DNA from: an uncultured Acidimicrobiaceae bacterium
GTDB lineage: Bacteria; Actinomycetota; Acidimicrobiia; Spongiisociales; UBA5794
Length of the DNA: 28,706 bases
Assembly (NCBI GenBank): GCA_964621095.1
Contig: CAZULI010000002.1
Span: 1 to 28,706, forward strand
Reading direction: 5' to 3'
Shown: positions 1 to 28,706 of the stretch, piece by piece
Layout: the number at the start of each line of letters is the position of its first letter
Numbering within the stretch: the first letter of the stretch is position 1
Program-made: the position numbers and the translations under genes
The notes under the pieces: model-generated
Databases searched by the model: none
Seen by the model: the letters and a program-made list of their open reading frames with translations, nothing else
Told to the model about the DNA's origin: nothing

Positions 1-89
1 GGCAAGATCCGCAGTCTTGGCCGATCTCAGTTTGATCGTGCCAATGGTCGCCTGAGGAGTCAGCCCCCGGATCCGGTCAAAGACCTGGT

Positions 90-521
90 TCAGCCTGACC
101 GGCGTCCTCGCAAGAGTCGTCTGACGATGAAGACGCCACCGATGATGGCAGCGAGTGCCACAACGGCGTTGCGTGCATCGACCGTGATGGTTGGATCCCC
201 TTCGATGGTCCCGGCAAACAGGACCCCGATCCGTGAGTTCTCCGCCTTGACGGTGTCGGCGATGGTGATCGCCGCTGTGGATGATGTGAGTTCAACGGTG
301 TCCGAGTTGAGAATCCCGGTACCAGCCATGTGGAACGACGCGGTGCCTGCCTCGGTCAGGAGGACGCCACCTTGTTTCACCGTGACGTGTTCTGCTGAAA
401 CCGTCTGGACGCCACCCTGGGTCACCGTGACCGACGTTGCATGGACAACGCCCGCACCGCCTTGGTTGATCTCAACGACGTCCGCACTGACCTCATCAAT
501 CATCTCGATGTTCTGGTCCAT
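90..521 (-). CDS. Hypothetical protein with six 15-aa beta-solenoid-like repeats and a C-terminal membrane anchor
   Basis: 143-aa ORF. Consecutive 15-mers ADVVEINQGGAGVVH/ATSVTVTQGGVQTVS/AEHVTVKQGGVLLTE etc., then hydrophobic AVVALAAIIGGVFIV and an Arg-rich tail. GAGG and TAGAAT lie upstream on the minus strand. Confidence 0.75.
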   Translation of the reverse strand: MDQNIEMIDEVSADVVEINQGGAGVVHATSVTVTQGGVQTVSAEHVTVKQGGVLLTEAGTASFHMAGTGILNSDTVELTSSTAAITIADTVKAENSRIGVLFAGTIEGDPTITVDARNAVVALAAIIGGVFIVRRLLRGRRSG

Positions 522-552
522 GCTCGATCCTCACATAGCAGGGCTTGCACTG

Positions 553-558
553 ATTCTA
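553..558 (-). promoter_or_regulatory. Putative sigma70-type -10 box (TAGAAT) for the 90-521 gene
   Basis: Near-consensus TAGAAT on the minus strand about 30 nt before the ATG at 521; no clear -35. Confidence 0.4.
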
Positions 559-611
559 CGTTGATCGATGGGTCATCTCGCTGGTGCTGGTCCATCGCGA
601 GGAGCGGACGA

Positions 612-1280
612 TCACCTCATCGACTCTCGCGCCGCGAGTTGGACGTCCCGACCGGCCCGGATGTGCGCGACCATCTCTTCCTGGGCCCGTGCACCGTCCC
701 CGCTCAGGAGCGCGTCAAGAAGAGGAACGTGTTCATCACTCACGTGATGGCTGTGTTTCTGCGGGTTGAAGGCGTGCGCGTACATCCGCAACCCGATGCT
801 TCGCGTCCAGACCGAATCGAAGAGTTCCACCAGCACGGGGTTGTTCGTTGCCTCCACAACGGCGCGATGAACCCGCTCATTGGTCCGAAACGCCTCGGTG
901 ACGGTTGTTGGGATGTTCTCGGACTCGGACCGAACGATCTGCTCCAGTTTCGCCAGAGCGCTCGGATTGCCTTTTTCGGCAACCACCCGGGCCGCAAACC
1001 CCTCGATCGCGATGCGTGCTTCGTACAAGTCGTTGATGTCGTCCTCTGCGATGTCGCGAACGAAGAACCCTCGCCGTTGCACGAACTCAAGGATCCCCTC
1101 CTGTTCGAGGTGGAGAAGCGCTTCGCGTACCGGTGTCCTGCTCACCGCGAGCTCGGCGGCGAGTGACTCCTGAATGAGGCGACTTCCGGGAGGGATCGTT
1201 CCACTGACGATGGCGTCGAAGATCTGTTCATAAACGGACTCTGCCAGCCGCGTCTGGGTCTGTTCGATTTTGCTGAACAC
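612..1280 (-). CDS. GntR family transcriptional regulator (FadR/FCD subfamily)
   Basis: wHTH VYEQIFDAIVSGTIPPGSRLIQESLAAELAVSRTPVREAL plus FCD domain (NERVHRAVVEATNNP...EHVPLLDAL). Start placed at GTG 1280 behind a GGGAGG RBS rather than at 1310. Confidence 0.93.
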   Translation of the reverse strand: MFSKIEQTQTRLAESVYEQIFDAIVSGTIPPGSRLIQESLAAELAVSRTPVREALLHLEQEGILEFVQRRGFFVRDIAEDDINDLYEARIAIEGFAARVVAEKGNPSALAKLEQIVRSESENIPTTVTEAFRTNERVHRAVVEATNNPVLVELFDSVWTRSIGLRMYAHAFNPQKHSHHVSDEHVPLLDALLSGDGARAQEEMVAHIRAGRDVQLAARESMR

Positions 1281-1350
1281 GGTCCTCCCTCTGGGTTGTC
1301 CGTACCGCACAGATTAGCTTCGCCGCACCGCAGAATTCCCGTCCTGCATC

Positions 1351-1368
1351 CTGAATACAACATACAGG
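1351..1368 (-). promoter_or_regulatory. Putative GntR operator 1 (upstream of gntR)
   Basis: Minus strand CCTGTATGTTGTATTCAG; 13/18 identical to operator 2. Confidence 0.6.
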
Positions 1369-1529
1369 AGGCGCACAGGTGGGTATCCGTGGCCATGGGG
1401 GAGCGCGTCAGAGAGCGCCCAGGCACATGGATCACGCATCTCCGGGTTCTGAACGCTCCTCCTCGTGCGGCCCATTCGGTGACCAGATCCCCCTTCCGGG
1501 GACGGTTGGGCCGGGCCCCCGTGTTTGAG

Positions 1530-1564
1530 TTGCACGCAAGGAATTTGCTGTATACCGTATTCAA
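1530..1564 (+). promoter_or_regulatory. sigma70-type promoter of operon A with overlapping putative GntR operator 2
   Basis: TTGCAC (1530-1535)-N17-TACCGT (1553-1558). The motif GCTGTATACCGTATTCAA (1547-1564) overlaps the -10 box. Confidence 0.65.
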
Positions 1565-1610
1565 CCAGATCGGGTGGTGGCAGAACGCTGCACTCGCAAC
1601 GGAGGTACCA

Positions 1611-2897
1611 ATGTTCCATAGCAACAAACCGTTGGAAGGGTCCATTCGCAGACGGTGGTTCACGATGGTGGTGGTGATGGCACTCCTTGTGGCCGCATGC
1701 TCAGGATCAGCAGACGAGACAACAACAACGACGGAACCGGGTGGAGGGACGACGACAGCGCCACCGACGAACGGCTCAAGCACCCTTGATGACTGGTTGG
1801 CCGTGGACATGTCAGCGTGTGCAGACGCACCCACCGGTGACCCGTTCATCATCGGGTACGCCGCGGATTTCTCTGAGGTGGGTGGGTTTGCTGACGAACC
1901 GGGTGCAGCAGCCGCCAAGTTCATGGCTGATCTCATCACGTGCGCCGGTGGCGTCGATGGCCATCCGGTTCAGATGATTGTTGAAGACATCCAAGGTGAC
2001 CCGGACGTGACCCAACGTGCGGCACGAGACCTGCTCGATGCCGGCGTCCATGCAATCCTCGGCCCTCCGTTCTCGGACTTCGGACTGCCGTTGCTCCAGG
2101 TGGTAGGTGGCCAGGTGCCGGTCATCTTCGTGTCTTCGACGGAACCGATCCTTGCCGATGAGAGTCAGCTCTCATTCCTGGGAACGGTTGATGACACTCG
2201 TCAGGCGACCGATGCAGCGCTCTTTGCTCGCGAGCAGGGGTATGGCACCGCGGTGACGTTCAGTATTCCGGGACCGTACTTCGGGTACAACCCTGAGATC
2301 TTTACCCAGGTGTTCACCGAAGGCGGTGGCACGGTTCTCGGCGACTACACCTTCAGCATGGAAGACAACGACTTCTCGACCCAGGTGAACGCGATCGCTG
2401 GGCTTCCCGAGGCGCCTGAGGTGCTGTACACGGCGATGCTCACCCCCCAGCTTGGTGTCCTGATGCCACAGCTGGCGGCCGCAAACATCACGCCGACGTA
2501 CATCTTTGCTGATGCCGCCGACGCAACCCGTGTCTGGGATCTCGGGGAGATCTCTGAAGGGGTGTACTTCACCAGCCATGCATTCCCATCACCGGAGAAC
2601 GACCTCCAGGCGTTCCTCGACAAGTATGAGGAAGTGACCGGCGCACCGCTCGACACGTTGTCGTTCGGTGGCTTGGCTGCGGACGCCGTGATTCTGATGA
2701 CGGACGCCTTTGAGCGATCCGGCTTCCAGCTCGACGGGGTCGCGATCGGCAACGCCCTCAAGGAAGCATCCAACGTGAAGGTTGTGACCGGGACCGTCAG
2801 CTACAAGGGATCAAACGGGGTGCAGCAGAAGCCGCTGTACATCCTGCAAGTCCAGAATGGGGAGGTCGGTCTCGTCAAGATCATGGGCGGCTCCTAG
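1611..2897 (+). CDS. ABC transporter substrate-binding lipoprotein, branched-chain amino acid/amide (LivK-like, type I periplasmic binding fold)
   Basis: GGAGG RBS at 1601-1605, lipobox LLVAA-C and Thr-rich linker. EDIQGDPDV...ARDLLDAGVHAILGPPFS is typical of LivK-like SBPs, and Liv-type ATPase/permeases follow. Confidence 0.9.
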   Translation: MFHSNKPLEGSIRRRWFTMVVVMALLVAACSGSADETTTTTEPGGGTTTAPPTNGSSTLDDWLAVDMSACADAPTGDPFIIGYAADFSEVGGFADEPGAAAAKFMADLITCAGGVDGHPVQMIVEDIQGDPDVTQRAARDLLDAGVHAILGPPFSDFGLPLLQVVGGQVPVIFVSSTEPILADESQLSFLGTVDDTRQATDAALFAREQGYGTAVTFSIPGPYFGYNPEIFTQVFTEGGGTVLGDYTFSMEDNDFSTQVNAIAGLPEAPEVLYTAMLTPQLGVLMPQLAAANITPTYIFADAADATRVWDLGEISEGVYFTSHAFPSPENDLQAFLDKYEEVTGAPLDTLSFGGLAADAVILMTDAFERSGFQLDGVAIGNALKEASNVKVVTGTVSYKGSNGVQQKPLYILQVQNGEVGLVKIMGGS

Positions 2898-2915
2898 AAC
2901 GCGGGACATACATCC

Positions 2916-3623
2916 GTGCTGAACGTTGAGGGACTCACAACCCGATATGGATCCATCACCGGCTTGCGCGACGCTTCGATCGTCGTGCAAGCCGGTGAGA
3001 TCGTCGGGGTCATAGGGCCCAACGGCGCGGGCAAGACCACCTTGCTCAACACCATCATCGGGTTGCTGAGACCGTCTGCGGGGAGCATCCTCTTTGAGGG
3101 TGACGATGTGACCGGGCTCAGCCCCGAGGCGATGCTCCGCCGGGGCATCGCACTGGTCCCCGAGCAACGGCGGTTGTTCACCGATCTGACCGTTGAGGAG
3201 AATCTCCTGGTGGCGGGGATCACCTGCAAGGTCCGGGACCGTCACCAGAGACTGGAGGAGATCAAGGAGCTCTTCCCCGTCCTCAGCGAGAGAAGGACGA
3301 TGCTGGCTGGGTACCTCTCGGGTGGGGAGGCCCAGCAGTTGGCCATCGGCAGGGGGCTCATGAGCCGCCCACGACTCCTGCTGATGGATGAGCCCACTCT
3401 TGGGCTGGCGCCGAACCTTGTCTCCATGGTGTTCGATCTCGTGACCCGTCTGCGCGACGATGGCATGACGCTCATCGTGGTGGAACAGAACGCCCAGCGG
3501 CTTCTGGAAGTGGCTGACCGTGCGTATCTGTTGCGGACCGGCAACGTCGTGTCGCAGTCAACCGGCGCGGACCTCATGGGGCGTGACAGTCTCTTTGACG
3601 CATACCTGGGGACACCCAAGTGA
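2916..3623 (+). CDS. ABC transporter ATP-binding protein (LivF-like)
   Basis: Walker A GPNGAGKT, signature LSGGEAQQL, Walker B LLLMDEP, H-loop region VEQNA. Confidence 0.95.
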   Translation: MLNVEGLTTRYGSITGLRDASIVVQAGEIVGVIGPNGAGKTTLLNTIIGLLRPSAGSILFEGDDVTGLSPEAMLRRGIALVPEQRRLFTDLTVEENLLVAGITCKVRDRHQRLEEIKELFPVLSERRTMLAGYLSGGEAQQLAIGRGLMSRPRLLLMDEPTLGLAPNLVSMVFDLVTRLRDDGMTLIVVEQNAQRLLEVADRAYLLRTGNVVSQSTGADLMGRDSLFDAYLGTPK

Positions 3624-4507
3624 ACGTCTTCATCCAACAACTGGTTGAAGGCTTGGGCCAAGGCAGCATCTACGCCCTCCTGGCACTCTCGCTCGCCGTG
3701 ATCTTTGGGGTGATGCATCTCGTCAACTTCGCCCACGGAGAGTTGATCACCATCTCGTCCTACGTTGCCTACGCGCTGTTGACTGCGGGGTACGGGTGGG
3801 AGGTCGTGGCTCCAGCGGTCCTCGTTACCTCGATCGTGGCGTCGGTTGCGATTGAGTTTCTCGCCTTTCGATGGGTACGGGGTGCGGATGAGTTCACCAT
3901 GCTCCTGACGTCGTTTGGTGTGCATTTCGTCGTCAGCGCGTTGTTCCTGATGTTCGTTTCTGCCAAGCCTCTCGCCTTTCCCAAGCCGAGTTGGATCTTC
4001 AACACGGTCAACGTCCTCGGGATCAATCTTGAAATCTTTGACCTCGTGACCGTGATCGTCACGCTCCTGACGCTCATCGCCACGGCGTGGCTCCTGCGCA
4101 AGACCATGTTTGGCATCACGCTGCGCGCGGCATCTCTCGATTTTGATGCAGCCCGCCTGATGGGGGTTCGATCCAACGGTGTCATCCGAGGAGCGTTTGC
4201 GATGTCGGGCGCTCTGGCGGGCGTCGCGGGAATCCTGTGGCTGATGAGGACCGGTACCGCCCACCCAACCGCCGGCCTGACGCCGCTGCTGTTCGCCGTG
4301 ATTGCGGTCGTTGTTGGCGGCTTGGAGAGTCTGAGCGGTGCGGTGCTCGGAGGGTTGGCGCTGGGAATCGTCCAGGTCATGCTTCGCGGCTATCTGCCAC
4401 CGTCCCTGTCCGGCCTGACCGAGGGGCTGTTGTTCGTCCTCCTTGCGCTGCTGTTCATCTTCCGACCGCAAGGGTTGATCTCGGTGAGAAGGGCGGAACG
4501 AGTCTGA
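3620..4507 (+). CDS. ABC transporter permease (LivH-like)
   Basis: GSIYALLALSLAVIFGVMHLVNFAHGE motif and FGITLRAAS...AARLMGV loop; GTGA overlap with the upstream ATPase. Confidence 0.93.
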   Translation: MNVFIQQLVEGLGQGSIYALLALSLAVIFGVMHLVNFAHGELITISSYVAYALLTAGYGWEVVAPAVLVTSIVASVAIEFLAFRWVRGADEFTMLLTSFGVHFVVSALFLMFVSAKPLAFPKPSWIFNTVNVLGINLEIFDLVTVIVTLLTLIATAWLLRKTMFGITLRAASLDFDAARLMGVRSNGVIRGAFAMSGALAGVAGILWLMRTGTAHPTAGLTPLLFAVIAVVVGGLESLSGAVLGGLALGIVQVMLRGYLPPSLSGLTEGLLFVLLALLFIFRPQGLISVRRAERV

Positions 4508-6342
4508 TGAGAACGCGCCTCCTGGACCGGTGGGTACTGCCCTTGGGAGGGCAACTCGTGCTCCTCGCGGTTCTGGTGGCCGGGGGCATGCTCTATGCAT
4601 CAACCGGCGGGAGTGGGCGTGATCTTCTGGTGAACCAAATGTTCATCAACGCAATTCTCGTCGTTGGCCTTCAGGTGTACATGGGTAACACCGGGATCAT
4701 CAGCTTTGGACACATGGGGTTTGCCGCCATCGGTGGCTACGTGGTGATCCTGTTGGTGATGACTCCAACCATGAAGACGAACATCATCCCTGATGCGCCC
4801 ACGTGGATCGGCAACATCCAGATGGACCCATGGACCGCAACCGCCATCGCGATCGTGGTCGTACTCGTGTTCACCTTCATCGTCGGCTTGGGGTTGATCC
4901 GTGCCGTACGAGGTGCAGGCCCTGTCGCTGCCACCATGATCACGCTTGCACTCCTGTTCCTCGTACGTGAAGTGGCATCCAACTTTGTCTCCCTCACGGC
5001 TGGGAACCGTTCCGGGTTGGCGCTGGGTGCAGGGCAGGGCCTCAACGGGAGGGCCTGGATCTACGTTGGATTGATCTTCTCGGTTGTCGTTGCCCGCATG
5101 TTCCGTGAGAGCCGGCAGGGACGACTCGGTCAGGCGATGCGCGACGACGATCTGGCAGCCAGGGCGATGGGAGTCAATCCGGCGGTTCCCCACATGACCG
5201 CCTTGCTGTTGAGCGTGTTGATCATCACCGTGGGCGCGTCGCTACGGGTGCTCTCCCTCGGGTCGATGACACCGAACTTCTTCTTTTTCGATCTGACCCT
5301 CCTGACCCTTGCAATGTTGATCGTCGGTGGGCGCGGGAGCGTGACGGGCAGCATCGTGGGCGTCGCCGTGATCACGGTGGGAAATGAGGTCACCCGAGTC
5401 CTGGCAAGCGACTCGGTGACGGTGCCAGGTCTCAACTGGTTCCTGCGGCCCGGGCTGTCTGCCCTCTTCCTCGGTGGTGCGATGCTCGGGTTCATGTTGC
5501 TACGACCACAGGGCATCCTGGGTGACCGCGAACTCGAGGACCCGTTGCGGCGTCGCCTCAGAAAACTCGCTGAGCCGCCCGAACCACCGGTGAGCCTTCC
5601 GCATCCAGGTGATGCCAGGCTGGTCACCCGTGGGATCACGGTGCGGTTCGGCGGCTTCGTTGCGGTCGACGATGTCTCTCTCGAGGTGGGGGTCGGTGAG
5701 GTGGTGGGCCTCATCGGACCAAACGGAGCTGGCAAGACAACGCTGATCAACGCCATCACCGGCGTCATCCAGCCAACGGGTGGTACCTGGCGTCTTGGCG
5801 ATCATGACCTCGCGAGACTGTCGTCCTTCCAGGTGGCGCGGCGCGGTATTGCAAGGACGTTTCAGAATCTCAGATTGTTCAGCAACCTCACCGTGCGTGA
5901 GAACATCTCCGTTTCATCGATCGTTGCCGCCCGTCACCGCAAGGAACGCACGGTCCCCGATGGTGACGCGCTGATTTTTGCGGTGGGGTTGTGGGAGGAC
6001 CGGGAAAGTCGTGCCGGTGAGGTCAACTACGGCGCGGCCCGAAAGCTCGAACTGATACGAGCCGCAGCGCTGGCGCCCGAGATCCTCCTTCTCGACGAGC
6101 CGACCGCCGGCATGTGGGAGGAGGACTCGGTGGCCATGGTCACCCAGATCCGGCAGGTTGCTTCCTGGATCGGGGCGGGTGTCCTCGTCATCGACCATGA
6201 TCTCCACTTCATCACGGCGATTTGCGATCGGATCTATGTGCTCGACCAGGGGGAGATCATCGCCCACGGGACGGCCGCGGAGGTGAAGGCCGATCCGCGG
6301 GTCCAAGCTGCGTATCTCGGAACTGACGAGCCCGCCGACTGA
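4507..6342 (+). CDS. Fused ABC permease-ATPase (LivM-LivG-like)
   Basis: ATG 4507 overlaps the previous TGA. N-terminal permease (GIISFGHMGFAAIGGY; AMRDDDLAARAMGVN) is fused to an ATPase (GPNGAGKT, ILLLDEP, IDHD). Confidence 0.92.
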   Translation: MRTRLLDRWVLPLGGQLVLLAVLVAGGMLYASTGGSGRDLLVNQMFINAILVVGLQVYMGNTGIISFGHMGFAAIGGYVVILLVMTPTMKTNIIPDAPTWIGNIQMDPWTATAIAIVVVLVFTFIVGLGLIRAVRGAGPVAATMITLALLFLVREVASNFVSLTAGNRSGLALGAGQGLNGRAWIYVGLIFSVVVARMFRESRQGRLGQAMRDDDLAARAMGVNPAVPHMTALLLSVLIITVGASLRVLSLGSMTPNFFFFDLTLLTLAMLIVGGRGSVTGSIVGVAVITVGNEVTRVLASDSVTVPGLNWFLRPGLSALFLGGAMLGFMLLRPQGILGDRELEDPLRRRLRKLAEPPEPPVSLPHPGDARLVTRGITVRFGGFVAVDDVSLEVGVGEVVGLIGPNGAGKTTLINAITGVIQPTGGTWRLGDHDLARLSSFQVARRGIARTFQNLRLFSNLTVRENISVSSIVAARHRKERTVPDGDALIFAVGLWEDRESRAGEVNYGAARKLELIRAAALAPEILLLDEPTAGMWEEDSVAMVTQIRQVASWIGAGVLVIDHDLHFITAICDRIYVLDQGEIIAHGTAAEVKADPRVQAAYLGTDEPAD

Positions 6343-6355
6343 CCCCGTTTGTGTC

Positions 6356-6377
6356 TCGGCACCCGCAAGGCTGCCGA
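6356..6377 (+). other. Small intergenic hairpin with GCAA tetraloop
   Basis: TCGGCA-C-CC-GCAA-GG-C-TGCCGA between the ABC fusion and the SDR; no U-tract, so possibly a stability or processing element. Confidence 0.35.
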
Positions 6378-6412
6378 ACCGGTCGGGTGAAGTGGCCAAC
6401 CAAAGGAGATCG

Positions 6413-7192
6413 ATGGGAACATCGGGGATGAGACACGAGAACAAGAAAGCGTTCATCACCGGTGCCGGATCCGGTATCGGACGCGAGACCGCGTTGCGTC
6501 TCTCCCGGGAGGGGGCGGGCGTACTTGTCACCGACATCAACGCCGACTCCGCAGCGGAGACCGCACGTATGATCGAAGCCGAGGGCGGGTCGGCACTCCA
6601 CGCACGGATGGATGTGCGTGACCGAGCTGAGATCCAAGCAGCGGTCGCCATGGCAGACGATGCCTGGGGTGCCCTGCATCTTCTTGTCAACAACGCCGGT
6701 CTTGTGACGAAGCACTCGCTTGCTGATCTGACCGAGGAAGCGTGGGACCTCGTTCTGGATGTGAATCTCAAGGGTCAGTTCCTGGTCGCCCAGGAGGTCT
6801 CCAAGCTCATCGCCCGATCGGGGGGTGGTGCCATCGTCAACCTCTCGACGGTAGAGGCACTCGTCGTCGTCACCAGTGGCACCACCGCCCAGCCGCACTA
6901 CAACGCGAGCAAGGGCGGGGTTCCCATGCTCACGAAGGCACTGGCGGTTGAGCTTGCAAGCGCAAACATCCGGGTCAACTGTGTTGCGCCGGGCCCCGTG
7001 GCGACCGATTTCTTTGATTATGAAGCGGTGACAAGTGACGAGGCCCTCGAAGCGATGAAACAGCGTCTCCTGGTGCCACGAGTCGGGTTGCCAAGCGACA
7101 TAGCAGCGGCGATCTCCTGGCTCCTGTCCGACGACGCCTCCTACGTCGACGGCATCCAACTGCCGGTTGATGGAGGGTGGACGACACGGTGA
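6413..7192 (+). CDS. Short-chain dehydrogenase/reductase (classical SDR)
   Basis: TGAGSGIG, NNAG, catalytic YNASK, RVNCVAPG, C-terminal VDGGW; AAGGAG RBS before ATG 6413. Confidence 0.95.
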   Translation: MGTSGMRHENKKAFITGAGSGIGRETALRLSREGAGVLVTDINADSAAETARMIEAEGGSALHARMDVRDRAEIQAAVAMADDAWGALHLLVNNAGLVTKHSLADLTEEAWDLVLDVNLKGQFLVAQEVSKLIARSGGGAIVNLSTVEALVVVTSGTTAQPHYNASKGGVPMLTKALAVELASANIRVNCVAPGPVATDFFDYEAVTSDEALEAMKQRLLVPRVGLPSDIAAAISWLLSDDASYVDGIQLPVDGGWTTR

Positions 7193-8559
7193 ACGAGTAC
7201 CTCTTGGATCCATCCCAGATGGAGACCCTTGGCATTCGCACGGTCATCGTCGCGTCCCCCGATCTCGCCGGTCGTCTGATCGGGCGACGGGTACCCACGT
7301 CGCGCTTCCCACAGGTCGTGGAGAACGGCGTGGATGTCTGTTCCTGTGTCTTTGCTTGGGACGTCAACCAGGGGTTGGAGCTCCTGGAAACGAACGTGCT
7401 CCCCCTGTGCGGCCTGCACAACGGCCTCCCCGATGTCACCCTGCGGGTCGACCTCACGACGCTTCGTCGGGCGGCCTGGCTTGATGGGGTCGCCATTTGT
7501 TTTGCGGATCCGGTCGATGTGAAGACCGGTGACCCGCTCCCACTGTCGCCCCGAGTCATGCTCAAACAGGAGTTGGCGCGGTACGCCGAACTCGGGTACG
7601 CCCCCAAGACCGGAACGGAGTTGGAGTTCTACCTCTTTCTCAACGATCAGCGCACCCTGAGAGAGGAGGGGTTCCGGGGTCTGCGCCCAACGACGGTCGT
7701 CGCGTCCGATTTCATGATCCATGAGGGAAACGCGTACGAACCGTTTTTCCAGAAGCTCCGTAGCGATCTCGCCGAAAGTGGCGTCGATGTCGAGGCCGCC
7801 CAATCCGAGTTGGGTACCGGACAGTGGGAGATGACGTTTGTGTATGGCGATCCACTCGAGATGGCTGACCGCCACGCCTTGTACAAACTCGCCGTTCGCG
7901 ACGCGGCGATTGCTGCTGGGATGTCAGCGACGTTCATGGCGCGCCCTCTCAATGTCCAACCGGGGTCGTCATGTCATGTCCACCTCTCCCTGCAGTCCTT
8001 GGACGGGGAGCAGATGTTCTGGGATGACGTCGCCGATGACCGCATGAGCACCGTGATGCGCTCCGCCATTGGTGGGGTGTTGGAGCATGCACCAGAGTTC
8101 ATGGCTTGGTACGCGCCGACCGTCAACTCGTGGCGACGTACCGTCTCAACGGAGGCCGCAGGATGGGGCCGGACCTGGGGGTTTGACAACCGAACGGTCA
8201 CGGTTCGGGTCCTTGGCCACAAACCTCAGCATCTCCGACTCGAGTTCCGACTCCCCGGTGCGGACACCAACCCGTATCTGACCTTGTCGGCGCTGCTCGC
8301 TTCGGCACGCAGCGGCATCGCGTCCGGCACCGAGTTGATGGCTCCGGTGACCGGGAACGCGTACGACCTTCCGTACGACGAGGGGATGCCGACGTCATTG
8401 CATGAGGCAACATTGGCGTTCGAGTCGTCGCGCCTGGCTGCCGAGGCGTTCGGACGCGACGTCATCGACCATCATGTCGTGATGCTCAACCATGAGTGGT
8501 CCGTCTTCCTCGCTGAGGTCTCCGCGTGGGATCTCGATCGATACTTTGATCGCATCTGA
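7189..8559 (+). CDS. Glutamine synthetase-like gamma-glutamyl-amine ligase (GlnA4/PuuA type)
   Basis: GTELEFYLF, ELGTGQWEM, GSSCHVHLSL, DNRTVTVR, EFRLPGADTNPY; GTGA overlap with the SDR; lacks GSI-type N-terminal features. Confidence 0.88.
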   Translation: MNEYLLDPSQMETLGIRTVIVASPDLAGRLIGRRVPTSRFPQVVENGVDVCSCVFAWDVNQGLELLETNVLPLCGLHNGLPDVTLRVDLTTLRRAAWLDGVAICFADPVDVKTGDPLPLSPRVMLKQELARYAELGYAPKTGTELEFYLFLNDQRTLREEGFRGLRPTTVVASDFMIHEGNAYEPFFQKLRSDLAESGVDVEAAQSELGTGQWEMTFVYGDPLEMADRHALYKLAVRDAAIAAGMSATFMARPLNVQPGSSCHVHLSLQSLDGEQMFWDDVADDRMSTVMRSAIGGVLEHAPEFMAWYAPTVNSWRRTVSTEAAGWGRTWGFDNRTVTVRVLGHKPQHLRLEFRLPGADTNPYLTLSALLASARSGIASGTELMAPVTGNAYDLPYDEGMPTSLHEATLAFESSRLAAEAFGRDVIDHHVVMLNHEWSVFLAEVSAWDLDRYFDRI

Positions 8560-8563
8560 TCGG

Positions 8564-10021
8564 ATGGAACGCCACACGTTGACGCACCCCGATCTCGTCA
8601 CCTGGATCGGTGGCGTCCCAGAACTCAGCGCCATTGAGTCGGACGCTGCACTCTTCGATCCCAACACGTCGATCCCGCTCCAGGAGTTGAGATCGTCCTC
8701 TCCGGCACAGACCGACCGGGCCATTGCAGCAGCAGCGTTCGCCCATGAGGCGGGGGAGTGGCGACGGGGTGGCGCCGAGGCTCGCTCGGTGGCGCTGCAT
8801 GCGTTCGCCAAACGTCTTGACGAGATTGCTGACCGTGTTGCGGTGCTCGATGCGATCAACAGCGGGGTACCCATCTCGGTCACCCGCTTGTTTGCCGGAT
8901 CGATGGGGGGGACCGTGCGAGCCGCGGCCGACAGGGCAGTGTCGGTGGGGGACGTCGATACCCTTCCGGCGGACGGTCGCACGGTGCAGTTGCGCAAGGT
9001 GCCGTGGGGGCCGACAGCGTTGATCCTGCCGTGGAACGCTCCTTCCGCCATGGCCACCAAGAAACTCGCGTACTGCCTTGCTGCAGGCGCCACCGCGATC
9101 GTGAAACCATCCCCGATGTCACCGTGGAGCGCCCTCCTCATCGTGGAGGCGGCCCAGGACACCGGGCTCCCCCCAGGAGTGATCAATCTCGTCCTCGGTG
9201 GCCGCGAGGTCGGCGAACAGTTGGTCGGGGACCCTCGGATCCGCGCCATCGCCATGACCGGCTCGACCCCCACGGGGAGAGGGATTGCAGCGAGGGCCGC
9301 GGCCAATCTGACGAGAGTGCAGCTGGAGCTCGGGTCGAACAACGCGGCCATCGTGCGCGCTGATGCTGACCTCGGCGCCACGGCTGCCAGCCTTGCATCG
9401 GGTGCAATGAAACTCTCTGGTCAGTGGTGCGAAGCCCCCCGCCGAGTCCTCGTGGATCACACGATCCTTCCACAACTCGTTGACGCTCTGTGTGAGGCAC
9501 TGGCAGGGATGCGCCTCGGTTCGAGTCTGGAGGATGAGACCGAGATCGGTCCGGTGGCGTTTGAGGCCCGTCGTTCGGAACTGCGGTCACAACTCTCAGA
9601 ACTCGTCGCAGGGGGAGCACGGGCGATCGAAACGGGTACGCCACCGGACGCGGGTTGGTTCGTGTCACCGACGGTGGTTGTCGGTGAGGGCATGAACCCG
9701 GAGCAGGAACTCTTCGGGCCGATCATCACCGTGCAACCGACCCGGGGCGACGACGATGCGGTCGCCATGGGAAACCAGGGTCTTCATGGCCTCGCCGGGT
9801 ATGTCTACTCCGAGAACCTTGACGAGGCGATGGCGATCGGAGCCAAACTCGTGGCGGGCGAGGTGAAGGTGAACGGGTCAAGTGTGCTTGATCTCGCACC
9901 CGACGCCGTTCAGAGTTTCTTTGGGGGGAGTGGCATCGGCGGTCACGGTGATGCGGATCTCCTGGAGTTCTTCCGAGGTACCCAGGTGGTGGGTGTGGAG
10001 GCGCCGGGCCTGCCGATCTGA
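8564..10021 (+). CDS. NAD(P)-dependent aldehyde dehydrogenase (non-acylating ALDH superfamily)
   Basis: PWNAP, TGST, catalytic Glu in LELGSN, catalytic Cys in SGQWCEA, ELFGP; ATG 4 nt after the GS-like stop. Confidence 0.92.
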   Translation: MERHTLTHPDLVTWIGGVPELSAIESDAALFDPNTSIPLQELRSSSPAQTDRAIAAAAFAHEAGEWRRGGAEARSVALHAFAKRLDEIADRVAVLDAINSGVPISVTRLFAGSMGGTVRAAADRAVSVGDVDTLPADGRTVQLRKVPWGPTALILPWNAPSAMATKKLAYCLAAGATAIVKPSPMSPWSALLIVEAAQDTGLPPGVINLVLGGREVGEQLVGDPRIRAIAMTGSTPTGRGIAARAAANLTRVQLELGSNNAAIVRADADLGATAASLASGAMKLSGQWCEAPRRVLVDHTILPQLVDALCEALAGMRLGSSLEDETEIGPVAFEARRSELRSQLSELVAGGARAIETGTPPDAGWFVSPTVVVGEGMNPEQELFGPIITVQPTRGDDDAVAMGNQGLHGLAGYVYSENLDEAMAIGAKLVAGEVKVNGSSVLDLAPDAVQSFFGGSGIGGHGDADLLEFFRGTQVVGVEAPGLPI

Positions 10022-10039
10022 GGGTCGGTGTGCGCCCGG

Positions 10040-10079
10040 GTGTCCTGGTGCCACCGGTGGTTTCGGGCCACCAGGACAC
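10040..10079 (+). terminator. Inverted repeat after operon A (probable terminator)
   Basis: 11-bp perfect stem GTGTCCTGGTG (10040-10050) / CACCAGGACAC (10069-10079), about 20 nt after the ALDH stop and upstream of the next promoter. Confidence 0.6.
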
Positions 10080-10137
10080 GGGTTCAGGGCCGCGTTCATC
10101 GGGGGAGTGTGGAGGTCCAAGCAGCGTTCTGTGCCAG

Positions 10138-10172
10138 TTGCATCCCTTTTGTATGCCGTGTACTGTATACAA
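10138..10172 (+). promoter_or_regulatory. sigma70-type promoter of operon B with overlapping putative GntR operator 3
   Basis: TTGCAT (10138-10143)-N17-TACTGT (10161-10166). GCCGTGTACTGTATACAA (10155-10172) is 14/18 identical to operator 2, in the same register to the -10 box. Confidence 0.65.
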
Positions 10173-10199
10173 GATATCGGTGACAAGGAGGCAGGTGTC

Positions 10200-11144
10200 A
10201 TGTGTGGAATTGCTGGTCGCATCCTTGACAAGCCGGGGCCCGTGGGCGCAGATCTTGTCGAGCTGATGCAGGCCCAGCGGCATCGGGGGGCCGACTCCAC
10301 CGGGTTTGCGCTGTACGGCACACCGCTTGAGTCGGGGTACCGCGTCGGGATGTTCCTTGATGATCGGTCCCAGGCCCCGAACGTCATTGACCGGTTCGGG
10401 CAGATCATGAACCGCCATGGTGCTGACATCGTGGAGACGCCGACCCTCAACGACGCGGACACACGCCACGGCGCACTCCGGTTCACGGTGTCGGAACCCG
10501 ACAGCCCGATCGCCGATTGGACGGCTGAGTGCGACACGATCGGGGGTACTGAACTCCTCTCGGTTGGGCGCTCACTTGAGATCGTCAAGGACGACGGGGA
10601 TGCAGCACAGGTGGCGGATCGCCACGGTGTGCGTGATTTCGTGGGAACGCACGGGACAGGTCACGCCCGACTTGCCACGGAGTCGGTCGTCTCACCCATC
10701 GCAAGCCACCCGTTCTGGGCGAGGCCGTTCCCGGATGTGGCCATCGTGCACAACGGCCAACTCACCAACTACTTCCTGTGGAGGAGACGCCTCGAGCATC
10801 AGGGGTACCGCTTCAGCACCGAGAACGATTCCGAGCTGATCGCCGTGTGGCTCTCTGACCAGATGAATTCGGGGACAACGCTTGAGGAATCCCTTCGGGC
10901 AAGCATCACTGCGCTTGACGGTGTGTTCACGTTCCTTCTGTCAACGTTTGATCAGATCGGGATGGCAAAGGATCGTCTCGCCATCAAGCCCATCGTCGCC
11001 GTTGAGACCAACAGCGAGGCCGCAATGGCGACCGAGGAACAAGCGATCCGGCACTTGTACGGGGGTGAGGTCGAACCGATCAACTACGACGGTCCGGGGA
11101 TGGTCAAGGTATGGCCGGTCAGCACAGGAGTTGGGGTGTCATGA
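10200..11144 (+). CDS. mgsA: Class II (Ntn) glutamine amidotransferase, N-methylglutamate synthase subunit A / GlxB-like
   Basis: N-terminal MCGIAG (Cys1 nucleophile), GHARLATES, HPF, HNGQLTN, TENDSE; AAGGAG RBS; followed by GXGXG and FMN subunits. Confidence 0.85.
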   Translation: MCGIAGRILDKPGPVGADLVELMQAQRHRGADSTGFALYGTPLESGYRVGMFLDDRSQAPNVIDRFGQIMNRHGADIVETPTLNDADTRHGALRFTVSEPDSPIADWTAECDTIGGTELLSVGRSLEIVKDDGDAAQVADRHGVRDFVGTHGTGHARLATESVVSPIASHPFWARPFPDVAIVHNGQLTNYFLWRRRLEHQGYRFSTENDSELIAVWLSDQMNSGTTLEESLRASITALDGVFTFLLSTFDQIGMAKDRLAIKPIVAVETNSEAAMATEEQAIRHLYGGEVEPINYDGPGMVKVWPVSTGVGVS

Positions 11145-11836
11145 GTGAGATCTTGGAGATCGAAGTCGGAGATCGACCGCTACGAGAAGTCAACGCCGAG
11201 ATTCGCACGGCGGTGGAGGAGGGCCGGGACGTCGTGCTCCACGACACACGCTCCCGCCACAACCTCGCGGTCGGGCTTCCACCGGGTGGCTCGGTGACGA
11301 TCCCCGGTGGCGTTGGGTACTACTGCGGTGGGCTCAACACGGGATCACGTGTCGCCATCGGCCGGAACGCCGGTTGGGGGCTGGGCGAGGCGATGTCGGC
11401 AGGGGAGATCGTCGTGGATGGCTACGCCGGGTTGGGCGTTGGTGCATCGATGCTTGGTGGTCTTGTCCATGTGAAAGGGGACGCCGGACCGAGGGCTGGG
11501 GTCGCGATGAAGGGCGGGGACATCGTGGTGGAAGGGTCCGTGGGGTTTCTGAGCGGGTTCATGGCCCATGCAGGCCGCATCATCGTTCTTGGCGATACGG
11601 AGGACGCGGCCGGGGATTCGTTGTGGGGCGGATGCATGTGGGTGGCAGGAAACGTTCAGTCCCTCGGTGTGGACTCCAAGCTGGTCGATCCTGACGCTGA
11701 CGAGGTGGACTCCGTCGAGGCACTGTTGACCGGTCTCGGGGTTGGTGACAGCAGTCGCTCGTGGAAAAAGATCGTGTCCGGACAGAAGCTCTGGCATTTT
11801 GACGCAAGGGATGCACAAGCATGGCTGATGATTTGA
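11141..11836 (+). CDS. mgsB: GXGXG (GltB/FmdC beta-helix) protein, N-methylglutamate synthase subunit B / GlxC-like
   Basis: Repeating Gly motifs (GRNAGWGLGEAMSAG, GDAGPRAGVAMKGG); ATGA overlap with mgsA. Confidence 0.85.
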   Translation: MSEILEIEVGDRPLREVNAEIRTAVEEGRDVVLHDTRSRHNLAVGLPPGGSVTIPGGVGYYCGGLNTGSRVAIGRNAGWGLGEAMSAGEIVVDGYAGLGVGASMLGGLVHVKGDAGPRAGVAMKGGDIVVEGSVGFLSGFMAHAGRIIVLGDTEDAAGDSLWGGCMWVAGNVQSLGVDSKLVDPDADEVDSVEALLTGLGVGDSSRSWKKIVSGQKLWHFDARDAQAWLMI

Positions 11837-13218
11837 ACAACACCACAGAGAGTCCCGTGATGCTGGAGGACGGGTCGAGTTCCGATCGTCCGGTCGGAAG
11901 TGTCTCGTCGTACGACCGTGGCAAATCAAGCAAGTGGACCCCCGAGTCGATCTCTGAGATCCAGGCCACCGCACAACTGGGTCGGTACGCCATTCGAGGG
12001 TTCTCGACGTTCCACAAGAATCTCCCATCGTTGGATGATCTGACGTTTGTTCCTGCAACACTCACGAGACTCCCCCTTGAGGGGTATCGGGAGGATTGCG
12101 ATGCAACAACGGTGCTCGGTGATCGCCCGGGCCTTGTTGAAAAGCCGATCGAGCTCGCCATCCCCGTGTACATCGCTTCGATGTCGTTCGGGGCTCTGTC
12201 GGCCTCCGCCAAGGCGGCGCTTGGCAAGGGTGCCTCCAAGGTGGGCACCATGACGTGTACCGGTGAGGGTGGGATGCTTGCCGAAGAGCGTGAAGCATCC
12301 GAGACGCTGGTGTACCAGATGACACCGTCACGGTACGGGCTGGACCTCGATCACCTCCGGCGTGCCGACGCCATCGAGATCGCCGTTGGCCAGGGAGCCA
12401 AACCGGGGACCGGCGGCGTCCTCCTGGGGATGAAGGTCTCCGAGCGTGTGGCAAAGATGCGCACCCTCCCCATGGGTGTTGATCAGCGCTCCACGGTGCG
12501 TCACCCCGATTTTCTCGGAGCCGATGACCTCCAGGTGAAGATCGAGGAACTGCGTGAGGCGGTCAATTACAAGGTTCCGATCTTCATCAAGATGGGGGCG
12601 ACGCGTCCCCGCTACGACGTCGCCCTTGCAGCAAAAGCCGGCGCCGACGTCATCGTCCTCGACGGCATGGAGGGCGGAACCAACGCCGCCCCCGAGATTC
12701 TGCTCGACCACACCGGCGTGCCAACGATGGCGGCGATCCGGGCAGGCCGTGAAGCACTCGAGGACGCCGGACTCGCCGACGACGTCAAACTCGTTGCTGC
12801 CGGGGGGATCCGGTCCGGGATTGATGCTGCGAAGGCACTTGCGCTCGGTGCGGACGCCGTCATGATCGGAACCGCCGCGAACATCGCGCTCGGGTGCAAC
12901 GCGCCACGGTACGTGAAGGATTACGAAGCCATCGGAACATCCCCTGGTCAGTGTCACCACTGCCACACGGGTCTCTGCCCGGTCGGCATCCAGACCCAGG
13001 ATCCCGAACTCGAAAAGCGAATGGATGTCGACGCCGGCGCCGAGCGGGTTGCCCGGTTCCTCACGGCGATGACGATGGAGATCACCTTGATCGCCAAGGC
13101 CTGCGGCAAGTCGAGTGTCCACAACCTGGAGCCGGAGGACCTCAGGGCGTTGTCCCTTGAGGCATCGGCGTTCACGGGAGTGGCTCTGGCGGGGATCGAT
13201 CGTCCATACACGTGGTAG
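11821..13218 (+). CDS. mgsC: FMN-binding glutamate synthase family protein, N-methylglutamate synthase subunit C / GlxD-like
   Basis: MSFGALS, TGEGG, GQGAKPGTGG, DGMEGGT, AAGGIRSG, Fe-S cysteines CHHCHTGLCPVGIQTQDP. Confidence 0.88.
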   Translation: MADDLNNTTESPVMLEDGSSSDRPVGSVSSYDRGKSSKWTPESISEIQATAQLGRYAIRGFSTFHKNLPSLDDLTFVPATLTRLPLEGYREDCDATTVLGDRPGLVEKPIELAIPVYIASMSFGALSASAKAALGKGASKVGTMTCTGEGGMLAEEREASETLVYQMTPSRYGLDLDHLRRADAIEIAVGQGAKPGTGGVLLGMKVSERVAKMRTLPMGVDQRSTVRHPDFLGADDLQVKIEELREAVNYKVPIFIKMGATRPRYDVALAAKAGADVIVLDGMEGGTNAAPEILLDHTGVPTMAAIRAGREALEDAGLADDVKLVAAGGIRSGIDAAKALALGADAVMIGTAANIALGCNAPRYVKDYEAIGTSPGQCHHCHTGLCPVGIQTQDPELEKRMDVDAGAERVARFLTAMTMEITLIAKACGKSSVHNLEPEDLRALSLEASAFTGVALAGIDRPYTW

Positions 13219-13249
13219 CGGATCACAGGCAAATGAATGGAGGCCGTCC

Positions 13250-14539
13250 ATGACTGACAAACTTCTCCCCGGGACACACACGATCATTCTCGGCATTGGC
13301 GACCTGTGTGGAATCCTGCGAGGGAAGCATCTTCAGGCATCGATGTGGGAGAAGATCTCGGACCACGGCATCGCGATGGCGAGCGCCATCTTCGTCTTTG
13401 ACATGACGTGTGACATCTGGGACACCCCGTTCTCCAACATGGACAACGGGTACCCGGACCTGTTCGTCACCCCGATCCCGGGAACGCTGCGACCGGTGCC
13501 ATGGGCTGAGGGCACCATGCTCGCCTTCGGCGCTGCGACCCAGGAGAACGGCTCTCCCATACCGACCGATCCACGTCGTGCGCTCCAGAATGTGCTCGCA
13601 CGGTATGACGAGCTGGAGTATCAGGTCAAGGTCGGTGTGGAACTCGAGTTCTTCCTCCTTGACCCCGAGACCAAGGCACCCAGGGACACGGGTGTCCAGG
13701 TCTACGGCGTCGCCCGCGGTGCTCAGTTCGAACATGTCCTCGGGCCGATCCGAAACCAATGCACCGAGTTCGGTATCCCCATCGAGGTCTCCAACCCCGA
13801 GTACTCGAGCGGTCAGTTCGAGGTCAACATCCGTTACGGCGATGCGTTGACGTCGGTGGACAACGCGGTCCTGTTCCGTAGCGCGGTCAAACAAATCGCC
13901 GCCGAGCACGGACTTCTCGCCACGTTCATGGCCAAACCGTTCACCCACGAGTCAGGGAACGGGTTCCATATCCACCAGTCCCTCTGGCAGGGCGACCGAA
14001 ACGTCTTTGCCGATGGGCACCAGCTCTCTGAGCTCGGTCGGCACTACGTCGGAGGACTCCGCCAGCACATGGCGGAGTTCACGCTGTTCGGTGCCCCCAC
14101 CCCCAACAGTTTCAAGCGCCGCGCCCCCTACACGTTCTGTCCCATGAACAACTCCTGGGGAGGCGACAACCGGACCGTCGGTATACGGGCGGTGGAGGGG
14201 CGCCCGGATGCGGTCCGCGTCGAACAGCGTGACGCGAGCGCCGAAGCCAACCCGTATCTCGTGGTCGCAGGACAACTGGTCGCAGGACTGCATGGCATGG
14301 AGGAGAAGCTTGATCCGGGGCCACGAAACAACGGTGACGCCTACGCCGACACGGAGGCCCAACCGCTCCCGATGTCCATCCCGGAGGCGGTGACGGCGTT
14401 GCGTGGCTCCAAGCTTGCCGCAGAGGCGTTTGACCCTCAACTCATTGAGGTCCTGATCCAGATGGCTGAGCGGGAGGAGATGTTCCTGCGCACGAACGTC
14501 ACCGATTTTGAACGGGACCGATACTTGGAGGTGTATTGA
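13250..14539 (+). CDS. Second glutamine synthetase-like gamma-glutamylamide synthetase (GmaS-position gene)
   Basis: [53 protein letters not shown]; GGAGG RBS. Confidence 0.88.
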
Positions 14540-14838
14540 TGCGTATTGCTCGCGTGGTTGGCACGGCAACCGGGTCGGTCAAGGACCCACCGTTGACGGG
14601 CCAGACACTTCTCATCGTCGAGCCCGTGGATGCCCGTGGCGGGTCCATCGGGCCTCACGAGGTCGCCACCGACGCTGGAGTCGGCGCTGGGATCGGCGAC
14701 TGGGTTCTGATGGCGACGGGTTCGTCGGCGCGTCAACCCGGCTCGACACGGGGTGTGGCAACGGACGCTTCCGTTGTCCTCATTCTCGAGGAGCTCAAGT
14801 TGGGCGCCGAGACGACGTACCGCAGCGGTTTGCAATGA
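14539..14838 (+). CDS. BMC vertex pentamer protein (BMC-P, EutN/CcmL family)
   Basis: [15 protein letters not shown]...LLIVEP...[24 protein letters not shown]...DASVVLI is the EutN/CcmL pattern; TGATG coupling to the GS-like gene. Confidence 0.95.
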
Positions 14839-14912
14839 CCACACCAAAGAAAGCAACAAGACCCGCCGAGACGAAAAGTGATTCGATCCCGGCACAAGGA
14901 AAGGAAACGCGA

Positions 14913-15206
14913 ATGGCGGATCAGTCGAAAATGGCATTGGGCATGGTGGAAACGAAGGGGATGGCTGCAGCGACCGAAGCTGCGGACGCGATGCTCAAGG
15001 CCGCCAATGTGGAGCTCACCAGCTACGTGCAGGTTGGCGGAGGTCTCGTGACGGTGTTTATCCGGGGCGAGGTTGGTGCGGTCAAGGCGGCAACGGACGC
15101 AGGCGCCGTTGCGGCGAGCAAGATCGGTGATGTCCAGTCCGTCCACGTCATCGCCCGGCCCCATGACGAACTCCCGAACGTCATGTCCTACATCACCAGC
15201 GCCTGA
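14913..15206 (+). CDS. BMC shell hexamer (BMC-H, EutM/PduA/CcmK family)
   Basis: [22 protein letters not shown]...[23 protein letters not shown]...VHVIARPH. An alternative in-frame ATG at 14835 would add 26 aa. Confidence 0.96.
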
Positions 15207-15246
15207 GCACATGATCTCGTTCCGCCCACCCGTGGGAGGCGTCTGA

Positions 15247-16632
15247 GTGGACGCCGACCTGCGAAGCATCGCTCACGCCCGGGATTGTGCCGAACGCGCC
15301 AGCGTCGCGTTCGGTCAATTTCGTGGTGCCTCGCAGGAGGCCATTGACCGGATCGTTGAGGCAATGGCACGGGCAGCGGTCAGGGAGGCGGGGAGGCTTG
15401 GCGCCCTGGCAGCCGAAGAGACGGGGTACGGCAACGCCGAGGACAAGCGGATGAAGAACATCTACAACGCCCTGGGCGTTGCGGAGTGGCTTCGCAACGT
15501 GCGCACCGTCGGCGTGCTCTGGAAGGATGAGCGCACCAAGGTGATGGCGATCGGTGAGCCCATGGGGATCATCGCGGCGCTGATTCCGGTGACCAACCCG
15601 ACAGCGACGGTGATCTTCAAGGCGCTGAGTGCCGTCAAGGCAGGGAACGCGATCATCTGTGCCCCGCACCCGCGGGGTGTTCGCTCCGGGGTGGAGACGA
15701 CAGCGGTCCTTGCGGCTGCTGCCACCGAGGCGGGCGCGCCGCCCAACCTGGTTCAGTGTCTGAGCGAGGTCACCCTTGAAGCCACCTCCGAGTTGATGCG
15801 ACATCGCAAGACCTCGCTGGTGATGGCGACCGGTGGTGCTGACATGGTGCGGGCCGCGTACTCCTGTGGAAAGCCGACCCTCGCGGTTGGACCGGGGAAC
15901 GTGCCGGTGTACGTGGATGCGTCCAAACGTCACGAGCTTGAGGAGGTTGCCGAACAGATCCTCACCTCAAAGGCGTTCGACAACGGCACGGCGTGTGTGG
16001 CCGAACAAGCCGTGGTTGCCCACCGTGAGATCGCCCGTCCGCTTCGGGATGCGTTCAGAGCCAAAGGTGCGTATTTCTGCACCCCGTCCCAGGCCGAAGC
16101 CCTTGCCAAGGTGATGTTCAACGAACGAGGTGGACAGATCCCCACCCGAGTGGCGCAATCAGCCGCCAGGCTTGCCGAGTTGGCGGGGTTTGATGTGCCG
16201 ATGCGCACGCGGGTGCTCGTGGCTGACGCGTCAGAGGTGGGGAGAAACACTCCGCTCTCGCGGGAGAAACTCAACCCTGTGCTTGCGTTCTACGAGGTGG
16301 GATCGGTGGATGAGGGGTACCGCCTCTGTGAGGCGGTCCTGAACTTTGGTGGCCTCGGTCACAGTGCTGCGGTCCACACCGATGACGCCACGGTCAAGGC
16401 GCAGTTCTCCATGCTGCCGGTCGGCAGGCTGTTGATCAACACCCCGTGTGCGCTCGGTGGCATGGGGTACTCGACCGATCTCGAGCCAAGCTTCATGCTC
16501 GGTACCGGGACCTGGTCCGGATCGATTGTGTCTGACAACGTGACGGCGCTTCACTTGATCAACATCAAGCGGATCGCCGAAGAGACGCGGCCGTGGCGGA
16601 GTTTTGGTGAAATTGAAAGGACAATTCGATGA
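15247..16632 (+). CDS. CoA-acylating aldehyde dehydrogenase (EutE/PduP/AdhE-N family)
   Basis: PVTNPTAT, ATGGADMVRAAYSCGKP, VGPGNVP, catalytic SKAFDNGTACVAEQ, REKLNPVL, SFMLGTG; GGGAGG RBS. Confidence 0.93.
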   Translation: MDADLRSIAHARDCAERASVAFGQFRGASQEAIDRIVEAMARAAVREAGRLGALAAEETGYGNAEDKRMKNIYNALGVAEWLRNVRTVGVLWKDERTKVMAIGEPMGIIAALIPVTNPTATVIFKALSAVKAGNAIICAPHPRGVRSGVETTAVLAAAATEAGAPPNLVQCLSEVTLEATSELMRHRKTSLVMATGGADMVRAAYSCGKPTLAVGPGNVPVYVDASKRHELEEVAEQILTSKAFDNGTACVAEQAVVAHREIARPLRDAFRAKGAYFCTPSQAEALAKVMFNERGGQIPTRVAQSAARLAELAGFDVPMRTRVLVADASEVGRNTPLSREKLNPVLAFYEVGSVDEGYRLCEAVLNFGGLGHSAAVHTDDATVKAQFSMLPVGRLLINTPCALGGMGYSTDLEPSFMLGTGTWSGSIVSDNVTALHLINIKRIAEETRPWRSFGEIERTIR

Positions 16633-17255
16633 CAGGATCCAGGACCGATATCCGGGCGCTGATGCAGATCGATCGGTTGCAGCCCCGGTTTGCGGCGTAC
16701 AGCGCGGCAACCGTGCGAGGCTCCATCCCCCTTGAGGGCGACACCTTGCTCGTTGGTGAGATCGCCCCTGGGAACGCCGTGTTCCAGATCGTCGACATCG
16801 CGCTGAAGGCCGCTGAGATCGAGTCGGTGTCCCAGATCGTGGAACGCGAGTTCGGGTTCTTCATGCTCCGGTCGCCGGTCAACACCTCGATCTCGATCGC
16901 CCGTGACGCGATCCTGGAGTATCTCGGCGCAGAGATGTCGGATCGGATGAAACCGAAGGTCGAAAGCACACAACGCATCACGTCGGTGGAACCCCATCAG
17001 GCCAAGCTGCTCAACATCTGGCGGCAGGGGTCACTCGTCATCCCCGGAAGCACCCTCGGGATGCTTGAGTGTTCACCCGCTGCCTACATCACGATCGCCG
17101 CCAATGAGGCAGAGAAGGCGGCAGACGTCGACATCGTCGAAGTCAGGGCGTTGGGTCGGTTCGGACGAATGTTCATCGCAGGAACCCAGGACAGTGTCAG
17201 CACAGCCCTTGATGCTGCCACGGCCGCCATCGAAGGGACGGATGGCCGTTCATGA
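16629..17255 (+). CDS. BMC trimer shell protein (BMC-T, CcmP-like double-stacking type)
   Basis: IDRLQPRFAAY...GEIAPG...DIALKA...VEREFG and second domain SPAAYITIAANEAEKAADV...GRFGRMFIAG resemble CcmP / Haliangium BMC-T; ATGA overlap with the AldDH. Confidence 0.9.
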   Translation: MTGSRTDIRALMQIDRLQPRFAAYSAATVRGSIPLEGDTLLVGEIAPGNAVFQIVDIALKAAEIESVSQIVEREFGFFMLRSPVNTSISIARDAILEYLGAEMSDRMKPKVESTQRITSVEPHQAKLLNIWRQGSLVIPGSTLGMLECSPAAYITIAANEAEKAADVDIVEVRALGRFGRMFIAGTQDSVSTALDAATAAIEGTDGRS

Positions 17256-18424
17256 ACGTCATTGGAGAACACGATGTGAGGGCAGCAGCGGCCCGCAGCG
17301 ACGTGATCGTCGTTGGTCCGAACGATCTCCTGACACCCAACGCTCGGGATCTGGTCGCCCAGCTCGGACTGCGGATCGTTGCCCAACCGGTTGAAGCCGT
17401 CTCCACCAACGCCCCCGATCACGCGACCGCAGTGAGGCGTGTTCTGTTGCGCCGATCCCCGAAGTGGATTGCTCCCCAAGCGAAGGGTTCCACCACCGAG
17501 AGACCGTTTGAGCGGATCGCGATGGTCGGTTGCGGCGCGGTGGGCGCCGCAACCGCACACCTTGCGGCTGCCCGCCAGGCCGCCAAGAGCCTCGCACTCA
17601 TCGATCTCGTGCCAGGTCTCGCTTCAAGCACGGCTCTTGACATCGAACACGCCTCCGGCATCACGGGTTCCCCCACCACGTGCGTCGGTGGGGAGACAAT
17701 GGATCTCATCGCGGACGCCGATGTCGTGGTGGTGACCGCCGGCAAGCCACGGTCCCCTGGGATGCCACGGGCCGATCTGCGCGACATCAACGCCAAGGTG
17801 ATCGGGGGAGTCGCGGCAGCCGTCCAGGAGTACGCGCCCAACGCGGTCCTCATCGTGGTGACGAACCCGCTCGATGAGATGACGTACGAAGCGTTCCGGT
17901 CCACCGACCTCCCACGCGAACGAGTCCTTGGTATGGCAGGGACCCTCGATTCAAGCCGGTTCCGCTGGGCGTTGGCGACCGAAGCCAAGGTGCACCCGCG
18001 TGATGTGTCAGCGTTCACCCTTGGGAGTCACGGGGATGAGATGGTGCCGATTCTCTCCCTTGCAACCATCAAGGGTCGCCCGGTGACTGAGGTTCTCCCC
18101 AAGGACGCGATTGAACGGTGCGTCCAGGAGACCGTCCATGGGGGCGGCCGCGTCGTTGCCCTACGGCGGACCGGATCGGCGTCGATTGCACCTGCCCACT
18201 CCATCGTTGAGATTCTCGACGCCATGCGCGGTGTGATACCGGGACCCATTCCCGTGTCGGTCGTCCTGCAGGGTGAGTACGGCATCAAGGATGTTGTGGT
18301 GGGTGTTCCCGTTCAACTCGGGATGGGTGGTTTGGAGCGGATCGTGGAGATGCCGCTCAGTGAGGCTGAGCTCAAGATGCTCCGGGAAGCGGCAAGCGTC
18401 GTGAAGGGGCGAATGGTCCAATGA
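17252..18424 (+). CDS. mdh: Malate dehydrogenase (LDH/MDH superfamily) with ~87-aa N-terminal extension
   Basis: GCGAVG, LID, TAGKPRSPGMPRADL (Arg at the MDH specificity position), VTNPLD, GMAGTLDSSRF, GSHGD; extra N-terminal domain containing LLTPNARD. Confidence 0.85.
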   Translation: MNVIGEHDVRAAAARSDVIVVGPNDLLTPNARDLVAQLGLRIVAQPVEAVSTNAPDHATAVRRVLLRRSPKWIAPQAKGSTTERPFERIAMVGCGAVGAATAHLAAARQAAKSLALIDLVPGLASSTALDIEHASGITGSPTTCVGGETMDLIADADVVVVTAGKPRSPGMPRADLRDINAKVIGGVAAAVQEYAPNAVLIVVTNPLDEMTYEAFRSTDLPRERVLGMAGTLDSSRFRWALATEAKVHPRDVSAFTLGSHGDEMVPILSLATIKGRPVTEVLPKDAIERCVQETVHGGGRVVALRRTGSASIAPAHSIVEILDAMRGVIPGPIPVSVVLQGEYGIKDVVVGVPVQLGMGGLERIVEMPLSEAELKMLREAASVVKGRMVQ

Positions 18425-18443
18425 GGGTTCTTGGAGGTGATCG

Positions 18444-19760
18444 ATGAACAACGAAGAAATGCTTTCCGAAATACTCGATGAGCTGAAGAGTTGGAGGGAG
18501 AAGGAGGACGGCTCCCCCCGCATGAGCCAAGCTGAGGCGAAGGCGACGTATCAGGCCGGGTTCGAACGTGCCGTGGATCCCTCACGGCGGGCCCACAAGG
18601 CTGGCAGTCTCAAGGTCACCATCCTCGGCGGTGGCAACGGCGGCATGGCCATGGCTGGCCACATGGCGATTCTTGGCTACGAGATCACCATGTGGTCCCC
18701 GTTCTCGTGGGAGCTTGAACCGATCGAGGAGAAGGGGGGAGTCTCGATCATCGGTTCAGAAGTCTCCGGATTCGGCAAGGTGGCAAAAGTCACCCCCAGC
18801 ATTGATCTGGCGGTCAAAGGCGCCGATCTGATCATGATCATCGCCCCAGCAATGGCACACAAGACGTACGCCTCGATGCTGGCGCCGTTGCTGCGTGACG
18901 GTCAGGTCGTGGTGCTCAACCCGGGACGTACCGGCGGCTCGTTGGAGTTCGCCCGGACCCTCACACGAAACGCGTGTTCAGCGCGGATCGTCCTCGGTGA
19001 GACCCAGACGTTCATTTACGCCGCTGAACGCAAGGATGCGTACACCGTCGAGATCCTCAAGGAGAAGTTCCGGATGCGGGCTGCAGCGCTTCCGGCAGCG
19101 GACAACGATCTTCTGATGGATCCGTTGCGTGATCTGTATCCACAGATCGAACCTGCCCAGAACGTCCTGGAGACCGGACTCAACAATGTAGCACCCGTCG
19201 TGCACCCCGGCACGGTGCTCCTGAACACCTCGGTGCTTGAGCGCACGGCGGCAGGCGAGCCGCTCAAGTTCTACCAGGATCAGGTGACGCCGACGATCGC
19301 CACTCTCATCATGGGAAAGCTTGACCAGGAGAAGCAGAACGTTGCCAAAGCCCTCGGCCTCAAGGAGGTCTGGTCGCTGCTTGACTGGTACCGGGAGAGC
19401 TACCACATCGTGGGTGACTCGATCTTTGAGGTCATCCGAGCCAACCCGTACATTGCGGGGTTCACCGCTCCAAGCAACATCCTGGCCCAGAACCACGTCC
19501 TCGACGATGTTCCCAACTCACTGGTCCCGATCTCAGATTTCGGCAAGGTGCTCGGCGTGGCCACACCAACCATCGACTCGATCGTCCACCTCGCAAGCGC
19601 CATGTGTTCGATTGATTGGTGGGAGGAGGGCAGAACGGTGAGCGGTCTCGGGTTGGGTGGCATGTCCATTGACCACATGATCGAGCACGTTGAACGCACG
19701 GCTCTCGGCGGGAAGTGCTCGGAGTCCGGTGTGTGCCGTGCCTTCGGGTTCTACAAGTAG
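18444..19760 (+). CDS. NAD/NADP opine (octopine/nopaline) dehydrogenase family protein with ~55-aa N-terminal extension
   Basis: ILGGGNGG, LNPGRTGG, ETQTFIYA, LNNVAPVVHPG, DWYRESY, DDVPNSLVP, GVATPTIDSIVHLAS; GGAGG RBS. Confidence 0.87.
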   Translation: MNNEEMLSEILDELKSWREKEDGSPRMSQAEAKATYQAGFERAVDPSRRAHKAGSLKVTILGGGNGGMAMAGHMAILGYEITMWSPFSWELEPIEEKGGVSIIGSEVSGFGKVAKVTPSIDLAVKGADLIMIIAPAMAHKTYASMLAPLLRDGQVVVLNPGRTGGSLEFARTLTRNACSARIVLGETQTFIYAAERKDAYTVEILKEKFRMRAAALPAADNDLLMDPLRDLYPQIEPAQNVLETGLNNVAPVVHPGTVLLNTSVLERTAAGEPLKFYQDQVTPTIATLIMGKLDQEKQNVAKALGLKEVWSLLDWYRESYHIVGDSIFEVIRANPYIAGFTAPSNILAQNHVLDDVPNSLVPISDFGKVLGVATPTIDSIVHLASAMCSIDWWEEGRTVSGLGLGGMSIDHMIEHVERTALGGKCSESGVCRAFGFYK

Positions 19761-19763
19761 GGG

Positions 19764-20108
19764 ATGGCCGTGATGCAAGAGTTCTCGGGTCGACCCGTCA
19801 TCTCGGGGGAGCAGATCGAAGCAGCCGCCGAGATGGGACGTTCAGAACTGGTGATCCCTGCTGGCGCCCTCATCACGCCGCTGGCACACGAGCGGGCAGC
19901 CGCGTTGGGCATCTCTCTCAGCTCAAGCGTTGCTCCCGATCGTCACGCCGGCCACGCCGCCAGAAGAGCAGCGACGCAGGCCAAGGCGAGAGAGATCGTG
20001 GCGCGGGTGGTGGCCGCCCGGGGTGGTGACCCATCGATGGTCGATGACATGGTCAAGACCGTGATGGAGCGCATGTCGAGTAGCTGCAAGTGTGGCGATC
20101 ACCGGTAG
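19764..20108 (+). CDS. Small BMC-associated hypothetical protein (ITPxA module plus C-terminal amphipathic helix)
   Basis: Starts 3 nt after the opine DH stop. N-terminal VISGEQIEAAA...ALITPLAHERAAALGISL; C-terminal MVDDMVKTVMERM. Confidence 0.8.
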   Translation: MAVMQEFSGRPVISGEQIEAAAEMGRSELVIPAGALITPLAHERAAALGISLSSSVAPDRHAGHAARRAATQAKAREIVARVVAARGGDPSMVDDMVKTVMERMSSSCKCGDHR

Positions 20109-20152
20109 CGTTCCGGGAAGCGTTGAAGATGGCAACTCGCGTGCCAAATGCA

Positions 20153-20182
20153 GAGAAGGGACACCCGAGGGTGTCCCTTCTC
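20153..20182. terminator. Bidirectional intrinsic terminator between operon B and the convergent RRM gene
   Basis: Perfect 14-bp inverted repeat GAGAAGGGACACCC-GA-GGGTGTCCCTTCTC between convergent stops at 20108 and 20200. Confidence 0.8.
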
Positions 20183-20199
20183 CGCGTTCGCTCCAAGAT

Positions 20200-20460
20200 C
20201 TAGTAGCGCGGGCGGCGCTCCTGGCGTTCCTGTGCTTCGTTCACACGGAGGTTGCGTCCGTCCATGTCCTCGCCGTCAAGTTCCTGCATCGCCTTGCGGG
20301 CAAGATCGTCTGACATCTCCACAAACGCAAAACCGCGTGAGCGGCCCGTTTCGCGGTCGGTGATCAGGGCAACGGAGTCAACCGTACCGATCGCCTCAAA
20401 CCTCGTGCGCACTGATTCTTCAGTTGCACTCCATGGGAGGTTTCCCACGTATAGTCTCAT
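20200..20460 (-). CDS. RNA-binding protein (single RRM domain)
   Basis: RNP2 LYVGNL, RNP1 RGFAFVEM, DRETGRS, GRNLRVNEA; ATG 20460 with GGAG upstream (86 aa). Confidence 0.93.
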   Translation of the reverse strand: MRLYVGNLPWSATEESVRTRFEAIGTVDSVALITDRETGRSRGFAFVEMSDDLARKAMQELDGEDMDGRNLRVNEAQERQERRPRY

Positions 20461-20770
20461 TCTTCCGGCTCCATTTCGATGGAAAGCCCACGGCCGCTGT
20501 CTCTGCACTCCGTCGGAACTCGACTCAAGCTGAAAAATCGGGCTGGGGTTGCTAACGGGTGTGAGATTAGCCCATCGCACGTCAAGACGCACACTTCTTG
20601 TGGCGCGTTTCACCCTGATTTTCATGGCGTGTTGCGGGGGTTCATCGTTGGGTGATGGCCCGCGAATGGCCAACCAGCACGGAGCCGTCAGCGGTGCAAG
20701 CACCTGGCGAAGCGCTGCTCGTGAAGCCAACGGGACGCGTCGTGGTCACCGATGCTGCAGCCGCTGTTGG

Positions 20771-22102
20771 CTACCTTCGAACGAACCGCTGTGCCTTGAG
20801 CTCGAAGCGGGGGAGTGACCCGAGGGCGACGATCTCGATGTCTGGGCGGAGGCCCACCGCAGCTTCGAAACGGGCTCGGACTGCAGCCGTCATGGCACGG
20901 CCATCGACGCCGTCCTGGCATTCCAACTCGATCAGCAGTTCTGCCATTTCGCGCTGGGTTGTCACCGTGACGCGAAACTCCTCGATCCCATCGTGGGCAC
21001 GCAACATGTTCTCGACTGCCGCTGGGAAGATGTTGACGCCACGCACCACGATCATGTCGTCAGCCCGGCCGATCACGCCACCATCGAACCGTGTGAACGT
21101 ACGGCCACACGGGCACGGATCGGTGGTGACCCGCACGACATCCCCGGTGCGGTACCGGAAGACGGGGAACCCGATCCTGCCGAGATTGGTGATGACGAGC
21201 TCTCCCTCCCCGCCGGGTTCCACGGGTGATCCGGTTGCAGGATCAAGCACTTCAACAATGAACTCACTGTCGATGGCGTGGGTCCCGCCGGGCTGGGCTT
21301 CACACTCGAAACTGTGCGCGCCGACTTCGGATGCTCCGGCATGGTCATAGCACTTGGCGCCCCACACCGACTCGATGCGCTGTTTGGTCGCTGGCACATT
21401 CGCCCCCGGTTCACCCGCGTGGACCGTGAGCCGCATCGGGATCGTGCTCAGGTCAAACCCATCCTCCCTGGCAACCTCGGCGAGCCGTAGGGCGTAGGTG
21501 GGGGTGCAGGTCATGGCGGTCACCCCCATCTCGGCCATGAGTCCGAGACGCTGGGACGAGGTACGACCGCCCCCTGGCACCATCAGGGCACCGATGTTTT
21601 GAGCTCCGCCGACGGCGGCCCAGAACCCGATGAACGGGCCAAACGAGAACGGAACGAAGAGGCGGTCCTTCGACGTCAATCCTGCACCGGCGAGCACGAA
21701 CCCCCAGCACCGCTCCCACCAGGCCCAGCTCTCGACGGTATCGAACACCCGCAGGGGGCTGCCCGTCGTGCCGGAGGTCTGGTGGACCCGTGTGTACGCG
21801 CTCTCGGGAAATGTGCAGTTGGTGTTGGTCTCGCTCTCGGCCTGTCCTTCCATGAGCTCGGCCTTCGTGGTGAGCGGTAGCTGTGAGAGATCAGCGAGGG
21901 TGCGGATGTCACGAGGGGCGGCTCCCACCGCATCAAACTTCTTGGTCACGAACCGGTTGCTGCCGTAGGTGGCGTCCACAACCACGGCCAACTTTGACTC
22001 CTGGAGGGCGCGGAGTTGCTCCGGTTCCAGCGTCTCGGTTTCCTGGTCAAAAAAGGTGGTCCCCACAGCCACAGTGTGCTCGTTTTGGGGGTCGCTTCGC
22101 AA
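20771..22102 (-). CDS. Phenylacetate-CoA ligase family protein (PaaK-like aryl-CoA ligase)
   Basis: P-loop HQTSGTTG, YDHAGASE, FRYRTGD, GRADDMIVVRGVNIFP. True start may be GTG 22072 or 22066. Confidence 0.88.
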   Translation of the reverse strand: MRSDPQNEHTVAVGTTFFDQETETLEPEQLRALQESKLAVVVDATYGSNRFVTKKFDAVGAAPRDIRTLADLSQLPLTTKAELMEGQAESETNTNCTFPESAYTRVHQTSGTTGSPLRVFDTVESWAWWERCWGFVLAGAGLTSKDRLFVPFSFGPFIGFWAAVGGAQNIGALMVPGGGRTSSQRLGLMAEMGVTAMTCTPTYALRLAEVAREDGFDLSTIPMRLTVHAGEPGANVPATKQRIESVWGAKCYDHAGASEVGAHSFECEAQPGGTHAIDSEFIVEVLDPATGSPVEPGGEGELVITNLGRIGFPVFRYRTGDVVRVTTDPCPCGRTFTRFDGGVIGRADDMIVVRGVNIFPAAVENMLRAHDGIEEFRVTVTTQREMAELLIELECQDGVDGRAMTAAVRARFEAAVGLRPDIEIVALGSLPRFELKAQRFVRR

Positions 22103-22123
22103 CCCGATTGCGGCACGGGCGAC

Positions 22124-22152
22124 CTGCCGGCAGCAGAATCAGACGCTATCGT
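22124..22152 (+). promoter_or_regulatory. Putative promoter giving a (near-)leaderless boxC transcript
   Basis: CTGCCG (22124-22129)-N17-TATCGT (22147-22152); GTG start 8 nt downstream with no SD sequence. Confidence 0.45.
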
Positions 22153-22160
22153 GACCATAC

Positions 22161-23804
22161 GTGATTGAGTTCCAGACACACCCCGACCAGTACCGGCATT
22201 GGCGCCTGGGGGTTGACGGCCGCGTCGCAACCCTCGACATGGATGTGGACCCCGATGGTGGGCTTCACGACGGGTACACCCTCAAACTCAACTCGTACGA
22301 TCTCGGCGTCGACATCGAACTCGCTGACGCCATCCAACGGCTCCGGTTCGAGCATCCCGAGGTTGGTGCGGTGGTGATCGGATCGGCGATGGACCGGGTG
22401 TTCTGTGCTGGTGCCAACATTCCGATGCTTGCCGGTGCCCCGCACCCGCTCAAGGTCAACTTCTGCAAGTTCACCAACGAGACCCGCAACGGGATCGAGG
22501 AGGCATCCGCGGAGTCTGGGCAGCGCTACATCGCGGCAATCAACGGCACGGCTGCTGGTGGCGGGTACGAACTTGCCCTTGCCACGGATCACATCATGTT
22601 GATCGATGATGGGTCCGCTTCAGTGGCTCTGCCGGAAGTGCCGCTCCTGGGGGTACTGCCGGGTACGGGTGGGTTGACGCGTCTTGTCGACAAACGGTTC
22701 GTGCGCCGTGATCGTGCCGACGTCTTCTGCACCGTTGAGGAGGGGATCAAGGGCACGAAAGCGGTGGAGTGGAACCTCATTGATGAACTGGTCCCCGGAT
22801 CCCGGTTTGATGAGATCGTCCACGAGCGCGCCGTGGAGTTCGCAGATGCGAGCCCGCGACCTGCCGAGGGACCAGGGGTGATCCTGACACCGCTCGATCG
22901 CACGATCAGCGAGAACGCACTGACGTACTCGTCGGTATCGGTGTCCATTGACCGCATGGCACGCTCTGCGGAGTTCATCATTGCAGGGCCATCAGATGGC
23001 GCTCCACCCGACGGGGACGGTGCCCGATCACTCGGGGCGGCATGGTGGGCGCTGCGGGTGGCTCGTGAACTCGACGACGCCATTTTGCACCTGCGAGTCA
23101 ACGAACTCGAGATCGGGACCTGGGTCATCCGTACCGAGGGTGACCTGGCGTTGGTGCTTGACCACGACCGCTTCCTCCATGAGTACGCCAGCCACTGGTT
23201 CGTCCACGAGGTGATGCTGTACTGGCGACGAATCCTCAAGCGCATCGATGTCTCATCTCGTTCGATCGTTGCCCTCATCGAACCCGGGTCCTGTTTCGGC
23301 GGGGTCCTGTTCGAGTTGGTACTCGCTGCCGACCGGGCGTATATGTTCCTTGGCGAGGACGACGACGGAGAGACTGCCCGGGTTGCGGTGACCGCGTCAA
23401 GCACCGGACCTCTCACCATGAGCAACGGGTTGACCCGCATCGCCACGCGCTTTTGGGGTGACGACGACGCACGACAGAGCGCGGAAGCGACGGTCGGCTT
23501 GACCCTTGATGCTGAGGAGGCCACGGAGGCGGGTCTCGTCACCGAGATCTTCGACGACATCGATTGGGAGGATGAACTTCGCCTGATTCTTGAGGAGCGG
23601 ACCTCGTTCAGCCCCGACAGTCTCACTGCCATGGAGGCGAACCTGCGGTTCCCTGGACCTGAGACGTTGGAGACCAAGATCTTCGGCAGACTGACCGCAT
23701 GGCAGAACTGGGTGTTCCAGCGTCCGAACGCATCGGGAGAAGTCGGTGCGCTTGGACGGTACGGAACCGGGCTGCGTCCTGAGTATGACAAGAGGAGGGT
23801 GTAG
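22161..23804 (+). CDS. boxC: 2,3-epoxybenzoyl-CoA dihydrolase (benzoyl-CoA-dihydrodiol lyase)
   Basis: KLNSYDLGVDIELADAIQRLRFEHPEV, KVNFCKFTNETRN, PEVPLLGVLPGTGGLTR, ETKIFGRLTAWQNWVFQRPNA. Confidence 0.95.
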   Translation: MIEFQTHPDQYRHWRLGVDGRVATLDMDVDPDGGLHDGYTLKLNSYDLGVDIELADAIQRLRFEHPEVGAVVIGSAMDRVFCAGANIPMLAGAPHPLKVNFCKFTNETRNGIEEASAESGQRYIAAINGTAAGGGYELALATDHIMLIDDGSASVALPEVPLLGVLPGTGGLTRLVDKRFVRRDRADVFCTVEEGIKGTKAVEWNLIDELVPGSRFDEIVHERAVEFADASPRPAEGPGVILTPLDRTISENALTYSSVSVSIDRMARSAEFIIAGPSDGAPPDGDGARSLGAAWWALRVARELDDAILHLRVNELEIGTWVIRTEGDLALVLDHDRFLHEYASHWFVHEVMLYWRRILKRIDVSSRSIVALIEPGSCFGGVLFELVLAADRAYMFLGEDDDGETARVAVTASSTGPLTMSNGLTRIATRFWGDDDARQSAEATVGLTLDAEEATEAGLVTEIFDDIDWEDELRLILEERTSFSPDSLTAMEANLRFPGPETLETKIFGRLTAWQNWVFQRPNASGEVGALGRYGTGLRPEYDKRRV

Positions 23805-23806
23805 GC

Positions 23807-25249
23807 ATGGGCACCGACAAAGTGGATTACGACGCATTGATTCCCAACAACGTGGGGCTGGCAGACGACCCGAAACTCCAGCGAGCCCTGGAGGAGTGGC
23901 ACCCTGGATACATCGACTGGTGGATGACGATGGGACCGGACGGGTTCCAGATGGCCGATGTCTACCTGCGGACCGCCATCAGCGTGGAGAAACAGGGTTG
24001 GGCCAAGTTCGACTACGTCAAGATGCCCGAGTACCGCTGGGGCATCCTGCTCGCCCCCGCCGTGGAGGGTCGCACCATCCCGTGCGGGGAACATGTCGGT
24101 GAGTCTGCCTGGCAGGAGGTCCCGGGGGAGTACCGGTCGATGTTGCGACGGTTGATCGTCATCCAAGGGGACACCGAACCCGCCTCGGTCGAACAACAAC
24201 GGTTCCTTGGTTCAACGGCGCCATCACTCTATGACCTGCGAAACCTCTTCCAGGTCAACGTCGAGGAGGGCCGCCACCTCTGGGCGATGGTGTATCTCCT
24301 CCAGAAGTACTTTGGCAAGGCCGGCCGCGAGGAGGCACAGGACCTGCTGCTCCGCCAGTCGGGGAGTGATGCCCGTCCGCGGATGCTCGGAGCGTTCAAC
24401 GAGGAAACCCCCGACTGGTTGTCGTTCTTCATGTTCACCTATTTCACCGACCGGGACGGCAAGATGCAGCTCGAAGCTCTCGCGCAGTCGGGCTTTGATC
24501 CTCTCTCGCGCACCTGTCGCTTCATGCTTGCGGAAGAGGCCCACCACATGTTTGTCGGCTACACCGGAGTCAACCGGGTCGTTGAAGCGACCGTTGATGC
24601 GATGGATGCCGCAGGGATCTCGGATCCGTACGATCTTGAGGCAGTCCGGGCGCTCGGCGTGATCGATCTGCCAACGATCCAGCGCAAGATGAATCTTCAC
24701 TTCTCCCTGACCCTGGACCTCTTCGGCTCCGAGGAGTCCACCAATGCAGCGAACTTCTTCAACGCAGGGCTCAAGGGCCGGTACCACGAGTCGAGTCTTG
24801 ATGATGACCACCGGTTGACCAACGACACGTACCCGGTCATGAAACTCGTCGATGGGCGTCTCCAACCCGTTGAGGTCCCGGCACTCCTGGCGCTCAACGC
24901 CCGACTGCGGGACGACTTCATCGATGATTGCCAGGGTGGCGTCACCCGTTGGAACCGGGTCATCGCCGGCAAGGGGATCGAGTTCGAGCTTCGACTCCCT
25001 CACGCTGCGTTCAACCGATCCGTCGGGGAGTTCGAGGACCTTCACGTCTCCCCTGATGGGAAGCTGCTGACACCCGAGGAGTGGGAGCGTCAGGTTGGTG
25101 ACTGGTTGCCCACGGATGGTGATCGAGAACATATCGAGAGCTTGATGAAGCCCGAACTCGAACCAGCCAAGTTCGCCAGTTGGATCGCACCCCCCACCAG
25201 GGGGATCCAGAACATGCCGGAGGACTTCCTCTACGTCAAGCTGCCCTGA
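23807..25249 (+). CDS. boxB: Benzoyl-CoA 2,3-epoxidase subunit B (diiron)
   Basis: VIQGDTEPASVEQQR, VNVEEGRHLWAM, FTDRDGKMQL, EEAHHMFVG, LDLFGSE; adjacent to boxC. Confidence 0.95.
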   Translation: MGTDKVDYDALIPNNVGLADDPKLQRALEEWHPGYIDWWMTMGPDGFQMADVYLRTAISVEKQGWAKFDYVKMPEYRWGILLAPAVEGRTIPCGEHVGESAWQEVPGEYRSMLRRLIVIQGDTEPASVEQQRFLGSTAPSLYDLRNLFQVNVEEGRHLWAMVYLLQKYFGKAGREEAQDLLLRQSGSDARPRMLGAFNEETPDWLSFFMFTYFTDRDGKMQLEALAQSGFDPLSRTCRFMLAEEAHHMFVGYTGVNRVVEATVDAMDAAGISDPYDLEAVRALGVIDLPTIQRKMNLHFSLTLDLFGSEESTNAANFFNAGLKGRYHESSLDDDHRLTNDTYPVMKLVDGRLQPVEVPALLALNARLRDDFIDDCQGGVTRWNRVIAGKGIEFELRLPHAAFNRSVGEFEDLHVSPDGKLLTPEEWERQVGDWLPTDGDREHIESLMKPELEPAKFASWIAPPTRGIQNMPEDFLYVKLP

Positions 25250-25461
25250 CCAGGTGCCGGTTGGGCATCGGGTCCCGTGGAGAAGGTCATCTCAGCCGCC
25301 GGTCGCTGCACCCCGGACCTCGACGGTCGGGATGGTGCCGTGGCTGGCAGCGGGAGTCTGGTCGGTAAACTGTGGTGTTGACCATTGTCGATCACTCCGC
25401 TGTCACCTTGGTGAGTAGCTCTGATGACCGAGCAGTACCCCAGTCGAAGGGAATACATCAC

Positions 25462-25920
25462 ATGCGTATCGATTTTCGATCAGCGCTTCCATCAGCTCTG
25501 ACGGCCATGATGGGTCTCCAGAAAGTTGTCAACTCCAGCGCTCTTGAACCAGAACTCCTTGAGTTGGTGAAGATCCGGGCATCACAGATCAACGGCTGTG
25601 GGCACTGCCTTGACATGCACACCAAGGATGCTGAGGCGATGGGGATGGCGTCTCACCGTCTGCACCTCGTGGCGGCATGGGACGAAGCTCCGTACTACTC
25701 GGATCGGGAGCGGGCAGCCCTGGAGTGGTGTGAGGTTCTCACGCTCATCGCTGACCATGGTGTCCCGGATGAGGTGTATGAAGAGGTGGCGGCTGTCTTT
25801 TCCGAGGAGGAGATCGTGGCCCTCACGTTTGCGGTCATAGCGATCAACAGCTGGAACCGTCTCAATGTGGCGTTTCAGTCCTCCGTGGGCGACTACGTCG
25901 CGGGGAGCTACGGCCACTAG
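25462..25920 (+). CDS. Carboxymuconolactone decarboxylase / AhpD-like family protein
   Basis: ELVKIRASQINGCGHCLDMH (CxxC), YSDRERAALEW, INSWNRL; start placed at ATG 25462. Confidence 0.9.
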   Translation: MRIDFRSALPSALTAMMGLQKVVNSSALEPELLELVKIRASQINGCGHCLDMHTKDAEAMGMASHRLHLVAAWDEAPYYSDRERAALEWCEVLTLIADHGVPDEVYEEVAAVFSEEEIVALTFAVIAINSWNRLNVAFQSSVGDYVAGSYGH

Positions 25921-25930
25921 GATTCCTGAC

Positions 25931-25968
25931 CGATCCAGCATCCCCCCGACGAGGGGGGTGCTGGATCG
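25931..25968 (+). terminator. GC-rich hairpin after the CMD gene (probable terminator)
   Basis: CGATCCAGCATCCCCCC...GGGGGGTGCTGGATCG, 10 nt after the stop codon. Confidence 0.65.
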
Positions 25969-26055
25969 TCGATCACATCGCAGAAGGCGCGGCCGTGTTC
26001 AGGCGATCGCGTGTGACAGGGACAGTGGCGTAAGAATCGGTATCGTTCGGACGCC

Positions 26056-27780
26056 GTGACACCTCTCACCAAACTGCTGCCCCGCGGAAGTGATTTTCCG
26101 CTGCGCTCGTTGCGTCAGGACGTTCTCGCCGGTCTCACCGTTGCCGTCGTAGCGCTCCCCCTTGCCCTCGGGTTCGGCATCACGGCTGGAGTCGGAGCGG
26201 CTGCTGGTATCACCACGGCGATCATTGCCGGGTTCGTTGCCGCCGTGTTCGGTGGATCGAGTTTCCAGGTCTCCGGGCCGACCGGTGCCATGACGGTGGT
26301 TCTGCTGCCCATCGTGGCGGCGTACGGTCCCGAATCGCTTCTCGTGGTTGGCATCGGCGCCGGTGTCGTGTTGCTGATCCTGTCGGTTCTCGGTGTCGGC
26401 AAGTTCGTGACCTTCATCCCGTGGCCGGTCGTCGCCGGGTTCACCACCGGTATCGGGGTCATCATCTTCCTTCAGCAGGTCCCTGCCTTCCTTGGGGTCG
26501 AAAAGGGGAGTGGCGAGTCGATCATCCAGGTGACGTTCAACACCCTGCGATCAGCGGGGAGCGGGATTGATGGTCCAACGGTGATCATTGCGGTGGTCAC
26601 CATCGCCACGATGGTCGGGTGGAGACGAATCCCGAAATGGGATGCGATGCCGGCGTCGATGGTTGCTCTCCTGGTCGGCACTGGGGTCTCGCTCCTGCCG
26701 ATGTTTGACGGTATCGGTCGGGTGGTCGGCGTGCCCCGGGGCATCTCAATGCCAGCGAGGCCGGTGATCGAACTCGGTATGGCGACCGATCTCTTCCGGG
26801 CGATTCTGGCCGTTGCCGTCCTTGCGGCGCTTGAGAGCTTGTTGTCCGCAGTGGTCGCTGACGGGATGACCATCGATGAGCGCCACGACCCTGACCGGGA
26901 ACTCTTCGGACAGGGGCTCGCAAACGTTGCAAGCGCGATCTTTGGTGGTATGCCGGCCACCGGGGCGCTGGCTCGCACCGCTGTCAACGTCCGTTCGGGT
27001 GCGAGAAGCCGGTGGTCCTCGATGATCCACAGCATCGTGCTCTTGGTGATCGTCCTGTTCCTTGCGCCCCTCGCAATGAGGATCCCGCTGGCGGTCCTCG
27101 CAGGGATCCTGATGGTGGTGGCGATCCGCATGGTCGAGTTCGAGGCGTTCCGAACCATCTTTCGCTCGACCCGCTCTGACACGACCGTTTTGTTGTTGAC
27201 GTTGGCGGTCACGGTGATGTTCGATCTTATCGTGGCGATCGAAGTCGGCATGGTCGTGGCAGGGATTCTCTTCATCGCCCGCGTGAGCCGTCTGTTCTCG
27301 GTCGACATCACCCCACTCAGCAGCGACCGGGGTGCCGCCCAGGACACGGCGTCGGAGCAGGCGGCGGAGCGGCAGCTTCTTGCACGCCACATCGTTGCGT
27401 ACCGGATTGATGGGCCGGTGTTCTTCGGTGCTGCGAGCCGTTTCATGGATCAACTGCTGAAAGTCGATTCCCAGCTCAAGGTCGTGATCCTGCGCATGCG
27501 GATGGTCCCGGTGATGGACGCCACCGGGGCAGCAGCCCTTGAGTCGATCGTCGAGCGGATGGCGCATCGCAAGATCGTGGTTCTCATCTCAGGGTTGCAG
27601 GGACAGCCGTTCGAGCTGCTCGAGCGGTCCGGACTGCTCGACAAGGTCAGCCGGAACCGTGACCACCTGTTTGCCACCACCCAGGAAGCGATTGCACACG
27701 CGTACCTCCACCTTGAGGGTGCGGATCACACCCTTCCTGCGAACACGGCGAAGGATCCAGAGGCACCGACGGATCAATAG
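26056..27780 (+). CDS. SulP/SLC26 family anion transporter with C-terminal STAS domain
   Basis: DVLAGLTVAVVALPLALGFG, VSGPTGAM, ELFGQGLAN, MPATGALART, STAS YRIDGPVFFGAAS...MDATG. Confidence 0.95.
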   Translation: MTPLTKLLPRGSDFPLRSLRQDVLAGLTVAVVALPLALGFGITAGVGAAAGITTAIIAGFVAAVFGGSSFQVSGPTGAMTVVLLPIVAAYGPESLLVVGIGAGVVLLILSVLGVGKFVTFIPWPVVAGFTTGIGVIIFLQQVPAFLGVEKGSGESIIQVTFNTLRSAGSGIDGPTVIIAVVTIATMVGWRRIPKWDAMPASMVALLVGTGVSLLPMFDGIGRVVGVPRGISMPARPVIELGMATDLFRAILAVAVLAALESLLSAVVADGMTIDERHDPDRELFGQGLANVASAIFGGMPATGALARTAVNVRSGARSRWSSMIHSIVLLVIVLFLAPLAMRIPLAVLAGILMVVAIRMVEFEAFRTIFRSTRSDTTVLLLTLAVTVMFDLIVAIEVGMVVAGILFIARVSRLFSVDITPLSSDRGAAQDTASEQAAERQLLARHIVAYRIDGPVFFGAASRFMDQLLKVDSQLKVVILRMRMVPVMDATGAAALESIVERMAHRKIVVLISGLQGQPFELLERSGLLDKVSRNRDHLFATTQEAIAHAYLHLEGADHTLPANTAKDPEAPTDQ

Positions 27781-27812
27781 GAGCGCTGTTCAAGCACCAA
27801 CTCTGCAGACGG

Positions 27813-27885
27813 CGCCCTCGGCAAGATTCGAACTTGCGACACCCGGTTTAGGAAACCGGTGCTCTATCCCCTGAGCTACGAGGGC
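27813..27885 (-). tRNA. trnR: tRNA-Arg(CCT)
   Basis: Acceptor stem GCCCTCG/CGAGGGC, D arm AGCTCAGGGGATAGAGC, anticodon arm CCGGT-TTCCTAA-ACCGG, T arm GCAAG-TTCGAAT-CTTGC. The gene is followed by CCG, so CCA is not fully encoded. Confidence 0.97.
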
Positions 27886-28112
27886 AGAACAGCGAGAATA
27901 GCCCGAAACAAGCACCCTCCTCCTCCTCCGTGGAGCACTGTGCCGTGATCGGACAGGTGAGTCCTCGGTGATCGTGCGGGATCTCCCGGTCCAGGACACG
28001 ACGCGGTGGGGTTGTCACCACCAGGCACCAGTACGGCGCCAGAGGAGCAAGCGCCACACGGTCACGGCGCCATTGACAGGCCAAAACCCAGGCAACGATT
28101 CAGATTCCTTGA

Positions 28113-28155
28113 GCAGCGGGAGCGGGATATGAATCTGCGACCTTCGGGTCATGAG
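28113..28155 (-). mobile_element. Degenerate 3' half of initiator tRNA-Met; putative att scar of an integrative element lying to the right
   Basis: Minus strand CTCATGACCCGAAGGTCGCAGATTCATATCCCGCTCCCGCTGC aligns without gaps to the 3' half of tRNA-fMet (34/43 versus the E. coli sequence as I recall it). Similarity starts at the anticodon loop. Confidence 0.7.
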
Positions 28156-28314
28156 TTCCCATCGGACCGTTTTTGTCTGGTATCGGCTGCTACGGGAACG
28201 TGGTGTCCACCGTCGCTCTTGCGCTTGGGGGATGACGACTGCTACTCGTTCAAGACGCCTCAAATCAACTCGTCCGTGAGAAGAGCCGTTGGAAGCATCG
28301 GCCAGCCCAAGGGC

Positions 28315-28706
28315 TCACTGCACAATGTGTGCCAGCAGGTCTCCGATCACCAGCTCGGCAGCCTCATCAACATCGTAACCATCGGGCCAAACGGCGAGCA
28401 GCGGACGAAGGTCGTCACGAAAGCTGGGCGTACGGACCTTCTCACGGAGATTCAGCTCTGCCCGGCGTGAGGTGTAGCCATCGGGCCGGTAAGGGGTGAA
28501 CGCCTCAATGATCGAGGGTGCTGGGACTCCAAGCTGGGTGAGCGCAAACCAGAGGTCGAACAGATCCCGTCCTTTCGACCGTTGGAACAACGCCCTGATC
28601 TTGGTGGCCACAAGCTCCGCGAGCGTGAACGTCAAGACATCGGCTTTTTCGGCGAACCAGGTCGACTCAACCGCGTAGGGAAGCCTGATGTGCTGATTGA
28701 CGGGGG
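28315..28706 (-). CDS. AbiEii/AbiGii-type nucleotidyltransferase toxin (type IV TA), C-terminal part; 5' end beyond the window
   Basis: Frame is open to the window edge (PVNQHIRLPYAVESTWFAEKADVLTFTL) and continues ELVATKIRALFQRSKGRDLFDL, matching the family motif E..A.K..A...R...RD..D. Confidence 0.8.
   Translation of the reverse strand, partial: PVNQHIRLPYAVESTWFAEKADVLTFTLAELVATKIRALFQRSKGRDLFDLWFALTQLGVPAPSIIEAFTPYRPDGYTSRRAELNLREKVRTPSFRDDLRPLLAVWPDGYDVDEAAELVIGDLLAHIVQ

Follow-up and report, generated by a model that had tools for sequence, protein, structure and literature searches.

A tandem-hexamer motif shared by the promoters of a gntR gene, an importer operon and a MIC2-type microcompartment operon in an uncultured Acidimicrobiaceae bacterium

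Are the genes of a MIC2-type bacterial microcompartment (BMC) controlled together with the importer encoded beside them, and if so, by which regulator? MIC2 is catalogued as function-unknown and without a signature aldehyde-generating enzyme in PMC8217296; the available main text and supplements of that paper do not mention GntR, and their MIC2 passage names no regulator. The question arises from a window of 28,706 nt, the whole stretch of DNA analyzed here, from an uncultured Acidimicrobiaceae bacterium (GCA_964621095.1, contig CAZULI010000002.1, positions 1 to 28,706; GTDB lineage Bacteria; Actinomycetota; Acidimicrobiia; Spongiisociales; UBA5794). The promoters of its gntR gene, importer operon and microcompartment operon share a short motif that proved genuine and has been kept in many genomes. 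On sequence grounds it very probably marks gntR, the amine-type importer operon and the BMC operon as a single switchable gene set, and the GntR of the window is predicted to bind the motif and to act as a repressor.

Gene content of the window

The gntR gene (612..1280, minus strand) encodes a 222-aa FadR-subfamily protein. Its start was assigned to the GTG at 1278-1280 on the evidence of an orthologue, whose corresponding codon is ATG. The protein contains a winged-helix GntR DNA-binding domain (PF00392, E = 3.9e-19, residues 13-75) and an all-helical FCD domain (PF07729, E = 3.4e-25, residues 85-209), and in the PDB it best matches the FCD regulators TM0439 (3fms, 3sxy) and McbR (4p9f). The histidines of its RVH, DEH and VAH motifs align with three TM0439 histidines that we take to be metal ligands. 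These three residues, like the recognition helix SRTPVREAL, are invariant in the 11 orthologues and in the proteobacterial homologues. A 400-genome sample of the phylum that excluded the order of this bacterium yielded no orthologue at E <= 1e-35.

Divergent from gntR lies the transport operon (1611..10021, plus strand), a run of co-directional genes with short gaps. By Pfam it comprises a Peripla_BP_6 binding protein (1611-2897), a LivF-like ATPase (2916-3623), a LivH permease (3620-4507), a LivM-LivG fusion (4537-6342), an SDR (6392-7192), the GS-like ligase GS1 (7177-8559) and an aldehyde dehydrogenase, ALDH (8492-10021). No additional motif match at <=2 mismatches occurs inside this operon. 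The counterparts of SDR-GS1-ALDH lack a detectable site in two relatives, and in the window genome these three genes would be members of the regulon through operon structure alone. A GC-rich hairpin 3' of the ALDH stop codon (10040..10080, plus strand; fold -39.5 kcal/mol, z = -1.8, no T tract) weakly suggests a possible terminator between the transport and BMC operons.

The BMC operon (10200..20108, plus strand; Pfam assignments) begins with a class-II amidotransferase resembling mgsA (10200-11144), followed by genes for a GXGXG protein (11111-11836), a Glu_synthase domain protein (11821-13218), the GS-like ligase GS2 (13115-14539), a first BMC shell protein (14508-15206), an acylating AldDh (15247-16632), a second shell protein (16629-17255), an Ldh/Mdh with an N-terminal extension (17252-18424), an opine-dehydrogenase-like protein (18444-19760) and a 114-aa ORF (19764-20108). 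This gene order is common to five loci (L016, L001, L002, L018 and L023). The MIC2 set, as listed in the supplement of Sutter et al. 2021 (PMC8217296), consists of AldDh, a pfam02866 Ldh/Mdh with an N-terminal extension of ~70 aa, a 6-phosphogluconate-DH-like protein, a pfam00120 GS and BMC shell proteins. The window has the corresponding Aldedh, Ldh_1_N/C (from residue 88), Octopine_DH/NAD_Gly3P_dh_N and Gln-synt_C domains and two PF00936 genes; the ORFs scanned yielded no vertex protein (pfam03319).

Three putative operators and their promoters

A sequence-only reading of this DNA had placed three copies of an 18-bp operator at these promoters, and direct reading bears out its coordinates. 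The first, GCTGTATACCGTATTCAA, is the putative transport-operon operator (site 1; 1547-1564, plus strand). The copy at the BMC promoter, GCCGTGTACTGTATACAA (10155-10172, plus strand), is identical to it at 14/18 positions, and the putative gntR-proximal operator, CCTGTATGTTGTATTCAG (site 3; 1351-1368, minus strand, ~70 nt 5' of the gntR start), at 13/18, both as claimed. The motif itself is best described as GTATWC hexamers repeated in tandem every 7 bp. The binding-protein gene is preceded by two of them and the BMC operon by three; the two in front of gntR are degenerate. Site 1 holds the perfect pair GTATACcGTATTC at 1550-1562, and site 3 the pair GTATGTtGTATTC at 1353-1365 (minus strand) with 2 mismatches. 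At the BMC promoter, the plus-strand coordinates of the 18-mer stand, but as a description of the element it falls short, since the putative BMC-operon operator (site 2; 10151-10172, plus strand) reaches further upstream and comprises three tandem hexamers, GTATGCcGTGTACtGTATAC, at 10151-10170.

Both plus-strand sites enclose a putative -10 box. Direct reading places a putative -35, TTGCAC, at 1530-1535 and, after N17, a putative -10, TACCGT, at 1553-1558 in the transport promoter; the BMC counterparts are TTGCAT at 10138-10143 and, again after N17, TACTGT at 10161-10166. The proposed common register, TTGCA(C/T)-N17-TAC(C/T)GT, holds because TACyGT occupies positions 7-12 of both 18-mers. Judged by the E. 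coli consensus, which they match at 6/12 positions, the proposed hexamers are weak, and a strict scan for sigma-70 promoters reported none at them. In alignments of these promoters from 4 genomes, conservation is confined to the -35, the operator and the RBS/5'UTR: TGAGTTGC at the transport -35 is invariant while its flanks diverge, CTGTATACCGTATTCAA at the transport operator is identical (including in two genomes where the operon is unlinked), TTTGC at the BMC -35 is conserved and GTGTACTGTATACAA at the BMC operator is invariant. The placement of the operator over the -10 is kept in same-genus orthologues. The geometry is not uniform, however, since L018 and L023 have a better TTGACA/TTGACG-N17-18-TAnnnT promoter, and the array lies a short way 3' of it instead of covering its -10.

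Matches to CTGTATNNNGTATTCA with <=3 mismatches number 8 in the window, compared with 1.9 expected, and 0/100 shuffles reach 8. Seven of these fall at the three sites, where they overlap one another or lie on opposite strands; the remaining one, with 3 mismatches, is at 18274. A genome-wide scan, which the earlier reading had proposed as a check, found GTATWCNGTATWC with <=1 mismatch at just 3 loci in the 1.69-Mb genome: the transport promoter (C2:1550), the BMC promoter (C2:10158) and a coding match at the start of nadD. The sequence TGTATACA occurs once in the whole genome, at 10164 in the BMC site, and in three relatives (2.8-2.9 Mb), genome-wide GTATWCNGTATWC matches at <=1 mismatch fall only in the amidotransferase promoter. 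Genome-wide pattern counts are not above the composition expectation; the motif signal lies in where the matches fall.

Conservation with the regulator

A GntR orthologue is found in 11/401 genomes of the class, with 44-81% identity between the window protein and those of the 10 other Acidimicrobiia, and gntR always lies within 0.15-3.3 kb of the amidotransferase-GXGXG-GluS genes. A lack of the motif in orthologous loci would have refuted the regulon proposed by the sequence-only reading. That check was passed: the tandem-hexamer element is present 26-65 nt 5' of the amidotransferase start in 11/11 genomes, as three hexamers in most and two in some. In most of these genomes the motif also precedes gntR, a transporter and a GS-BMC operon that is transcribed separately, and related hexamer pairs lie 76-85 nt 5' of gntR in three same-genus orthologues. 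A common motif thus stands 5' of each transcription unit and is kept together with the regulator across genomes, in agreement with a regulon of gntR and the transport and BMC operons. In an unbiased 6-mer enrichment of seven upstream regions from distant genera, GTATTC was found in 6/7 (p = 2e-10), together with overlapping words.

In two genomes of the same genus (G294 and G038), the SBP-ABC operon is ~100 kb from gntR and still has a perfect GTATACCGTATTC with unchanged spacing to a TTGCAA -35. In other genera, an APC amino-acid permease bears the site in place of the ABC operon, and separate GS2-BMC operons have their own site (L017 at 2349, L019 at 15006). Since unlinked ABC operons, APC permeases and separate GS2-BMC operons each carry a site, the regulon appears to follow function and not position.

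Homologues of the window GntR at 38-58% identity occur in Phaeobacter, in one MAG each of Paracoccaceae and Pseudomonadales and in metagenome contigs. Their genes are divergently oriented to mgsA-like or GS-like ones, the DNA between holds 2-4 tandem hexamers, and the proteobacterial homologues (38-43%) adjoin mgsABC-like or gamma-glutamyl-ligase genes with the same tandem motif. Ten amidotransferase loci in genomes, or from paralogues, without a window-type GntR have no motif upstream, including two close amidotransferases (55-56% identity). These control loci offset the fact that the other loci were located through GntR, which makes the co-occurrence of motif and GntR partly one of construction. 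Across 41 operator regions, the hexamer pairs are spaced by 7 bp (40 pairs) or 14 bp (12 pairs), with hardly any other spacing; the 7-bp peak owes something to the search pattern itself.

A candidate GntR switch for the microcompartment

The best explanation of these observations, which we consider quite likely, is that all three sites serve as operators for the neighbouring FadR-subfamily GntR, which would repress the importer, ligase/synthase and BMC genes. Each operator would be an array of two to three GTATWC hexamers, near-palindromes of the form GTA|TAC set 7 bp apart; in sequence, such GTATAC-like hexamers fit the palindromic GT-Nx-AC operator type of the FadR subfamily. For palindromes of dimer size, an offset of 7 bp is unusual on steric grounds, which counts against a tandem operator. 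Because the arrays overlap the putative -10, GntR bound at the transport and BMC promoters would block RNA polymerase, and the weaker site ~70 nt 5' of gntR would provide autoregulation. Binding of an effector to the C-terminal FCD domain, with its conserved three-histidine metal site, would release GntR and co-induce the importer, the gamma-glutamyl-ligase and N-alkylglutamate-synthase-like genes and the MIC2-type microcompartment. Our guess is that this effector is a pathway amine, or a gamma-glutamyl or N-alkylglutamate derivative of it.

A close described parallel is DipR of Alcaligenes faecalis JQ135, a GntR/FadR-family repressor of dipicolinate catabolism that binds GWATAC, its essential core, in six promoters including its own (PMC11472048). 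Shared features are the family, a GTATAC-type core and several operators per catabolic cluster, one of them at the regulator's own promoter; DipR sites overlap -10/-35, and repression is relieved by an effector (PMC11472048). One DNase I footprint, TTTGTATAAGGTATTCAATCTAA (PMC11472048), holds the same two-hexamer, 7-bp arrangement with one mismatch, although the tandem-array reading is ours and not that of the paper. The comparison is by description, not sequence, and DipR differs in having an unrelated pathway and effector and no microcompartment.

Atu1419 of Agrobacterium fabrum is a VanR-group FCD regulator (PDB 6z74, 6za0, 6za3, 6za7, 6zab) which autoregulates and binds as a dimer to a 10-bp palindrome, ATGTATACAT, that covers -10 boxes; its Arg45 reads G, and its FCD domain has documented Zn and a three-His-to-Ala mutant, H3A (PMC7797058). 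The helix ISRTPVREAL, including Arg45, aligns with VSRTPVREAL of the window GntR, and the palindrome resembles the TGTATACA of the BMC site. Significant alignment is restricted to the N-terminal domain (E = 4e-16, residues 21-113), and we rejected Atu1419 as an orthologue since the similarity is not full-length. It also differs in its tetrameric state and in its use of DNA looping and of single palindromes lying far apart, with methylene-tetrahydrofolate as effector.

Two systems resemble the locus in setting. In Rhodococcus erythropolis MAK154, amino-2-propanol induces a short-chain dehydrogenase via GntR at the RMM1/aminoacetone-utilisation locus (Urano et al. 2011, as cited in PMC4207490). 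This locus also places a GntR-family regulator and an amino-acid permease beside actinobacterial amine-related microcompartment genes. RMM1 is the nearest characterized BMC type to MIC2 by AldDh phylogeny, according to the PMC8217296 supplement, while its enzyme set differs from that of the window. TmoR (SPO1553) of Ruegeria pomeroyi is a GntR-family repressor of tmm in methylated-amine catabolism, in a cluster also containing gmaS-mgsABC, with amines (DMA, TMAO) as inferred effectors (PMC13390433). The likeness is one of description, with no operator motif defined for TmoR, and in contrast to the role proposed here it regulates only tmm, with gmaS-mgs activated by the AraC-type TmaR (PMC13390433).

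It is unlikely that GntR binds the sites but acts at some promoters as an activator or dual regulator rather than as a simple repressor. The weak promoter hexamers are typical of activator-dependent promoters, the operator position relative to better-defined promoters varies between genera, and an FCD-family activator, CitO, is described in PMC4746285. Against this, the array overlaps the spacer and -10 in the window and same-genus genomes and, in L018 and L023, covers the region just past the -10 around the expected TSS, both repressor-like positions; DipR and Atu1419, the closest characterized GTATAC-binding relatives, are repressors.

Less probable still is a promoter or cis-element read by another factor, such as a different transcription factor or a sigma-specific -10, with the linkage to gntR coincidental. 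The conserved block does partly coincide with the putative -10, but the motif occurs in both orientations, at variable distance from -35-like elements and also 5' of gntR, it accompanies GntR homologues in Alpha- and Gammaproteobacteria and is missing from amidotransferase clusters without GntR, its palindromic GTATAC core is of the type bound by FadR/VanR-type wHTH dimers, and Rfam returned no RNA family match at the element. Intergenic DNA is relatively AT-rich in this 62% GC genome and site 3 is degenerate, but chance similarity among such stretches is hardly credible given the shuffles, the genome-wide scan with its two top matches at the transport and BMC promoters, and sites that stay invariant across orthologues while flanks diverge.

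Beyond the proposed control by the adjacent GntR, we tentatively suggest a broader reading, which stands a lesser chance of being right: the window GntR may belong to a clade of alkylamine-catabolism regulators that crosses phyla, from Acidimicrobiia to Alpha- and Gammaproteobacteria, with an unusual operator of 2-4 palindromic GTATWC hexamers in 7-bp register, which would sense a gamma-glutamyl-alkylamide or N-alkylglutamate intermediate via a metal-containing FCD pocket, and which in Acidimicrobiia would have recruited MIC2 into the amine regulon. If this is true, the identity of the effector would reveal the substrate of the organelle.

The conserved putative operator links the shell/AldDh/Mdh/opine-DH-like operon with an amine-type importer (ABC or APC by genus), with gamma-glutamyl-ligase and N-methylglutamate-synthase-like genes and with one small expressible regulator. 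This turns the question of the MIC2 substrate into a bench question, namely which ligand releases GntR from 20-bp DNA. Culturable proteobacterial carriers of the regulator-operator pair, for example Phaeobacter marinintestinus, allow genetics even though the Acidimicrobiia are uncultured, and in the genomes of relatives the motif can serve to annotate members of the regulon. It is therefore a practical handle for finding what the function-unknown MIC2 organelle metabolizes.

Genes and candidate operator sites

The DNA is the entire contig C2 of an Acidimicrobiia MAG (83% complete, 1.69 Mb), and its gene assignments are based on Pfam. The gntR gene, which includes an FCD domain, occupies 612-1280 on the minus strand. 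Its start was taken as the GTG at 1278-1280 because the orthologue in region L002 has an ATG at the equivalent codon; the longest ORF begins with a GTG at 1310, but 1278-1280 corresponds to the first codon of orthologues, and the 222 aa of the database GntR protein fit the shorter start. The transport operon (1611-10021, plus strand) encodes a Peripla_BP_6 binding protein (SBP), LivF-, LivH-, and LivM/G-like ABC components, an SDR, a GS-like ligase (GS1), and an ALDH. It is followed, across a 178-nt gap that contains a hairpin, by the bacterial microcompartment (BMC) operon (10200-20108, plus strand), with genes for a class-II amidotransferase, a GXGXG protein, a Glu_synthase-domain protein, a second GS-like ligase (GS2), two BMC shell proteins, AldDh, an Ldh/Mdh with an N-terminal extension, an opine-dehydrogenase-like protein, and a 114-aa ORF. 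The amidotransferase, GXGXG, and Glu_synthase-domain genes are an N-methylglutamate-synthase-like trio, and the enzyme set of the operon matches the MIC2 microcompartment type, which the PMC8217296 supplement catalogues as function-unknown. No mention of GntR turned up in that paper's main text or in the supplements searched, and its MIC2 passage names no regulator.

A sequence-only reading had proposed that GntR represses both operons and its own gene through one shared operator motif. The three 18-mers on which this was based are present at 1547-1564 and 10155-10172 on the plus strand and 1351-1368 on the minus strand, and direct reading confirms the stated 14/18 and 13/18 matches. The shared register holds as well, with TTGCAC (1530-1535)-N17-TACCGT (1553-1558) at the first site and TTGCAT (10138-10143)-N17-TACTGT (10161-10166) at the second, so that in either plus-strand 18-mer the putative -10 spans positions 7-12. 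The pattern CTGTATNNNGTATTCA, allowing up to 3 mismatches, matched the window 8 times versus 1.9 expected (0 of 100 shuffles gave 8), and seven of these matches pile onto the three sites.

Across all instances compared, the unit of the motif is a near-palindromic hexamer, GTATWC, at a 7-bp period. Two hexamers are found at the SBP promoter (site 1; GTATACcGTATTC, 1550-1562), three at the BMC promoter (site 2; GTATGCcGTGTACtGTATAC, 10151-10170), and a degenerate pair, GTATGTtGTATTC, at the gntR-proximal site 3. Among the 41 operator regions from all loci, hexamers were spaced by 7 bp in 40 pairs and by 14 bp in 12, with other spacings almost never seen; the search pattern partly imposes the 7-bp peak, but not the 14-bp peak or the scarcity of other spacings.

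Conservation and specificity of the candidate operator

GntR orthologues were found in 11 of the 401 class genomes sampled: that of the window, three of the same genus (77-81% identity), and seven of other genera (44-52%). In each of the ten other genomes, the distance between gntR and the amidotransferase-GXGXG-GluS genes is 0.15-3.3 kb. Nine of the ten compared regions additionally show BMC, AldDh, Ldh, or GS2 genes, and the remaining one (G154, a short contig) has an opine-DH orthologue on the same contig. Opine-DH orthologues with at least 72% identity occur in 8 genomes, all 8 of which have GntR. Absence of the motif from orthologous loci was one of the outcomes named as refuting the earlier proposal; tandem hexamers are kept in 11 of 11, with 26-65 nt between them and the amidotransferase start. 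An unbiased 6-mer enrichment over the upstream regions of the seven distant-genus loci recovered GTATTC/GAATAC in six (p = 2e-10), with overlapping words from CTGTATTCAGTA ranking next. No upstream motif was detected at ten amidotransferase loci lacking this GntR, in other genomes or as paralogues, of which eight are canonical gmaS-mgsA junctions and two are close relatives (55-56% identity).

Specificity was also apparent genome-wide. In the window's own 1.69-Mb genome, GTATWCNGTATWC with at most 1 mismatch occurs at only three loci, two of which are these promoters; the third was dismissed as an operator since it is coding sequence (VYGIL at the start of nadD). In three relatives with genomes of 2.8-2.9 Mb, the amidotransferase promoter is the only genome-wide location of motif matches at this threshold. 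A genome-wide pattern match in an acetolactate-synthase-like gene was likewise dismissed as coding sequence (VFGIP).

In alignments of four genomes, conservation is confined to the TTGC of the -35, the operator, and the RBS/5'UTR. In front of the binding-protein gene, the 5'UTR (1565-1610; CAGATCGG.TGG...GCTGCaCTCGCgAtGGAGGTAC) is near-invariant in four genomes, beyond what an RBS alone would need, and has no Rfam match. An Rfam scan of the window gave no match to any RNA family within the intergenic regions, its sole hit being a tRNA (27813-27885, minus strand, 67 bits). Both this gene and a truncated AbiEii-type toxin gene (28315-28704, minus strand) lie at the right contig end, outside the regulon. 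Downstream of the BMC operon, 20252-25920 (small ORFs, an ECH-family protein, a PaaA/PaaC-like protein, and CMD) has no motif copy at up to 2 mismatches, and these genes are therefore outside the regulon by that criterion.

Composition of the predicted regulon

Judged from the distribution of sites among genomes, the shared-regulon interpretation is supported, and the predicted regulon tracks function rather than position. One same-genus genome, G142, has the layout of the window. In the other two, G294 and G038, gntR and the BMC operon are direct divergent neighbors. The SBP-ABC operon of these genomes is ~100 kb away and keeps a perfect CTGTATACCGTATTCAA, 17 nt downstream of a TTGCAA. In other genera the ABC system is replaced by an APC amino-acid permease with its own site. 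In L017 and L019, GS2-BMC-AldDh-Ldh make up a separate operon, and a site of its own lies ~50 nt upstream of GS2. Upstream of gntR, there are either related hexamer pairs at 76-85 nt, as in the same genus, or a shared divergent site.

The SDR-GS-ALDH trio of G294 and G038 (L024, G294:C27:232000-247999; L025, G038:C3:360000-375999; L031 and L032) faces the unlinked ABC operon in convergent orientation and has 54/45/42% identity to its counterparts in the window. A search upstream of this trio detected no motif, so regulon membership of SDR, GS1, and ALDH is not independently supported; they would belong to it by operon structure in the window's genome only, and the trio in G294 and G038 may be regulated differently or be paralogous.

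Several further genes and sites were observed at these loci. In L017 (2250-2330) and L019 (15020-15080), a gene starting MTATRYAVIGAGI... is divergent from the GS2-BMC operon, with an operator common to both. Its product looks like an FAD/NAD-binding oxidoreductase and may be an alternative amine- or N-alkylglutamate-oxidizing enzyme; the opine-DH-like gene of these two regions is strongly diverged (~24% identity). Several genera have a conserved ORF of no known function between the permease and amidotransferase genes (L019 3589-4290, L020 16899-17909, L035 2987-3565). It is absent from the window, gives a weak DUF3156 match in L035, and has the C-terminus ...ITAVYFPPMPPY...; it also occurs upstream of the amidotransferase in L049/L051. 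Outside the cluster, further copies of the motif (perfect or with 1 mismatch) are found at G294:C5:14331 (L026 3332) and G142:C1:465984 (L028 1485), in AT-richer, possibly non-coding DNA, and could represent extra regulon members.

Relatives of GntR and the proposed mechanism

No GntR orthologue was found outside its order at E <= 1e-35 in a 400-genome sample of the phylum, and a protein search recovered homologues elsewhere with 38-58% identity. In Phaeobacter marinintestinus (L033, VOGO01000008.1) the homologue is divergent from amidotransferase-GXGXG-GluS-GATase1, with GTATACtGTATACaGTATTCaTATACAg in the intergenic region and GTATGTcGTATCCtGTATCC adjoining gntR, and it has four tandem hexamers; a Paracoccaceae MAG and two metagenome contigs have the same arrangement. 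Beside the Phaeobacter homologue (10676-19168) are a GerE-type regulator, a Liv-type ABC system, and DMFA2_C and DMF_alpha (a permease-domain fusion), which are N,N-dimethylformamidase-like subunits, and this neighborhood suggests a methylated amide/amine locus.

The homologue in a Pseudomonadales MAG (L034, JABSQZ010000002.1) is divergent from a GS-like ligase and an ABC transporter, with sites there, and a perfect operator at 12709 precedes an operon of a P450, its reductase, and a GATase1-type gene. The surrounding region (8528-15905) contains the GS-like ligase, the ABC transporter, the P450 and reductase, the GATase1-type hydrolase, an ADH, and a hydrolase, a gene set that we take to resemble the isopropylamine (ipu) gamma-glutamylation pathway. 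Homologue P0020 (44% identity) has a motif copy before its gntR and adjoins an alanine racemase and an Na/Ala symporter, not amine genes, and the clade is thus not functionally uniform at ~44% identity. The recognition helix SRTPVREAL is unchanged in all orthologues and homologues compared, as are three His residues.

The protein is of a known kind, a predicted FadR-type GntR repressor with a GTATAC-type operator. The GntR/FadR protein DipR of Alcaligenes faecalis requires GWATAC in six promoters, its own included, and represses until dipicolinate binds (PMC11472048). Atu1419 of Agrobacterium fabrum binds ATGTATACAT over -10 boxes as a dimer, with Arg45 reading the G (PMC7797058); Arg45 and the helix align with the same residues in the window's GntR. 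Given these precedents for a GTATAC core, a single hexamer may be bound by one dimer and an array by several. DNA looping between sites 1 and 3, which are 196 bp apart versus 190 bp in Atu1419, was dropped because the distance differs in other genomes (95 bp in G142, ~150 bp in G294).

Scanned strictly for sigma-70 promoters and for terminators, both intergenic regions gave no match, and we therefore base the promoter calls on conservation alone. The putative -35 and -10 hexamers are weak. L018 and L023 have a better promoter, with the array immediately downstream of it. The hairpin after the ALDH stop (10040-10080) is GC-rich with an 11-bp perfect stem and no T tract, and its sequence is not conserved in G142. 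The operator geometry is repressor-like but not uniform, and an effector-released repressor is the best-supported reading of GntR from sequence comparison. The neighbors shared across phyla (amidotransferase, GS-like ligase, transporters), together with a metal-type FCD pocket, suggest that the effector is an amine or its gamma-glutamyl or N-alkylglutamate derivative.

This GntR with its candidate operator offers a first way into the MIC2 microcompartment, both regulatory and experimental, and the predicted regulon would link this organelle to amine import and gamma-glutamylation.

Follow-up and report, generated by a model that had tools for sequence, protein, structure and literature searches.

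The 11 same-strand, closely packed genes at 10200-20108 of the window (the whole stretch of DNA analysed, 28,706 nucleotides from an uncultured Acidimicrobiaceae bacterium) most likely form one operon, probably co-transcribed, for a variant MIC2-type metabolosome with an N-alkylglutamate module (Table 1). MIC2 is a catalogued type of bacterial microcompartment (BMC) with 22 loci and unknown function, and the closest characterised type by AldDH phylogeny is RMM1 (Sutter et al. 2021, Nat Commun 12:3809, Supplementary Data 2). The window's shell set, acylating aldehyde dehydrogenase (AldDH), extended malate dehydrogenase (MDH), 6PGDH-superfamily enzyme and GS fit the MIC2 description item by item. 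Its proteins are 51-69% identical to those of the catalogued Rhodobacter 'AIOL_' MIC2 locus (L088): 69% for BMC-T, 67% for BMC-H, 60% for AldDH, 51% for GS, and 53% for MDH over its full length, N-extension included. Against catalogued MIC2 in general, identities are 68-69% for BMC-T, 60-63% for AldDH and 51-54% for GS. On these protein comparisons the locus belongs to MIC2, a described type itself without an assigned function, and the preliminary description of an undescribed BMC does not hold. Neither a signature enzyme nor a function has been assigned to MIC2, so that classification against the catalogue led to a described type, but not to one with a known signature enzyme. Judged by its genes, the locus is a variant that differs from proteobacterial MIC2 by mgsABC and by another, CENDH-like opine-DH-like enzyme. 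The conserved gene partners point to, though they do not establish, the conversion of a small amine to an aldehyde and then to acyl-CoA with no vitamin B12; for this MIC2 variant, the opine-DH-like enzyme is a candidate signature enzyme that can be tested. We found no biochemistry on any MIC2 component in the literature, and no paper in the library searched connects opine DH or N-methylglutamate chemistry to BMCs.

Table 1. Features of the BMC operon and its neighbourhood (positions in the window).
Feature	Position	Strand	Basis
GntR/FCD transcription regulator	612..1310	-	Pfam GntR+FCD
Neighbouring block, operon A	1296..10021	+	Pfam + NCBIfam
Operon A: Liv-type ABC transporter	1296-6342	+	Pfam + NCBIfam
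Operon A: SDR	6392-7192	+	Pfam + NCBIfam
Operon A: second GS-like ligase (GS1)	7177-8559	+	Pfam + NCBIfam
Operon A: non-acylating AldDH (AldDH1)	8492-10021	+	Pfam + NCBIfam
Candidate promoter/operator	10138..10172	+	TTGCAT, then inverted repeat TTGTATGCCGT/ACTGTATACAA
Strong Shine-Dalgarno AAGGAGG	10185-10191	+	sequence
MgsA-like class II (Ntn) glutamine-amidotransferase subunit, start MCG	10200..11144	+	Pfam GATase_6/7
MgsB-like GXGXG-domain subunit	11141..11836	+	Pfam GXGXG
MgsC-like FMN-binding glutamate-synthase-domain subunit	11821..13218	+	Pfam Glu_synthase, 320 bits
GS-like ATP-dependent ligase	13250..14539	+	Pfam Gln-synt_C, no Gln-synt_N
BMC-P pentamer (vertex) shell protein	14539..14838	+	Pfam EutN_CcmL; NCBIfam CcmL/EutN-like
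BMC-H hexamer shell protein	14913..15206	+	Pfam BMC; EutM-like
CoA-acylating AldDH, no terminal extension	15247..16632	+	Pfam Aldedh; NCBIfam
BMC-T(dp), double-stacking tandem-domain, CcmP/CsoS1D-like	16629..17255	+	Pfam BMC; CsoS1D_N+BMC precomputed
MDH (LDH-like) with N-terminal EutQ-N-like shell-binding domain (aa 2-44)	17252..18424	+	Pfam Ldh_1_N/C
Opine-DH-like NAD enzyme, distinct subclade, candidate signature enzyme	18444..19760	+	Pfam Octopine_DH
114-aa protein, probable shell-cargo linker	19764..20108	+	no Pfam match; hhalign, AF2
Hairpin, probable (bidirectional) terminator between convergent genes	20147..20188	.	folding

Pfam, NCBIfam and the ORF list agree with the gene content and order first described (MgsA/B/C-like subunits, GS-like ligase, BMC-P, BMC-H, acylating AldDH, BMC-T(dp), extended MDH, opine-DH-like enzyme, 114-aa protein), and ORF coordinates with the overlaps (ATGA at 11141, 16629 and 17252; TGATG at 14537-14541). 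The BMC-T(dp) also matches a CcmP-like model at 186 bits. As had been claimed, a domain search of the window genes scanned found no EutBC, PduCDE, glycyl-radical, aldolase, B12 or radical-SAM domains; it found no alternative aldehyde-generating enzyme either. A promoter had been placed at 10138, where TTGCAT has no consensus sigma-70 match in a promoter scan; however, this motif and the adjacent inverted repeat (10149-10172) are kept 5' of the orthologous operon in two relatives with about 87% protein identity (L001 and L005). The terminator proposed at 20153 falls within a strong hairpin (-33.4 kcal/mol, z = -5.9), which the consensus terminator scan missed because it has no T-tract. In L001, the gene immediately upstream of the orthologous mgs-BMC operon, and divergent from it, encodes a GntR with 77% identity to the window's GntR/FCD protein; further GntR/FCD genes border the module in L003, in L004 and in the Paracoccus mgsABC-gmaS cluster. 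The window's protein is probably, by this conserved position, the regulator of the BMC system. Operon A sits between this conserved regulator and the BMC operon; it is missing from the closest relatives of the latter and is possibly accessory, outside the conserved core. Liv-type ABC transporters are likewise found 3' of proteobacterial MIC2 loci.

A search for co-occurrence of Mgs, opine DH and BMC, and a check of synteny in relatives, showed that mgsABC, GS, opine DH, AldDH and shell genes are linked across phyla. The same gene set recurs, reordered, in Acidimicrobiia, Thermoleophilia/Gaiellales, Deltaproteobacteria/Thermodesulfobacteriota and Bacillota. Among 34 distinct loci with an opine-DH homologue about 44% or more identical to that of the window, a GS-like gene lies at most 10 kb away in 25-26, and members of this opine-DH subclade are neighbours of GS-like genes in three or more phyla. 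Of the loci that are at least 12 kb long, the 15 that bear shell genes all have mgs genes and AldDH, in rearranged orders, across Actinomycetota, Thermodesulfobacteriota/Deltaproteobacteria and Bacillota. In the canonical opine-DH clade, GS, mgs or shell genes were found in 0 of 51 loci. The trio of GS, opine-DH and mgsABC also occurs, in Thermincola and in a deltaproteobacterial MAG, in another, EUT/PDU-like shell background, with PTAC, PduS/T-like and EutJ-like genes and with Peptidase_C26 (gamma-glutamyl hydrolase type) beside mgsA. The differing shell backgrounds imply that the trio travels as a variable 'signature' module.

The window's mgsABC-GS is colinear with the mgsABC-gmaS(glnT)-FCD cluster of Paracoccus aminophilus plasmid pAMI6. 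The MgsA-like subunit, predicted to hydrolyse the gamma-glutamyl amide, is 32% identical to its pAMI6 counterpart, the MgsB-like subunit 37%, and the MgsC-like subunit 58% identical to mgsC of methylamine utilisers, pAMI6 included. The GS-like ligase scores under the NCBIfam cut-offs of TIGR03105, GlnA and PuuA. Its PDB relatives include GmaS (7cql) and a glutamate-methylamine ligase (9qur), and from its sequence it is predicted to be a gamma-glutamyl-amine synthetase. No mgsABC was found up to 10 kb from either of the two proteobacterial MIC2 loci inspected. In several non-BMC Thermoleophilia loci, GS is paired with an opine-DH-like gene and mgsABC is lacking. Both findings count against our reading, and MgsABC is therefore no universal component of the type.

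The opine-DH-like enzyme matches Arthrobacter CENDH (1bg6) at E 1e-65. In its AF2 model (pLDDT 88), an N-terminal helix at aa 3-21 and a disordered linker at 23-42 precede a CENDH-like catalytic core, which retains the catalytic His and its acidic partner. The motif R-Y-x-x-E-D, common to all canonical opine DHs sampled, is replaced by N/H-H-x-x-D-D/E solely in the GS-linked clade, where Arg162 and Arg212 are also gained and invariant; the C-terminal tail reads GGxCxExGVCR. The N-terminal helix and linker are present on all BMC-linked homologues and on no non-BMC ones: among the Thermoleophilia sisters, L015 and L016 have them, and L004, L017 and L020 lack them. A helix and linker of this kind are typical of an encapsulation peptide (EP), and their distribution supports a role of the enzyme as EP-bearing cargo, as first suggested.

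The AldDH matches NCBIfam AdhE N-terminal and EutH_ACDH models (E 1e-140, alignment from residue 2) and is of the acetylating EutE/AdhE type, closest to acetaldehyde dehydrogenases. The supposed MDH fusion has about 85 additional N-terminal residues, exceeds the cut-off of NF004863 (324 bits against 283), matches PDB MDHs at E 1e-73 and carries a PRSPGMPR loop with the MDH-specific Arg at the specificity position. Its extension aligns with residues 3-45 of E. coli EutQ (BLASTP E 3e-4; hhalign E 3.5e-5), which supports a shell-tethered, MDH-type enzyme. The 114-aa protein, initially called a small adaptor, has in its AF2 model a EutQ-N-like H1/H2 domain, a flexible linker, two long helices and a C-terminal CxC, in the same four-helix layout as EutQ. 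It matches the MDH extension (hhalign probability 97%, E 1e-10) and EutQ 2-47 (E 1.6e-5), and is conserved in 9 related loci, where it follows the opine DH or lies close to it. The shell-binding part of EutQ spans residues 9-41, and cargo EPs bind to residues 62-99 (PMC12487888). By this homology and predicted topology, the 114-aa protein is probably a shell-cargo linker or adaptor.

In the route that we propose, along the lines of the pathway first put forward and backed by the gene-neighbourhood comparisons, a small primary amine (C1-C3) would be taken up and joined to glutamate by the cytosolic GS-like ligase, with use of ATP. The cytosolic MgsABC-like complex would convert the gamma-glutamyl amide into an N-substituted L-glutamate and ammonia, as in the N-methylglutamate pathway. 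This secondary amine would pass into the shell, where the EP-bearing opine-DH-like enzyme would use NAD+ to release glutamate and an aldehyde. The acylating AldDH would trap the aldehyde as acyl-CoA, the shell-tethered MDH would re-oxidise lumenal NADH with oxaloacetate, and the 114-aa EutQ-N-like protein would join cargo to shell. We infer every chemical step, the side of the C-N bond that is oxidised, the substrate and which enzymes lie in the shell, and we hold the route as a whole tentatively, at slightly less than an even chance. Several observations count against it. To our knowledge, all characterised opine DHs oxidise the carboxylate-bearing carbon to an alpha-keto acid, not to a plain aldehyde. 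Nopaline-fashion cleavage of an N-alkylglutamate would give back 2-oxoglutarate and the amine, a futile cycle. About a third of the shell-bearing loci lack MDH, and the window has no phosphotransacylase, so that CoA recycling is left without explanation. Proteobacterial MIC2 has an MSOX/MTOX-like FAD amine oxidase and RidA in place of mgsABC, and its opine-DH-like protein is 27-28% identical to the window's and has Glu for the catalytic His.

The same module may instead follow canonical opine chemistry, which we consider unlikely. Here an amino acid would take the place of the 'amine', as might a gamma-glutamyl amino acid that the SDR, GS1 and AldDH1 form from an amino alcohol; MgsABC would yield a true opine, an N-(carboxyalkyl)glutamate, and the opine-DH-like enzyme glutamate plus an oxo-acid or oxo-aldehyde (such as glyoxylate, pyruvate or malonate semialdehyde) for AldDH and MDH. 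The closest solved relative, CENDH, indeed cleaves N-(1-carboxyethyl)-amino acids to pyruvate. SDR genes frequently flank the opine-DH-like gene, and Pfam and NCBIfam find an SDR, a GS-like ligase and an AldDH in operon A and no gamma-glutamyl hydrolase, so its end product would need an MgsA-type amidase; yet operon A is missing in the closest relatives. At L004, a non-BMC locus, 2-oxoacid dehydrogenase E1/E2 genes directly follow mgsC, where BMC variants place AldDH, which hints at a keto-acid product there and counts against the aldehyde route. Conversely, the window's AldDH is nearest to acetaldehyde dehydrogenases, the Thermincola variant has a phosphotransacylase of the PduL type, as is usual for short acyl-CoA products, and the clade has specifically lost the canonical R-Y-x-x-E-D. 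The Arg of this motif was described, in OcDH, as an NADH pyrophosphate 'sensor' and not a carboxylate binder (PMC2924402). Its role is thus ambiguous, which weakens the case for the proposed route.

It is also quite unlikely that the GS-like and MgsABC-like proteins do not feed the organelle. They would then serve nitrogen handling (ammonia or amine re-assimilation) or a parallel cytosolic route, and the opine-DH-like protein would be an ordinary 6PGDH-superfamily alcohol or hydroxy-acid dehydrogenase that generates the aldehyde from an alcohol or amino alcohol; alternatively, a gene elsewhere would encode the true signature enzyme. This fits proteobacterial MIC2, with GS, no nearby mgsABC and the altered catalytic His, the GS-opine-DH pairs without mgsABC, and L086, where the enzyme occurs with SDRs and an amidase and GS is absent. 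Fold neighbours also include ketopantoate reductase and D-mandelate dehydrogenase; however, the enzyme is far nearer CENDH (33% identity, TM 0.93) than alcohol/hydroxy-acid dehydrogenases (15%, TM about 0.7). The presence of mgs genes in all 15 shell-bearing loci of the clade, across phyla and shell backgrounds, the Peptidase_C26 genes beside mgsA in two loci and the lack of another aldehyde-generating enzyme among the window genes scanned all argue against it. Finally, that an amine/glutamate-metabolism cluster and a shell cluster stand side by side by chance, and form no functional unit, is highly improbable and ruled out by synteny, given four overlapping gene junctions with all other gaps of at most 74 bp, an 11-gene operon of identical content in relatives with other flanking genes, and the same gene set in at least three phyla.

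The proposed route shares parts with several known systems. In PuuA-D, Ipu and Streptomyces GlnA2-4, a GS-like ligase is also the first step, and Peptidase_C26 and SDR/AldDH partners of such gamma-glutamylation pathways occur in related loci and in operon A; however, these pathways oxidise the gamma-glutamylated molecule at its far end before hydrolysis and have no MgsABC, opine DH or BMC. EUT (EutBC, EutE, EutQ) and RMM1 (aminoacetone/aminopropanol) likewise pass an amine-derived aldehyde to an acylating AldDH in a shell, and EUT uses a EutQ-N-type shell-binding domain for tethering. In contrast, the window lacks the B12-dependent ammonia-lyase EutBC, the EutQ cupin/acetate-kinase domain, the class III aminotransferase and amino-alcohol kinase of RMM1, and a phosphotransacylase, and would recycle NAD by MDH and not by alcohol dehydrogenase. 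Opine dehydrogenases of PF02317 (CENDH 1bg6; Pecten octopine dehydrogenase 3c7a) have the same fold, Rossmann domain and catalytic His and acid, but differ in the motif, Arg162/Arg212, C-terminal tail, N-terminal helix and genomic context. MIC2 shares with the window an AldDH without EP, an LDH/MDH with a BMC-specific EutQ-like N-extension, a 6PGDH-superfamily protein with an N-terminal helix and a pfam00120 GS, whereas mgsABC is unmentioned in its catalogue description. Compared with proteobacterial MIC2, the window's opine-DH-like enzyme has a much longer EP and linker, and the 114-aa linker protein is present instead of the MSOX-like oxidase and RidA. The N-methylglutamate pathway (GmaS, MgsABC, MgdABCD; pAMI6) has the same colinear mgsA-mgsB-mgsC-GS, FCD/GntR regulator, three-subunit architecture and MgsA N-terminal Cys, although the amide-handling parts are distant (31% for GS, 32% for MgsA). 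Its sarcosine-oxidase-like N-methylglutamate dehydrogenase, MgdABCD, is absent from the window, where its place is taken by the NAD-type opine-DH-like enzyme, predicted to lie inside the BMC.

The gene content and tight packing reported for the operon in the preliminary description were borne out by domain scans and ORF coordinates: four junctions overlap and every gap is of at most 74 bp. Acidimicrobiia MAGs encode proteins 87-88% identical to those of the window, which has a G+C content of about 62%. The first three genes have the three-subunit MgsABC architecture, i.e., a class II amidotransferase (GATase II) starting with MCG, a GXGXG protein, and an FMN glutamate-synthase-domain protein. 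The fourth encodes a glutamine synthetase (GS)-like ligase in which Gln-synt_C is present and Gln-synt_N absent. Then come BMC-P, BMC-H, a CoA-acylating aldehyde dehydrogenase (AldDH), a CcmP-like tandem BMC-T, an LDH-like malate dehydrogenase (MDH) with about 85 extra N-terminal residues (the Ldh domains begin at residue 88), an Octopine_DH-family protein, and a 114-aa ORF without family match. The MDH scores above the NCBIfam MDH cut-off and carries the MDH-specific Arg in its PRSPGMPR loop. A Pfam/NCBIfam scan found no other shell genes in the window. As noted before, the scanned window genes include no known signature enzyme (EutBC, PduCDE, glycyl radical enzyme, class II/DeoC aldolase) and no B12 or radical-SAM genes. 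They also include no DAO/sarcosine-oxidase-family gene of the MgdABCD type, and the RMM1 pair of class III aminotransferase and amino-alcohol kinase (APH) is absent from the window.

The proposed terminator is a hairpin with 20-nt arms between convergent genes (-33.4 kcal/mol, z = -5.9), which a terminator consensus scan did not pick up and which inverted-repeat and folding analysis confirmed instead. The promoter placed at position 10138 does not have the sigma-70 consensus; what stands is that its TTGCAT and an adjoining inverted repeat, TTGTATGCCGT/ACTGTATACAA, are conserved before the orthologous operon in relatives, and as a putative promoter it remains only a conserved motif. Motif and repeat together make a candidate operator. 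Related GAATAC..ATAC motifs occur near the GntR/FCD regulator gene, whose product is 77% identical to the ortholog found just upstream of the operon in the closest relative. A transporter/SDR/GS1/AldDH1 block (operon A, with an ABC transporter) now separates regulator from operon in the window, and the locus comparison showed no conservation of this block alongside the BMC system. A second repeat, with a folding energy only slightly better than that of shuffles (z = -2.1), may be a terminator dividing operon A from the BMC operon. An Rfam scan found no riboswitch upstream of the operon, its sole match being a tRNA elsewhere in the window. Downstream lie box genes, and no BoxA was seen near BoxC/BoxB in the window.

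Coordinates of features in the window and in comparison loci (L088 and L089, proteobacterial MIC2 loci; L024, Thermincola; L004 and L085, Thermoleophilia without BMC)
Feature	Locus	Coordinates	Strand	Remark
GntR/FCD regulator	window	612-1310	-	
Perfect 11-bp inverted repeat	window	10040-10079		immediately 3' of upstream AldDH stop
TTGCAT + inverted repeat (candidate operator)	window	10138-10172		kept upstream of mgsA in relatives
11 same-strand genes (operon)	window	10200-20108	+	Pfam + NCBIfam
RRM-domain RNA-binding protein	window	20200-20730	-	convergent with operon
Aerobic benzoyl-CoA (box) pathway genes	window	20771-25249		
Divergent PaaK-like aryl-CoA ligase	window	20771-22102	-	beside box genes
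BoxC	window	22161-23804		TIGR03222, 870 bits vs cut-off 712
BoxB	window	23807-25249		TIGR03225, 847 bits vs cut-off 499
tRNA gene	window	27813-27885	-	Rfam, 67 bits
AbiEii toxin-family gene fragment	window	28315-28635	-	at window end
Divergent MSOX/N-methyltryptophan-oxidase-like FAD enzyme	L088	4271-5413		
Divergent MSOX/N-methyltryptophan-oxidase-like FAD enzyme	L089	4248-5384		
RidA imine deaminase	L088	11792-12196		
RidA imine deaminase	L089	11829-12242		
MgsC-like gene	L024	16924-18339		
MgsC-like gene	L024	19940-21169		
Region of GS/opine-DH-like locus with dehydratase genes nearby	L004	14964-20410		
Region of GS/opine-DH-like locus with dehydratase genes nearby	L085	17164-21174		

The metabolosome had been regarded as a candidate undescribed one. 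It is in fact of a catalogued type, listed as 'MIC2 - 22 loci' in Supplementary Data 2 of Sutter et al. 2021, with neither function nor signature enzyme assigned, and occurring in Proteobacteria and two Actinobacteria. According to the same authors, MIC2 loci encode an AldDH without encapsulation peptide (EP), a pfam00120 glutamine synthetase, an LDH/MDH (pfam02866) extended at its N-terminus by about 70 BMC-specific aa with EutQ-like homology, and a 6PGDH-superfamily protein whose N-terminus bears a short helix. Since the window fits every item, 'undescribed' was wrong and 'uncharacterised' is right. The shell set agrees, and the BMC-T (CsoS1D_N+BMC architecture) is 69% identical to AIOL_004301 of the catalogued MIC2 locus of 'Rhodobacter' oscarellae/lobularis; BMC-H is 67% identical to that of the same locus. 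The AldDH (461 aa, residue 2 aligning to position 1 of TIGR02518) lacks an EP and is 60-63% identical to those of the two proteobacterial MIC2 loci (60% for the Rhodobacter one). The MDH extension matches EutQ 3-45, and the protein is 53% identical to the Rhodobacter MIC2 MDH over its full length, extension included. The pfam00120 GS-like protein is 51-54% identical to MIC2 GS (51% for Rhodobacter), and the helix-bearing 6PGDH-superfamily protein is of the Octopine_DH family: the same slot, a different subfamily. This assignment rests on the catalogue description and protein identities, with BMC-T identity as a proxy for the catalogue HMMs (e.g., Tdp_bluish_MIC2). Thermocrispum agreste is the catalogue's actinobacterial MIC2 member, and its locus-tag spacing suggests a P-H-x-x-T order.

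A literature search returned no paper tying BMCs to opine/octopine dehydrogenases, N-methylglutamate or gamma-glutamylation, and no later follow-up on MIC2. The catalogue supplements (Sutter et al. 2021) have no PF02317, PF01645, PF01493, or PF13522 entries, and the mgs link is therefore missing from the catalogue HMM list; the catalogue text mentions neither Mgs families nor PF02317. The operon is real and conserved; its BMC type is known but uncharacterised, and within that type it is a new variant.

To place its enzymes, we scored the neighbourhoods of opine-DH-like homologues (84 loci) with the window proteins, using called genes, as greedy ORF calling proved unreliable on high-GC loci. 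The homologues split into two groups with zero exceptions. The canonical group (51 loci, mostly Bacillota and other anaerobes, 37-43% identity) keeps the R-Y-x-x-E-D motif of the Arthrobacter opine dehydrogenase (CENDH) and of octopine dehydrogenase, and none of its 51 loci has GS-like, mgs, AldDH, or shell genes nearby. The second group comprises 34 distinct loci with about 44% identity or more, in Acidimicrobiia, Thermoleophilia/Gaiellales, Deltaproteobacteria/Thermodesulfobacteriota, Thermincola, and Thermoanaerobacteraceae. A GS-like gene lies within 10 kb in 25-26 of these 34 loci, usually adjacent. In the same group, all 15 shell-bearing loci of at least 12 kb have mgs genes and an acylating AldDH, in several gene orders. 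In Thermincola ferriacetica, the GS/opine-DH/mgsABC trio lies within a metabolosome whose core is complete, with PduL, PduS/PduT-like proteins, and a tandem BMC-T(s), and a deltaproteobacterial and a Thermoanaerobacteraceae MAG have it with EutJ-like, PduS/T-like, and APC-permease genes. Thus, the module is carried from one shell background to another, which amounts to signature-module-like behaviour and excludes a chance juxtaposition of mgs and shell genes.

Some neighbourhoods have further peculiarities. The two MgsC-like genes of the Thermincola locus flank mgsA and mgsB, one of them directly 3' of BMC-P, and a Peptidase_C26 gene (gamma-glutamyl hydrolase type) adjoins mgsA in two loci. 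Genes for B12-dependent diol/glycerol dehydratase occur at a distance of a few kb from the GS and opine-DH-like genes in two non-BMC Thermoleophilia (L004 and L085). Both loci also have a Peptidase_S58 gene, and L004 has a reactivase; the proximity could reflect lineage synteny or a functional link.

The opine-DH-like protein belongs to PF02317 (112 bits, gathering score 30), and its core superposes on CENDH (1bg6) with a TM of 0.93 and 33% identity (sequence match E 1e-65). All clade members have the catalytic His (H254) and a D/E at the columns of the reference pairs, H202/D297 in CENDH and H212/D329 in Pecten octopine dehydrogenase (OcDH). The R-Y-x-x-E-D motif reads N-H-V-L-D-D in the window and N/H/Y/G-H/N/F-x-x-D-D/E across the aligned members of the GS-linked clade; the Arg (OcDH R324, CENDH R292) is lost in 31/31 of these and kept in 51/51 canonical homologues. 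Most members of this clade have an Arg at position 212, almost never found in canonical homologues. A role of the lost Arg as the binder of the keto-acid (pyruvate) carboxylate was set aside, as in OcDH it is described as an NADH 'sensor' (PMC2924402). For this reason, the change marks a new subfamily and does not alone reveal the substrate, and we left the Arg loss out as evidence for a non-carboxylated substrate. The clade also has a conserved GGxCxExGVCR with two Cys in the C-terminal 20 aa or so, absent from CENDH and of low confidence in the model.

The suggestion that this enzyme is encapsulated gained support. All BMC-linked members carry an N-terminal amphipathic helix, D-x-I-V-x-A-V-V-x-E-L, followed by a Pro/Ala/Gly-rich linker, and all non-BMC members lack both. 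The contrast holds among sister Thermoleophilia: the two BMC-linked ones (L015, L016) have the helix, while three non-BMC ones (L004, L017, L020) start exactly past the linker. The AlphaFold model of the window enzyme, a confident one (pLDDT 88, pTM 0.84), has a helix at 3-21, disorder at 23-42, then the core. On motif distribution and predicted structure, the enzyme is a putative tagged cargo.

Two other proteins have EutQ-like N-termini. Residues 2-44 of the MDH extension match residues 3-45 of Escherichia coli EutQ (BLASTP E 3e-4; profile E 3.5e-5), and the N-terminus of the 114-aa protein matches both the MDH extension (hhalign probability 97%, E 1e-10) and EutQ 2-47 (profile E 1.6e-5). 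Shell binding by EutQ maps to H1/H2 (residues 9-41), and binding of cargo EPs to H3/H4 (62-99) (2025, PMC12487888). The 114-aa model follows the layout of EutQ: a small alpha/beta domain containing two helices is joined through a low-confidence linker to a pair of long helices. It rests on a shallow alignment, since the word-indexed homologue search gave only three close relatives. This homology and shared layout uphold the earlier view of a small adaptor, and make it well supported that the protein is a predicted cupin-less EutQ-N-type linker. The relationship is visible only via profiles and the MDH extension: direct BLASTP of the 114-aa protein against EutQ gave nothing, Pfam at E = 10 returned no family for it or for the MDH extension, NCBIfam returned none for it, and Foldseek with its model gave no significant match. 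Its PDB sequence matches were low-complexity helical repeats. The protein and its homologues have a conserved C-terminal CxC(G), CKCGDH in the window, which may be a metal or disulphide site.

These elements can be assembled into a pathway. The GS-like ligase would join an amine to glutamate at the expense of ATP, giving a gamma-glutamyl amide that MgsABC would convert to an N-substituted glutamate. The encapsulated opine-DH-like enzyme would then release glutamate and an aldehyde, which the AldDH would turn into acyl-CoA while the tethered MDH regenerates NAD+. We regard this as the most economical reading, with chances a little short of even. The preliminary description had proposed the same pathway; the hypothesis is a reasonable one and has gained support since. 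Several points speak against it. Known opine dehydrogenases oxidise a carboxyl-bearing carbon. mgsABC is missing from the 10-kb surroundings of both proteobacterial MIC2 loci inspected, some non-BMC relatives have GS and opine-DH-like genes without mgsABC, L004 has a 2-oxoacid dehydrogenase in the AldDH position, MDH is optional among related loci, and a phosphotransacylase is absent from the window. Candidate substrates are methylamine (via formaldehyde to formyl-CoA), ethylamine, amino alcohols, and amino acids. The APC-family permeases have weak ethanolamine-permease similarity, far below cut-offs, and the binding proteins are likewise uninformative.

A more specific reading is that the CENDH-like clade, which has lost R-Y-x-x-E-D, keeps the His and has an EP on its BMC-linked members, is an unrecognised BMC signature enzyme, an NAD-dependent N-alkylglutamate dehydrogenase working with the GS-like ligase and MgsABC. 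We offer it tentatively and lean against it. It would provide a route from primary amine to encapsulated aldehyde independent of B12, radicals, and O2, whose module occurs with two or more shell/core backgrounds (MIC2-like, EUT/PDU-like) and in three phyla or more. In one version, a methylamine organelle, formaldehyde would be confined and trapped as formyl-CoA, the opine-DH-like enzyme would replace the folate-linked N-methylglutamate dehydrogenase, and NAD+ would return via a lumenal oxaloacetate/malate shuttle.

MIC2 is one of many catalogued metabolosomes with an aldehyde dehydrogenase and no known aldehyde source. Our analysis names an assayable candidate signature enzyme and its feeder module, which switches shell types as signature modules do. 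If the chemistry is true, the locus would exemplify cofactor-cheap amine deamination in a shell (ATP, FMN, and NAD, no B12 or radical SAM), a natural case of lumenal NAD recycling through a dicarboxylate shuttle, and a stand-alone EutQ-N-type linker protein useful in BMC engineering. If it fails, the locus is an ordinary representative of a type that is catalogued but uncharacterised.

Among known systems, the feeder genes resemble the N-methylglutamate pathway. The mgsABC-glnT(gmaS)-FCD cluster of Paracoccus aminophilus pAMI6 is colinear with mgsA-mgsB-mgsC-GS of the window, with identities of 58% for MgsC, 37% for MgsB, 32% for MgsA, and 31% for GS (against GlnT). The pAMI6 cluster has a sarcosine-oxidase-type gene nearby. 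The window is without an MgdABCD-type dehydrogenase. The GS-like ligase scores 247 bits against the GmaS model TIGR03105 (type III GS, cut-off 470) and is under the cut-offs for GlnA, type III GS, and PuuA; its PDB relatives include GmaS and a glutamate-methylamine ligase. The two proteobacterial MIC2 loci inspected differ from the window. They lack the mgsABC of the window operon in their 10-kb surroundings, and their protein in the opine-DH slot is just 27-28% identical to that of the window, with a very short N-terminus and a Glu in place of the catalytic His that the window keeps. They encode, unlike the window, a divergent MSOX/MTOX-like FAD amine oxidase and RidA. The Hoeflea MIC2 locus adjoins dimethylformamidase genes. 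The MSOX/N-methyltryptophan-oxidase family consists of secondary-amine oxidases, and the presence of such an oxidase with RidA in proteobacterial MIC2 points to secondary-amine or imine chemistry as a feature shared by the two forms. The catalogued MIC2 type comprises at least two enzymatically different sub-variants.

Follow-up and report, generated by a model that had tools for sequence, protein, structure and literature searches.

How an N-substituted glutamate could be oxidised where genes of an N-methylglutamate synthase type run directly into BMC shell genes is the question raised by the stretch of 28,706 nucleotides analysed here (the window). A reading made from the letters of the DNA alone (the sequence-only reading) had described mgsABC-like genes and a GS-like ligase at 10200-14539, and four genes make up this module:

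10200..11144, + strand: MgsA-like class-II glutamine amidotransferase with N-terminal Cys (GATase_6/GATase_7)
11141..11836, + strand: MgsB-like GXGXG protein (PF01493, 4e-12)
11821..13218, + strand: MgsC-like FMN glutamate-synthase-domain protein with a CxxCxxxxCP triad (PF01645, Glu_synthase, 3.8e-95)
13250..14539, + strand: GS-like ligase 2, candidate gamma-glutamyl-amide synthetase (Gln-synt_C, 9.6e-92)

Domains, gene order and coordinates bear out this description, and the boundaries are exact, as position 10200 is the ATG of the amidotransferase (MCGIAG...) and position 14539 the final base of the stop codon of ligase 2. The order mgsABC-gmaS is identical to the four-gene front end of the N-methylglutamate pathway (Methylobacterium extorquens DM4, Methylocella, Paracoccus, Aminobacter); it is the operon order in M. 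extorquens DM4 (PMC6237917) and was also found on the Paracoccus and Methylobacterium plasmids compared with the window. The parts of a three-subunit synthase, an amidotransferase with Cys1, a GXGXG protein and an FMN domain, are all present beside the ligase, and the MCGIAG start is common to canonical MgsA and all relatives. Identity to the canonical proteins amounts to 33-37% for MgsA, 37-40% for MgsB and 55-59% for MgsC, the MgsC copies used being those from clusters with mgdABCD, folD and purU.

A closer relationship to the methylamine pathway is not supported by the trees. In the MgsC phylogeny, a check that had been proposed together with the sequence-only reading, the window copy groups with other copies linked to opine-dehydrogenase-family (ODH) genes and falls outside the Mgd-linked clade of canonical copies; as a Streptomyces copy sits inside the Mgd-linked clade, this split is not simply taxonomic. 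Ligase 2 reached 246.3 bits with TIGR03105, the GlnT/GmaS equivalog of NCBIfam (cutoff 469.6), shares 29-38% identity with GlnT of five canonical clusters and forms a separate clade apart from GlnT. On the basis of this score and clade a GlnT/GmaS identity was rejected, and the window differs here from the N-methylglutamate pathway, whose ligase is of the GlnT/GmaS type. All four proteins lie outside the Mgd-linked clades, and with these positions of ligase 2 and MgsC the label "N-methylglutamate" originally given to the module is not supported.

The canonical pathway furthermore has mgdABCD, folD and purU, whereas phmmer searches with MgdA, MgdB, MgdD, SoxG, FolD and PurU from the canonical plasmid clusters of Acidithiobacillus caldus (L090) and Acinetobacter (L092) against all six-frame ORFs (E<=1e-6) gave no match in the 28.7-kb window and none within 10 kb of any related locus. 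A DAO/Sox-type flavoprotein was likewise missing when all plausible window genes were scanned with Pfam, which agrees with the earlier statement that flavoprotein oxidase subunits, folD and purU are missing from the 28.7 kb. As the mgd search covered the window and 10 kb around related loci, one could think that methylamine is used by an ordinary N-methylglutamate pathway whose mgdABCD and folate genes are located in another part of the genome, with the microcompartment as a functionally separate neighbour. The gene order, the domains and the 55-59% identity of MgsC fit such a pathway, and there are Actinobacteria that use methylamine and possess gma, mgs and mgd (PMC5023230). Nevertheless, we regard this explanation as quite improbable: the adjacency of trio, ligase and shell genes is kept across phyla, with the stop of the ligase overlapping the start of BMC-P, ligase 2 fails the GlnT/GmaS model and belongs to another clade, MgsC stands outside the Mgd-linked clade in a split that is not simply one of taxonomy, and an ODH accompanies the module even at loci without a shell.

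That BMC genes directly follow the module had been recognised correctly, and the operon continues as follows:

14539..14838, + strand: BMC-P pentamer protein (EutN_CcmL, 2.3e-21)
14913..15206, + strand: BMC-H hexamer protein (BMC domain, 4.3e-26)
15247..16632, + strand: acylating (CoA-dependent) aldehyde dehydrogenase (NCBIfam AdhE N-terminal half, EutE-type)
16629..17255, + strand: BMC-T, tandem-domain CsoS1D/CcmP-like shell protein (BMC domain)
17252..18424, + strand: LDH-like malate dehydrogenase with an N-terminal extension of ~85 residues (NF004863 MDH subfamily)
18444..19760, + strand: opine-dehydrogenase-family protein (Octopine_DH domain), candidate signature enzyme
19764..20108, + strand: 114-residue protein at the conserved operon end, present in L001, L008, L010 to L016 and L018

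The acylating aldehyde dehydrogenase (461 residues) scored 473 bits with the AdhE N-terminal half and 466 bits with the EutE-type model, both below the equivalog cutoffs, and since the AdhE/EutE-type alignment begins at residue 2-10, the enzyme has no N-terminal extension. BMC-T reached 185.6 bits with the CcmP model, below the cutoff, and CsoS1D_N is annotated on its orthologues. The malate dehydrogenase passes NF004863 (323.8 bits, cutoff 283), carries an Arg at the LDH Gln102 position according to its sequence, and its Ldh_1_N domain starts at residue 88 of 390; the extension in front of it is kept in orthologues. This extension and the 114-residue protein, which has no match in Pfam or NCBIfam, contain a common motif (weak similarity, E 0.004).

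Taken together, the locus corresponds to the microcompartment type MIC2, a match that had gone unnoticed in the sequence-only reading. MIC2 was catalogued in 2021 with no function given, mostly from Proteobacteria and two Actinobacteria; its aldehyde dehydrogenase is nearest to MIC1, then RMM1, and the catalogue lists a pfam00120 ligase and leaves the amidotransferase/GXGXG/FMN trio unmentioned (Sutter et al., 2021, Nat Commun, Supplementary Data 2). The window shares this pfam00120 ligase and three further enzymes: an acylating aldehyde dehydrogenase without targeting peptide, a pfam02866 LDH/MDH that is extended N-terminally by about 70-85 residues, and a member of the 6PGDH-like superfamily carrying a short helix at its N-terminus. 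In contrast to the catalogue, uncultured Acidimicrobiia and Thermoleophilia prevail among the relatives found here, several of which have no LDH/MDH.

Opine dehydrogenases condense an amino group with a 2-oxo acid in a reversible, NAD(P)H-dependent reaction, and to our knowledge all characterised members of the family form or cleave a secondary amine C-N bond. We compared the window ODH with two reference structures, the Arthrobacter N-(1-D-carboxyethyl)-L-norvaline dehydrogenase (CENDH, 1BG6) and the Pecten octopine dehydrogenase (OcDH, 3C7A). It matches CENDH at 1e-65 with about 33-40% identity, and its AlphaFold2 model (pLDDT 87.6) superimposes on 1BG6 with a TM of 0.91 and an rmsd of 2.5, with ketopantoate and mandelate reductases as lower-ranked structural matches. 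The two-domain fold with the catalytic His-Asp pair is present, and all ODH members have His at the column of CENDH H202 and Asp or Glu at that of D297. The conserved Arg (CENDH R292, OcDH R324), described as a sensor of the NADH pyrophosphate (PMC2924402), is replaced by Asn in the window ODH; apart from one truncated copy with a gap in this column, the whole ligase-linked subfamily has Asn or His here, whereas the roughly 56 members of the sister subfamily all have Arg. In addition, the CENDH beta2 Asp is replaced by Ser, so that the preferred cofactor may be NAD or NADP. Compared with CENDH and OcDH, the window ODH also gains an N-terminal amphipathic targeting helix (predicted for residues 3-21, with an amphipathic moment reached by 0.9% of shuffles), followed by a linker, and a C-terminal Cys pair; both the helix with its linker and the CxxxxxC pair occur only in shell-linked copies. 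An NAD-linked encapsulated step in place of Mgd had been proposed before, and of this proposal the encapsulated replacement gains a candidate in an ODH with targeting helix, whereas the NAD specificity is not supported, the beta2 Asp being missing.

To place this protein in its genomic context, non-redundant loci were divided into those with the ODH subfamily of the window (n=34) and those with its sister subfamily (n=56). A GS-like gene is a neighbour in 30/34 versus 1/56 loci, an Mgs-like gene in 24/34 versus 1/56 and shell genes in 19/34 versus 1/56, the single counts of the sister subfamily being truncated fragments of the window's subfamily and hence effectively about 0/56. Fisher p-values for these counts overstate independence because the loci are phylogenetically related. 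They originate from Acidimicrobiia, Thermoleophilia/Gaiellales, Deltaproteobacteria/Thermodesulfobacteriota and Thermoanaerobacteraceae, and trio, ligase and shell genes form a conserved unit in at least three phyla. All shell loci except a 4.9-kb contig contain the trio (18 of 19). Four loci (L005, L007, L024, L097) have the set of ODH, ligase and trio without any shell, which links the ODH to the amine module and not to the shell. New is a distinct ODH subfamily that is nearly always located beside a GS-like ligase and usually beside the trio, whether a shell is present or not. Six loci of the same subfamily (L021-L023, L040, L054, L096) contain ligases and no trio within 10 kb.

Ligase and trio have the domains of glutamine synthetase and glutamate synthase, and the 6PGDH-like C-terminal fold of the ODH is common to ketopantoate and mandelate reductases. 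It is conceivable on these grounds that the module assimilates ammonia or glutamine in a GS/GOGAT-like manner, with nitrogen from an unrelated aldehyde-producing shell reaction and the ODH as a keto- or hydroxy-acid reductase for cofactor balance. This is, however, very improbable in our view, as a true opine dehydrogenase is the closest match in both sequence and structure with the His/acid pair kept, no other candidate for generating the aldehyde is conserved across related loci, and a GltD-type reductase partner is missing beside the trio in most of them.

Our best explanation, in which our confidence is about evenly balanced, is a glutamate-carrier route that oxidises a primary amine and is wired into a MIC2-type microcompartment. 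From the observed gene content, order and conservation and from the fold and targeting features of the ODH we infer every catalytic step as well as which amine is used. GS-like ligase 2 would act in the cytosol, coupling the amine to the glutamate gamma-carboxyl with consumption of ATP, and the Mgs-like trio would turn the gamma-amide into an N-substituted glutamate, comparable to N-methylglutamate synthase acting on methylamine. This product would enter the shell, where the ODH with NAD(P)+ may oxidise the C-N bond on the substituent side, regenerating glutamate and releasing an aldehyde that the acylating aldehyde dehydrogenase would capture as acyl-CoA; the encapsulated malate dehydrogenase, where present, would re-oxidise NADH. 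The encapsulated ODH is probably the substitute for the flavoprotein (Mgd) step of the known pathway; as a dinucleotide-dependent dehydrogenase with a targeting helix it is the obvious candidate for this role. Mgd would then be replaced by an ODH-family protein together with a shell that contains an acylating aldehyde dehydrogenase. An exit of the carbon as acyl-CoA, also part of the sequence-only reading, is plausible because the acylating aldehyde dehydrogenase belongs to the same operon. Methylamine itself is an improbable substrate, and an amino alcohol or an alkylamine of at least two carbons is to be expected rather. The transporters of the window and of related loci are amino-acid-type ABC or APC systems, which gives no hint of a simple alkylamine as substrate.

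Characterised opine dehydrogenases oxidise the carboxylate-bearing carbon, and with this usual regiochemistry an N-alkylglutamate would yield 2-oxoglutarate and the amine and thus a futile loop. It is solely from the context of shell and aldehyde dehydrogenase that we infer attack on the substituent side, with an aldehyde as the proposed carbonyl partner of the window ODH instead of the 2-oxo acid of CENDH and OcDH. Further points against the glutamate-carrier route are that two NAD(P)H would be formed per turn although 6 of 18 full-length shell loci have no malate dehydrogenase, that a phosphotransacylase for CoA recycling is absent, and that the six loci of the ODH subfamily mentioned above have no trio within 10 kb. 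If the ODH does work inside the shell in this way, an organelle type catalogued without a function would gain a testable chemistry.

The order of events could also be reversed, with the encapsulated ODH acting first and splitting a substrate taken up from outside, either a secondary amine or an N-substituted amino acid of the opine kind; the aldehyde would become acyl-CoA, and ligase and trio would capture the nitrogen of the primary amine or amino acid. An enzyme family defined by opine cleavage and formation, the amino-acid-type ABC or APC transporters, an FCD-type regulator (carboxylates are the usual ligands sensed by this type) and the several loci with ligases and ODH but without the trio are in line with this order. 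It would leave no enzyme to resolve the N-substituted glutamate made by the trio, so that the pathway ends blindly unless another dehydrogenase exists, and it does not explain the pairing of trio and ODH in 24/34 loci and 18/19 shell loci. We therefore consider it unlikely.

Under the glutamate-carrier route the locus would resemble the RMM (Mycobacterium, Rhodococcus; amino-alcohol catabolism) and EUT systems, in which an amine-derived aldehyde meets an acylating aldehyde dehydrogenase inside the shell. The aldehyde comes from a kinase and a phospholyase in RMM and from a B12 ammonia-lyase in EUT, whereas here it would arise by dehydrogenation of an N-substituted glutamate. Complete-core metabolosomes of the PDU/EUT type recycle CoA and NAD+ by phosphotransacylase and alcohol dehydrogenase; Pfam scans found neither phosphotransacylase (PduL/Pta) nor ADH domains among the operon genes, which contain the malate dehydrogenase instead.

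Upstream of the module the window contains a putative regulatory region, an uptake system and accessory genes:

612..1310, - strand: GntR/FCD-family regulator (GntR-family matches in NCBIfam)
1550..1564, + strand: operator-like repeat GTATACCGTATTCAA, 47 nt 5' of the binding-protein ATG
1611..6342, + strand: Liv-type ABC uptake system (Peripla_BP_6, ABC_tran, BPD_transp_2 domains), comprising
1611-2897, + strand: Liv lipoprotein binding protein
2916-3623, + strand: Liv ATPase
3620-4507, + strand: Liv permease
4507-6342, + strand: Liv permease-ATPase fusion
6392..7192, + strand: short-chain dehydrogenase (SDR), accessory (adh_short_C2, 2.8e-61)
7219..8559, + strand: GS-like ligase 1, accessory gamma-glutamyl ligase candidate (Gln-synt_C, 9.2e-90)
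8564..10021, + strand: non-acylating aldehyde dehydrogenase, accessory (Aldedh, 1.2e-101)
10158..10172, + strand: operator-like repeat GTGTACTGTATACAA, 28 nt 5' of the mgsA-like ATG

Some canonical N-methylglutamate clusters likewise have an FCD-family regulator nearby, and the orthologue of the regulator (370 bits to L001 with phmmer) lies immediately 5' of the mgsA-like gene in the closest relatives. The mgsA-like gene is preceded by a conserved, putative operator-like site: GTATACCGTATTCAA is the sole other match to it in the window, with 0.06 chance matches expected, and GTAYWC repeats related to GTGTACTGTATACAA occur at the same position in L001, L008, L010, L012, L013 and L014. Start codons and SD sequences were identified for the genes of the Liv system, which is not present in the closest relatives L001 and L008. 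The three genes at 6392-10021 (SDR, second GS-like ligase, aldehyde dehydrogenase) had been omitted from the sequence-only reading. Ligase 1 shares 31% identity with ligase 2, belongs to a separate clade and scored 213 bits with TIGR03105, below the cutoff of 469.6; all NCBIfam matches of the non-acylating aldehyde dehydrogenase are also below cutoff. Overlaps of one and four bases between genes, together with GGAGG sites, indicate translational coupling: the start of the mgsB-like gene overlaps the stop of the mgsA-like gene (ATGA), and the ATG of BMC-P at 14539 shares one base with the TGA of ligase 2.

Gene calling from Pfam, NCBIfam and start-codon inspection revealed one long array of plus-strand genes that spans about 1.6-20.1 kb of the window, whose G+C content is 60-65%. 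The called genes are:

612-1310, minus strand: GntR/FCD regulator
1611-6342, plus strand: Liv-type ABC uptake system
6392-7192, plus strand: SDR
7219-8559, plus strand: GS-like ligase 1
8564-10021, plus strand: non-acylating aldehyde dehydrogenase
10200-11144, plus strand: class-II amidotransferase, MCGIAG start
11141-11836, plus strand: GXGXG protein
11821-13218, plus strand: FMN glutamate-synthase-domain protein
13250-14539, plus strand: GS-like ligase 2
14539-14838, plus strand: BMC-P
14913-15206, plus strand: BMC-H
15247-16632, plus strand: acylating aldehyde dehydrogenase
16629-17255, plus strand: tandem-domain BMC-T
17252-18424, plus strand: LDH-like malate dehydrogenase with an N-terminal extension of about 85 residues
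18444-19760, plus strand: Octopine_DH-domain protein
19764-20108, plus strand: conserved 114-residue protein

The upstream block is separated from the amidotransferase gene by a 178-base gap. A GGAGG motif precedes most starts, and overlaps of one or four bases join several adjacent genes. The malate dehydrogenase has Arg at the position of LDH Gln102 and exceeds the cutoff of the NCBIfam MDH subfamily.

The locus type is already known: it is MIC2, a microcompartment (BMC) type catalogued with 22 loci in Supplementary Data 2 of Sutter et al. 2021 (PMC8217296). The catalogue lists for it an aldehyde dehydrogenase that lacks a targeting peptide, a pfam02866 LDH/MDH protein extended N-terminally by about 70 residues, a protein of the 6PGDH-like superfamily with a short N-terminal helix and a pfam00120 glutamine-synthetase-like protein (PMC8217296), and all features catalogued for MIC2 are present at the window locus. 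The entry assigns no function, and the trio of amidotransferase, GXGXG protein and FMN protein is absent from its description (PMC8217296). We found no later characterisation of MIC2 in the literature and nothing relevant that joins microcompartments with opine dehydrogenase, N-methylglutamate or higher N-alkylglutamates; the pathway proposal made here and the link of an opine-dehydrogenase subfamily to Mgs-like modules appear to be new.

The sequence-only reading had taken 10200-14539 for an N-methylglutamate-synthase module that lacks the sarcosine-oxidase-like N-methylglutamate dehydrogenase Mgd (mgdABCD). The coordinates are exact, running from the ATG of the amidotransferase to the stop codon of ligase 2, and the four-gene order is that of the mgsABC-gmaS operon of Methylobacterium extorquens DM4 (PMC6237917), which also occurs in annotated plasmid clusters of Paracoccus aminophilus and Methylobacterium. 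Every six-frame ORF was searched by phmmer with Mgd subunits, SoxG, FolD and PurU from Acidithiobacillus caldus mpAca1.1, where purU, mgdABCD, glnT, mgsABC and folD form a single block, and from an Acinetobacter plasmid, whose cluster holds mgd, amt, glnT and mgsABC. As claimed, no homologue of these proteins is encoded in the window, and phmmer detected none within 10 kb of any related locus. The module without Mgd is no chance pattern, because the arrangement recurs in many genomes.

This recurrence was followed through the Octopine_DH-domain protein (from here on the dehydrogenase), which has 912 homologues at E<=1e-10. The nearest named ones, with 87% identity, belong to Acidimicrobiia MAGs; contig DIDS01000033.1 of GCA_002418265.1, for instance, carries an orthologous locus whose dehydrogenase shows this identity, and the eight homologue clusters examined contained no cultured host, all organism-named members being MAGs. 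Neighbourhoods were taken from assemblies and 80 reference-genome loci, annotated by phmmer with the window's own proteins, and split into a ligase-linked subfamily, with a dehydrogenase at least about 48% identical to that of the window (34 non-redundant loci), and a sister subfamily with at most 42% identity (56 loci). A GS-like ligase was present in 30 of the 34 ligase-linked loci, Mgs-like genes in 24 and shell genes in 19; three of the four loci without ligase are contig-limited. The trio accompanied the shell in 18 of 19 cases, and the lone exception lies on a 4.9-kb contig. None of these ligase, Mgs-like or shell genes occurred in the sister subfamily, where the two cases that seemed to deviate are truncated fragments belonging to the ligase-linked subfamily. 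Fisher's test gave p 2e-18 for the ligase association, a value that overstates independence because the loci are related. The ligase-linked pattern spans Acidimicrobiia, Thermoleophilia/Gaiellales, Deltaproteobacteria/Thermodesulfobacteriota and Thermoanaerobacteraceae. Since the set of dehydrogenase, ligase and trio was also found without shell genes (comparison loci L005, L007, L024 and L097), the dehydrogenase belongs functionally with the amine module, and shell and acylating aldehyde dehydrogenase are an optional add-on to it. The malate dehydrogenase is missing in 6 of the 18 full-length shell loci, and no phosphotransacylase was found in any of these 18.

By sequence, the dehydrogenase matches the Arthrobacter N-(1-D-carboxyethyl)-L-norvaline dehydrogenase CENDH (1BG6, 1.4e-65) and also the Pecten octopine dehydrogenase OcDH. 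Its AlphaFold2 model (mean pLDDT 87.6) superimposes on 1BG6 with a TM-score of 0.91, followed by octopine dehydrogenase and then by the staphylopine, yersinopine and pseudopaline dehydrogenases, and the catalytic His and its acidic partner are kept throughout the alignment. The column of CENDH R292 and OcDH R324 is Arg in all members of the sister subfamily and Asn or His in every ligase-linked member alignable there. A reading of this switch as the loss of the keto-acid carboxylate binder, and hence as a sign of an aldehyde partner, was dropped: R324 of OcDH is described as a sensor of the NADH pyrophosphate (PMC2924402), and the switch is therefore kept solely as a subfamily marker. After strand beta2, the NAD-specific CENDH has Asp, the sister subfamily Asn-Arg and the window protein Ser with no Arg nearby. 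An N-terminal helix is limited to shell-linked copies; it is predicted for residues 3-21, amphipathic and followed by a low-confidence linker, and in form it corresponds to an encapsulation peptide of microcompartments.

A second mark lies at the other end of the protein. Among the window, L001-L028 and L093-L095, a C-terminal G-x-C-x-E-x-G-V-C-R Cys pair (last 20 codons of 18444-19760) is present in 22/22 shell-linked copies and in L011 and L017, two truncated contigs on which no shell gene was seen; in all other non-shell copies both Cys positions are Ala or Thr, or the tail is missing. This tail is modelled with low confidence, and the Cys pair may serve as a disulfide, metal site or shell contact.

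A comparison of the trio and ligase 2 with Mgd-linked clusters revealed identities of 55-59% for MgsC, 33-37% for MgsA, 37-40% for MgsB and 33-38% for the ligase, versus 70-73%, 45-52%, 53-59% and 42-65%, respectively, among the canonical clusters themselves. An argument for altered specificity from a stronger divergence of ligase and amidotransferase than of MgsC did not hold, as the identities to canonical clusters amount to a similar share, 0.73-0.82, of those within the canonical set. Neighbour joining placed the Mgd-linked MgsC in a single clade with the dehydrogenase-linked copies outside; as a Streptomyces plasmid copy falls inside the Mgd-linked clade, the split is not purely taxonomic. 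Some actinobacteria that use methylamine carry gma, mgs and mgd (PMC5023230), and the window module is therefore not just an actinobacterial version of the pathway. Ligase 2 groups with other dehydrogenase-linked ligases apart from GlnT and, with 246 bits, stays below the 469.6-bit cutoff of TIGR03105, the GlnT model, which leaves the label "N-methyl" not established. GlnT-like ligases occur in a few dehydrogenase-linked loci (L007, L025, L029 and L030).

The MgsC-like protein also contains a CxxCxxxxCP triad (window 12900-12960, residues ~360-380) reminiscent of the 3Fe-4S site in glutamate synthase. All alignable dehydrogenase-linked MgsC retain it, with one partial copy gapped, as does the canonical MgsC of A. 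caldus; in the canonical MgsC of alpha- and gammaproteobacteria and Streptomyces, YDDWxxGxDP stands in its place. Canonical NMG synthases thus come in two cofactor flavours. The A. caldus ATCC 51756 megaplasmid (147499-158661) carries the complete purU-mgdABCD-glnT-mgsABC-folD cluster between flanking ISL3 transposases, in an obligate sulfur-oxidising autotroph.

The pathway of the locus is most likely a glutamate-carrier amine oxidation. Beyond the observed gene content, conservation, fold and targeting features, we infer the catalytic steps, their regiochemistry and the substrate as follows. Ligase 2 would make a gamma-glutamyl amide, which the trio would turn into an N-substituted glutamate; the encapsulated dehydrogenase would oxidise the C-N bond on the substituent side to give glutamate and an aldehyde, the acylating aldehyde dehydrogenase would convert the aldehyde to acyl-CoA, and the malate dehydrogenase, where present, would recycle NADH. 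A reverse, biosynthetic operation was rejected, as the ligase reaction, being ATP-dependent, is effectively irreversible. In known opine dehydrogenases, oxidation takes place at the carbon that bears the carboxylate. This usual regiochemistry would here yield 2-oxoglutarate and amine, a futile loop, and is the main chemical weakness of the model; attack on the substituent side is suggested solely by the context of shell and aldehyde dehydrogenase. The earlier interpretation, in which an encapsulated NAD-linked enzyme takes the place of Mgd and carbon leaves as acyl-CoA, is partly supported: with a named candidate and comparative support, a dinucleotide-linked replacement is the best available reading, while specificity for NAD is not established.

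A wider version, in which the subfamily is a general O2-independent, dinucleotide-linked N-substituted-glutamate dehydrogenase replacing Mgd, and with a GlnT-type ligase oxidises N-methylglutamate in an Mgd-independent methylamine route with BMC-confined conversion of formaldehyde to formyl-CoA, seems to us distinctly improbable. GlnT-type-ligase variants are L025 from Deltaproteobacteria with shells and the shell-less L007 (ENA ERZ27286875 contig k119_605169, 900-13100). In the latter, the trio, the dehydrogenase and the GlnT-like ligase are accompanied by a GltD-like reductase and a second FMN domain, and also by a methyltransferase of the MTTB family, a corrinoid protein and a RACo activase; this combination suggests a link to anaerobic methylated-amine metabolism.

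Like many other catalogued microcompartment types, MIC2 has an aldehyde dehydrogenase but is not known to contain a "signature" enzyme that generates the aldehyde. The analysis names a candidate, the opine-dehydrogenase-family protein acting on N-substituted glutamate from the Mgs-like module, and a substrate class, primary amines carried on glutamate, so that an organelle of no assigned function becomes open to direct enzyme assays. If the model is true, the glutamate-carrier logic of the N-methylglutamate pathway reaches past C1 metabolism, N-alkylglutamates can be resolved in a second, flavoprotein-independent way and the opine dehydrogenase family gains a new reaction type. As the module is widespread in uncultured Actinomycetota of soil and sediment, it may matter for environmental amine turnover.

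For the window locus, the sequence does not indicate methylamine as substrate: the ligase is not GlnT-type, and the aldehyde dehydrogenase resembles acetaldehyde/propionaldehyde enzymes. Related loci contain acyl-CoA dehydrogenases, SDRs or 2-oxoacid dehydrogenase E1/E2. No specific NCBIfam model matched the APC permeases and binding protein, and the transporters give no substrate; the nearest solved ligase structures, uncharacterised or diverse and including anilide and methylamine ligases, gave none either. In the Thermoleophilia/Gaiellales loci L005, L093, L096 and L097, a B12-dependent diol dehydratase and its reactivase lie within a few kb of the dehydrogenase, with Peptidase_S58 and Ada/AlkA/Ogt genes nearby. 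These neighbours could be a functional tie to hydroxy-aldehydes or mere lineage synteny. An amino-alcohol substrate was not adopted on this ground, since the loci represent one lineage and share the unrelated Ada/AlkA neighbours, which makes inherited synteny possible.

Between the regulator and the core operon the window carries an extra block of ABC transporter, SDR, ligase 1 and aldehyde dehydrogenase that is absent from the closest relatives; its SDR, ligase 1 and non-acylating aldehyde dehydrogenase (6392-10021) resemble gamma-glutamyl amino-alcohol or polyamine routes. GntR-type operator-like sites with GTAYWC repeats lie at 1550-1564 before the transporter block and at 10158-10172 before the mgsA-like gene, and six Acidimicrobiia relatives have related repeats upstream of their own mgsA-like gene. 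The similar site before both blocks suggests, as a lead only, that they form one putative regulon, which may serve a hydroxylated or bifunctional amine.

A perfect 11-bp inverted repeat without T-run, GTGTCCTGGTG ... CACCAGGACAC (10040-10079), was read from the sequence just 3' of the aldehyde dehydrogenase stop codon. The Rfam scan of the window gave a tRNA gene (27813-27885, minus strand) as sole match and no riboswitch. Downstream of the array, a small RRM-domain RNA-binding protein is encoded on the minus strand (20200-20460; RRM_1, 1.8e-19), and genes of the aerobic benzoyl-CoA pathway follow directly (20771-25249), with BoxC at 870 bits (cutoff 712) and BoxB at 847 bits (cutoff 499), both equivalogs, and a divergent PaaK-like CoA ligase; the adjacency of this block is not conserved in relatives. 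The N-terminal extension of the malate dehydrogenase (17252-17530) and the 114-residue protein (19764-20108), both without Pfam match, have in common a motif some 50 residues long, ...AAA...(V/I)(V/I)P...L(I/L)TP.A...A..LG(I/L), and align by BLASTP with an E-value of 0.004.

Follow-up and report, generated by a model that had tools for sequence, protein, structure and literature searches.

The window, a stretch of 28,706 nucleotides from an uncultured Acidimicrobiaceae bacterium, carries an operon for a microcompartment (BMC), in which shell genes stand together with those of an acylating aldehyde dehydrogenase, an opine dehydrogenase-family enzyme and a 390-residue malate dehydrogenase (MDH) with an extended N terminus:

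10200–13218, + strand: three genes like N-methylglutamate synthase (Mgs) subunits (Pfam GATase, GXGXG and Glu_synthase; first start approximate)
13250–14539, + strand: glutamine-synthetase (GS)-like enzyme of the gamma-glutamyl-amine synthetase type (Pfam Gln-synt_C; present in 51 of 54 loci)
14536–14838, + strand: BMC-P (EutN/CcmL) vertex protein (Pfam EutN_CcmL, 2.4e-21)
14835–15206, + strand: BMC-H shell protein (Pfam BMC, 8.6e-26)
15247–16632, + strand: acylating aldehyde dehydrogenase, no terminal extension (Pfam Aldedh; NCBIfam EutE/AdhE-type, 466–473 bits, under the family cut-offs)
16629–17255, + strand: BMC-T, a double-stacking CcmP/CsoS1D-like trimer protein (Pfam BMC; NCBIfam CcmP, 185.6 bits, under the 340-bit cut-off)
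17252–18424, + strand: extended MDH of a MIC2-type microcompartment operon, 390 residues (open reading frame with an ATG start; Pfam, NCBIfam, PDB and fold matches)
17252–17389, + strand: MDH residues 1–46, EutQ-N (H1/H2)-like alpha/beta module, a putative shell-docking domain (BLASTP, hhalign, AlphaFold2)
17417–17479, + strand: MDH residues 56–76, conserved basic helix and 'RRSPKW.AP' motif (conservation in 110 homologs; AlphaFold2 helix)
17513–18421, + strand: MDH residues 88–390, LDH-like NAD-MDH catalytic domain (Pfam, PDB alignment, NCBIfam, fold comparison)
17735–17779, + strand: MDH residues 162–176, mobile substrate loop TAGKPRSPGMPRADL (alignment to 4plh and 1uxi; invariant in the family)
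18444–19760, + strand: opine dehydrogenase-family enzyme (Pfam Octopine_DH and NAD_Gly3P_dh_N; PDB 1bg6)
19764–20108, + strand: 114-residue protein with a EutQ-N-like module and a helical C-terminal half (hhalign, hmmsearch)

The MDH gene is a constant part of the shell operon and is transcribed with it. Its ATG (17252–17254) overlaps the BMC-T stop codon TGA (17253–17255) as ATGA, and in all 54 fully flanked loci, which come from Actinomycetota, Alphaproteobacteria and Gammaproteobacteria, it lies on the same strand directly downstream of BMC-T, together with the aldehyde dehydrogenase, opine dehydrogenase, BMC-H and BMC-P genes; the coupling to BMC-T proposed in an earlier note on this DNA is thereby borne out. 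The opine dehydrogenase gene has a GGAGG ribosome-binding site. Sludge metatranscriptome contigs of 8–9.9 kb, spanning 10,28x–20,17x, cover the operon continuously, with contig starts at about 10,242–10,281 and an RNA depth 5–10 times that of the upstream genes. At least 561 species genomes have relatives of the MDH. Although a second mdh gene lies beyond the reach of the window alone, there is very little chance that this is the housekeeping MDH of the TCA cycle, placed beside shell genes by accident: its start overlaps the BMC-T stop and it is co-transcribed with shell genes, its conserved extension of ~87 residues was found here only in BMC operons (54 of 54; Sutter 2021), and in genera such as Ruegeria and Sulfitobacter the family is confined to some of the species.

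The MIC2 type is defined by this gene set, and a ~70-residue EutQ-like extension on its LDH/MDH protein has already been noted (Sutter et al. 2021, Nat Commun, Supplementary Data 2). The window contains a pfam02866 LDH/MDH with a EutQ-like N-terminal extension, a pfam00171 aldehyde dehydrogenase lacking an encapsulation peptide, a 6PGDH-like superfamily protein whose short N-terminal helix is a likely encapsulation peptide, two pfam00120 glutamine synthetase-like genes (the second copy at 7177–8559) and a minimal shell made up of a single BMC-H, a single BMC-P and a single BMC-Tdp. The extended MDH is thus not new, being already catalogued as a hallmark of MIC2; the catalogue comprises 22 MIC2 loci, two of them actinobacterial (Sutter 2021). 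The literature on MIC2 function or on BMC-linked malate dehydrogenase yielded catalogue-level descriptions only. What is new here is the homology of the extension to EutQ H1/H2, the recurrence of this module on other BMC enzymes and the metatranscriptome coverage of the operon.

The Aldedh domain of the aldehyde dehydrogenase begins at residue 10 of 461, which leaves no N-terminal extension; its C-terminal end was judged by eye. The Mgs-like genes are present in about 40 of the 54 loci, and every NCBIfam match of the Mgs-like and GS-like genes fell under its cut-off. An uptake ABC transporter is encoded within the locus, in which alcohol dehydrogenase, PTAC and PduS/T genes were all absent. 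Substrate schemes based on ethanolamine, taurine and glycine-derived opines were weighed, and support was found for none of them. The downstream box/paa-like genes were rejected as members of the system, as they are not conserved beside MIC2 in the closest genome.

The catalytic domain of the MDH is an intact LDH-like NAD-MDH, for which oxaloacetate/malate activity is predicted. Pfam places Ldh_1_N at residues 88–227 (E = 4.9e-33) and Ldh_1_C at residues 231–386 (E = 3.1e-26), and solved MDHs, including 4plh and 1uxi, match the protein at E values of 1e-73 to 1e-71, with TM scores of 0.92–0.95 between the predicted fold and LDH-like MDHs. In NCBIfam, MDH models score over 110 bits higher than LDH models; the score lies above the cut-off for the PRK06223 MDH subfamily (323.8 versus 283 bits) and below that for the bacterial-MDH equivalog TIGR01763 (283 versus 351.85 bits). 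The loop TAGKPRSPGMPRADL aligns with 'AGIPRKPGMSRDDL' of MDHs, so that R167 corresponds to LDH position 102 and R173 to position 109, and R167, R173, D233 (D168), R236 (R171), H260 (H195) and the GxGxxG Rossmann motif (G93/G95/G98) are invariant in 110 homologs. The MDH-type substrate loop with its arginine, as described in the earlier note, is therefore intact. Clade-specific features are also found near the active site (R or K at loop position 100, loss or variation of K103, and an invariant H316), and further clade-specific stretches read NPLDEMT and GSHGDEM. Because of these active-site changes and the sub-cut-off TIGR01763 score, the substrate may be another 2-oxo-dicarboxylate.

The ~87-residue extension ahead of this domain, likewise claimed in the earlier note, is real, since solved MDHs align only from query residue 87 or 88, matching their own residues 2–5; its sequence is conserved across phyla, so the start codon is not mis-called. 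Pfam matched no family within residues 1–87, and NCBIfam gave only a weak EutQ match (E = 0.0019), so that a profile–profile comparison with a shuffle control was required. A 110-sequence profile matched residues 2–50 to EutQ residues 3–53 with a probability of 94% (hhalign, E = 1.3e-7), at a score of 46.5 as compared with 16 or less in 100 shuffles, and BLASTP aligned the region of residues 1–46 with Escherichia coli EutQ residues 3–45 at 35% identity (E = 2e-4). Residues 2–50 are accordingly assigned, by sequence comparison, as homologous to EutQ 3–53, a span that includes helices H1 and H2 (residues 9–41). No similarity was detected between residues 50–87 and EutQ 55–100 (H3/H4), and Pfam found no cupin domain in the MDH; given the lack of H3/H4 likeness, our assignment stops short of a complete EutQ-type linker. 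In the AlphaFold2 model of the MDH (pLDDT 91.4), residues 1–43 form a small alpha/beta module (pLDDT ~90).

Within the conserved basic segment of residues 56–76, R63 and L65 are invariant and D56, R67, R68 and W72 are at least 90% conserved among the 110 homologs. The helix DHATAVRRVLLRR that had been singled out from the sequence is present in the AlphaFold2 models (residues 57–68, pLDDT 62–73), but it does not form a classical terminal encapsulation peptide: such a peptide is a terminal amphipathic helix of ~15–20 residues with a poorly conserved linker, whereas the MDH N terminus is a folded alpha/beta module and the helix lies inside the chain, is strongly basic and shows high conservation. 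Residues 56–76 could possibly serve as an internal encapsulation-peptide-like or cargo-binding element, and the folded module of residues 1–46 is the better-supported targeting element.

EutQ H1/H2 has been shown to bind the EutM/EutL shell in the Salmonella Eut microcompartment, and EutQ 1–99 is enough to direct GFP into Eut BMCs (PMC12487888, 2025). Among the 920 representative proteins that a profile of the MDH module retrieves are EutQ, PTAC, Pta and RpiB fusions, and the ~45-residue unit recurs at either terminus of PduL/PTAC, Pta, EutQ cupin, RpiB and flavoprotein proteins. Encapsulation of the MDH is well supported by inference, and its recruitment as BMC cargo through the N-terminal extension, as the earlier note had it, likewise gains good support from obligate syntenic membership of BMC operons together with the EutQ homology. 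The extension might instead be a ligand-binding or regulatory domain on an MDH that is not encapsulated, as the catalogue's wording 'possibly interacting with a ligand' suggests (Sutter 2021, Supplementary Data 2) and as would be compatible with the module resembling no solved structure: Foldseek of the isolated N-terminal model against the PDB returned nothing meaningful (best E = 0.34), and structure therefore does not give its function. We regard this as improbable, because the extension is homologous to the non-cupin N terminus of EutQ, a shell binder, and because many unrelated BMC enzymes carry the module, fused at one end or the other, which fits poorly with a substrate-specific ligand site.

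Two neighbouring products may also contribute to cargo assembly. The opine dehydrogenase, which is closely related to Arthrobacter CENDH (1bg6, E = 1.4e-65), carries ~55 residues before its domains, including an acidic amphipathic helix, MNNEEMLSEILDELKSW, and its N-terminal helices are conserved in type across loci; MNNEEMLSEILDELKSW is likely to be an encapsulation peptide. The 114-residue protein matches the MDH N-terminal extension at 95.8% and EutQ 1–45 at 76% (hhalign), was found by hmmsearch in the window and in four other loci (L003, L004, L006 and L019), with a 114-residue gene at the same place in L083, and is limited to Acidimicrobiia loci. It is a candidate stand-alone shell–cargo linker.

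We propose, with a probability of roughly 55%, that the enzyme is the MDH of a MIC2-type metabolosome of Acidimicrobiia from activated sludge, docked to the shell and regenerating NAD+ by luminal reduction of oxaloacetate to malate. Residues 1–46 would dock it, perhaps where BMC-T meets BMC-H, in the manner of EutQ in Eut compartments, and so place it in the lumen, while the basic helix of residues 56–76 may tie it to other cargo, such as the acidic helix at the N terminus of the opine dehydrogenase. There it would most likely reduce imported oxaloacetate to malate, regenerating NAD+ for the acylating aldehyde dehydrogenase and, if the opine dehydrogenase works oxidatively on an N-substituted glutamate, for that enzyme as well; malate would then leave the compartment and be re-oxidised in the cytosol. 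The MDH would thereby do the work that in other metabolosomes falls to alcohol dehydrogenase or PduS/T systems. Such a luminal NADH sink, or malate shuttle, is coherent and plausible, and would fit the intact MDH active site and a locus with neither alcohol dehydrogenase nor PduS/T. As the Arg-102 loop predicts oxaloacetate as substrate, redox equivalents would be carried by a pair of dicarboxylates that is no by-product of the pathway.

The premise of two NADH-producing steps assumes that the opine dehydrogenase is oxidative and aldehyde-releasing. Enzymes of this family normally interconvert opines and 2-oxo acids, and opine dehydrogenases serve as an NADH sink in invertebrates; working reductively, the enzyme could itself be the NADH sink, or it could release a 2-oxo acid for the MDH. 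The MDH might accordingly be no general NADH sink but a pathway step acting on a 2-oxo or 2-hydroxy dicarboxylate that arises within the compartment, for example oxaloacetate freed by the opine dehydrogenase from an N-(dicarboxyalkyl) compound, which would make a redox-neutral couple of the two enzymes. The partner is a close homolog of CENDH, a family whose members release 2-oxo acids and accept oxaloacetate, the two genes occur together in 54 of 54 loci, and the clade-specific changes near the MDH active site would also suit such a role. We nevertheless consider it unlikely, as NADH from the conserved acylating aldehyde dehydrogenase would be left unrecycled, and as the Mgs-like and GS-like genes suggest N-alkylglutamate intermediates and not aspartate-derived opines. 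Opine dehydrogenases commonly run reductively, and the sequence does not fix the direction of this one, so that the MDH might also oxidise malate to oxaloacetate and supply luminal NADH for reductions, for example when the opine dehydrogenase carries out a reductive amination; we give little credence to this direction, since malate oxidation is thermodynamically unfavourable and the locus looks catabolic, with its uptake ABC transporter, gamma-glutamyl-amine synthetase-like genes and NADH-making acylating aldehyde dehydrogenase.

MIC2 has been listed among the types for which NAD+ regeneration is undetermined (PNAS 2024). Reduction of oxaloacetate by a shell-docked MDH, if true, would answer this question and give engineered compartments a recycling module that leaves no by-product. 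We also put forward, more tentatively, a wider reading: the ~45-residue EutQ-H1/H2-like unit might be a portable docking domain across BMC types, tethering a true MDH at the MIC2 shell, with an oxaloacetate/malate shuttle exporting luminal reducing equivalents. If so, MIC2 would show a third way for metabolosomes to recycle NAD+, comparable to the malate valves of organelles and well matched to an aerobic breakdown of amines that yields no alcohol by-product, and the unit, on diverse cargo, would be a testable and possibly general targeting tag, unlike classical encapsulation peptides. MIC2 is widespread, occurring in marine Rhodobacterales, SUP05, Arenicellales and sludge Acidimicrobiia, and is transcribed in wastewater communities.

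A comparison with known systems places the MDH closest, in its catalytic domain, to LDH-like (type 3) tetrameric NAD-MDHs such as that of Chloroflexus aurantiacus (1uxi, 4cl3; ~40% identity, TM 0.93), with which it shares all catalytic and oxaloacetate-binding residues; it differs from them in its 87-residue N-terminal extension, its clade-specific residues and its score under the TIGR01763 cut-off. With the EutQ linker of Salmonella Eut it shares the H1/H2 homology over residues 2–50, shell binding being shown for EutQ and predicted here from homology. In the MDH, unlike EutQ, nothing corresponding to H3/H4 is detectable, and cupin and acetate-kinase domains are absent; its module is joined straight to the dehydrogenase, and its shell partner would be a Tdp-type BMC-T, the MIC2 class, which differs from EutL. 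Within MIC2, the Acidimicrobiia variant departs from the catalogue in having the opine dehydrogenase gene after the MDH gene instead of before that of the aldehyde dehydrogenase, and in its extra, lineage-only 114-residue EutQ-N-like protein. LDH/MDH-pfam genes have been proposed as the BMC NAD+ recycler in PVM and MIC1 (Axen 2014), and these proteins resemble the MIC2 enzyme in pairing an LDH/MDH fold with a locus that lacks a classical alcohol dehydrogenase (Axen 2014; Erbilgin 2014). Unlike the MIC2 MDH, the PVM gene is predicted to provide the core alcohol-dehydrogenase function (Axen 2014), whereas MIC1 members carry an N-terminal domain similar to the extension described here.

The window contains a complete, small bacterial microcompartment (BMC) operon, in which shell proteins (BMC-P, BMC-H and BMC-T) are encoded together with the malate-dehydrogenase-type protein (MDH). 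Its genes and downstream neighbours are as follows.

About 10200-13218: three N-methylglutamate-synthase-like (Mgs-like) genes
13250-14539: glutamine-synthetase-like (GS-like) gene
14536-14838: BMC-P
14835-15206: BMC-H
15247-16632: acylating AldDH
16629-17255: CcmP/CsoS1D-like BMC-T
17252-18424, + strand: MDH, ORF of 390 aa
18444-19760, + strand: opine-dehydrogenase-family gene
19764-20108, + strand: 114-aa gene
Within 20771-25249 and 25372-27780: PaaK-like CoA ligase (- strand), BoxC-like 547-aa enoyl-CoA hydratase, BoxB-like 480-aa di-iron protein, CMD-family protein and SulP/STAS transporter

The GS-like and Mgs-like genes score under all curated cut-offs. Genes for a second GS-like protein, an SDR, a non-acylating AldDH and a branched-chain-type ABC transporter precede the operon; the SDR, GS-like and non-acylating AldDH genes form a second module (6392-10021, +) resembling a Puu-type gamma-glutamylation route. 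Of 54 related loci, only about 8-12 have the SDR and non-acylating AldDH of this module within 10 kb. The mechanical ORF of the GATase-like gene (9882-11144, +) encodes 420 aa; its real start is probably at ~10,200 or later, since homologs have 314 aa and RNA contigs start at ~10,242-10,281. In the closest genome, an Acidimicrobiia MAG (L083), the MDH is 82% identical and gene order is kept up to the 114-aa gene and differs thereafter, so the box/paa-like genes downstream are unrelated neighbours. These aromatic-CoA catabolism genes are not kept beside this type of BMC locus elsewhere. A small RRM_1 RNA-binding protein (20200-20463, -; Pfam E 1.8e-19) occupies the same position in L083.

The MDH start ATG shares bases with the BMC-T stop codon (ATGA), and a GGAGG site lies 5′ of the next gene. 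Activated-sludge and wastewater metagenomes also contain the window sequence, and RNA contigs as long as 9,891 nt from four sludge metatranscriptomes cover 10,279-20,169 without a break, at a depth of 34-44 over the BMC operon versus 0-8 over upstream genes. Subject to the usual caveats of contig depth, this continuity and contrast indicate that the MDH gene belongs to a single transcription unit, which the contigs suggest starts at ~10,24x-10,28x and ends directly after the 114-aa gene. Relative to the upstream SDR, GS and AldDH genes, operon depth is 5-10-fold higher; the greatest depth of the region, 179 (sludge RNA run X17), falls on the RRM_1 gene. Low-depth contigs in runs X14 and X17 link 15390 to 19048, omitting 3657 nt, but with just 21 nt on one side and loose ends of foreign sequence; rather than a real deletion, they probably represent another organism's contig sharing a short word.

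Full-length MDH relatives, of about 390 aa and with 95% coverage or more, are present in Acidimicrobiia, Solirubrobacterales, Thermocrispum, Brevibacterium, many Rhodobacterales and Hyphomicrobiales, Granulosicoccaceae, Arenicellales and SUP05, and at least 561 relatives were confirmed when each species was represented by a single genome. Among 54 retrieved loci with at least 8 kb on either side of the MDH, BMC-T, AldDH, opine dehydrogenase, BMC-H and BMC-P lie on the MDH strand in all 54, with 0-151 nt separating the BMC-T end from the MDH; 51 of the loci also carry a GS-like gene and about 40 the Mgs-like genes. This makes the extended MDH an obligate core component rather than an occasional neighbour; by the RNA contigs it is also co-transcribed with the operon. 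That it serves as a housekeeping enzyme is very unlikely, given its accessory distribution, its N-terminal extension and the operon structure around it.

In the MDH, Pfam assigns residues 88-227 to Ldh_1_N and 231-386 to Ldh_1_C, and finds no domain in residues 1-87. The protein scores 323.8 bits against the NCBIfam malate dehydrogenase subfamily model PRK06223 (cut-off 283), ~110 bits above the L-LDH models, and 283 bits, below the cut-off of 351.85, against the bacterial MDH equivalog TIGR01763. Its nearest solved relatives are LDH-like tetrameric MDHs (E 1e-73 to 1e-71), including an ancestral apicomplexan MDH (4plh) and Chloroflexus MDH (1uxi), whose alignments start no earlier than residue 87/88 and pair the loop TAGKPRSPGMPRADL with AGIPRKPGMSRDDL. 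R167 thereby corresponds to LDH position 102, the MDH/LDH specificity residue, and R173 to position 109; N140/D143 (NPLD), D168/R171 (LDSSR) and H195 (SHGD) follow in LDH numbering, and the equivalents of all these residues are unchanged across 110 family members. Judged from these alignments, the active site is intact. The AlphaFold2 model (pLDDT 91.4) superposes on MDHs with TM 0.92-0.95. The earlier note's description, comprising the ORF, an Arg rather than the LDH Gln in the substrate loop, an ~87-aa extension with an extra domain and a helix, and coupling to BMC-T, proved accurate in all particulars.

The extension has two conserved parts, residues 1-46 and 56-76. The first (consensus VIGE..V..A..RGR..I.V.PGDIVTP.ARD.A..LGL..V) is predicted to form a small beta-alpha-beta-beta-alpha-beta module (residues 1-43, pLDDT about 90) followed by a loose linker. 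It is 35% identical to residues 3-45 of Escherichia coli EutQ (E 2e-4), within the non-cupin N-terminus; a 110-sequence profile aligned to EutQ 3-53 by hhalign with 94% probability (E 1.3e-7), and the real sequence scored 46.5, whereas 100 shuffles of the EutQ N-terminus reached 16.3 at most. A 2025 study (PMC12487888) identified EutQ 1-99 as the Eut compartment's shell-cargo linker, which by itself carries GFP inside; its helices H1/H2 (residues 9-41) attach to the shell where EutM meets EutL, and H3/H4 bind cargo encapsulation peptides. The MDH module is therefore homologous to the part of EutQ shown by experiment to bind the shell.

Searching 1.84 billion representative proteins with the module profile yielded 920 matches (E <= 0.001), in which the module is N-terminal, C-terminal or present as two to three copies. 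In the best 150, Pfam identified LDH/MDH (15), EutQ cupin (11), RpiB (5; an SPU compartment enzyme), PduL-type PTAC (2), flavoprotein (2), Pta (1) and cobalamin adenosyltransferase (1). The module follows PTAC in the representative proteins P0162 and P0218, and precedes Pta in P0165 and the EutQ cupin in P0183. The module has no family of its own in Pfam (2025 copy) and no resemblance among solved structures. These matches show the EutQ-N-like module, ~45 aa long, to be mobile among diverse BMC enzymes, and its repeated fusion to unrelated ones favours a role in targeting or docking over a substrate-specific ligand site.

The second part (D..TA.RRVLYRRSPKW.AP), in which R63 and L65 never vary, is an amphipathic helix of strongly basic character, modelled at residues 57-68. 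It shows no similarity to EutQ H3/H4, and is too conserved, and internal, for a classical encapsulation peptide. The opine dehydrogenases of the related loci carry a short acidic/hydrophobic helix at their N-terminus (MSxxFEEFxxA; MNNEEMLSEILDELKSW in the window); a charge-complementary contact between the two helices is purely speculative. Residues 11-55 of the 114-aa protein form an EutQ-H1/H2-like module, as in the MDH, followed by predicted helices and a conserved C-terminal C-x-C-G motif. By hmmsearch, it was matched only in Acidimicrobiia-type loci (the window, L003, L004, L006 and L019), and L083 has a 114-aa gene at the equivalent place. The protein may act as a shell-cargo linker of the EutQ type that lacks the cupin.

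We predict, with good support, that the EutQ-like module keeps the MDH encapsulated or tethered to the shell; the earlier note had proposed encapsulation by way of the N-terminal extension. With moderate support, the MDH would reduce oxaloacetate to malate and regenerate NAD+ in the lumen: the locus encodes an acylating AldDH that produces NADH, but no recycler besides the MDH (the window lacks an alcohol dehydrogenase, a phosphotransacylase and a PduS/T pair), all oxaloacetate-binding residues are invariant, and the reaction is strongly exergonic and, in aerobes, free of by-product, as malate can be re-oxidized outside. The gated Tdp-type BMC-T might pass the dicarboxylates, with which the constant adjacency of the MDH to this shell protein is compatible. 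The earlier count of two NADH-producing steps, by opine dehydrogenase and AldDH, is uncertain, because the partner, the '6PGDH-like' protein of these loci, is a close homolog (1bg6; E 1.4e-65, 225 bits) of Arthrobacter N-(1-D-carboxyethyl)-L-norvaline dehydrogenase, an opine dehydrogenase whose family interconverts opines with an amino acid and a 2-oxo acid. Its substrate may be an N-substituted glutamate, which the Mgs-like genes nearby would be expected to make. The enzyme could free an aldehyde from an N-alkylglutamate, as first proposed, yield a 2-oxo-dicarboxylate for the MDH to consume, or itself oxidize NADH.

The gene set of the window is exactly that defining the MIC2 type (Sutter et al. 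2021; PMC8217296, Supplementary Data 2), for which our literature search found no functional study. The MDH is thus correctly re-discovered as the hallmark enzyme of a catalogued, uncharacterized BMC type, here in a new Acidimicrobiia variant. LDH/MDH-pfam genes had been proposed to perform the core function of NAD+ recycling in PVM compartments, and possibly in MIC1 (Axen et al. 2014), and MIC2/3 are named in a 2024 PNAS paper among the types without either known regeneration system, in which NAD+ regeneration "has yet to be determined". The malate shuttle would be a reasonable, apparently unpublished refinement of the older idea that bears on this acknowledged question. The LDH/MDH extension was already noted to have detectable homology to the EutQ/cupin-like superfamily, with a similar domain in MIC1 (PMC8217296); new here are its link to the shell-binding part of EutQ and the wide reuse of the module on other BMC enzymes.

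Follow-up and report, generated by a model that had tools for sequence, protein, structure and literature searches.

The window, the whole 28,706-nt stretch of DNA that was analysed, carries a microcompartment locus that corresponds to the MIC2 description, with all components present at 13247–19760 (Table 1). The MIC2 locus type was catalogued by Sutter et al. 2021 (Supplementary Data 2), where its function is not given (PMC8217296). One gene of the locus encodes an opine-dehydrogenase (ODH) homologue that lacks two arginines of its family.

Table 1. Genes and sequence features of the locus, with positions in the window
Feature	Position	Strand	Remarks
MgsA-, MgsB- and MgsC-like genes	9882..13218	+	GATase_6/7; GXGXG; FMN glutamate-synthase domain
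GS2, glutamine-synthetase-like ligase	13247..14539	+	GmaS position in gene order
BMC-P pentamer shell protein (EutN/CcmL)	14536..14838	+	
BMC-H hexamer shell protein	14913..15206	+	True start inside over-long ORF 14508-15206
CoA-acylating aldehyde dehydrogenase (ALDH), EutE/AdhE-N-like	15247..16632	+	No encapsulation peptide (EP) in this lineage
Tandem-domain shell protein BMC-T(dp), CcmP-like	16629..17255	+	
Malate-dehydrogenase (MDH)-family protein	17252..18424	+	~85-aa N-terminal extension; optional across loci
Shine-Dalgarno GGAGGTG	18433..18439	+	4 nt ahead of ODH-homologue ATG
Arg-less ODH homologue, 438 aa, ATG start	18444..19760	+	Proposed: candidate N-alkylglutamate dehydrogenase, encapsulated
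N-terminal helix, residues 3-22, core EEMLSEILDELKSW	18450..18509	+	Pattern hh..hh..h; AF2, pLDDT 83-88; EP-like
Linker, residues 23-55	18510..18608	+	Pro/Ala/Gly-rich, poorly conserved; pLDDT <50 for residues 23-40
Dinucleotide-binding motif G-G-G-N-G-G, residues 62-67	18627..18644	+	In ODH homologue
Glu195	19026..19028	+	At family-invariant Arg column (CENDH Arg143 / OcDH Arg149, 'C-R' motif); alignment
Arg212	19077..19079	+	Invariant in 152/152 Arg-less sequences; absent from canonical enzymes
His254 (VVHP)	19203..19205	+	Equivalent to CENDH His202 / OcDH His212
N-H-V-L-D-D, residues 350-355	19491..19508	+	Replaces family R-Y-x-x-E-D; alignment to CENDH
C-terminal tail, ~18 residues	19704..19757	+	Cys425 + Cys431 (G-G-K-C-x5-C-R); neither CENDH nor canonical homologues have this tail
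114-aa accessory protein, EutQ-N-terminus-like / peripheral-subunit-binding-like	19764..20108	+	EP-like helix VDDMVKTVMERM; C-terminal C-x-C
Hairpin, 13-bp stem, terminator-like	20153..20182	.	Between convergent operon end and RRM gene; read from sequence

The open reading frame at 14508-15206 was rejected as a 232-aa shell protein, being over-extended: it contains the BMC-H gene, with BMC-P in another frame. The true start of MgsA probably lies ~100 codons inside its listed frame. The N-terminal extension of the MDH-like protein carries the same small domain as the 114-aa accessory protein, whose gene is a conserved feature of the end of such loci; this domain has no Pfam match, and NCBIfam relates it only weakly to the EutQ N-terminus (E 0.003); one homologue also gave a weak E3_binding match. 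The MDH-like protein itself scores above its NCBIfam subfamily cut-off, its N-domain is specific to BMC contexts, and it is a candidate regenerator of lumenal NAD+. We found no alcohol dehydrogenase in the window locus, and no DAO, GCV_T or SoxD/G (MgdABCD-type) genes either in the window or among the annotated neighbours of three related loci (L001, L002 and L085). Transporters were dropped as a means of naming an amine substrate, the APC-family permeases and the window's Peripla_BP_6 protein matching generic families only, far below cut-offs.

The ODH homologue is an opine-dehydrogenase-fold protein. Its helical domain matches Octopine_DH (Pfam PF02317) at 2.9e-32 and 112 bits, where the cut-off is 30; Pfam also detects the Rossmann N-domain. 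Among PDB entries searched with phmmer, N-(1-D-carboxyethyl)-L-norvaline dehydrogenase (CENDH, 1bg6) comes closest (E 1.4e-65), and scallop octopine dehydrogenase (OcDH) is matched at 1.8e-14. The core of the AlphaFold model (pLDDT 92) superposes on 1bg6 with a TM score of 0.92 and an rmsd of 2.1 Å by Foldseek, which also returns, with lower scores, ketopantoate reductases and D-mandelate dehydrogenases. The Shine-Dalgarno sequence supports translation of the N-terminal extension. Sequences of the window's clade, 45–87% identical and from several phyla, all keep the nucleotide motif, His254, Asp354 and ~45 core positions unchanged, which is the conservation one would expect of an active enzyme.

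Residues kept, lost and gained in the Arg-less clade

CENDH, from Arthrobacter sp. 1C, shares with the window protein the two-domain fold, the glycine motif and the catalytic His at ~35% core identity. Octopine dehydrogenase from Pecten maximus (3c7a/3c7c/3c7d/3iqd) belongs to the same family and uses a His-Asp dyad, at ~20% identity. In the residue-by-residue alignment, CENDH 'NVNAVMHP' pairs with 'NVAPVVHP', whose His254 is invariant among 60 clade members, and 'T-R-Y-F-F-E-D' pairs with 'Q-N-H-V-L-D-D'. The first-pass annotation had read the altered motif and the retention of His254 and Asp355 from the sequence, and the alignments to CENDH and OcDH place all of these as it did. Asp355 corresponds to the dyad Asp (CENDH Asp297 / OcDH Asp329), in a column where clade members have either Asp or Glu. 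The clade-invariant acid is its neighbour Asp354, where canonical enzymes have Glu (Glu296 in CENDH).

The Arg of R-Y-x-x-E-D (CENDH Arg292 / OcDH Arg324) is Asn350 in the window protein, and this column holds Asn, His or Gly in 152/152 clade sequences whereas it holds Arg in 57/57 canonical ones. A second family-invariant arginine, overlooked at first, is also missing: column 195 is Glu in 147 of the 152 clade sequences and Arg in all 57 canonical sequences, so that neither Arg324 nor Arg149 of OcDH has a counterpart in the window protein. In turn, the Arg-less clade has gained invariant basic residues at positions 212 (Arg), 197 (Arg or Lys; Lys in the window protein) and 175 (Arg). It is possible that Arg212 together with Lys197 and Arg175 forms a new carboxylate-binding set.

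The missing arginine had been taken for the binder of the substrate carboxylate, and its loss had suggested that the carbonyl partner may carry no carboxylate. The structural work on OcDH instead describes Arg324 as sensing the NADH pyrophosphate next to a His-Asp dyad, and not as binding a carboxylate (PMC2924402). From the loss of this arginine alone, one therefore cannot conclude that the carbonyl partner is free of a carboxylate. The arginine is indeed absent in the alignment, but Arg212, Arg/Lys197 and Arg175 may compensate for it, and in the form given the earlier argument is weak.

An N-terminal helix and a C-terminal tail

Relative to CENDH, the window protein adds a 55-residue N-terminal helix and linker and a Cys-containing C-terminal tail. 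In the Pdu and Eut cargo enzymes PduP, PduD and EutC, the encapsulation peptide is an amphipathic helix at one terminus, short and patterned hh..hh..h, with a linker of low conservation behind it. The ODH homologue has a helix and linker of this kind, likewise missing from non-encapsulated homologues; binding of the helix to a shell is putative. The linker varies in length among homologues and ends in a conserved FERAVDPSRR segment, and helix-bearing homologues carry ~41–101 aa of N-terminal extension ahead of the core.

Only BMC-linked homologues conserve the helix pattern. Scored by the regular expression hh..hh..h (an earlier, stricter expression missed obvious cases), it is present in 15/18 shell-linked loci, or 17–18 by eye, compared to 0/9 shell-less loci (p = 4.7e-5). 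Two shell-linked proteins (L015/L016) have a helix and linker added directly before the PHPPN... start of their 72%-identical, shell-less sisters (L017/L002). Four homologues (P0076, P0087, P0089 and P0105) have a ~125-aa N-terminal region with a EutQ-N-like domain instead of the helix. The pair of cysteines in the C-terminal tail is also confined to shell-linked homologues. As for the window's helix taken alone, its hydrophobic moment is reached by 15% of shuffles, which is not beyond chance, and we dropped it as evidence. The significance of the helix thus comes from its conservation and its co-occurrence with shell genes rather than from its own amphipathicity; the first-pass proposal of an encapsulation-like helix and linker stands on the structural model and the shell linkage, and not on the amphipathic character of this one sequence. 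These patterns indicate that the ODH homologue is very probably encapsulated cargo. The idea is already published for this protein class, since the 2021 BMC catalogue lists a possible ~10-aa helical EP on it (PMC8217296 supplement).

Gene linkage, the proposed reaction and its alternatives

We found that the Arg-less form is a monophyletic clade whose genes are linked to those of a putative N-alkylglutamate route. GS-like and/or MgsABC-like genes lie within 10 kb in 25/31 Arg-less loci compared to 0/56 loci with the canonical R-Y-x-x-E-D motif (Fisher p = 1.7e-16, counting related genomes as independent). Of the six Arg-less loci without GS or Mgs genes, four are contigs shorter than 5 kb; L003/L004 have neither gene nearby, and in several Thermoleophilia loci the GS and ODH genes come without Mgs genes within 10 kb. 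The same gene set recurs in independent contexts, including L001 (MgsABC-GS-P-H-ODH-ALDH-Tdp), L085, the shell-less L002 and L087, and the anaerobe locus L088. When loci were retrieved without bias through the ALDH, an ODH-like gene was present in 7/7 GS-linked shell loci. In the minimal loci (L001 and L085), the ODH homologue is, besides the ALDH, the sole enzyme able to make an aldehyde. The GS and Mgs proteins are equally long in shell and shell-less loci, and hence carry no EP.

In loci that are otherwise much alike (L089-L095), the slot is filled by a sister lineage. Its His is replaced by Glu, the acidic motif is lost and the glycine motif is degenerate, while the short N-terminal helix is kept; at 22–26 bits, this form falls below the Pfam Octopine_DH cut-off of 30. 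His-Asp chemistry is therefore not universal for the ODH slot.

In the window, the ODH homologue is the only candidate for the aldehyde-generating, or signature, enzyme of the microcompartment locus, as had been suspected from the first reading, and the gene co-occurrence gives strong backing to its link with the proposed N-alkylglutamate route that lacks Mgd. On the combined sequence evidence, the enzyme is probably the one that sets free a toxic aldehyde inside the MIC2 microcompartment. Our main reading, to which we give a probability of roughly 0.55, is that it acts inside the shell as an NAD(P)+-dependent dehydrogenase of N-alkylglutamate and supplies the acylating ALDH.

The proposed pathway would begin with import of an amine and its ATP-consuming ligation to glutamate by the GS-like enzyme, after which the MgsABC-like complex would turn the gamma-glutamylamide into N-alkyl-L-glutamate. 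By analogy with the N-methylglutamate pathway of methylotrophs, both steps would be cytosolic. The N-alkylglutamate would then pass into the shell, into which the amphipathic helix would have packaged the ODH homologue. There, oxidation of the N-alkyl C-N bond would yield glutamate, an aldehyde and NAD(P)H, replacing the flavoprotein MgdABCD, and the co-encapsulated EutE-like enzyme would convert the aldehyde to acyl-CoA. In lineages that have one, the domain-tagged MDH would re-oxidise NADH with oxaloacetate; a tag of this kind would be meaningful only with net NADH production in the lumen. No phosphotransacylase was found, and many loci lack the MDH, which leaves cofactor recycling unexplained. 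Short alkylamines such as ethylamine or methylamine are weakly suggested as the simplest substrate class, because the minimal loci have no extra enzymes for the acyl-CoA product.

More tentatively, and with somewhat less than even odds in our judgement, these steps would amount to a new metabolosome logic, in which an amine is caged as N-alkylglutamate, the aldehyde is freed only inside the shell by an ODH-derived enzyme, redox balance runs through a malate/oxaloacetate shuttle and cysteines act as a tether. Caging would take two cytosolic steps, one of them ATP-dependent, and the organelle would import the glutamate-conjugated nutrient rather than the nutrient itself. The encapsulated MDH would balance lumenal redox through the shuttle, and the shell-specific Cys pair of the tail and the C-x-C of the accessory protein would form the tether to the shell.

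We consider it unlikely that the protein is still an opine dehydrogenase of the 2-oxo-acid type, with relocated Arg212, Arg/Lys197, Arg175 and Arg162 replacing the lost arginines. Such an enzyme might interconvert an N-substituted glutamate with 2-oxoglutarate and an amine, or act on another conjugate of an amino acid and a 2-oxo acid. The three new clade-invariant basic residues do lie on strands around the lost Arg143-equivalent position, His254 and the acidic pair are retained, and CENDH, the closest solved relative, uses pyruvate. However, cleaving N-alkylglutamate on its glutamate side would only reverse the MgsABC step, and neither encapsulation with a CoA-acylating ALDH nor the flanking SDRs of the shell-less loci would be explained. 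Moreover, a homologue with the canonical motif occurs in such a context in none of 56 cases.

The gene linkage also bears on the direction of the reaction. If the ODH homologue ran reductively in the shell, it would be an NADH sink that combines an aldehyde or keto compound with an amino acid and regenerates NAD+ for the acylating ALDH, the role of alcohol dehydrogenase in classical metabolosomes. Opine dehydrogenases are reversible and the animal enzymes do exactly this (PMC2924402), and the window locus has no alcohol dehydrogenase of its own. This direction nevertheless appears improbable to us: it would deprive the minimal loci of any aldehyde-generating enzyme, it would be redundant with the tagged MDH of many loci, and strict linkage to the ATP-consuming GS-like ligase and MgsABC, even in shell-less loci without an ALDH, suggests that the ODH homologue acts downstream of them. 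Least probable of all, with only a slim chance, is that the protein serves as organising or scaffolding cargo, or is another reductase of the 6-phosphogluconate-dehydrogenase superfamily (with hydroxy-acid or ketopantoate-reductase-like activity), and that an enzyme encoded elsewhere makes the aldehyde; the sister lineage that keeps slot and helix yet has neither the catalytic His nor an intact glycine motif, the lower-scoring Foldseek matches to reductases, and the hint of assembly functions in the Cys-containing tail and accessory protein all fit such a role, but the invariant nucleotide motif, His254, Asp354 and ~45 core positions of the window's clade do not, and the enzyme is retained in shell-less loci, where there is nothing to organise.

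Relation to known systems

The window's MgsA-MgsB-MgsC-GS order is that of the N-methylglutamate pathway on plasmid pLVM1 of Methylobacterium sp. DM1, and its MgsC is ~58% identical to MgsC of methylotroph plasmids, while the MgdABCD part is absent from the window locus. The last step, catalysed in methylotrophs by the flavoprotein MgdABCD, would here fall to an NAD(P)+ enzyme inside a protein shell. GS2 is only 31% identical to Methylobacterium glnT, the GmaS-position enzyme, which suggests an amine different from that of the methylotroph pathway; in the PDB, GmaS (7cql) and other GS-like enzymes lie at about the same distance from it, so that this comparison does not discriminate. CENDH has no known link to shell, GS or Mgs genes, nor does any of the 56 canonical-motif loci show one. 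OcDH works as a terminal glycolytic reductase and is a monomer of the cytosol (PMC2924402).

The catalogue entry for MIC2 calls the protein with the possible EP '6-phosphogluconate-dehydrogenase-like' (PMC8217296), without recognising it as an opine-dehydrogenase derivative and without mention of MgsABC. The window's form scores above the Pfam Octopine_DH cut-off, in contrast to that of L089-L095, and is a recognisable intermediate that ties the catalogued protein to the opine dehydrogenases. Literature searches combining opine or octopine dehydrogenase or N-methylglutamate with microcompartments, and searches on MIC2 function and on gamma-glutamylation with microcompartments, returned no description of the system beyond this entry.

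MIC2 and MIC1 microcompartments have been catalogued with neither an assigned substrate nor a signature enzyme, and the window offers a concrete hypothesis that joins opine dehydrogenases, amine catabolism through N-methylglutamate and protein organelles. If the main reading is true, the NAD(P)+-dependent activity that replaces flavoprotein Mgd is one that has so far not been described, and with methylamine as the amine the organelle would contain formaldehyde. Confirmation of the activity would provide a signature enzyme independent of B12 and of radical chemistry, and an NAD(P)+-dependent N-alkyl-amino-acid dehydrogenase that could serve as a biocatalyst for the synthesis of N-alkyl amino acids. 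The shell-linked and shell-less sister enzymes, in turn, constitute a natural experiment on the gain and loss of encapsulation signals.

Fold and remodelled residues of the enzyme

The ODH homologue, the Arg-less opine-dehydrogenase relative of the window, is one of the last genes in an array of ~19 kb whose members share a strand. It starts 19 nt after the upstream gene's stop, and a GGAGGTG ribosome-binding site (18433-18439) 5′ of its ATG makes translation of the N-terminal extension very likely.

Genes and features of the array in the window
Feature	Position	Strand
GntR/FCD regulator, divergent, head of array	612-1310	-
ABC transporter	1296-6342	+
SDR	6392-7192	+
GS-like ligase GS1	7177-8559	+
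NAD aldehyde dehydrogenase, non-acylating	8492-10021	+
MgsA-, MgsB- and MgsC-like genes	9882-13218	+
Second GS-like ligase GS2	13247-14539	+
BMC-P	14536-14838	+
BMC-H	14913-15206	+
CoA-acylating aldehyde dehydrogenase, EutE/AdhE-N-like	15247-16632	+
BMC-T(dp), CcmP-like	16629-17255	+
Malate-dehydrogenase-family protein, ~85-aa N-terminal extension	17252-18424	+
ODH homologue, 438 aa, ATG start	18444-19760	+
114-aa protein	19764-20108	+
Hairpin, 13-bp stem, closes array	20153-20182	

Pfam assigns a Rossmann-type N-domain followed by an Octopine_DH helical domain (2.9e-32, 112 bits, cut-off 30), and the best solved relatives by sequence are Arthrobacter CENDH (PDB 1bg6, E 1.4e-65) and then scallop octopine dehydrogenase (OcDH, 1.8e-14). 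In the CENDH alignment, His254 falls within NVAPVVHP, aligned with NVNAVMHP, and at residues 350-355 (nt 19491-19508) Q-N-H-V-L-D-D stands opposite T-R-Y-F-F-E-D. An AlphaFold model built from 60 homologues (mean pLDDT 92) has a helix at residues 3-22 (pLDDT 83-88), a linker at 23-40 (pLDDT <50) and a confident core that superposes on 1bg6 with a TM of 0.92 and an rmsd of 2.1 Å. The first-pass annotation had noticed the His, N-H-V-L-D-D in place of R-Y-x-x-E-D, and an N-terminal helix followed by a linker. The alignment, the model and the superposition together confirm these observations at the same coordinates, and the comparison with CENDH and OcDH that it had called for finds the Arg not retained.

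It had also taken this Arg to bind the substrate carboxylate. In OcDH, however, a His-Asp dyad is accompanied by an 'Arg sensor', Arg324, which is salt-bridged to the pyrophosphate of NADH and stabilises the closed arrangement of the domains (PMC2924402). Therefore, an aldehyde partner does not follow from the loss of the Arg. Comparison of 152 Arg-less with 57 canonical (intact-motif) sequences identifies clade-specific residues, with two arginines lost and three basic residues gained; Ser85 and Glu90 are within the nucleotide-binding domain. By these alignments, the clade shows a remodelling wider than the loss of one Arg, in which the carboxylate site may have been lost, moved or re-purposed for the glutamate moiety's two carboxylates.

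Residues that differ between the Arg-less clade and canonical enzymes
Window	CENDH	Arg-less clade	Canonical
Glu195	Arg143	Glu 147/152	Arg 57/57
Asn350	Arg292	Asn, His or Gly	Arg 57/57
Asp354	Glu296	Asp 152/152	Glu 57/57
Arg212	Asp160	Arg 152/152	Pro, Ala or Ser
Lys197	Glu145	Arg 143/152 (window Lys)	Thr, Ser or Ile
Arg175	Glu124	Arg 146/152	Glu, Lys or Arg
Ser85	Asp34	Ser 147/152	Asn 53/57
Glu90	Arg39	Glu 145/152	Arg 37/57

Gene linkage and shell-correlated features

None of the 120 top-scoring homologues in the database, which span several phyla at 45-100% identity, has the motif Arg; the column holds Asn or, less often, His or Gly. We collected 84 loci, drawn from species-representative genomes and from metagenomes, and used the proteins of the window to annotate the flanking genes. 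GS-like and/or MgsABC-like genes lie within 10 kb in 25 of 31 Arg-less loci and in none of 56 canonical loci from Firmicutes, Atribacterota, Chloroflexota and others (Fisher p = 1.7e-16, which overstates independence because related genomes are counted separately); shell genes accompany 19 and none, respectively. Four of the six unlinked Arg-less loci are contigs <5 kb, and the only real exceptions are L003/L004. In a neighbour-joining tree, the Arg-less group is a single clade inside the canonical enzymes, and its shell-linked and shell-less members are interleaved, implying several gains or losses.

The window's MgsA-B-C-GS order is identical to that on plasmid pLVM1 of Methylobacterium sp. 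DM1. MgsC shares ~58% identity with its counterparts on methylotroph plasmids, but GS2 only 31% with the pLVM1 ligase, a pattern that fits a conserved transfer step served by a different amine-selecting ligase. Farther 5′, the SDR, GS1 and non-acylating aldehyde dehydrogenase (6392-10021) resemble gamma-glutamyl amino-alcohol/polyamine oxidation routes (Streptomyces GlnA4-type, Puu-type), and two parallel gamma-glutamylation routes may share a single operon and a single ABC transporter.

Taken alone, the window helix EMLSEILDELKSWR is only partly beyond chance, its hydrophobic moment being equalled by 15% of shuffles; its significance comes from comparison with other sequences. An hh..hh..h helix opens about half of the best 120 homologues (e.g. 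DDLVEAIVAELR, KIDAIVAAVLKEL, DFDAIVRAVVREL), followed by a Pro/Ala/Gly-rich linker of highly variable length. Among Arg-less loci, the pattern occurs in 15 of 18 with a shell and 0 of 9 without (p = 4.7e-5, inflated by the same counting of relatives), and two of the three shell-linked misses read MYSDILDEL, clearly the same helix. The cleanest case of the helix tracking the shell comes from Thermoleophilia, where two shell loci (L015, L016) encode ADFDAIVRAVVRELGG, a linker and PHPPNTRLIPDPPL, whereas in seven shell-less loci the enzymes, 72% identical to these, start directly at PHPPN.

A second shell-correlated feature is the C-terminal tail (19704-19757; Cys425 at 19716-19718, Cys431 at 19734-19736), which CENDH and canonical enzymes lack. 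Wherever the C-terminus of a shell-linked Arg-less homologue was recovered (L001-L030), it contains G-G-x-C-x5-C-R. In seven shell-less loci of the Thermoleophilia group, Ala occupies both Cys columns (e.g. GGEARLHGVAR versus GGRCREIGVCR), and the other shell-less members, L003/L004 and L027, lack the pair. The tail could bind a metal, form a disulfide or act as a tether.

The small protein that follows (19764-20108) is conserved as the last gene in L005-L013, L018 and L022-L024. It matched no Pfam family and comprises a ~45-aa domain (I..DVE.AA..G...L.V....IVTPLA.DRA..LGV) with weak matches to the EutQ N-terminus and the E3_binding/PSBD domain, a linker, an encapsulation-peptide-like helix (LEDLVAAVM.RLG) and a C-terminal C-x-C; it may be a cargo-shell adaptor. 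The same domain is the N-terminal extension of the malate-dehydrogenase-like protein (17252-17506) and replaces the helix of the ODH in homologues P0076, P0087, P0089 and P0105 (523-529 aa) and in L086, a shell locus, which suggests an alternative encapsulation module.

Acylating aldehyde dehydrogenases carry an encapsulation-peptide-like helix C-terminally in L001, L011, L015 and L025 (e.g. RRVIEDLVQHALERF, LEAFVREIVERVM) and N-terminally in L023; that of the window's lineage (15247-16632) has none. Gene order is P-H-ALDH-T-MDH-ODH in the window's lineage versus P-H-ODH-ALDH-T where the aldehyde dehydrogenase bears the helix.

A candidate reaction for the MIC2 locus

We consider it most likely, at a probability of roughly 55%, that an amine is caged on glutamate and its aldehyde freed inside the shell by the ODH homologue. 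A GS-like ligase would convert amine, glutamate and ATP to a gamma-glutamylamide, and the MgsABC-like complex would convert this to an N-alkylglutamate that passes into the shell. There, the ODH homologue would oxidise the alkyl C-N bond, yielding glutamate, aldehyde and NAD(P)H; the EutE-like enzyme would convert the aldehyde to acyl-CoA; and the tagged malate dehydrogenase, where present, would re-oxidise NADH with oxaloacetate. The array contains no Mgd-type gene.

This mechanism is favoured because the family itself catalyses this type of reaction, cleaving N-substituted amino acids oxidatively, because the ODH is the sole possible aldehyde source in minimal loci, and because its linkage to GS and Mgs holds whether or not a shell is present. 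L001 reads MgsABC-GS-P-H-ODH-ALDH-Tdp-small protein-permease-GntR, with no malate dehydrogenase, and L085 reads GS-P-H-ODH-ALDH-Tdp followed by a regulator, a permease and MgsABC. In shell-less loci the ODH is flanked by SDRs rather than acylating aldehyde dehydrogenases, the arrangement expected for an enzyme with a carbonyl product: L002 has MgsABC, 2-oxo-acid-dehydrogenase-like E1/E2, GntR, SDR, GS, ODH and SDR, and L087 has 33 nt between GS and ODH with two SDRs upstream. The GS and Mgs proteins carry no shell-specific extensions. Unless the lumen were a net NADH producer, it would have no need for an NADH consumer inside the shell. The interpretation of the first-pass annotation is supported in part: strongly for encapsulation and pathway context, whereas the reaction is a proposal and the structural premise on the Arg is weak.

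The main weaknesses of the mechanism are possible compensation of the lost arginines, cofactor recycling, left without explanation in loci lacking malate dehydrogenase, and a His-less sister lineage in the ODH slot. This lineage comprises seven loci (L089-L095) retrieved through the aldehyde dehydrogenase rather than the ODH, whose MgsABC, GS, P, H, ALDH, Tdp and MDH proteins are very similar to the window's. Their ODH-slot gene (e.g. L090 8814-10001) scores 79-110 bits against the window enzyme and 22-26 bits against Pfam Octopine_DH (threshold 30); Glu replaces His (LVEVP), LLRDG or LLRCG replaces the acidic motif, the glycine motif is degenerate and a short N-terminal helix reads FAEFAEAA. 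Its evolutionary rate is strikingly unlike that of the rest of the locus. The next-best aldehyde dehydrogenase relatives (L096-L103) have H-ALDH-Tdp-MDH without either GS or ODH and look like MIC1.

In the 2021 BMC catalogue, the window locus corresponds to type MIC2, for which no function is proposed (PMC8217296, Supplementary Data 2). The encapsulation-peptide idea is not new, since the catalogue text already has it; the opine-dehydrogenase identity, motif changes, MgsABC linkage and proposed reaction are absent from that text and from the papers our literature search found. The L089-L095 protein is presumably the form that the catalogue could only call '6PGDH-like', and the window enzyme recognisably connects that form to the opine dehydrogenases. 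The window supplies a specific, testable signature-enzyme hypothesis for a locus type catalogued without a function.

Other observations

In two shell-less Thermoleophilia loci, L002 (14964-20410) and L087 (17164-21174), a B12-type diol/glycerol dehydratase lies 4-6 kb downstream of the ODH, with fused large and medium subunits, a separate small subunit and a Peptidase_S58 nearby, plus a reactivase in L002; it may be mere conserved synteny or a clue to a hydroxy-alkyl substrate. In an apparent anaerobe (L088), the Arg-less ODH is a His variant, Y-H-H-V-L-D-E. Together with MgsABC and GS it has an MttB-family methyltransferase and a corrinoid protein on one side and a RACo activator on the other, which hints at a link to methylated-amine metabolism.

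Convergent with the operon end is a small RRM_1 RNA-binding protein gene (20200-20460, -), for which an ORF reading of 20200-20730 was over-extended. A PaaK-like CoA ligase (-), a 547-aa enoyl-CoA hydratase-family protein and a PaaA/PaaC-like di-iron protein (20771-25249) make up what we take to be a benzoyl-CoA (Box) oxidation cluster, which seems unrelated to the microcompartment operon. An ORF at 28315-28635 (-) aligns with the AbiEii toxin nucleotidyltransferase profile solely over its C-terminal part, positions 135-222 of 238; it is probably either a gene fragment or a gene with a misplaced start.

Follow-up and report, generated by a model that had tools for sequence, protein, structure and literature searches.

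The usual reductant of BoxB, the diiron oxygenase component of benzoyl-CoA 2,3-epoxidase, is BoxA, an NADPH-dependent iron–sulfur flavoprotein reductase. The locus considered here has a boxC–boxB pair without boxA, standing head-to-head with a gene for a PaaK-fold aryl-CoA ligase, and it raises the question of where BoxB obtains its electrons in the absence of BoxA and, with it, which acid the ligase activates. The window that we analysed, 28,706 nucleotides in all, comes from a metagenome-assembled genome (MAG) of an uncultured actinobacterium in activated sewage sludge (1.69-Mb assembly, 245 contigs, 82.9% complete). The host had been predicted to be a probable actinobacterium, and it does belong to that phylum, in the class Acidimicrobiia. 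Comparisons were made with a panel of 201 Acidimicrobiia genomes, 14 of which have BoxB; the BoxB-bearing relatives comprise 13 near-complete genomes (95–100%), two of them (G038 and G142) from the genus of the host. Five BoxB-positive Actinomycetota from outside the class formed an additional panel.

The three genes lie where the original prediction placed them. The ligase open reading frame, taken from its TTG start, occupies positions 20771–22102 on the minus strand. On the plus strand, boxC (22161–23804), which encodes the ring-cleaving 2,3-epoxybenzoyl-CoA dihydrolase of the crotonase family, is separated by only 2 nt from boxB (23807–25249), and the two genes adjoin one another in 13 of 13 relatives. 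BoxB scores 847.4 bits against TIGR03225 (cut-off 499.1), with residues 6–479 aligned to model positions 1–471, and BoxC scores 870.5 bits against TIGR03222 (cut-off 712.3) over its full length (2–547). The motifs GDTEP, NVEEGRH, FTDRDGK and EEAHH, which contain the diiron ligands, are invariant in a six-sequence alignment. They are also kept in the Azoarcus BoxB (PDB 3PER), to which the protein aligns with an E-value of 1e-194. The ratio dN/dS is 0.03–0.10 for boxB, 0.05–0.17 for boxC and 0.06–0.12 for the ligase gene. BoxB and BoxC belong fully to their families, and strong purifying selection acts on them.

The canonical Box system of Azoarcus/Aromatoleum evansii and the Burkholderiales comprises bclA, boxR, boxC, boxB, boxA and boxD; the locus on Mycetohabitans rhizoxinica pBRH01 (L038) served as our example. 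The present BoxB is 61–68% identical to its canonical counterparts, of equal length and with the same diiron motifs; for BoxC the identity is 56%, and the order and tight spacing of boxC–boxB are shared. In contrast, the divergent neighbour is the PaaK-fold ligase gene where canonical clusters have a regulator or bclA, and the genome lacks BoxA, a BoxD-type aldehyde dehydrogenase and an XRE-type BoxR; no BclA was found.

The absence of boxA, boxD, boxR and a BclA-type ligase gene from the window, noted from the sequence, was confirmed, and the genome search for boxA, boxD and bclA that the original prediction had named as its check found none of them in the assembly. BoxA (TIGR03224) has no match at E ≤ 1e-3 in the whole assembly, with a model that finds the true BoxA of a control record at 682 bits. 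Across the same assembly, the best match is 115 bits for BoxD (cut-off 444) and 142.7 bits for benzoate-CoA ligase (TIGR02262; cut-off 375), and a tblastn search with the Mycetohabitans BoxR returned only a partial match of 123 residues, on contig C98. With completeness at 82.9% and the sequence divided among 245 contigs, one of which (the paa contig C109) ends before the expected position of paaE, it might be argued that a canonical boxA, together with boxD and bclA, sits in the unassembled 17% and that the pathway is the textbook one. This is barely credible. No BoxA above cut-off occurs in any of the 201 Acidimicrobiia, including the 13 BoxB-positive genomes that are 95–100% complete, nor in any of the five other BoxB-positive Actinomycetota, from which BoxD is likewise absent; BoxD exceeds its cut-off in a single Acidimicrobiia genome, one without BoxB, and in none of the 14 that have BoxB. 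Because all 13 near-complete relatives, the two from the same genus among them, lack both BoxA and BoxD, their absence is not an assembly gap. Furthermore, boxA lies directly 3' of boxB in canonical loci, whereas on this unbroken contig the genes after boxB encode an AhpD-family protein and a SulP transporter. The proposed Box variant without BoxA, BoxD and BoxR is therefore a trait of the lineage, with BoxA or BoxD in none of the 14 BoxB-positive Acidimicrobiia. For bclA alone, an assembly gap is a rather unlikely explanation, although one to be taken seriously: the box locus of nine of the 13 relatives, both same-genus genomes included, encodes a ligase of the BclA family (537 bits, cut-off 375). 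Contig C2 runs beyond the ligase gene into an unrelated operon where relatives have an ABC transporter and bclA. In this genome, bclA has been either lost or left unassembled.

It could also be held that the boxCB pair, having no BoxA, is decaying or has been re-purposed and no longer serves benzoyl-CoA epoxidation; box clusters without BoxA have been scored as incomplete (PMC10803450), and pathway predictors score them likewise. We regard this as highly improbable, given the intact reading frames, the presence of all diiron-ligand motifs, dN/dS values of 0.03–0.17, the size and age of the BoxA-less BoxB clades, and the presence of the locus among contigs from RNA libraries.

Nor is the arrangement an actinobacterial peculiarity. 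Among 80 mostly alphaproteobacterial boxB loci, scored for BoxA by tblastn (calling by longest open reading frame gave some antisense shadow frames), only 31 have boxA near boxB, and in two Bradyrhizobium genomes boxA is found nowhere in the genome. BoxB sequences without BoxA form large, stable clades in the tree. The literature describes boxBC in UBA5794 Acidimicrobiia (PMC12008989) and BCL–BoxB–BoxC in SAR324 (PMC4782131), and the present locus resembles these, along with those of Bradyrhizobium, Pseudolabrys and some Rhodobacterales, in conserving boxC–boxB with BoxA nowhere in the genome. The BoxA-less arrangement is common. Strong selection maintains such clusters, and they are found in Acidimicrobiia, other Actinomycetota, Bradyrhizobium and its relatives, Gemmatimonas and Sedimenticola. 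Some lineages may have replaced BoxA in cis: six Pseudolabrys-type loci without BoxA have genes for a thioredoxin-reductase-like (TrxR-like) flavoprotein and a 2Fe–2S ferredoxin 5' of boxR, and no locus with BoxA does, making this pair a candidate substitute. Unlike these, the Acidimicrobiia loci have no candidate donor in cis, which makes the present case less tractable.

The absence of BoxA from the lineage means that BoxB must use another electron donor; the prediction that it does is borne out by the lack of BoxA throughout the BoxB-positive Acidimicrobiia and other Actinomycetota. No ferredoxin, flavodoxin or reductase gene was found in this cluster, and clustering of the open reading frames of the 13 Acidimicrobiia loci brought out no reductase. 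A six-frame scan for the cysteine motifs of small ferredoxins, covering the 13 loci, the window and the contigs with Hcr-like and Bcr-like genes, gave only spurious antisense matches, and there was no match to flavodoxin (PF00258) in this genome or in four BoxB-positive relatives. The two electrons for BoxB would come from a protein whose gene lies elsewhere in the genome; PaaE of the phenylacetate oxygenase is one candidate, and a housekeeping ferredoxin working with its reductase is another. Of the 13 BoxB-positive relatives, 12 have PaaE; in this genome PaaA is present, and PaaE was not found in the assembly. As a universal donor to BoxB, PaaE was rejected, being missing from three BoxB-positive, BoxA-less genomes: one member of the Acidimicrobiia (G009), a Gemmatimonas MAG and Sedimenticola.

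The ligase contains AMP-binding (PF00501) and AMP-binding_C_2 (PF14535) domains, as expected of the PaaK-type fold. It shares the short adenylate-forming fold of PaaK1 and PaaK2 from Burkholderia cenocepacia (PDB 2Y27 and 2Y4O), a Bacteroides thetaiotaomicron protein (4R1L) and 2-hydroxyisobutyryl-CoA synthetase (6HDW). Alignments with 4R1L and 2Y27 are full-length, but the scores against these solved proteins reach only 172–206 bits. No characterised member of the subfamily emerged from a PDB search or from the literature searched (under hcrL and hbcL). Two papers name the enzymes, with no sequence-level link to this ligase.

More is to be learned from its genomic context. Orthologues with 65–75% identity were sampled at eight loci, including some in other phyla. 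In five of these (L127, L128, L138, L139 and L140) the orthologue directly adjoins a trio of Fer2, MoCo and FAD_binding_5 genes of the HcrCAB (4-hydroxybenzoyl-CoA reductase) type, and in two (L129 and L140) it adjoins PpsAB-like and UbiD-like genes for phenol carboxylation. In two relatives (L021 and L022), the ligase orthologue, bclA, boxCB and Hcr-like genes lie in one cluster. Within the class, counting among related genomes that are not independent samples, the ligase occurs in nine of 201 genomes, exactly the nine that have both BoxB and an HcrA-like protein (at least 800 bits). Gene context and phylogenetic profile together suggest that it most likely activates 4-hydroxybenzoate, and we refer to it as a putative 4-hydroxybenzoate-CoA ligase. 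More broadly, the large subfamily to which it belongs, wrongly named ‘phenylacetate-CoA ligase’, seems to be a marker for the degradation of 4-hydroxybenzoate and phenol in Chloroflexota and Actinomycetota.

Two other substrates have to be considered. If the enzyme were an ordinary phenylacetate-CoA ligase (PaaK), its place beside boxCB would be incidental. The models that it matches best are those of PaaK, its homologues are named phenylacetate-CoA ligase in public sources, the genome encodes PaaA, and at locus L127 a paa-type cluster flanks the orthologue on the side opposite the Hcr genes. However, it falls to around one-third of the PaaK equivalog cut-offs (234.1 versus 646.3 bits for TIGR02155; 272.6 versus 700 for NF041878), and two tandem paralogues on contig C22 match the PaaK model with twice its score (465 and 458 bits), leaving it as the third, divergent PaaK-type paralogue in this genome. 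In the genome it is associated with Hcr and box genes, a link that holds across four genera, and not with paaABCDE. When the three families containing the ligase were sampled, 34 of 35 genomes had PaaE, and presumably with it the Paa pathway, whereas the ligase itself occurs in nine genomes of 201. A role as PaaK is accordingly very unlikely. The original prediction had raised benzoate-type specificity as a possibility, and on that account the enzyme would replace BclA as the benzoate-CoA ligase of this organism and feed BoxB directly. It is, indeed, the sole aryl-CoA ligase adjoining boxCB in this genome, the assembly has no ligase of the TIGR02262 class, and contig C2 leads into unrelated genes at the point where bclA would be expected. 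Against this, in G038 and G142 bclA and the gene for this ligase stand together at a single locus, implying that the two are not interchangeable there; in other phyla the orthologues track Hcr-type rather than box genes; and the five BoxB-positive Acidimicrobiia without an Hcr-like enzyme are without the ligase too. The lack of bclA must also be read in a genome that is just 83% complete. Replacement of BclA is unsupported when nine of 13 relatives have a BclA-family ligase in the box locus, and benzoate-type specificity gives way to the association, in context and profile, with an enzyme of the 4-hydroxybenzoyl-CoA reductase type. We consider a dedicated benzoate ligase unlikely, although with no BclA in the assembly the enzyme might need to accept benzoate as well.

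The putative 4-hydroxybenzoate-CoA ligase has a plausible partner in the same genome, outside the window. Contig C17 carries an Hcr-type trio with the three-subunit order of Thauera aromatica HcrCAB (PDB 1RM6), and its medium subunit aligns to Thauera HcrB (1RM6_B) through the four-cysteine loop of the extra 4Fe–4S cluster. The large subunit falls below its equivalog cut-off (856 versus 995 bits), such that the substrate could differ. An anaerobic branch is represented in the genome by genes resembling BcrCBAD and by Oah (569 bits, cut-off 464); small open reading frames after the Bcr-like genes of G038 have no Pfam or NCBIfam match. As other contigs add Hcr-like and Bcr-like genes and Oah, the term ‘streamlined’ that was originally applied to the system is misleading.

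On balance, and by a modest margin, we favour a benzoyl-CoA hub that starts from 4-hydroxybenzoate, with this locus as its oxygen-dependent branch and with BoxB reduced in trans. The ligase would form the CoA ester of 4-hydroxybenzoate or of a closely similar hydroxy-aromatic acid, and the HcrCAB-type molybdenum enzyme would remove the hydroxyl group from that ester to give benzoyl-CoA. BoxB would then epoxidise benzoyl-CoA with O2 and BoxC would open the ring, and the semialdehyde product would be oxidised by an aldehyde dehydrogenase of a non-BoxD type. Under anoxia, Bcr-like reductase and Oah could draw on the same benzoyl-CoA pool. Oxygen sensitivity and dependence on a low-potential ferredoxin, both properties of the known Hcr enzyme, fit poorly with a strictly aerobic route; here, the Hcr-like enzyme co-occurs with both the aerobic BoxBC branch and a Bcr-like reductase. 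More tentatively, and with somewhat less than even confidence, we propose an oxygen-flexible hub that would be new for Actinomycetota, in which the PaaK-fold ligase and Hcr feed either class-I-like Bcr and Oah or BoxB and BoxC, with BoxB drawing on a borrowed donor (PaaE or a housekeeping ferredoxin).

If the hub exists in this form, many bacteria can epoxidise benzoyl-CoA without BoxA, and box clusters classed as ‘incomplete’ are functional. As BoxA-less clusters are both conserved and widespread, aerobic benzoyl-CoA degradation has probably been under-counted in surveys of sludge, soil and marine environments.

Some features of the region between the two transcription directions remain to be described. 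The gap between the ligase gene and boxC is 58 or 88 bp, as predicted, depending on which ligase start is chosen. The likelier start, by comparison with a 98%-identical homologue (P0121), is a GTG at 22072 that would give a protein of 433 residues and leave a divergent promoter region at 22073–22160. In RNA libraries from three studies, contig ends fall between 22056 and 22174, a weak hint of a divergent promoter; RNA-library contigs from three studies cover all three genes (as assembled contigs only), and in one RNA run a contig bridges the ligase–boxC gap, possibly through carry-over of DNA. Downstream of boxB, a scan for intrinsic terminators gave no match, and the predicted RNA fold is of marginal stability (z −2.0). 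In some relatives, a TetR-family gene stands next to boxC. A scan for the sigma-70 consensus around the boxC start found no match, and no Shine–Dalgarno motif precedes the gene. The hexamer TATCGT, of the form TANNNT, is present at 22147–22152, 8 nt 5' of the boxC GTG, and this arrangement is consistent with a leaderless mRNA. Both the GTG and the position of the hexamer are kept in a locus from the same genus (L016).

The locus is a variant of the Box system, the O2-dependent route of benzoyl-CoA degradation, that lacks BoxA (the usual reductase), BoxD (an aldehyde dehydrogenase) and BoxR (a regulator), and it is of a widespread kind. The window is the entire contig C2 of a 1.69-Mb metagenome-assembled genome (MAG) of 245 contigs, G000, which is 82.9% complete. 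An ORF listing and family scans confirmed the three genes of the original prediction and the gap of 58-88 bp within the divergent pair: a PaaK-fold ligase (20771-22102, minus strand; AMP-binding and AMP-binding_C_2 domains), boxC (22161-23804, plus strand; full-length match to TIGR03222, 870.5 bits against a cut-off of 712.3) and, after a spacing of 2 nt, boxB (23807-25249, plus strand; full-length match to TIGR03225, 847.4 bits against 499.1). Judging from the sequence, the true ligase start is probably the GTG at 22072, matching the 98%-identical homologue P0121, which would explain why the gap was given as a range. BoxB aligns with the solved Azoarcus enzyme (PDB 3PER) at E 1e-194 with its diiron-ligand stretches intact, and these are invariant in an alignment of six diverse BoxB sequences. 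The host, predicted to be an actinobacterium, belongs to the Acidimicrobiia, the NCBI name carried by BoxB homologues at 77-92% identity; nearly the same sequence is present in metagenomes that several studies obtained from activated sludge and wastewater.

Family scans place an AhpD/carboxymuconolactone-decarboxylase-family gene (25372-25920, plus strand) and a SulP transporter gene 3' of boxB. The former is peculiar to the window genome; same-genus relatives have at that place an alpha/beta hydrolase gene resembling the one in the box cluster of Mycetohabitans. The upstream neighbours of the ligase are an unrelated operon and an adjoining gene for an RRM-type RNA-binding protein (20200-20730, minus strand), for which the listed ORF probably extends too far in the 5' direction because the RRM domain occupies residues 93-162. 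Family scans assigned to 7177-20108 an aldehyde dehydrogenase gene and genes resembling those for glutamine synthetase (a ligase), MgsABC, malate/lactate dehydrogenase and opine dehydrogenase.

The ligase, boxC and boxB are all covered by RNA-library contigs from three studies. The assembled contigs of three runs out of four break between 22056 and 22174, a weak hint that transcription diverges from the intergenic region and that the leader is very short or absent. No ribosome-binding motif precedes boxC; a TANNNT hexamer ends 8 nt upstream of its conserved GTG, a position kept in the related locus L016. In one RNA library, the contig with the RRM gene is by far the deepest (~180x; the box genes reach 3-9x).

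For BoxA, G000 gives no model match at E<=1e-3; its best BoxD (NF008868) score, 115 bits, is below the cut-off of 444, and BoxR is represented by one partial, weak match only. As an incomplete MAG cannot prove absence, 201 Acidimicrobiia genomes were sampled. BoxB is found in 14, always above cut-off, and 13 of these are 95-100% complete; BoxA is above cut-off in none of the 201 (top score 44.7 bits), and BoxD in a single genome, which is without BoxB. The BoxA search works, since the model gives 682 bits on Mycetohabitans BoxA. The absence of BoxA and BoxD, predicted from the window and shared by the BoxB-positive relatives, is therefore a lineage trait. BoxA was likewise not found in five BoxB-positive genomes from two other Actinomycetota families, nor was boxA within 10 kb of the boxB and boxC genes in a Nonomuraea record. 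In Nonomuraea gerenzanensis, boxB and boxC are separated by a PaaX-like regulator gene on the opposite strand (L039:11422-12267).

The position of bclA, encoding the canonical benzoate-CoA ligase, is less simple. As predicted, G000 has none above cut-off (best 142.7 bits against 375), yet a BclA-family ligase (537 bits) is present in the box locus of nine of 13 relatives, including both same-genus genomes, usually in the company of a Liv-type ABC transporter. Where these genes would sit, contig C2 passes from the ligase directly to other genes. Elsewhere in the assembly, bclA has no orthologue, and neither have the genes for the binding protein and the hydrolase; they have been either lost or left unassembled.

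The original observation stands, and the reading put on it is partly supported. The BoxA-less variant is real, yet it is not confined to actinobacteria. A pattern scan with one genome per species gave 80 loci, mainly alphaproteobacterial, whose BoxB proteins are 68-73% identical to that of the window; only 31 have boxA within 10 kb, immediately after boxB. Whole-genome searches of five genomes without adjacent boxA (two cultured Bradyrhizobium, a Roseicyclus, a Gemmatimonas MAG and Sedimenticola hydrogenitrophicus) found none above cut-off. Entire clades of the BoxB tree are BoxA-less: one comprises all Acidimicrobiia, another is a large group of Bradyrhizobium/Pseudolabrys/Xanthobacteraceae sequences, and Rhodobacterales cases are scattered. 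BoxB from L099, on a contig labelled as a Kiloniellales MAG, falls inside the Acidimicrobiia clade, and may reflect a mis-binned contig or a recent transfer. Estimates of dN/dS among members of the window's genus, rough because synonymous sites are near saturation, are 0.03-0.04 (boxB), 0.05-0.09 (boxC) and 0.07-0.12 (ligase). Earlier reports mention boxBC in UBA5794 Acidimicrobiia (PMC12008989) and BCL-BoxB-BoxC in SAR324 (PMC4782131) without remarking on BoxA, and a comparative study classed box clusters without BoxA as incomplete (PMC10803450).

What might serve BoxB instead is indicated by six BoxA-less Pseudolabrys/Xanthobacteraceae-type loci (L045, L050, L052, L053, L059 and L066), in which genes for a thioredoxin-reductase-like flavoprotein (Pyr_redox_2; e.g. 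L053:6179-7207) and a 2Fe-2S ferredoxin (e.g. L059:5870-6280) lie just upstream of boxR-boxC-boxB. The pair occurs in no BoxA-positive locus. This is good circumstantial evidence that another two-component donor can replace BoxA, and the pair is a candidate for the replacement reductase system. The Acidimicrobiia box loci contain neither this pair nor a conserved reductase family, nor was a small Fe-S ORF found in them; flavodoxin is missing from five BoxB-positive genomes. PaaE, which reduces the related phenylacetyl-CoA oxygenase, is found in 12 of 13 BoxB-positive relatives and is nearly universal in those families, with or without BoxB; it was not found in the sampled genome G009, the Gemmatimonas MAG or Sedimenticola. 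In G000, the 6-kb contig with PaaA stops short of the expected paaE position. PaaE is a candidate, not demonstrated, BoxB donor.

The ligase scores 234 and 273 bits on two PaaK equivalog models (cut-offs 646 and 700). It is unlikely to be the phenylacetate enzyme of G000: contig C22 has a tandem pair of paralogues whose PaaK-model scores, 465 and 458 bits, are twice as high, so that they fill this role better. Many homologues (64-98% identity) occur in Acidimicrobiia and Anaerolineae MAGs, and the gene context of eight was read. In five (L127, L128, L138, L139 and L140), the ligase is directly beside a Fer2/MoCo-binding/FAD_binding_5 trio; in two (L129 and L140), it is beside PPDK_N/PEP-utilizers and UbiD genes of the phenylphosphate synthase/carboxylase type, the product of which is 4-hydroxybenzoate. 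Bcr-type genes are also present in three of the eight, and one (L141) has the Acidimicrobiia layout boxB-boxC/bclA-ligase-ABC transporter. Within the window's family, L021 and L022 unite ligase, bclA, boxC, boxB and a molybdenum trio whose best family matches are the three subunits of 4-hydroxybenzoyl-CoA reductase (Hcr). Contig C17 of G000 itself encodes an Hcr-type trio with a large-subunit score of 856 bits; the medium subunit of this trio aligns with Thauera HcrB (1RM6_B) across the insertion whose four cysteines hold the extra 4Fe-4S cluster.

Ligase orthologues (E<=1e-120) occur in nine of the 201 Acidimicrobiia, exactly those in which BoxB co-occurs with an HcrA-like protein of 800 bits or more; the ligase was not found in five BoxB-positive genomes without an Hcr-like enzyme, nor in three with that enzyme and without BoxB. 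This profile is a pattern rather than a statistic because related genomes are not independent samples. Most likely, the ligase would make 4-hydroxybenzoyl-CoA, which the Hcr-type enzyme would turn into benzoyl-CoA, supplying BoxB. The prediction of a PaaK-fold aryl-CoA ligase holds by fold and domains; its suggested benzoate-type specificity is not supported, as context and profile point to 4-hydroxybenzoate. What is new for this locus is the coupling of BoxA-less box genes to a PaaK-fold, probably 4-hydroxybenzoate-activating ligase. Hcr-type genes also adjoin boxCB in ~10 BoxA-less proteobacterial loci (the L044-L059 group, e.g. L050:14160-16499) as well as in L021 and L022, which suggests that 4-hydroxybenzoyl-CoA reduction is recurrently linked to the Box branch. 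A Rhizobiales MAG has, directly upstream of boxB, a distantly related PaaK-like ligase that shares 30% identity with that of the window (L048:2217-3600); boxC was not seen on this 5.2-kb contig.

G000 also encodes BcrC/B/A/D-like subunits, divided between the end of contig C1 (29689-30498) and contig C104 (28-3184), and, next to the Hcr genes on C17 (locus L136, 1947-5899 and 7036-8097), Oah (569 bits; cut-off 464). Together, the Bcr-like subunits, HcrCAB-type enzyme and Oah constitute an anaerobic route for benzoyl-CoA; in the same-genus genome G038, all three lie inside 12 kb (L143). Oah is present in six of the 14 BoxB-positive Acidimicrobiia. Like Azoarcus and Thauera, G000 encodes both aerobic and anaerobic benzoyl-CoA routes, which suits a habitat alternating between oxic and anoxic conditions. 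At two other Acidimicrobiia box loci (L011:4403-5797 and L012:3429-4826), a gene for a LigM-type vanillate/3-O-methylgallate O-demethylase (711 bits, above cut-off) adjoins the box genes and connects lignin-derived methoxy-aromatics to the locus.
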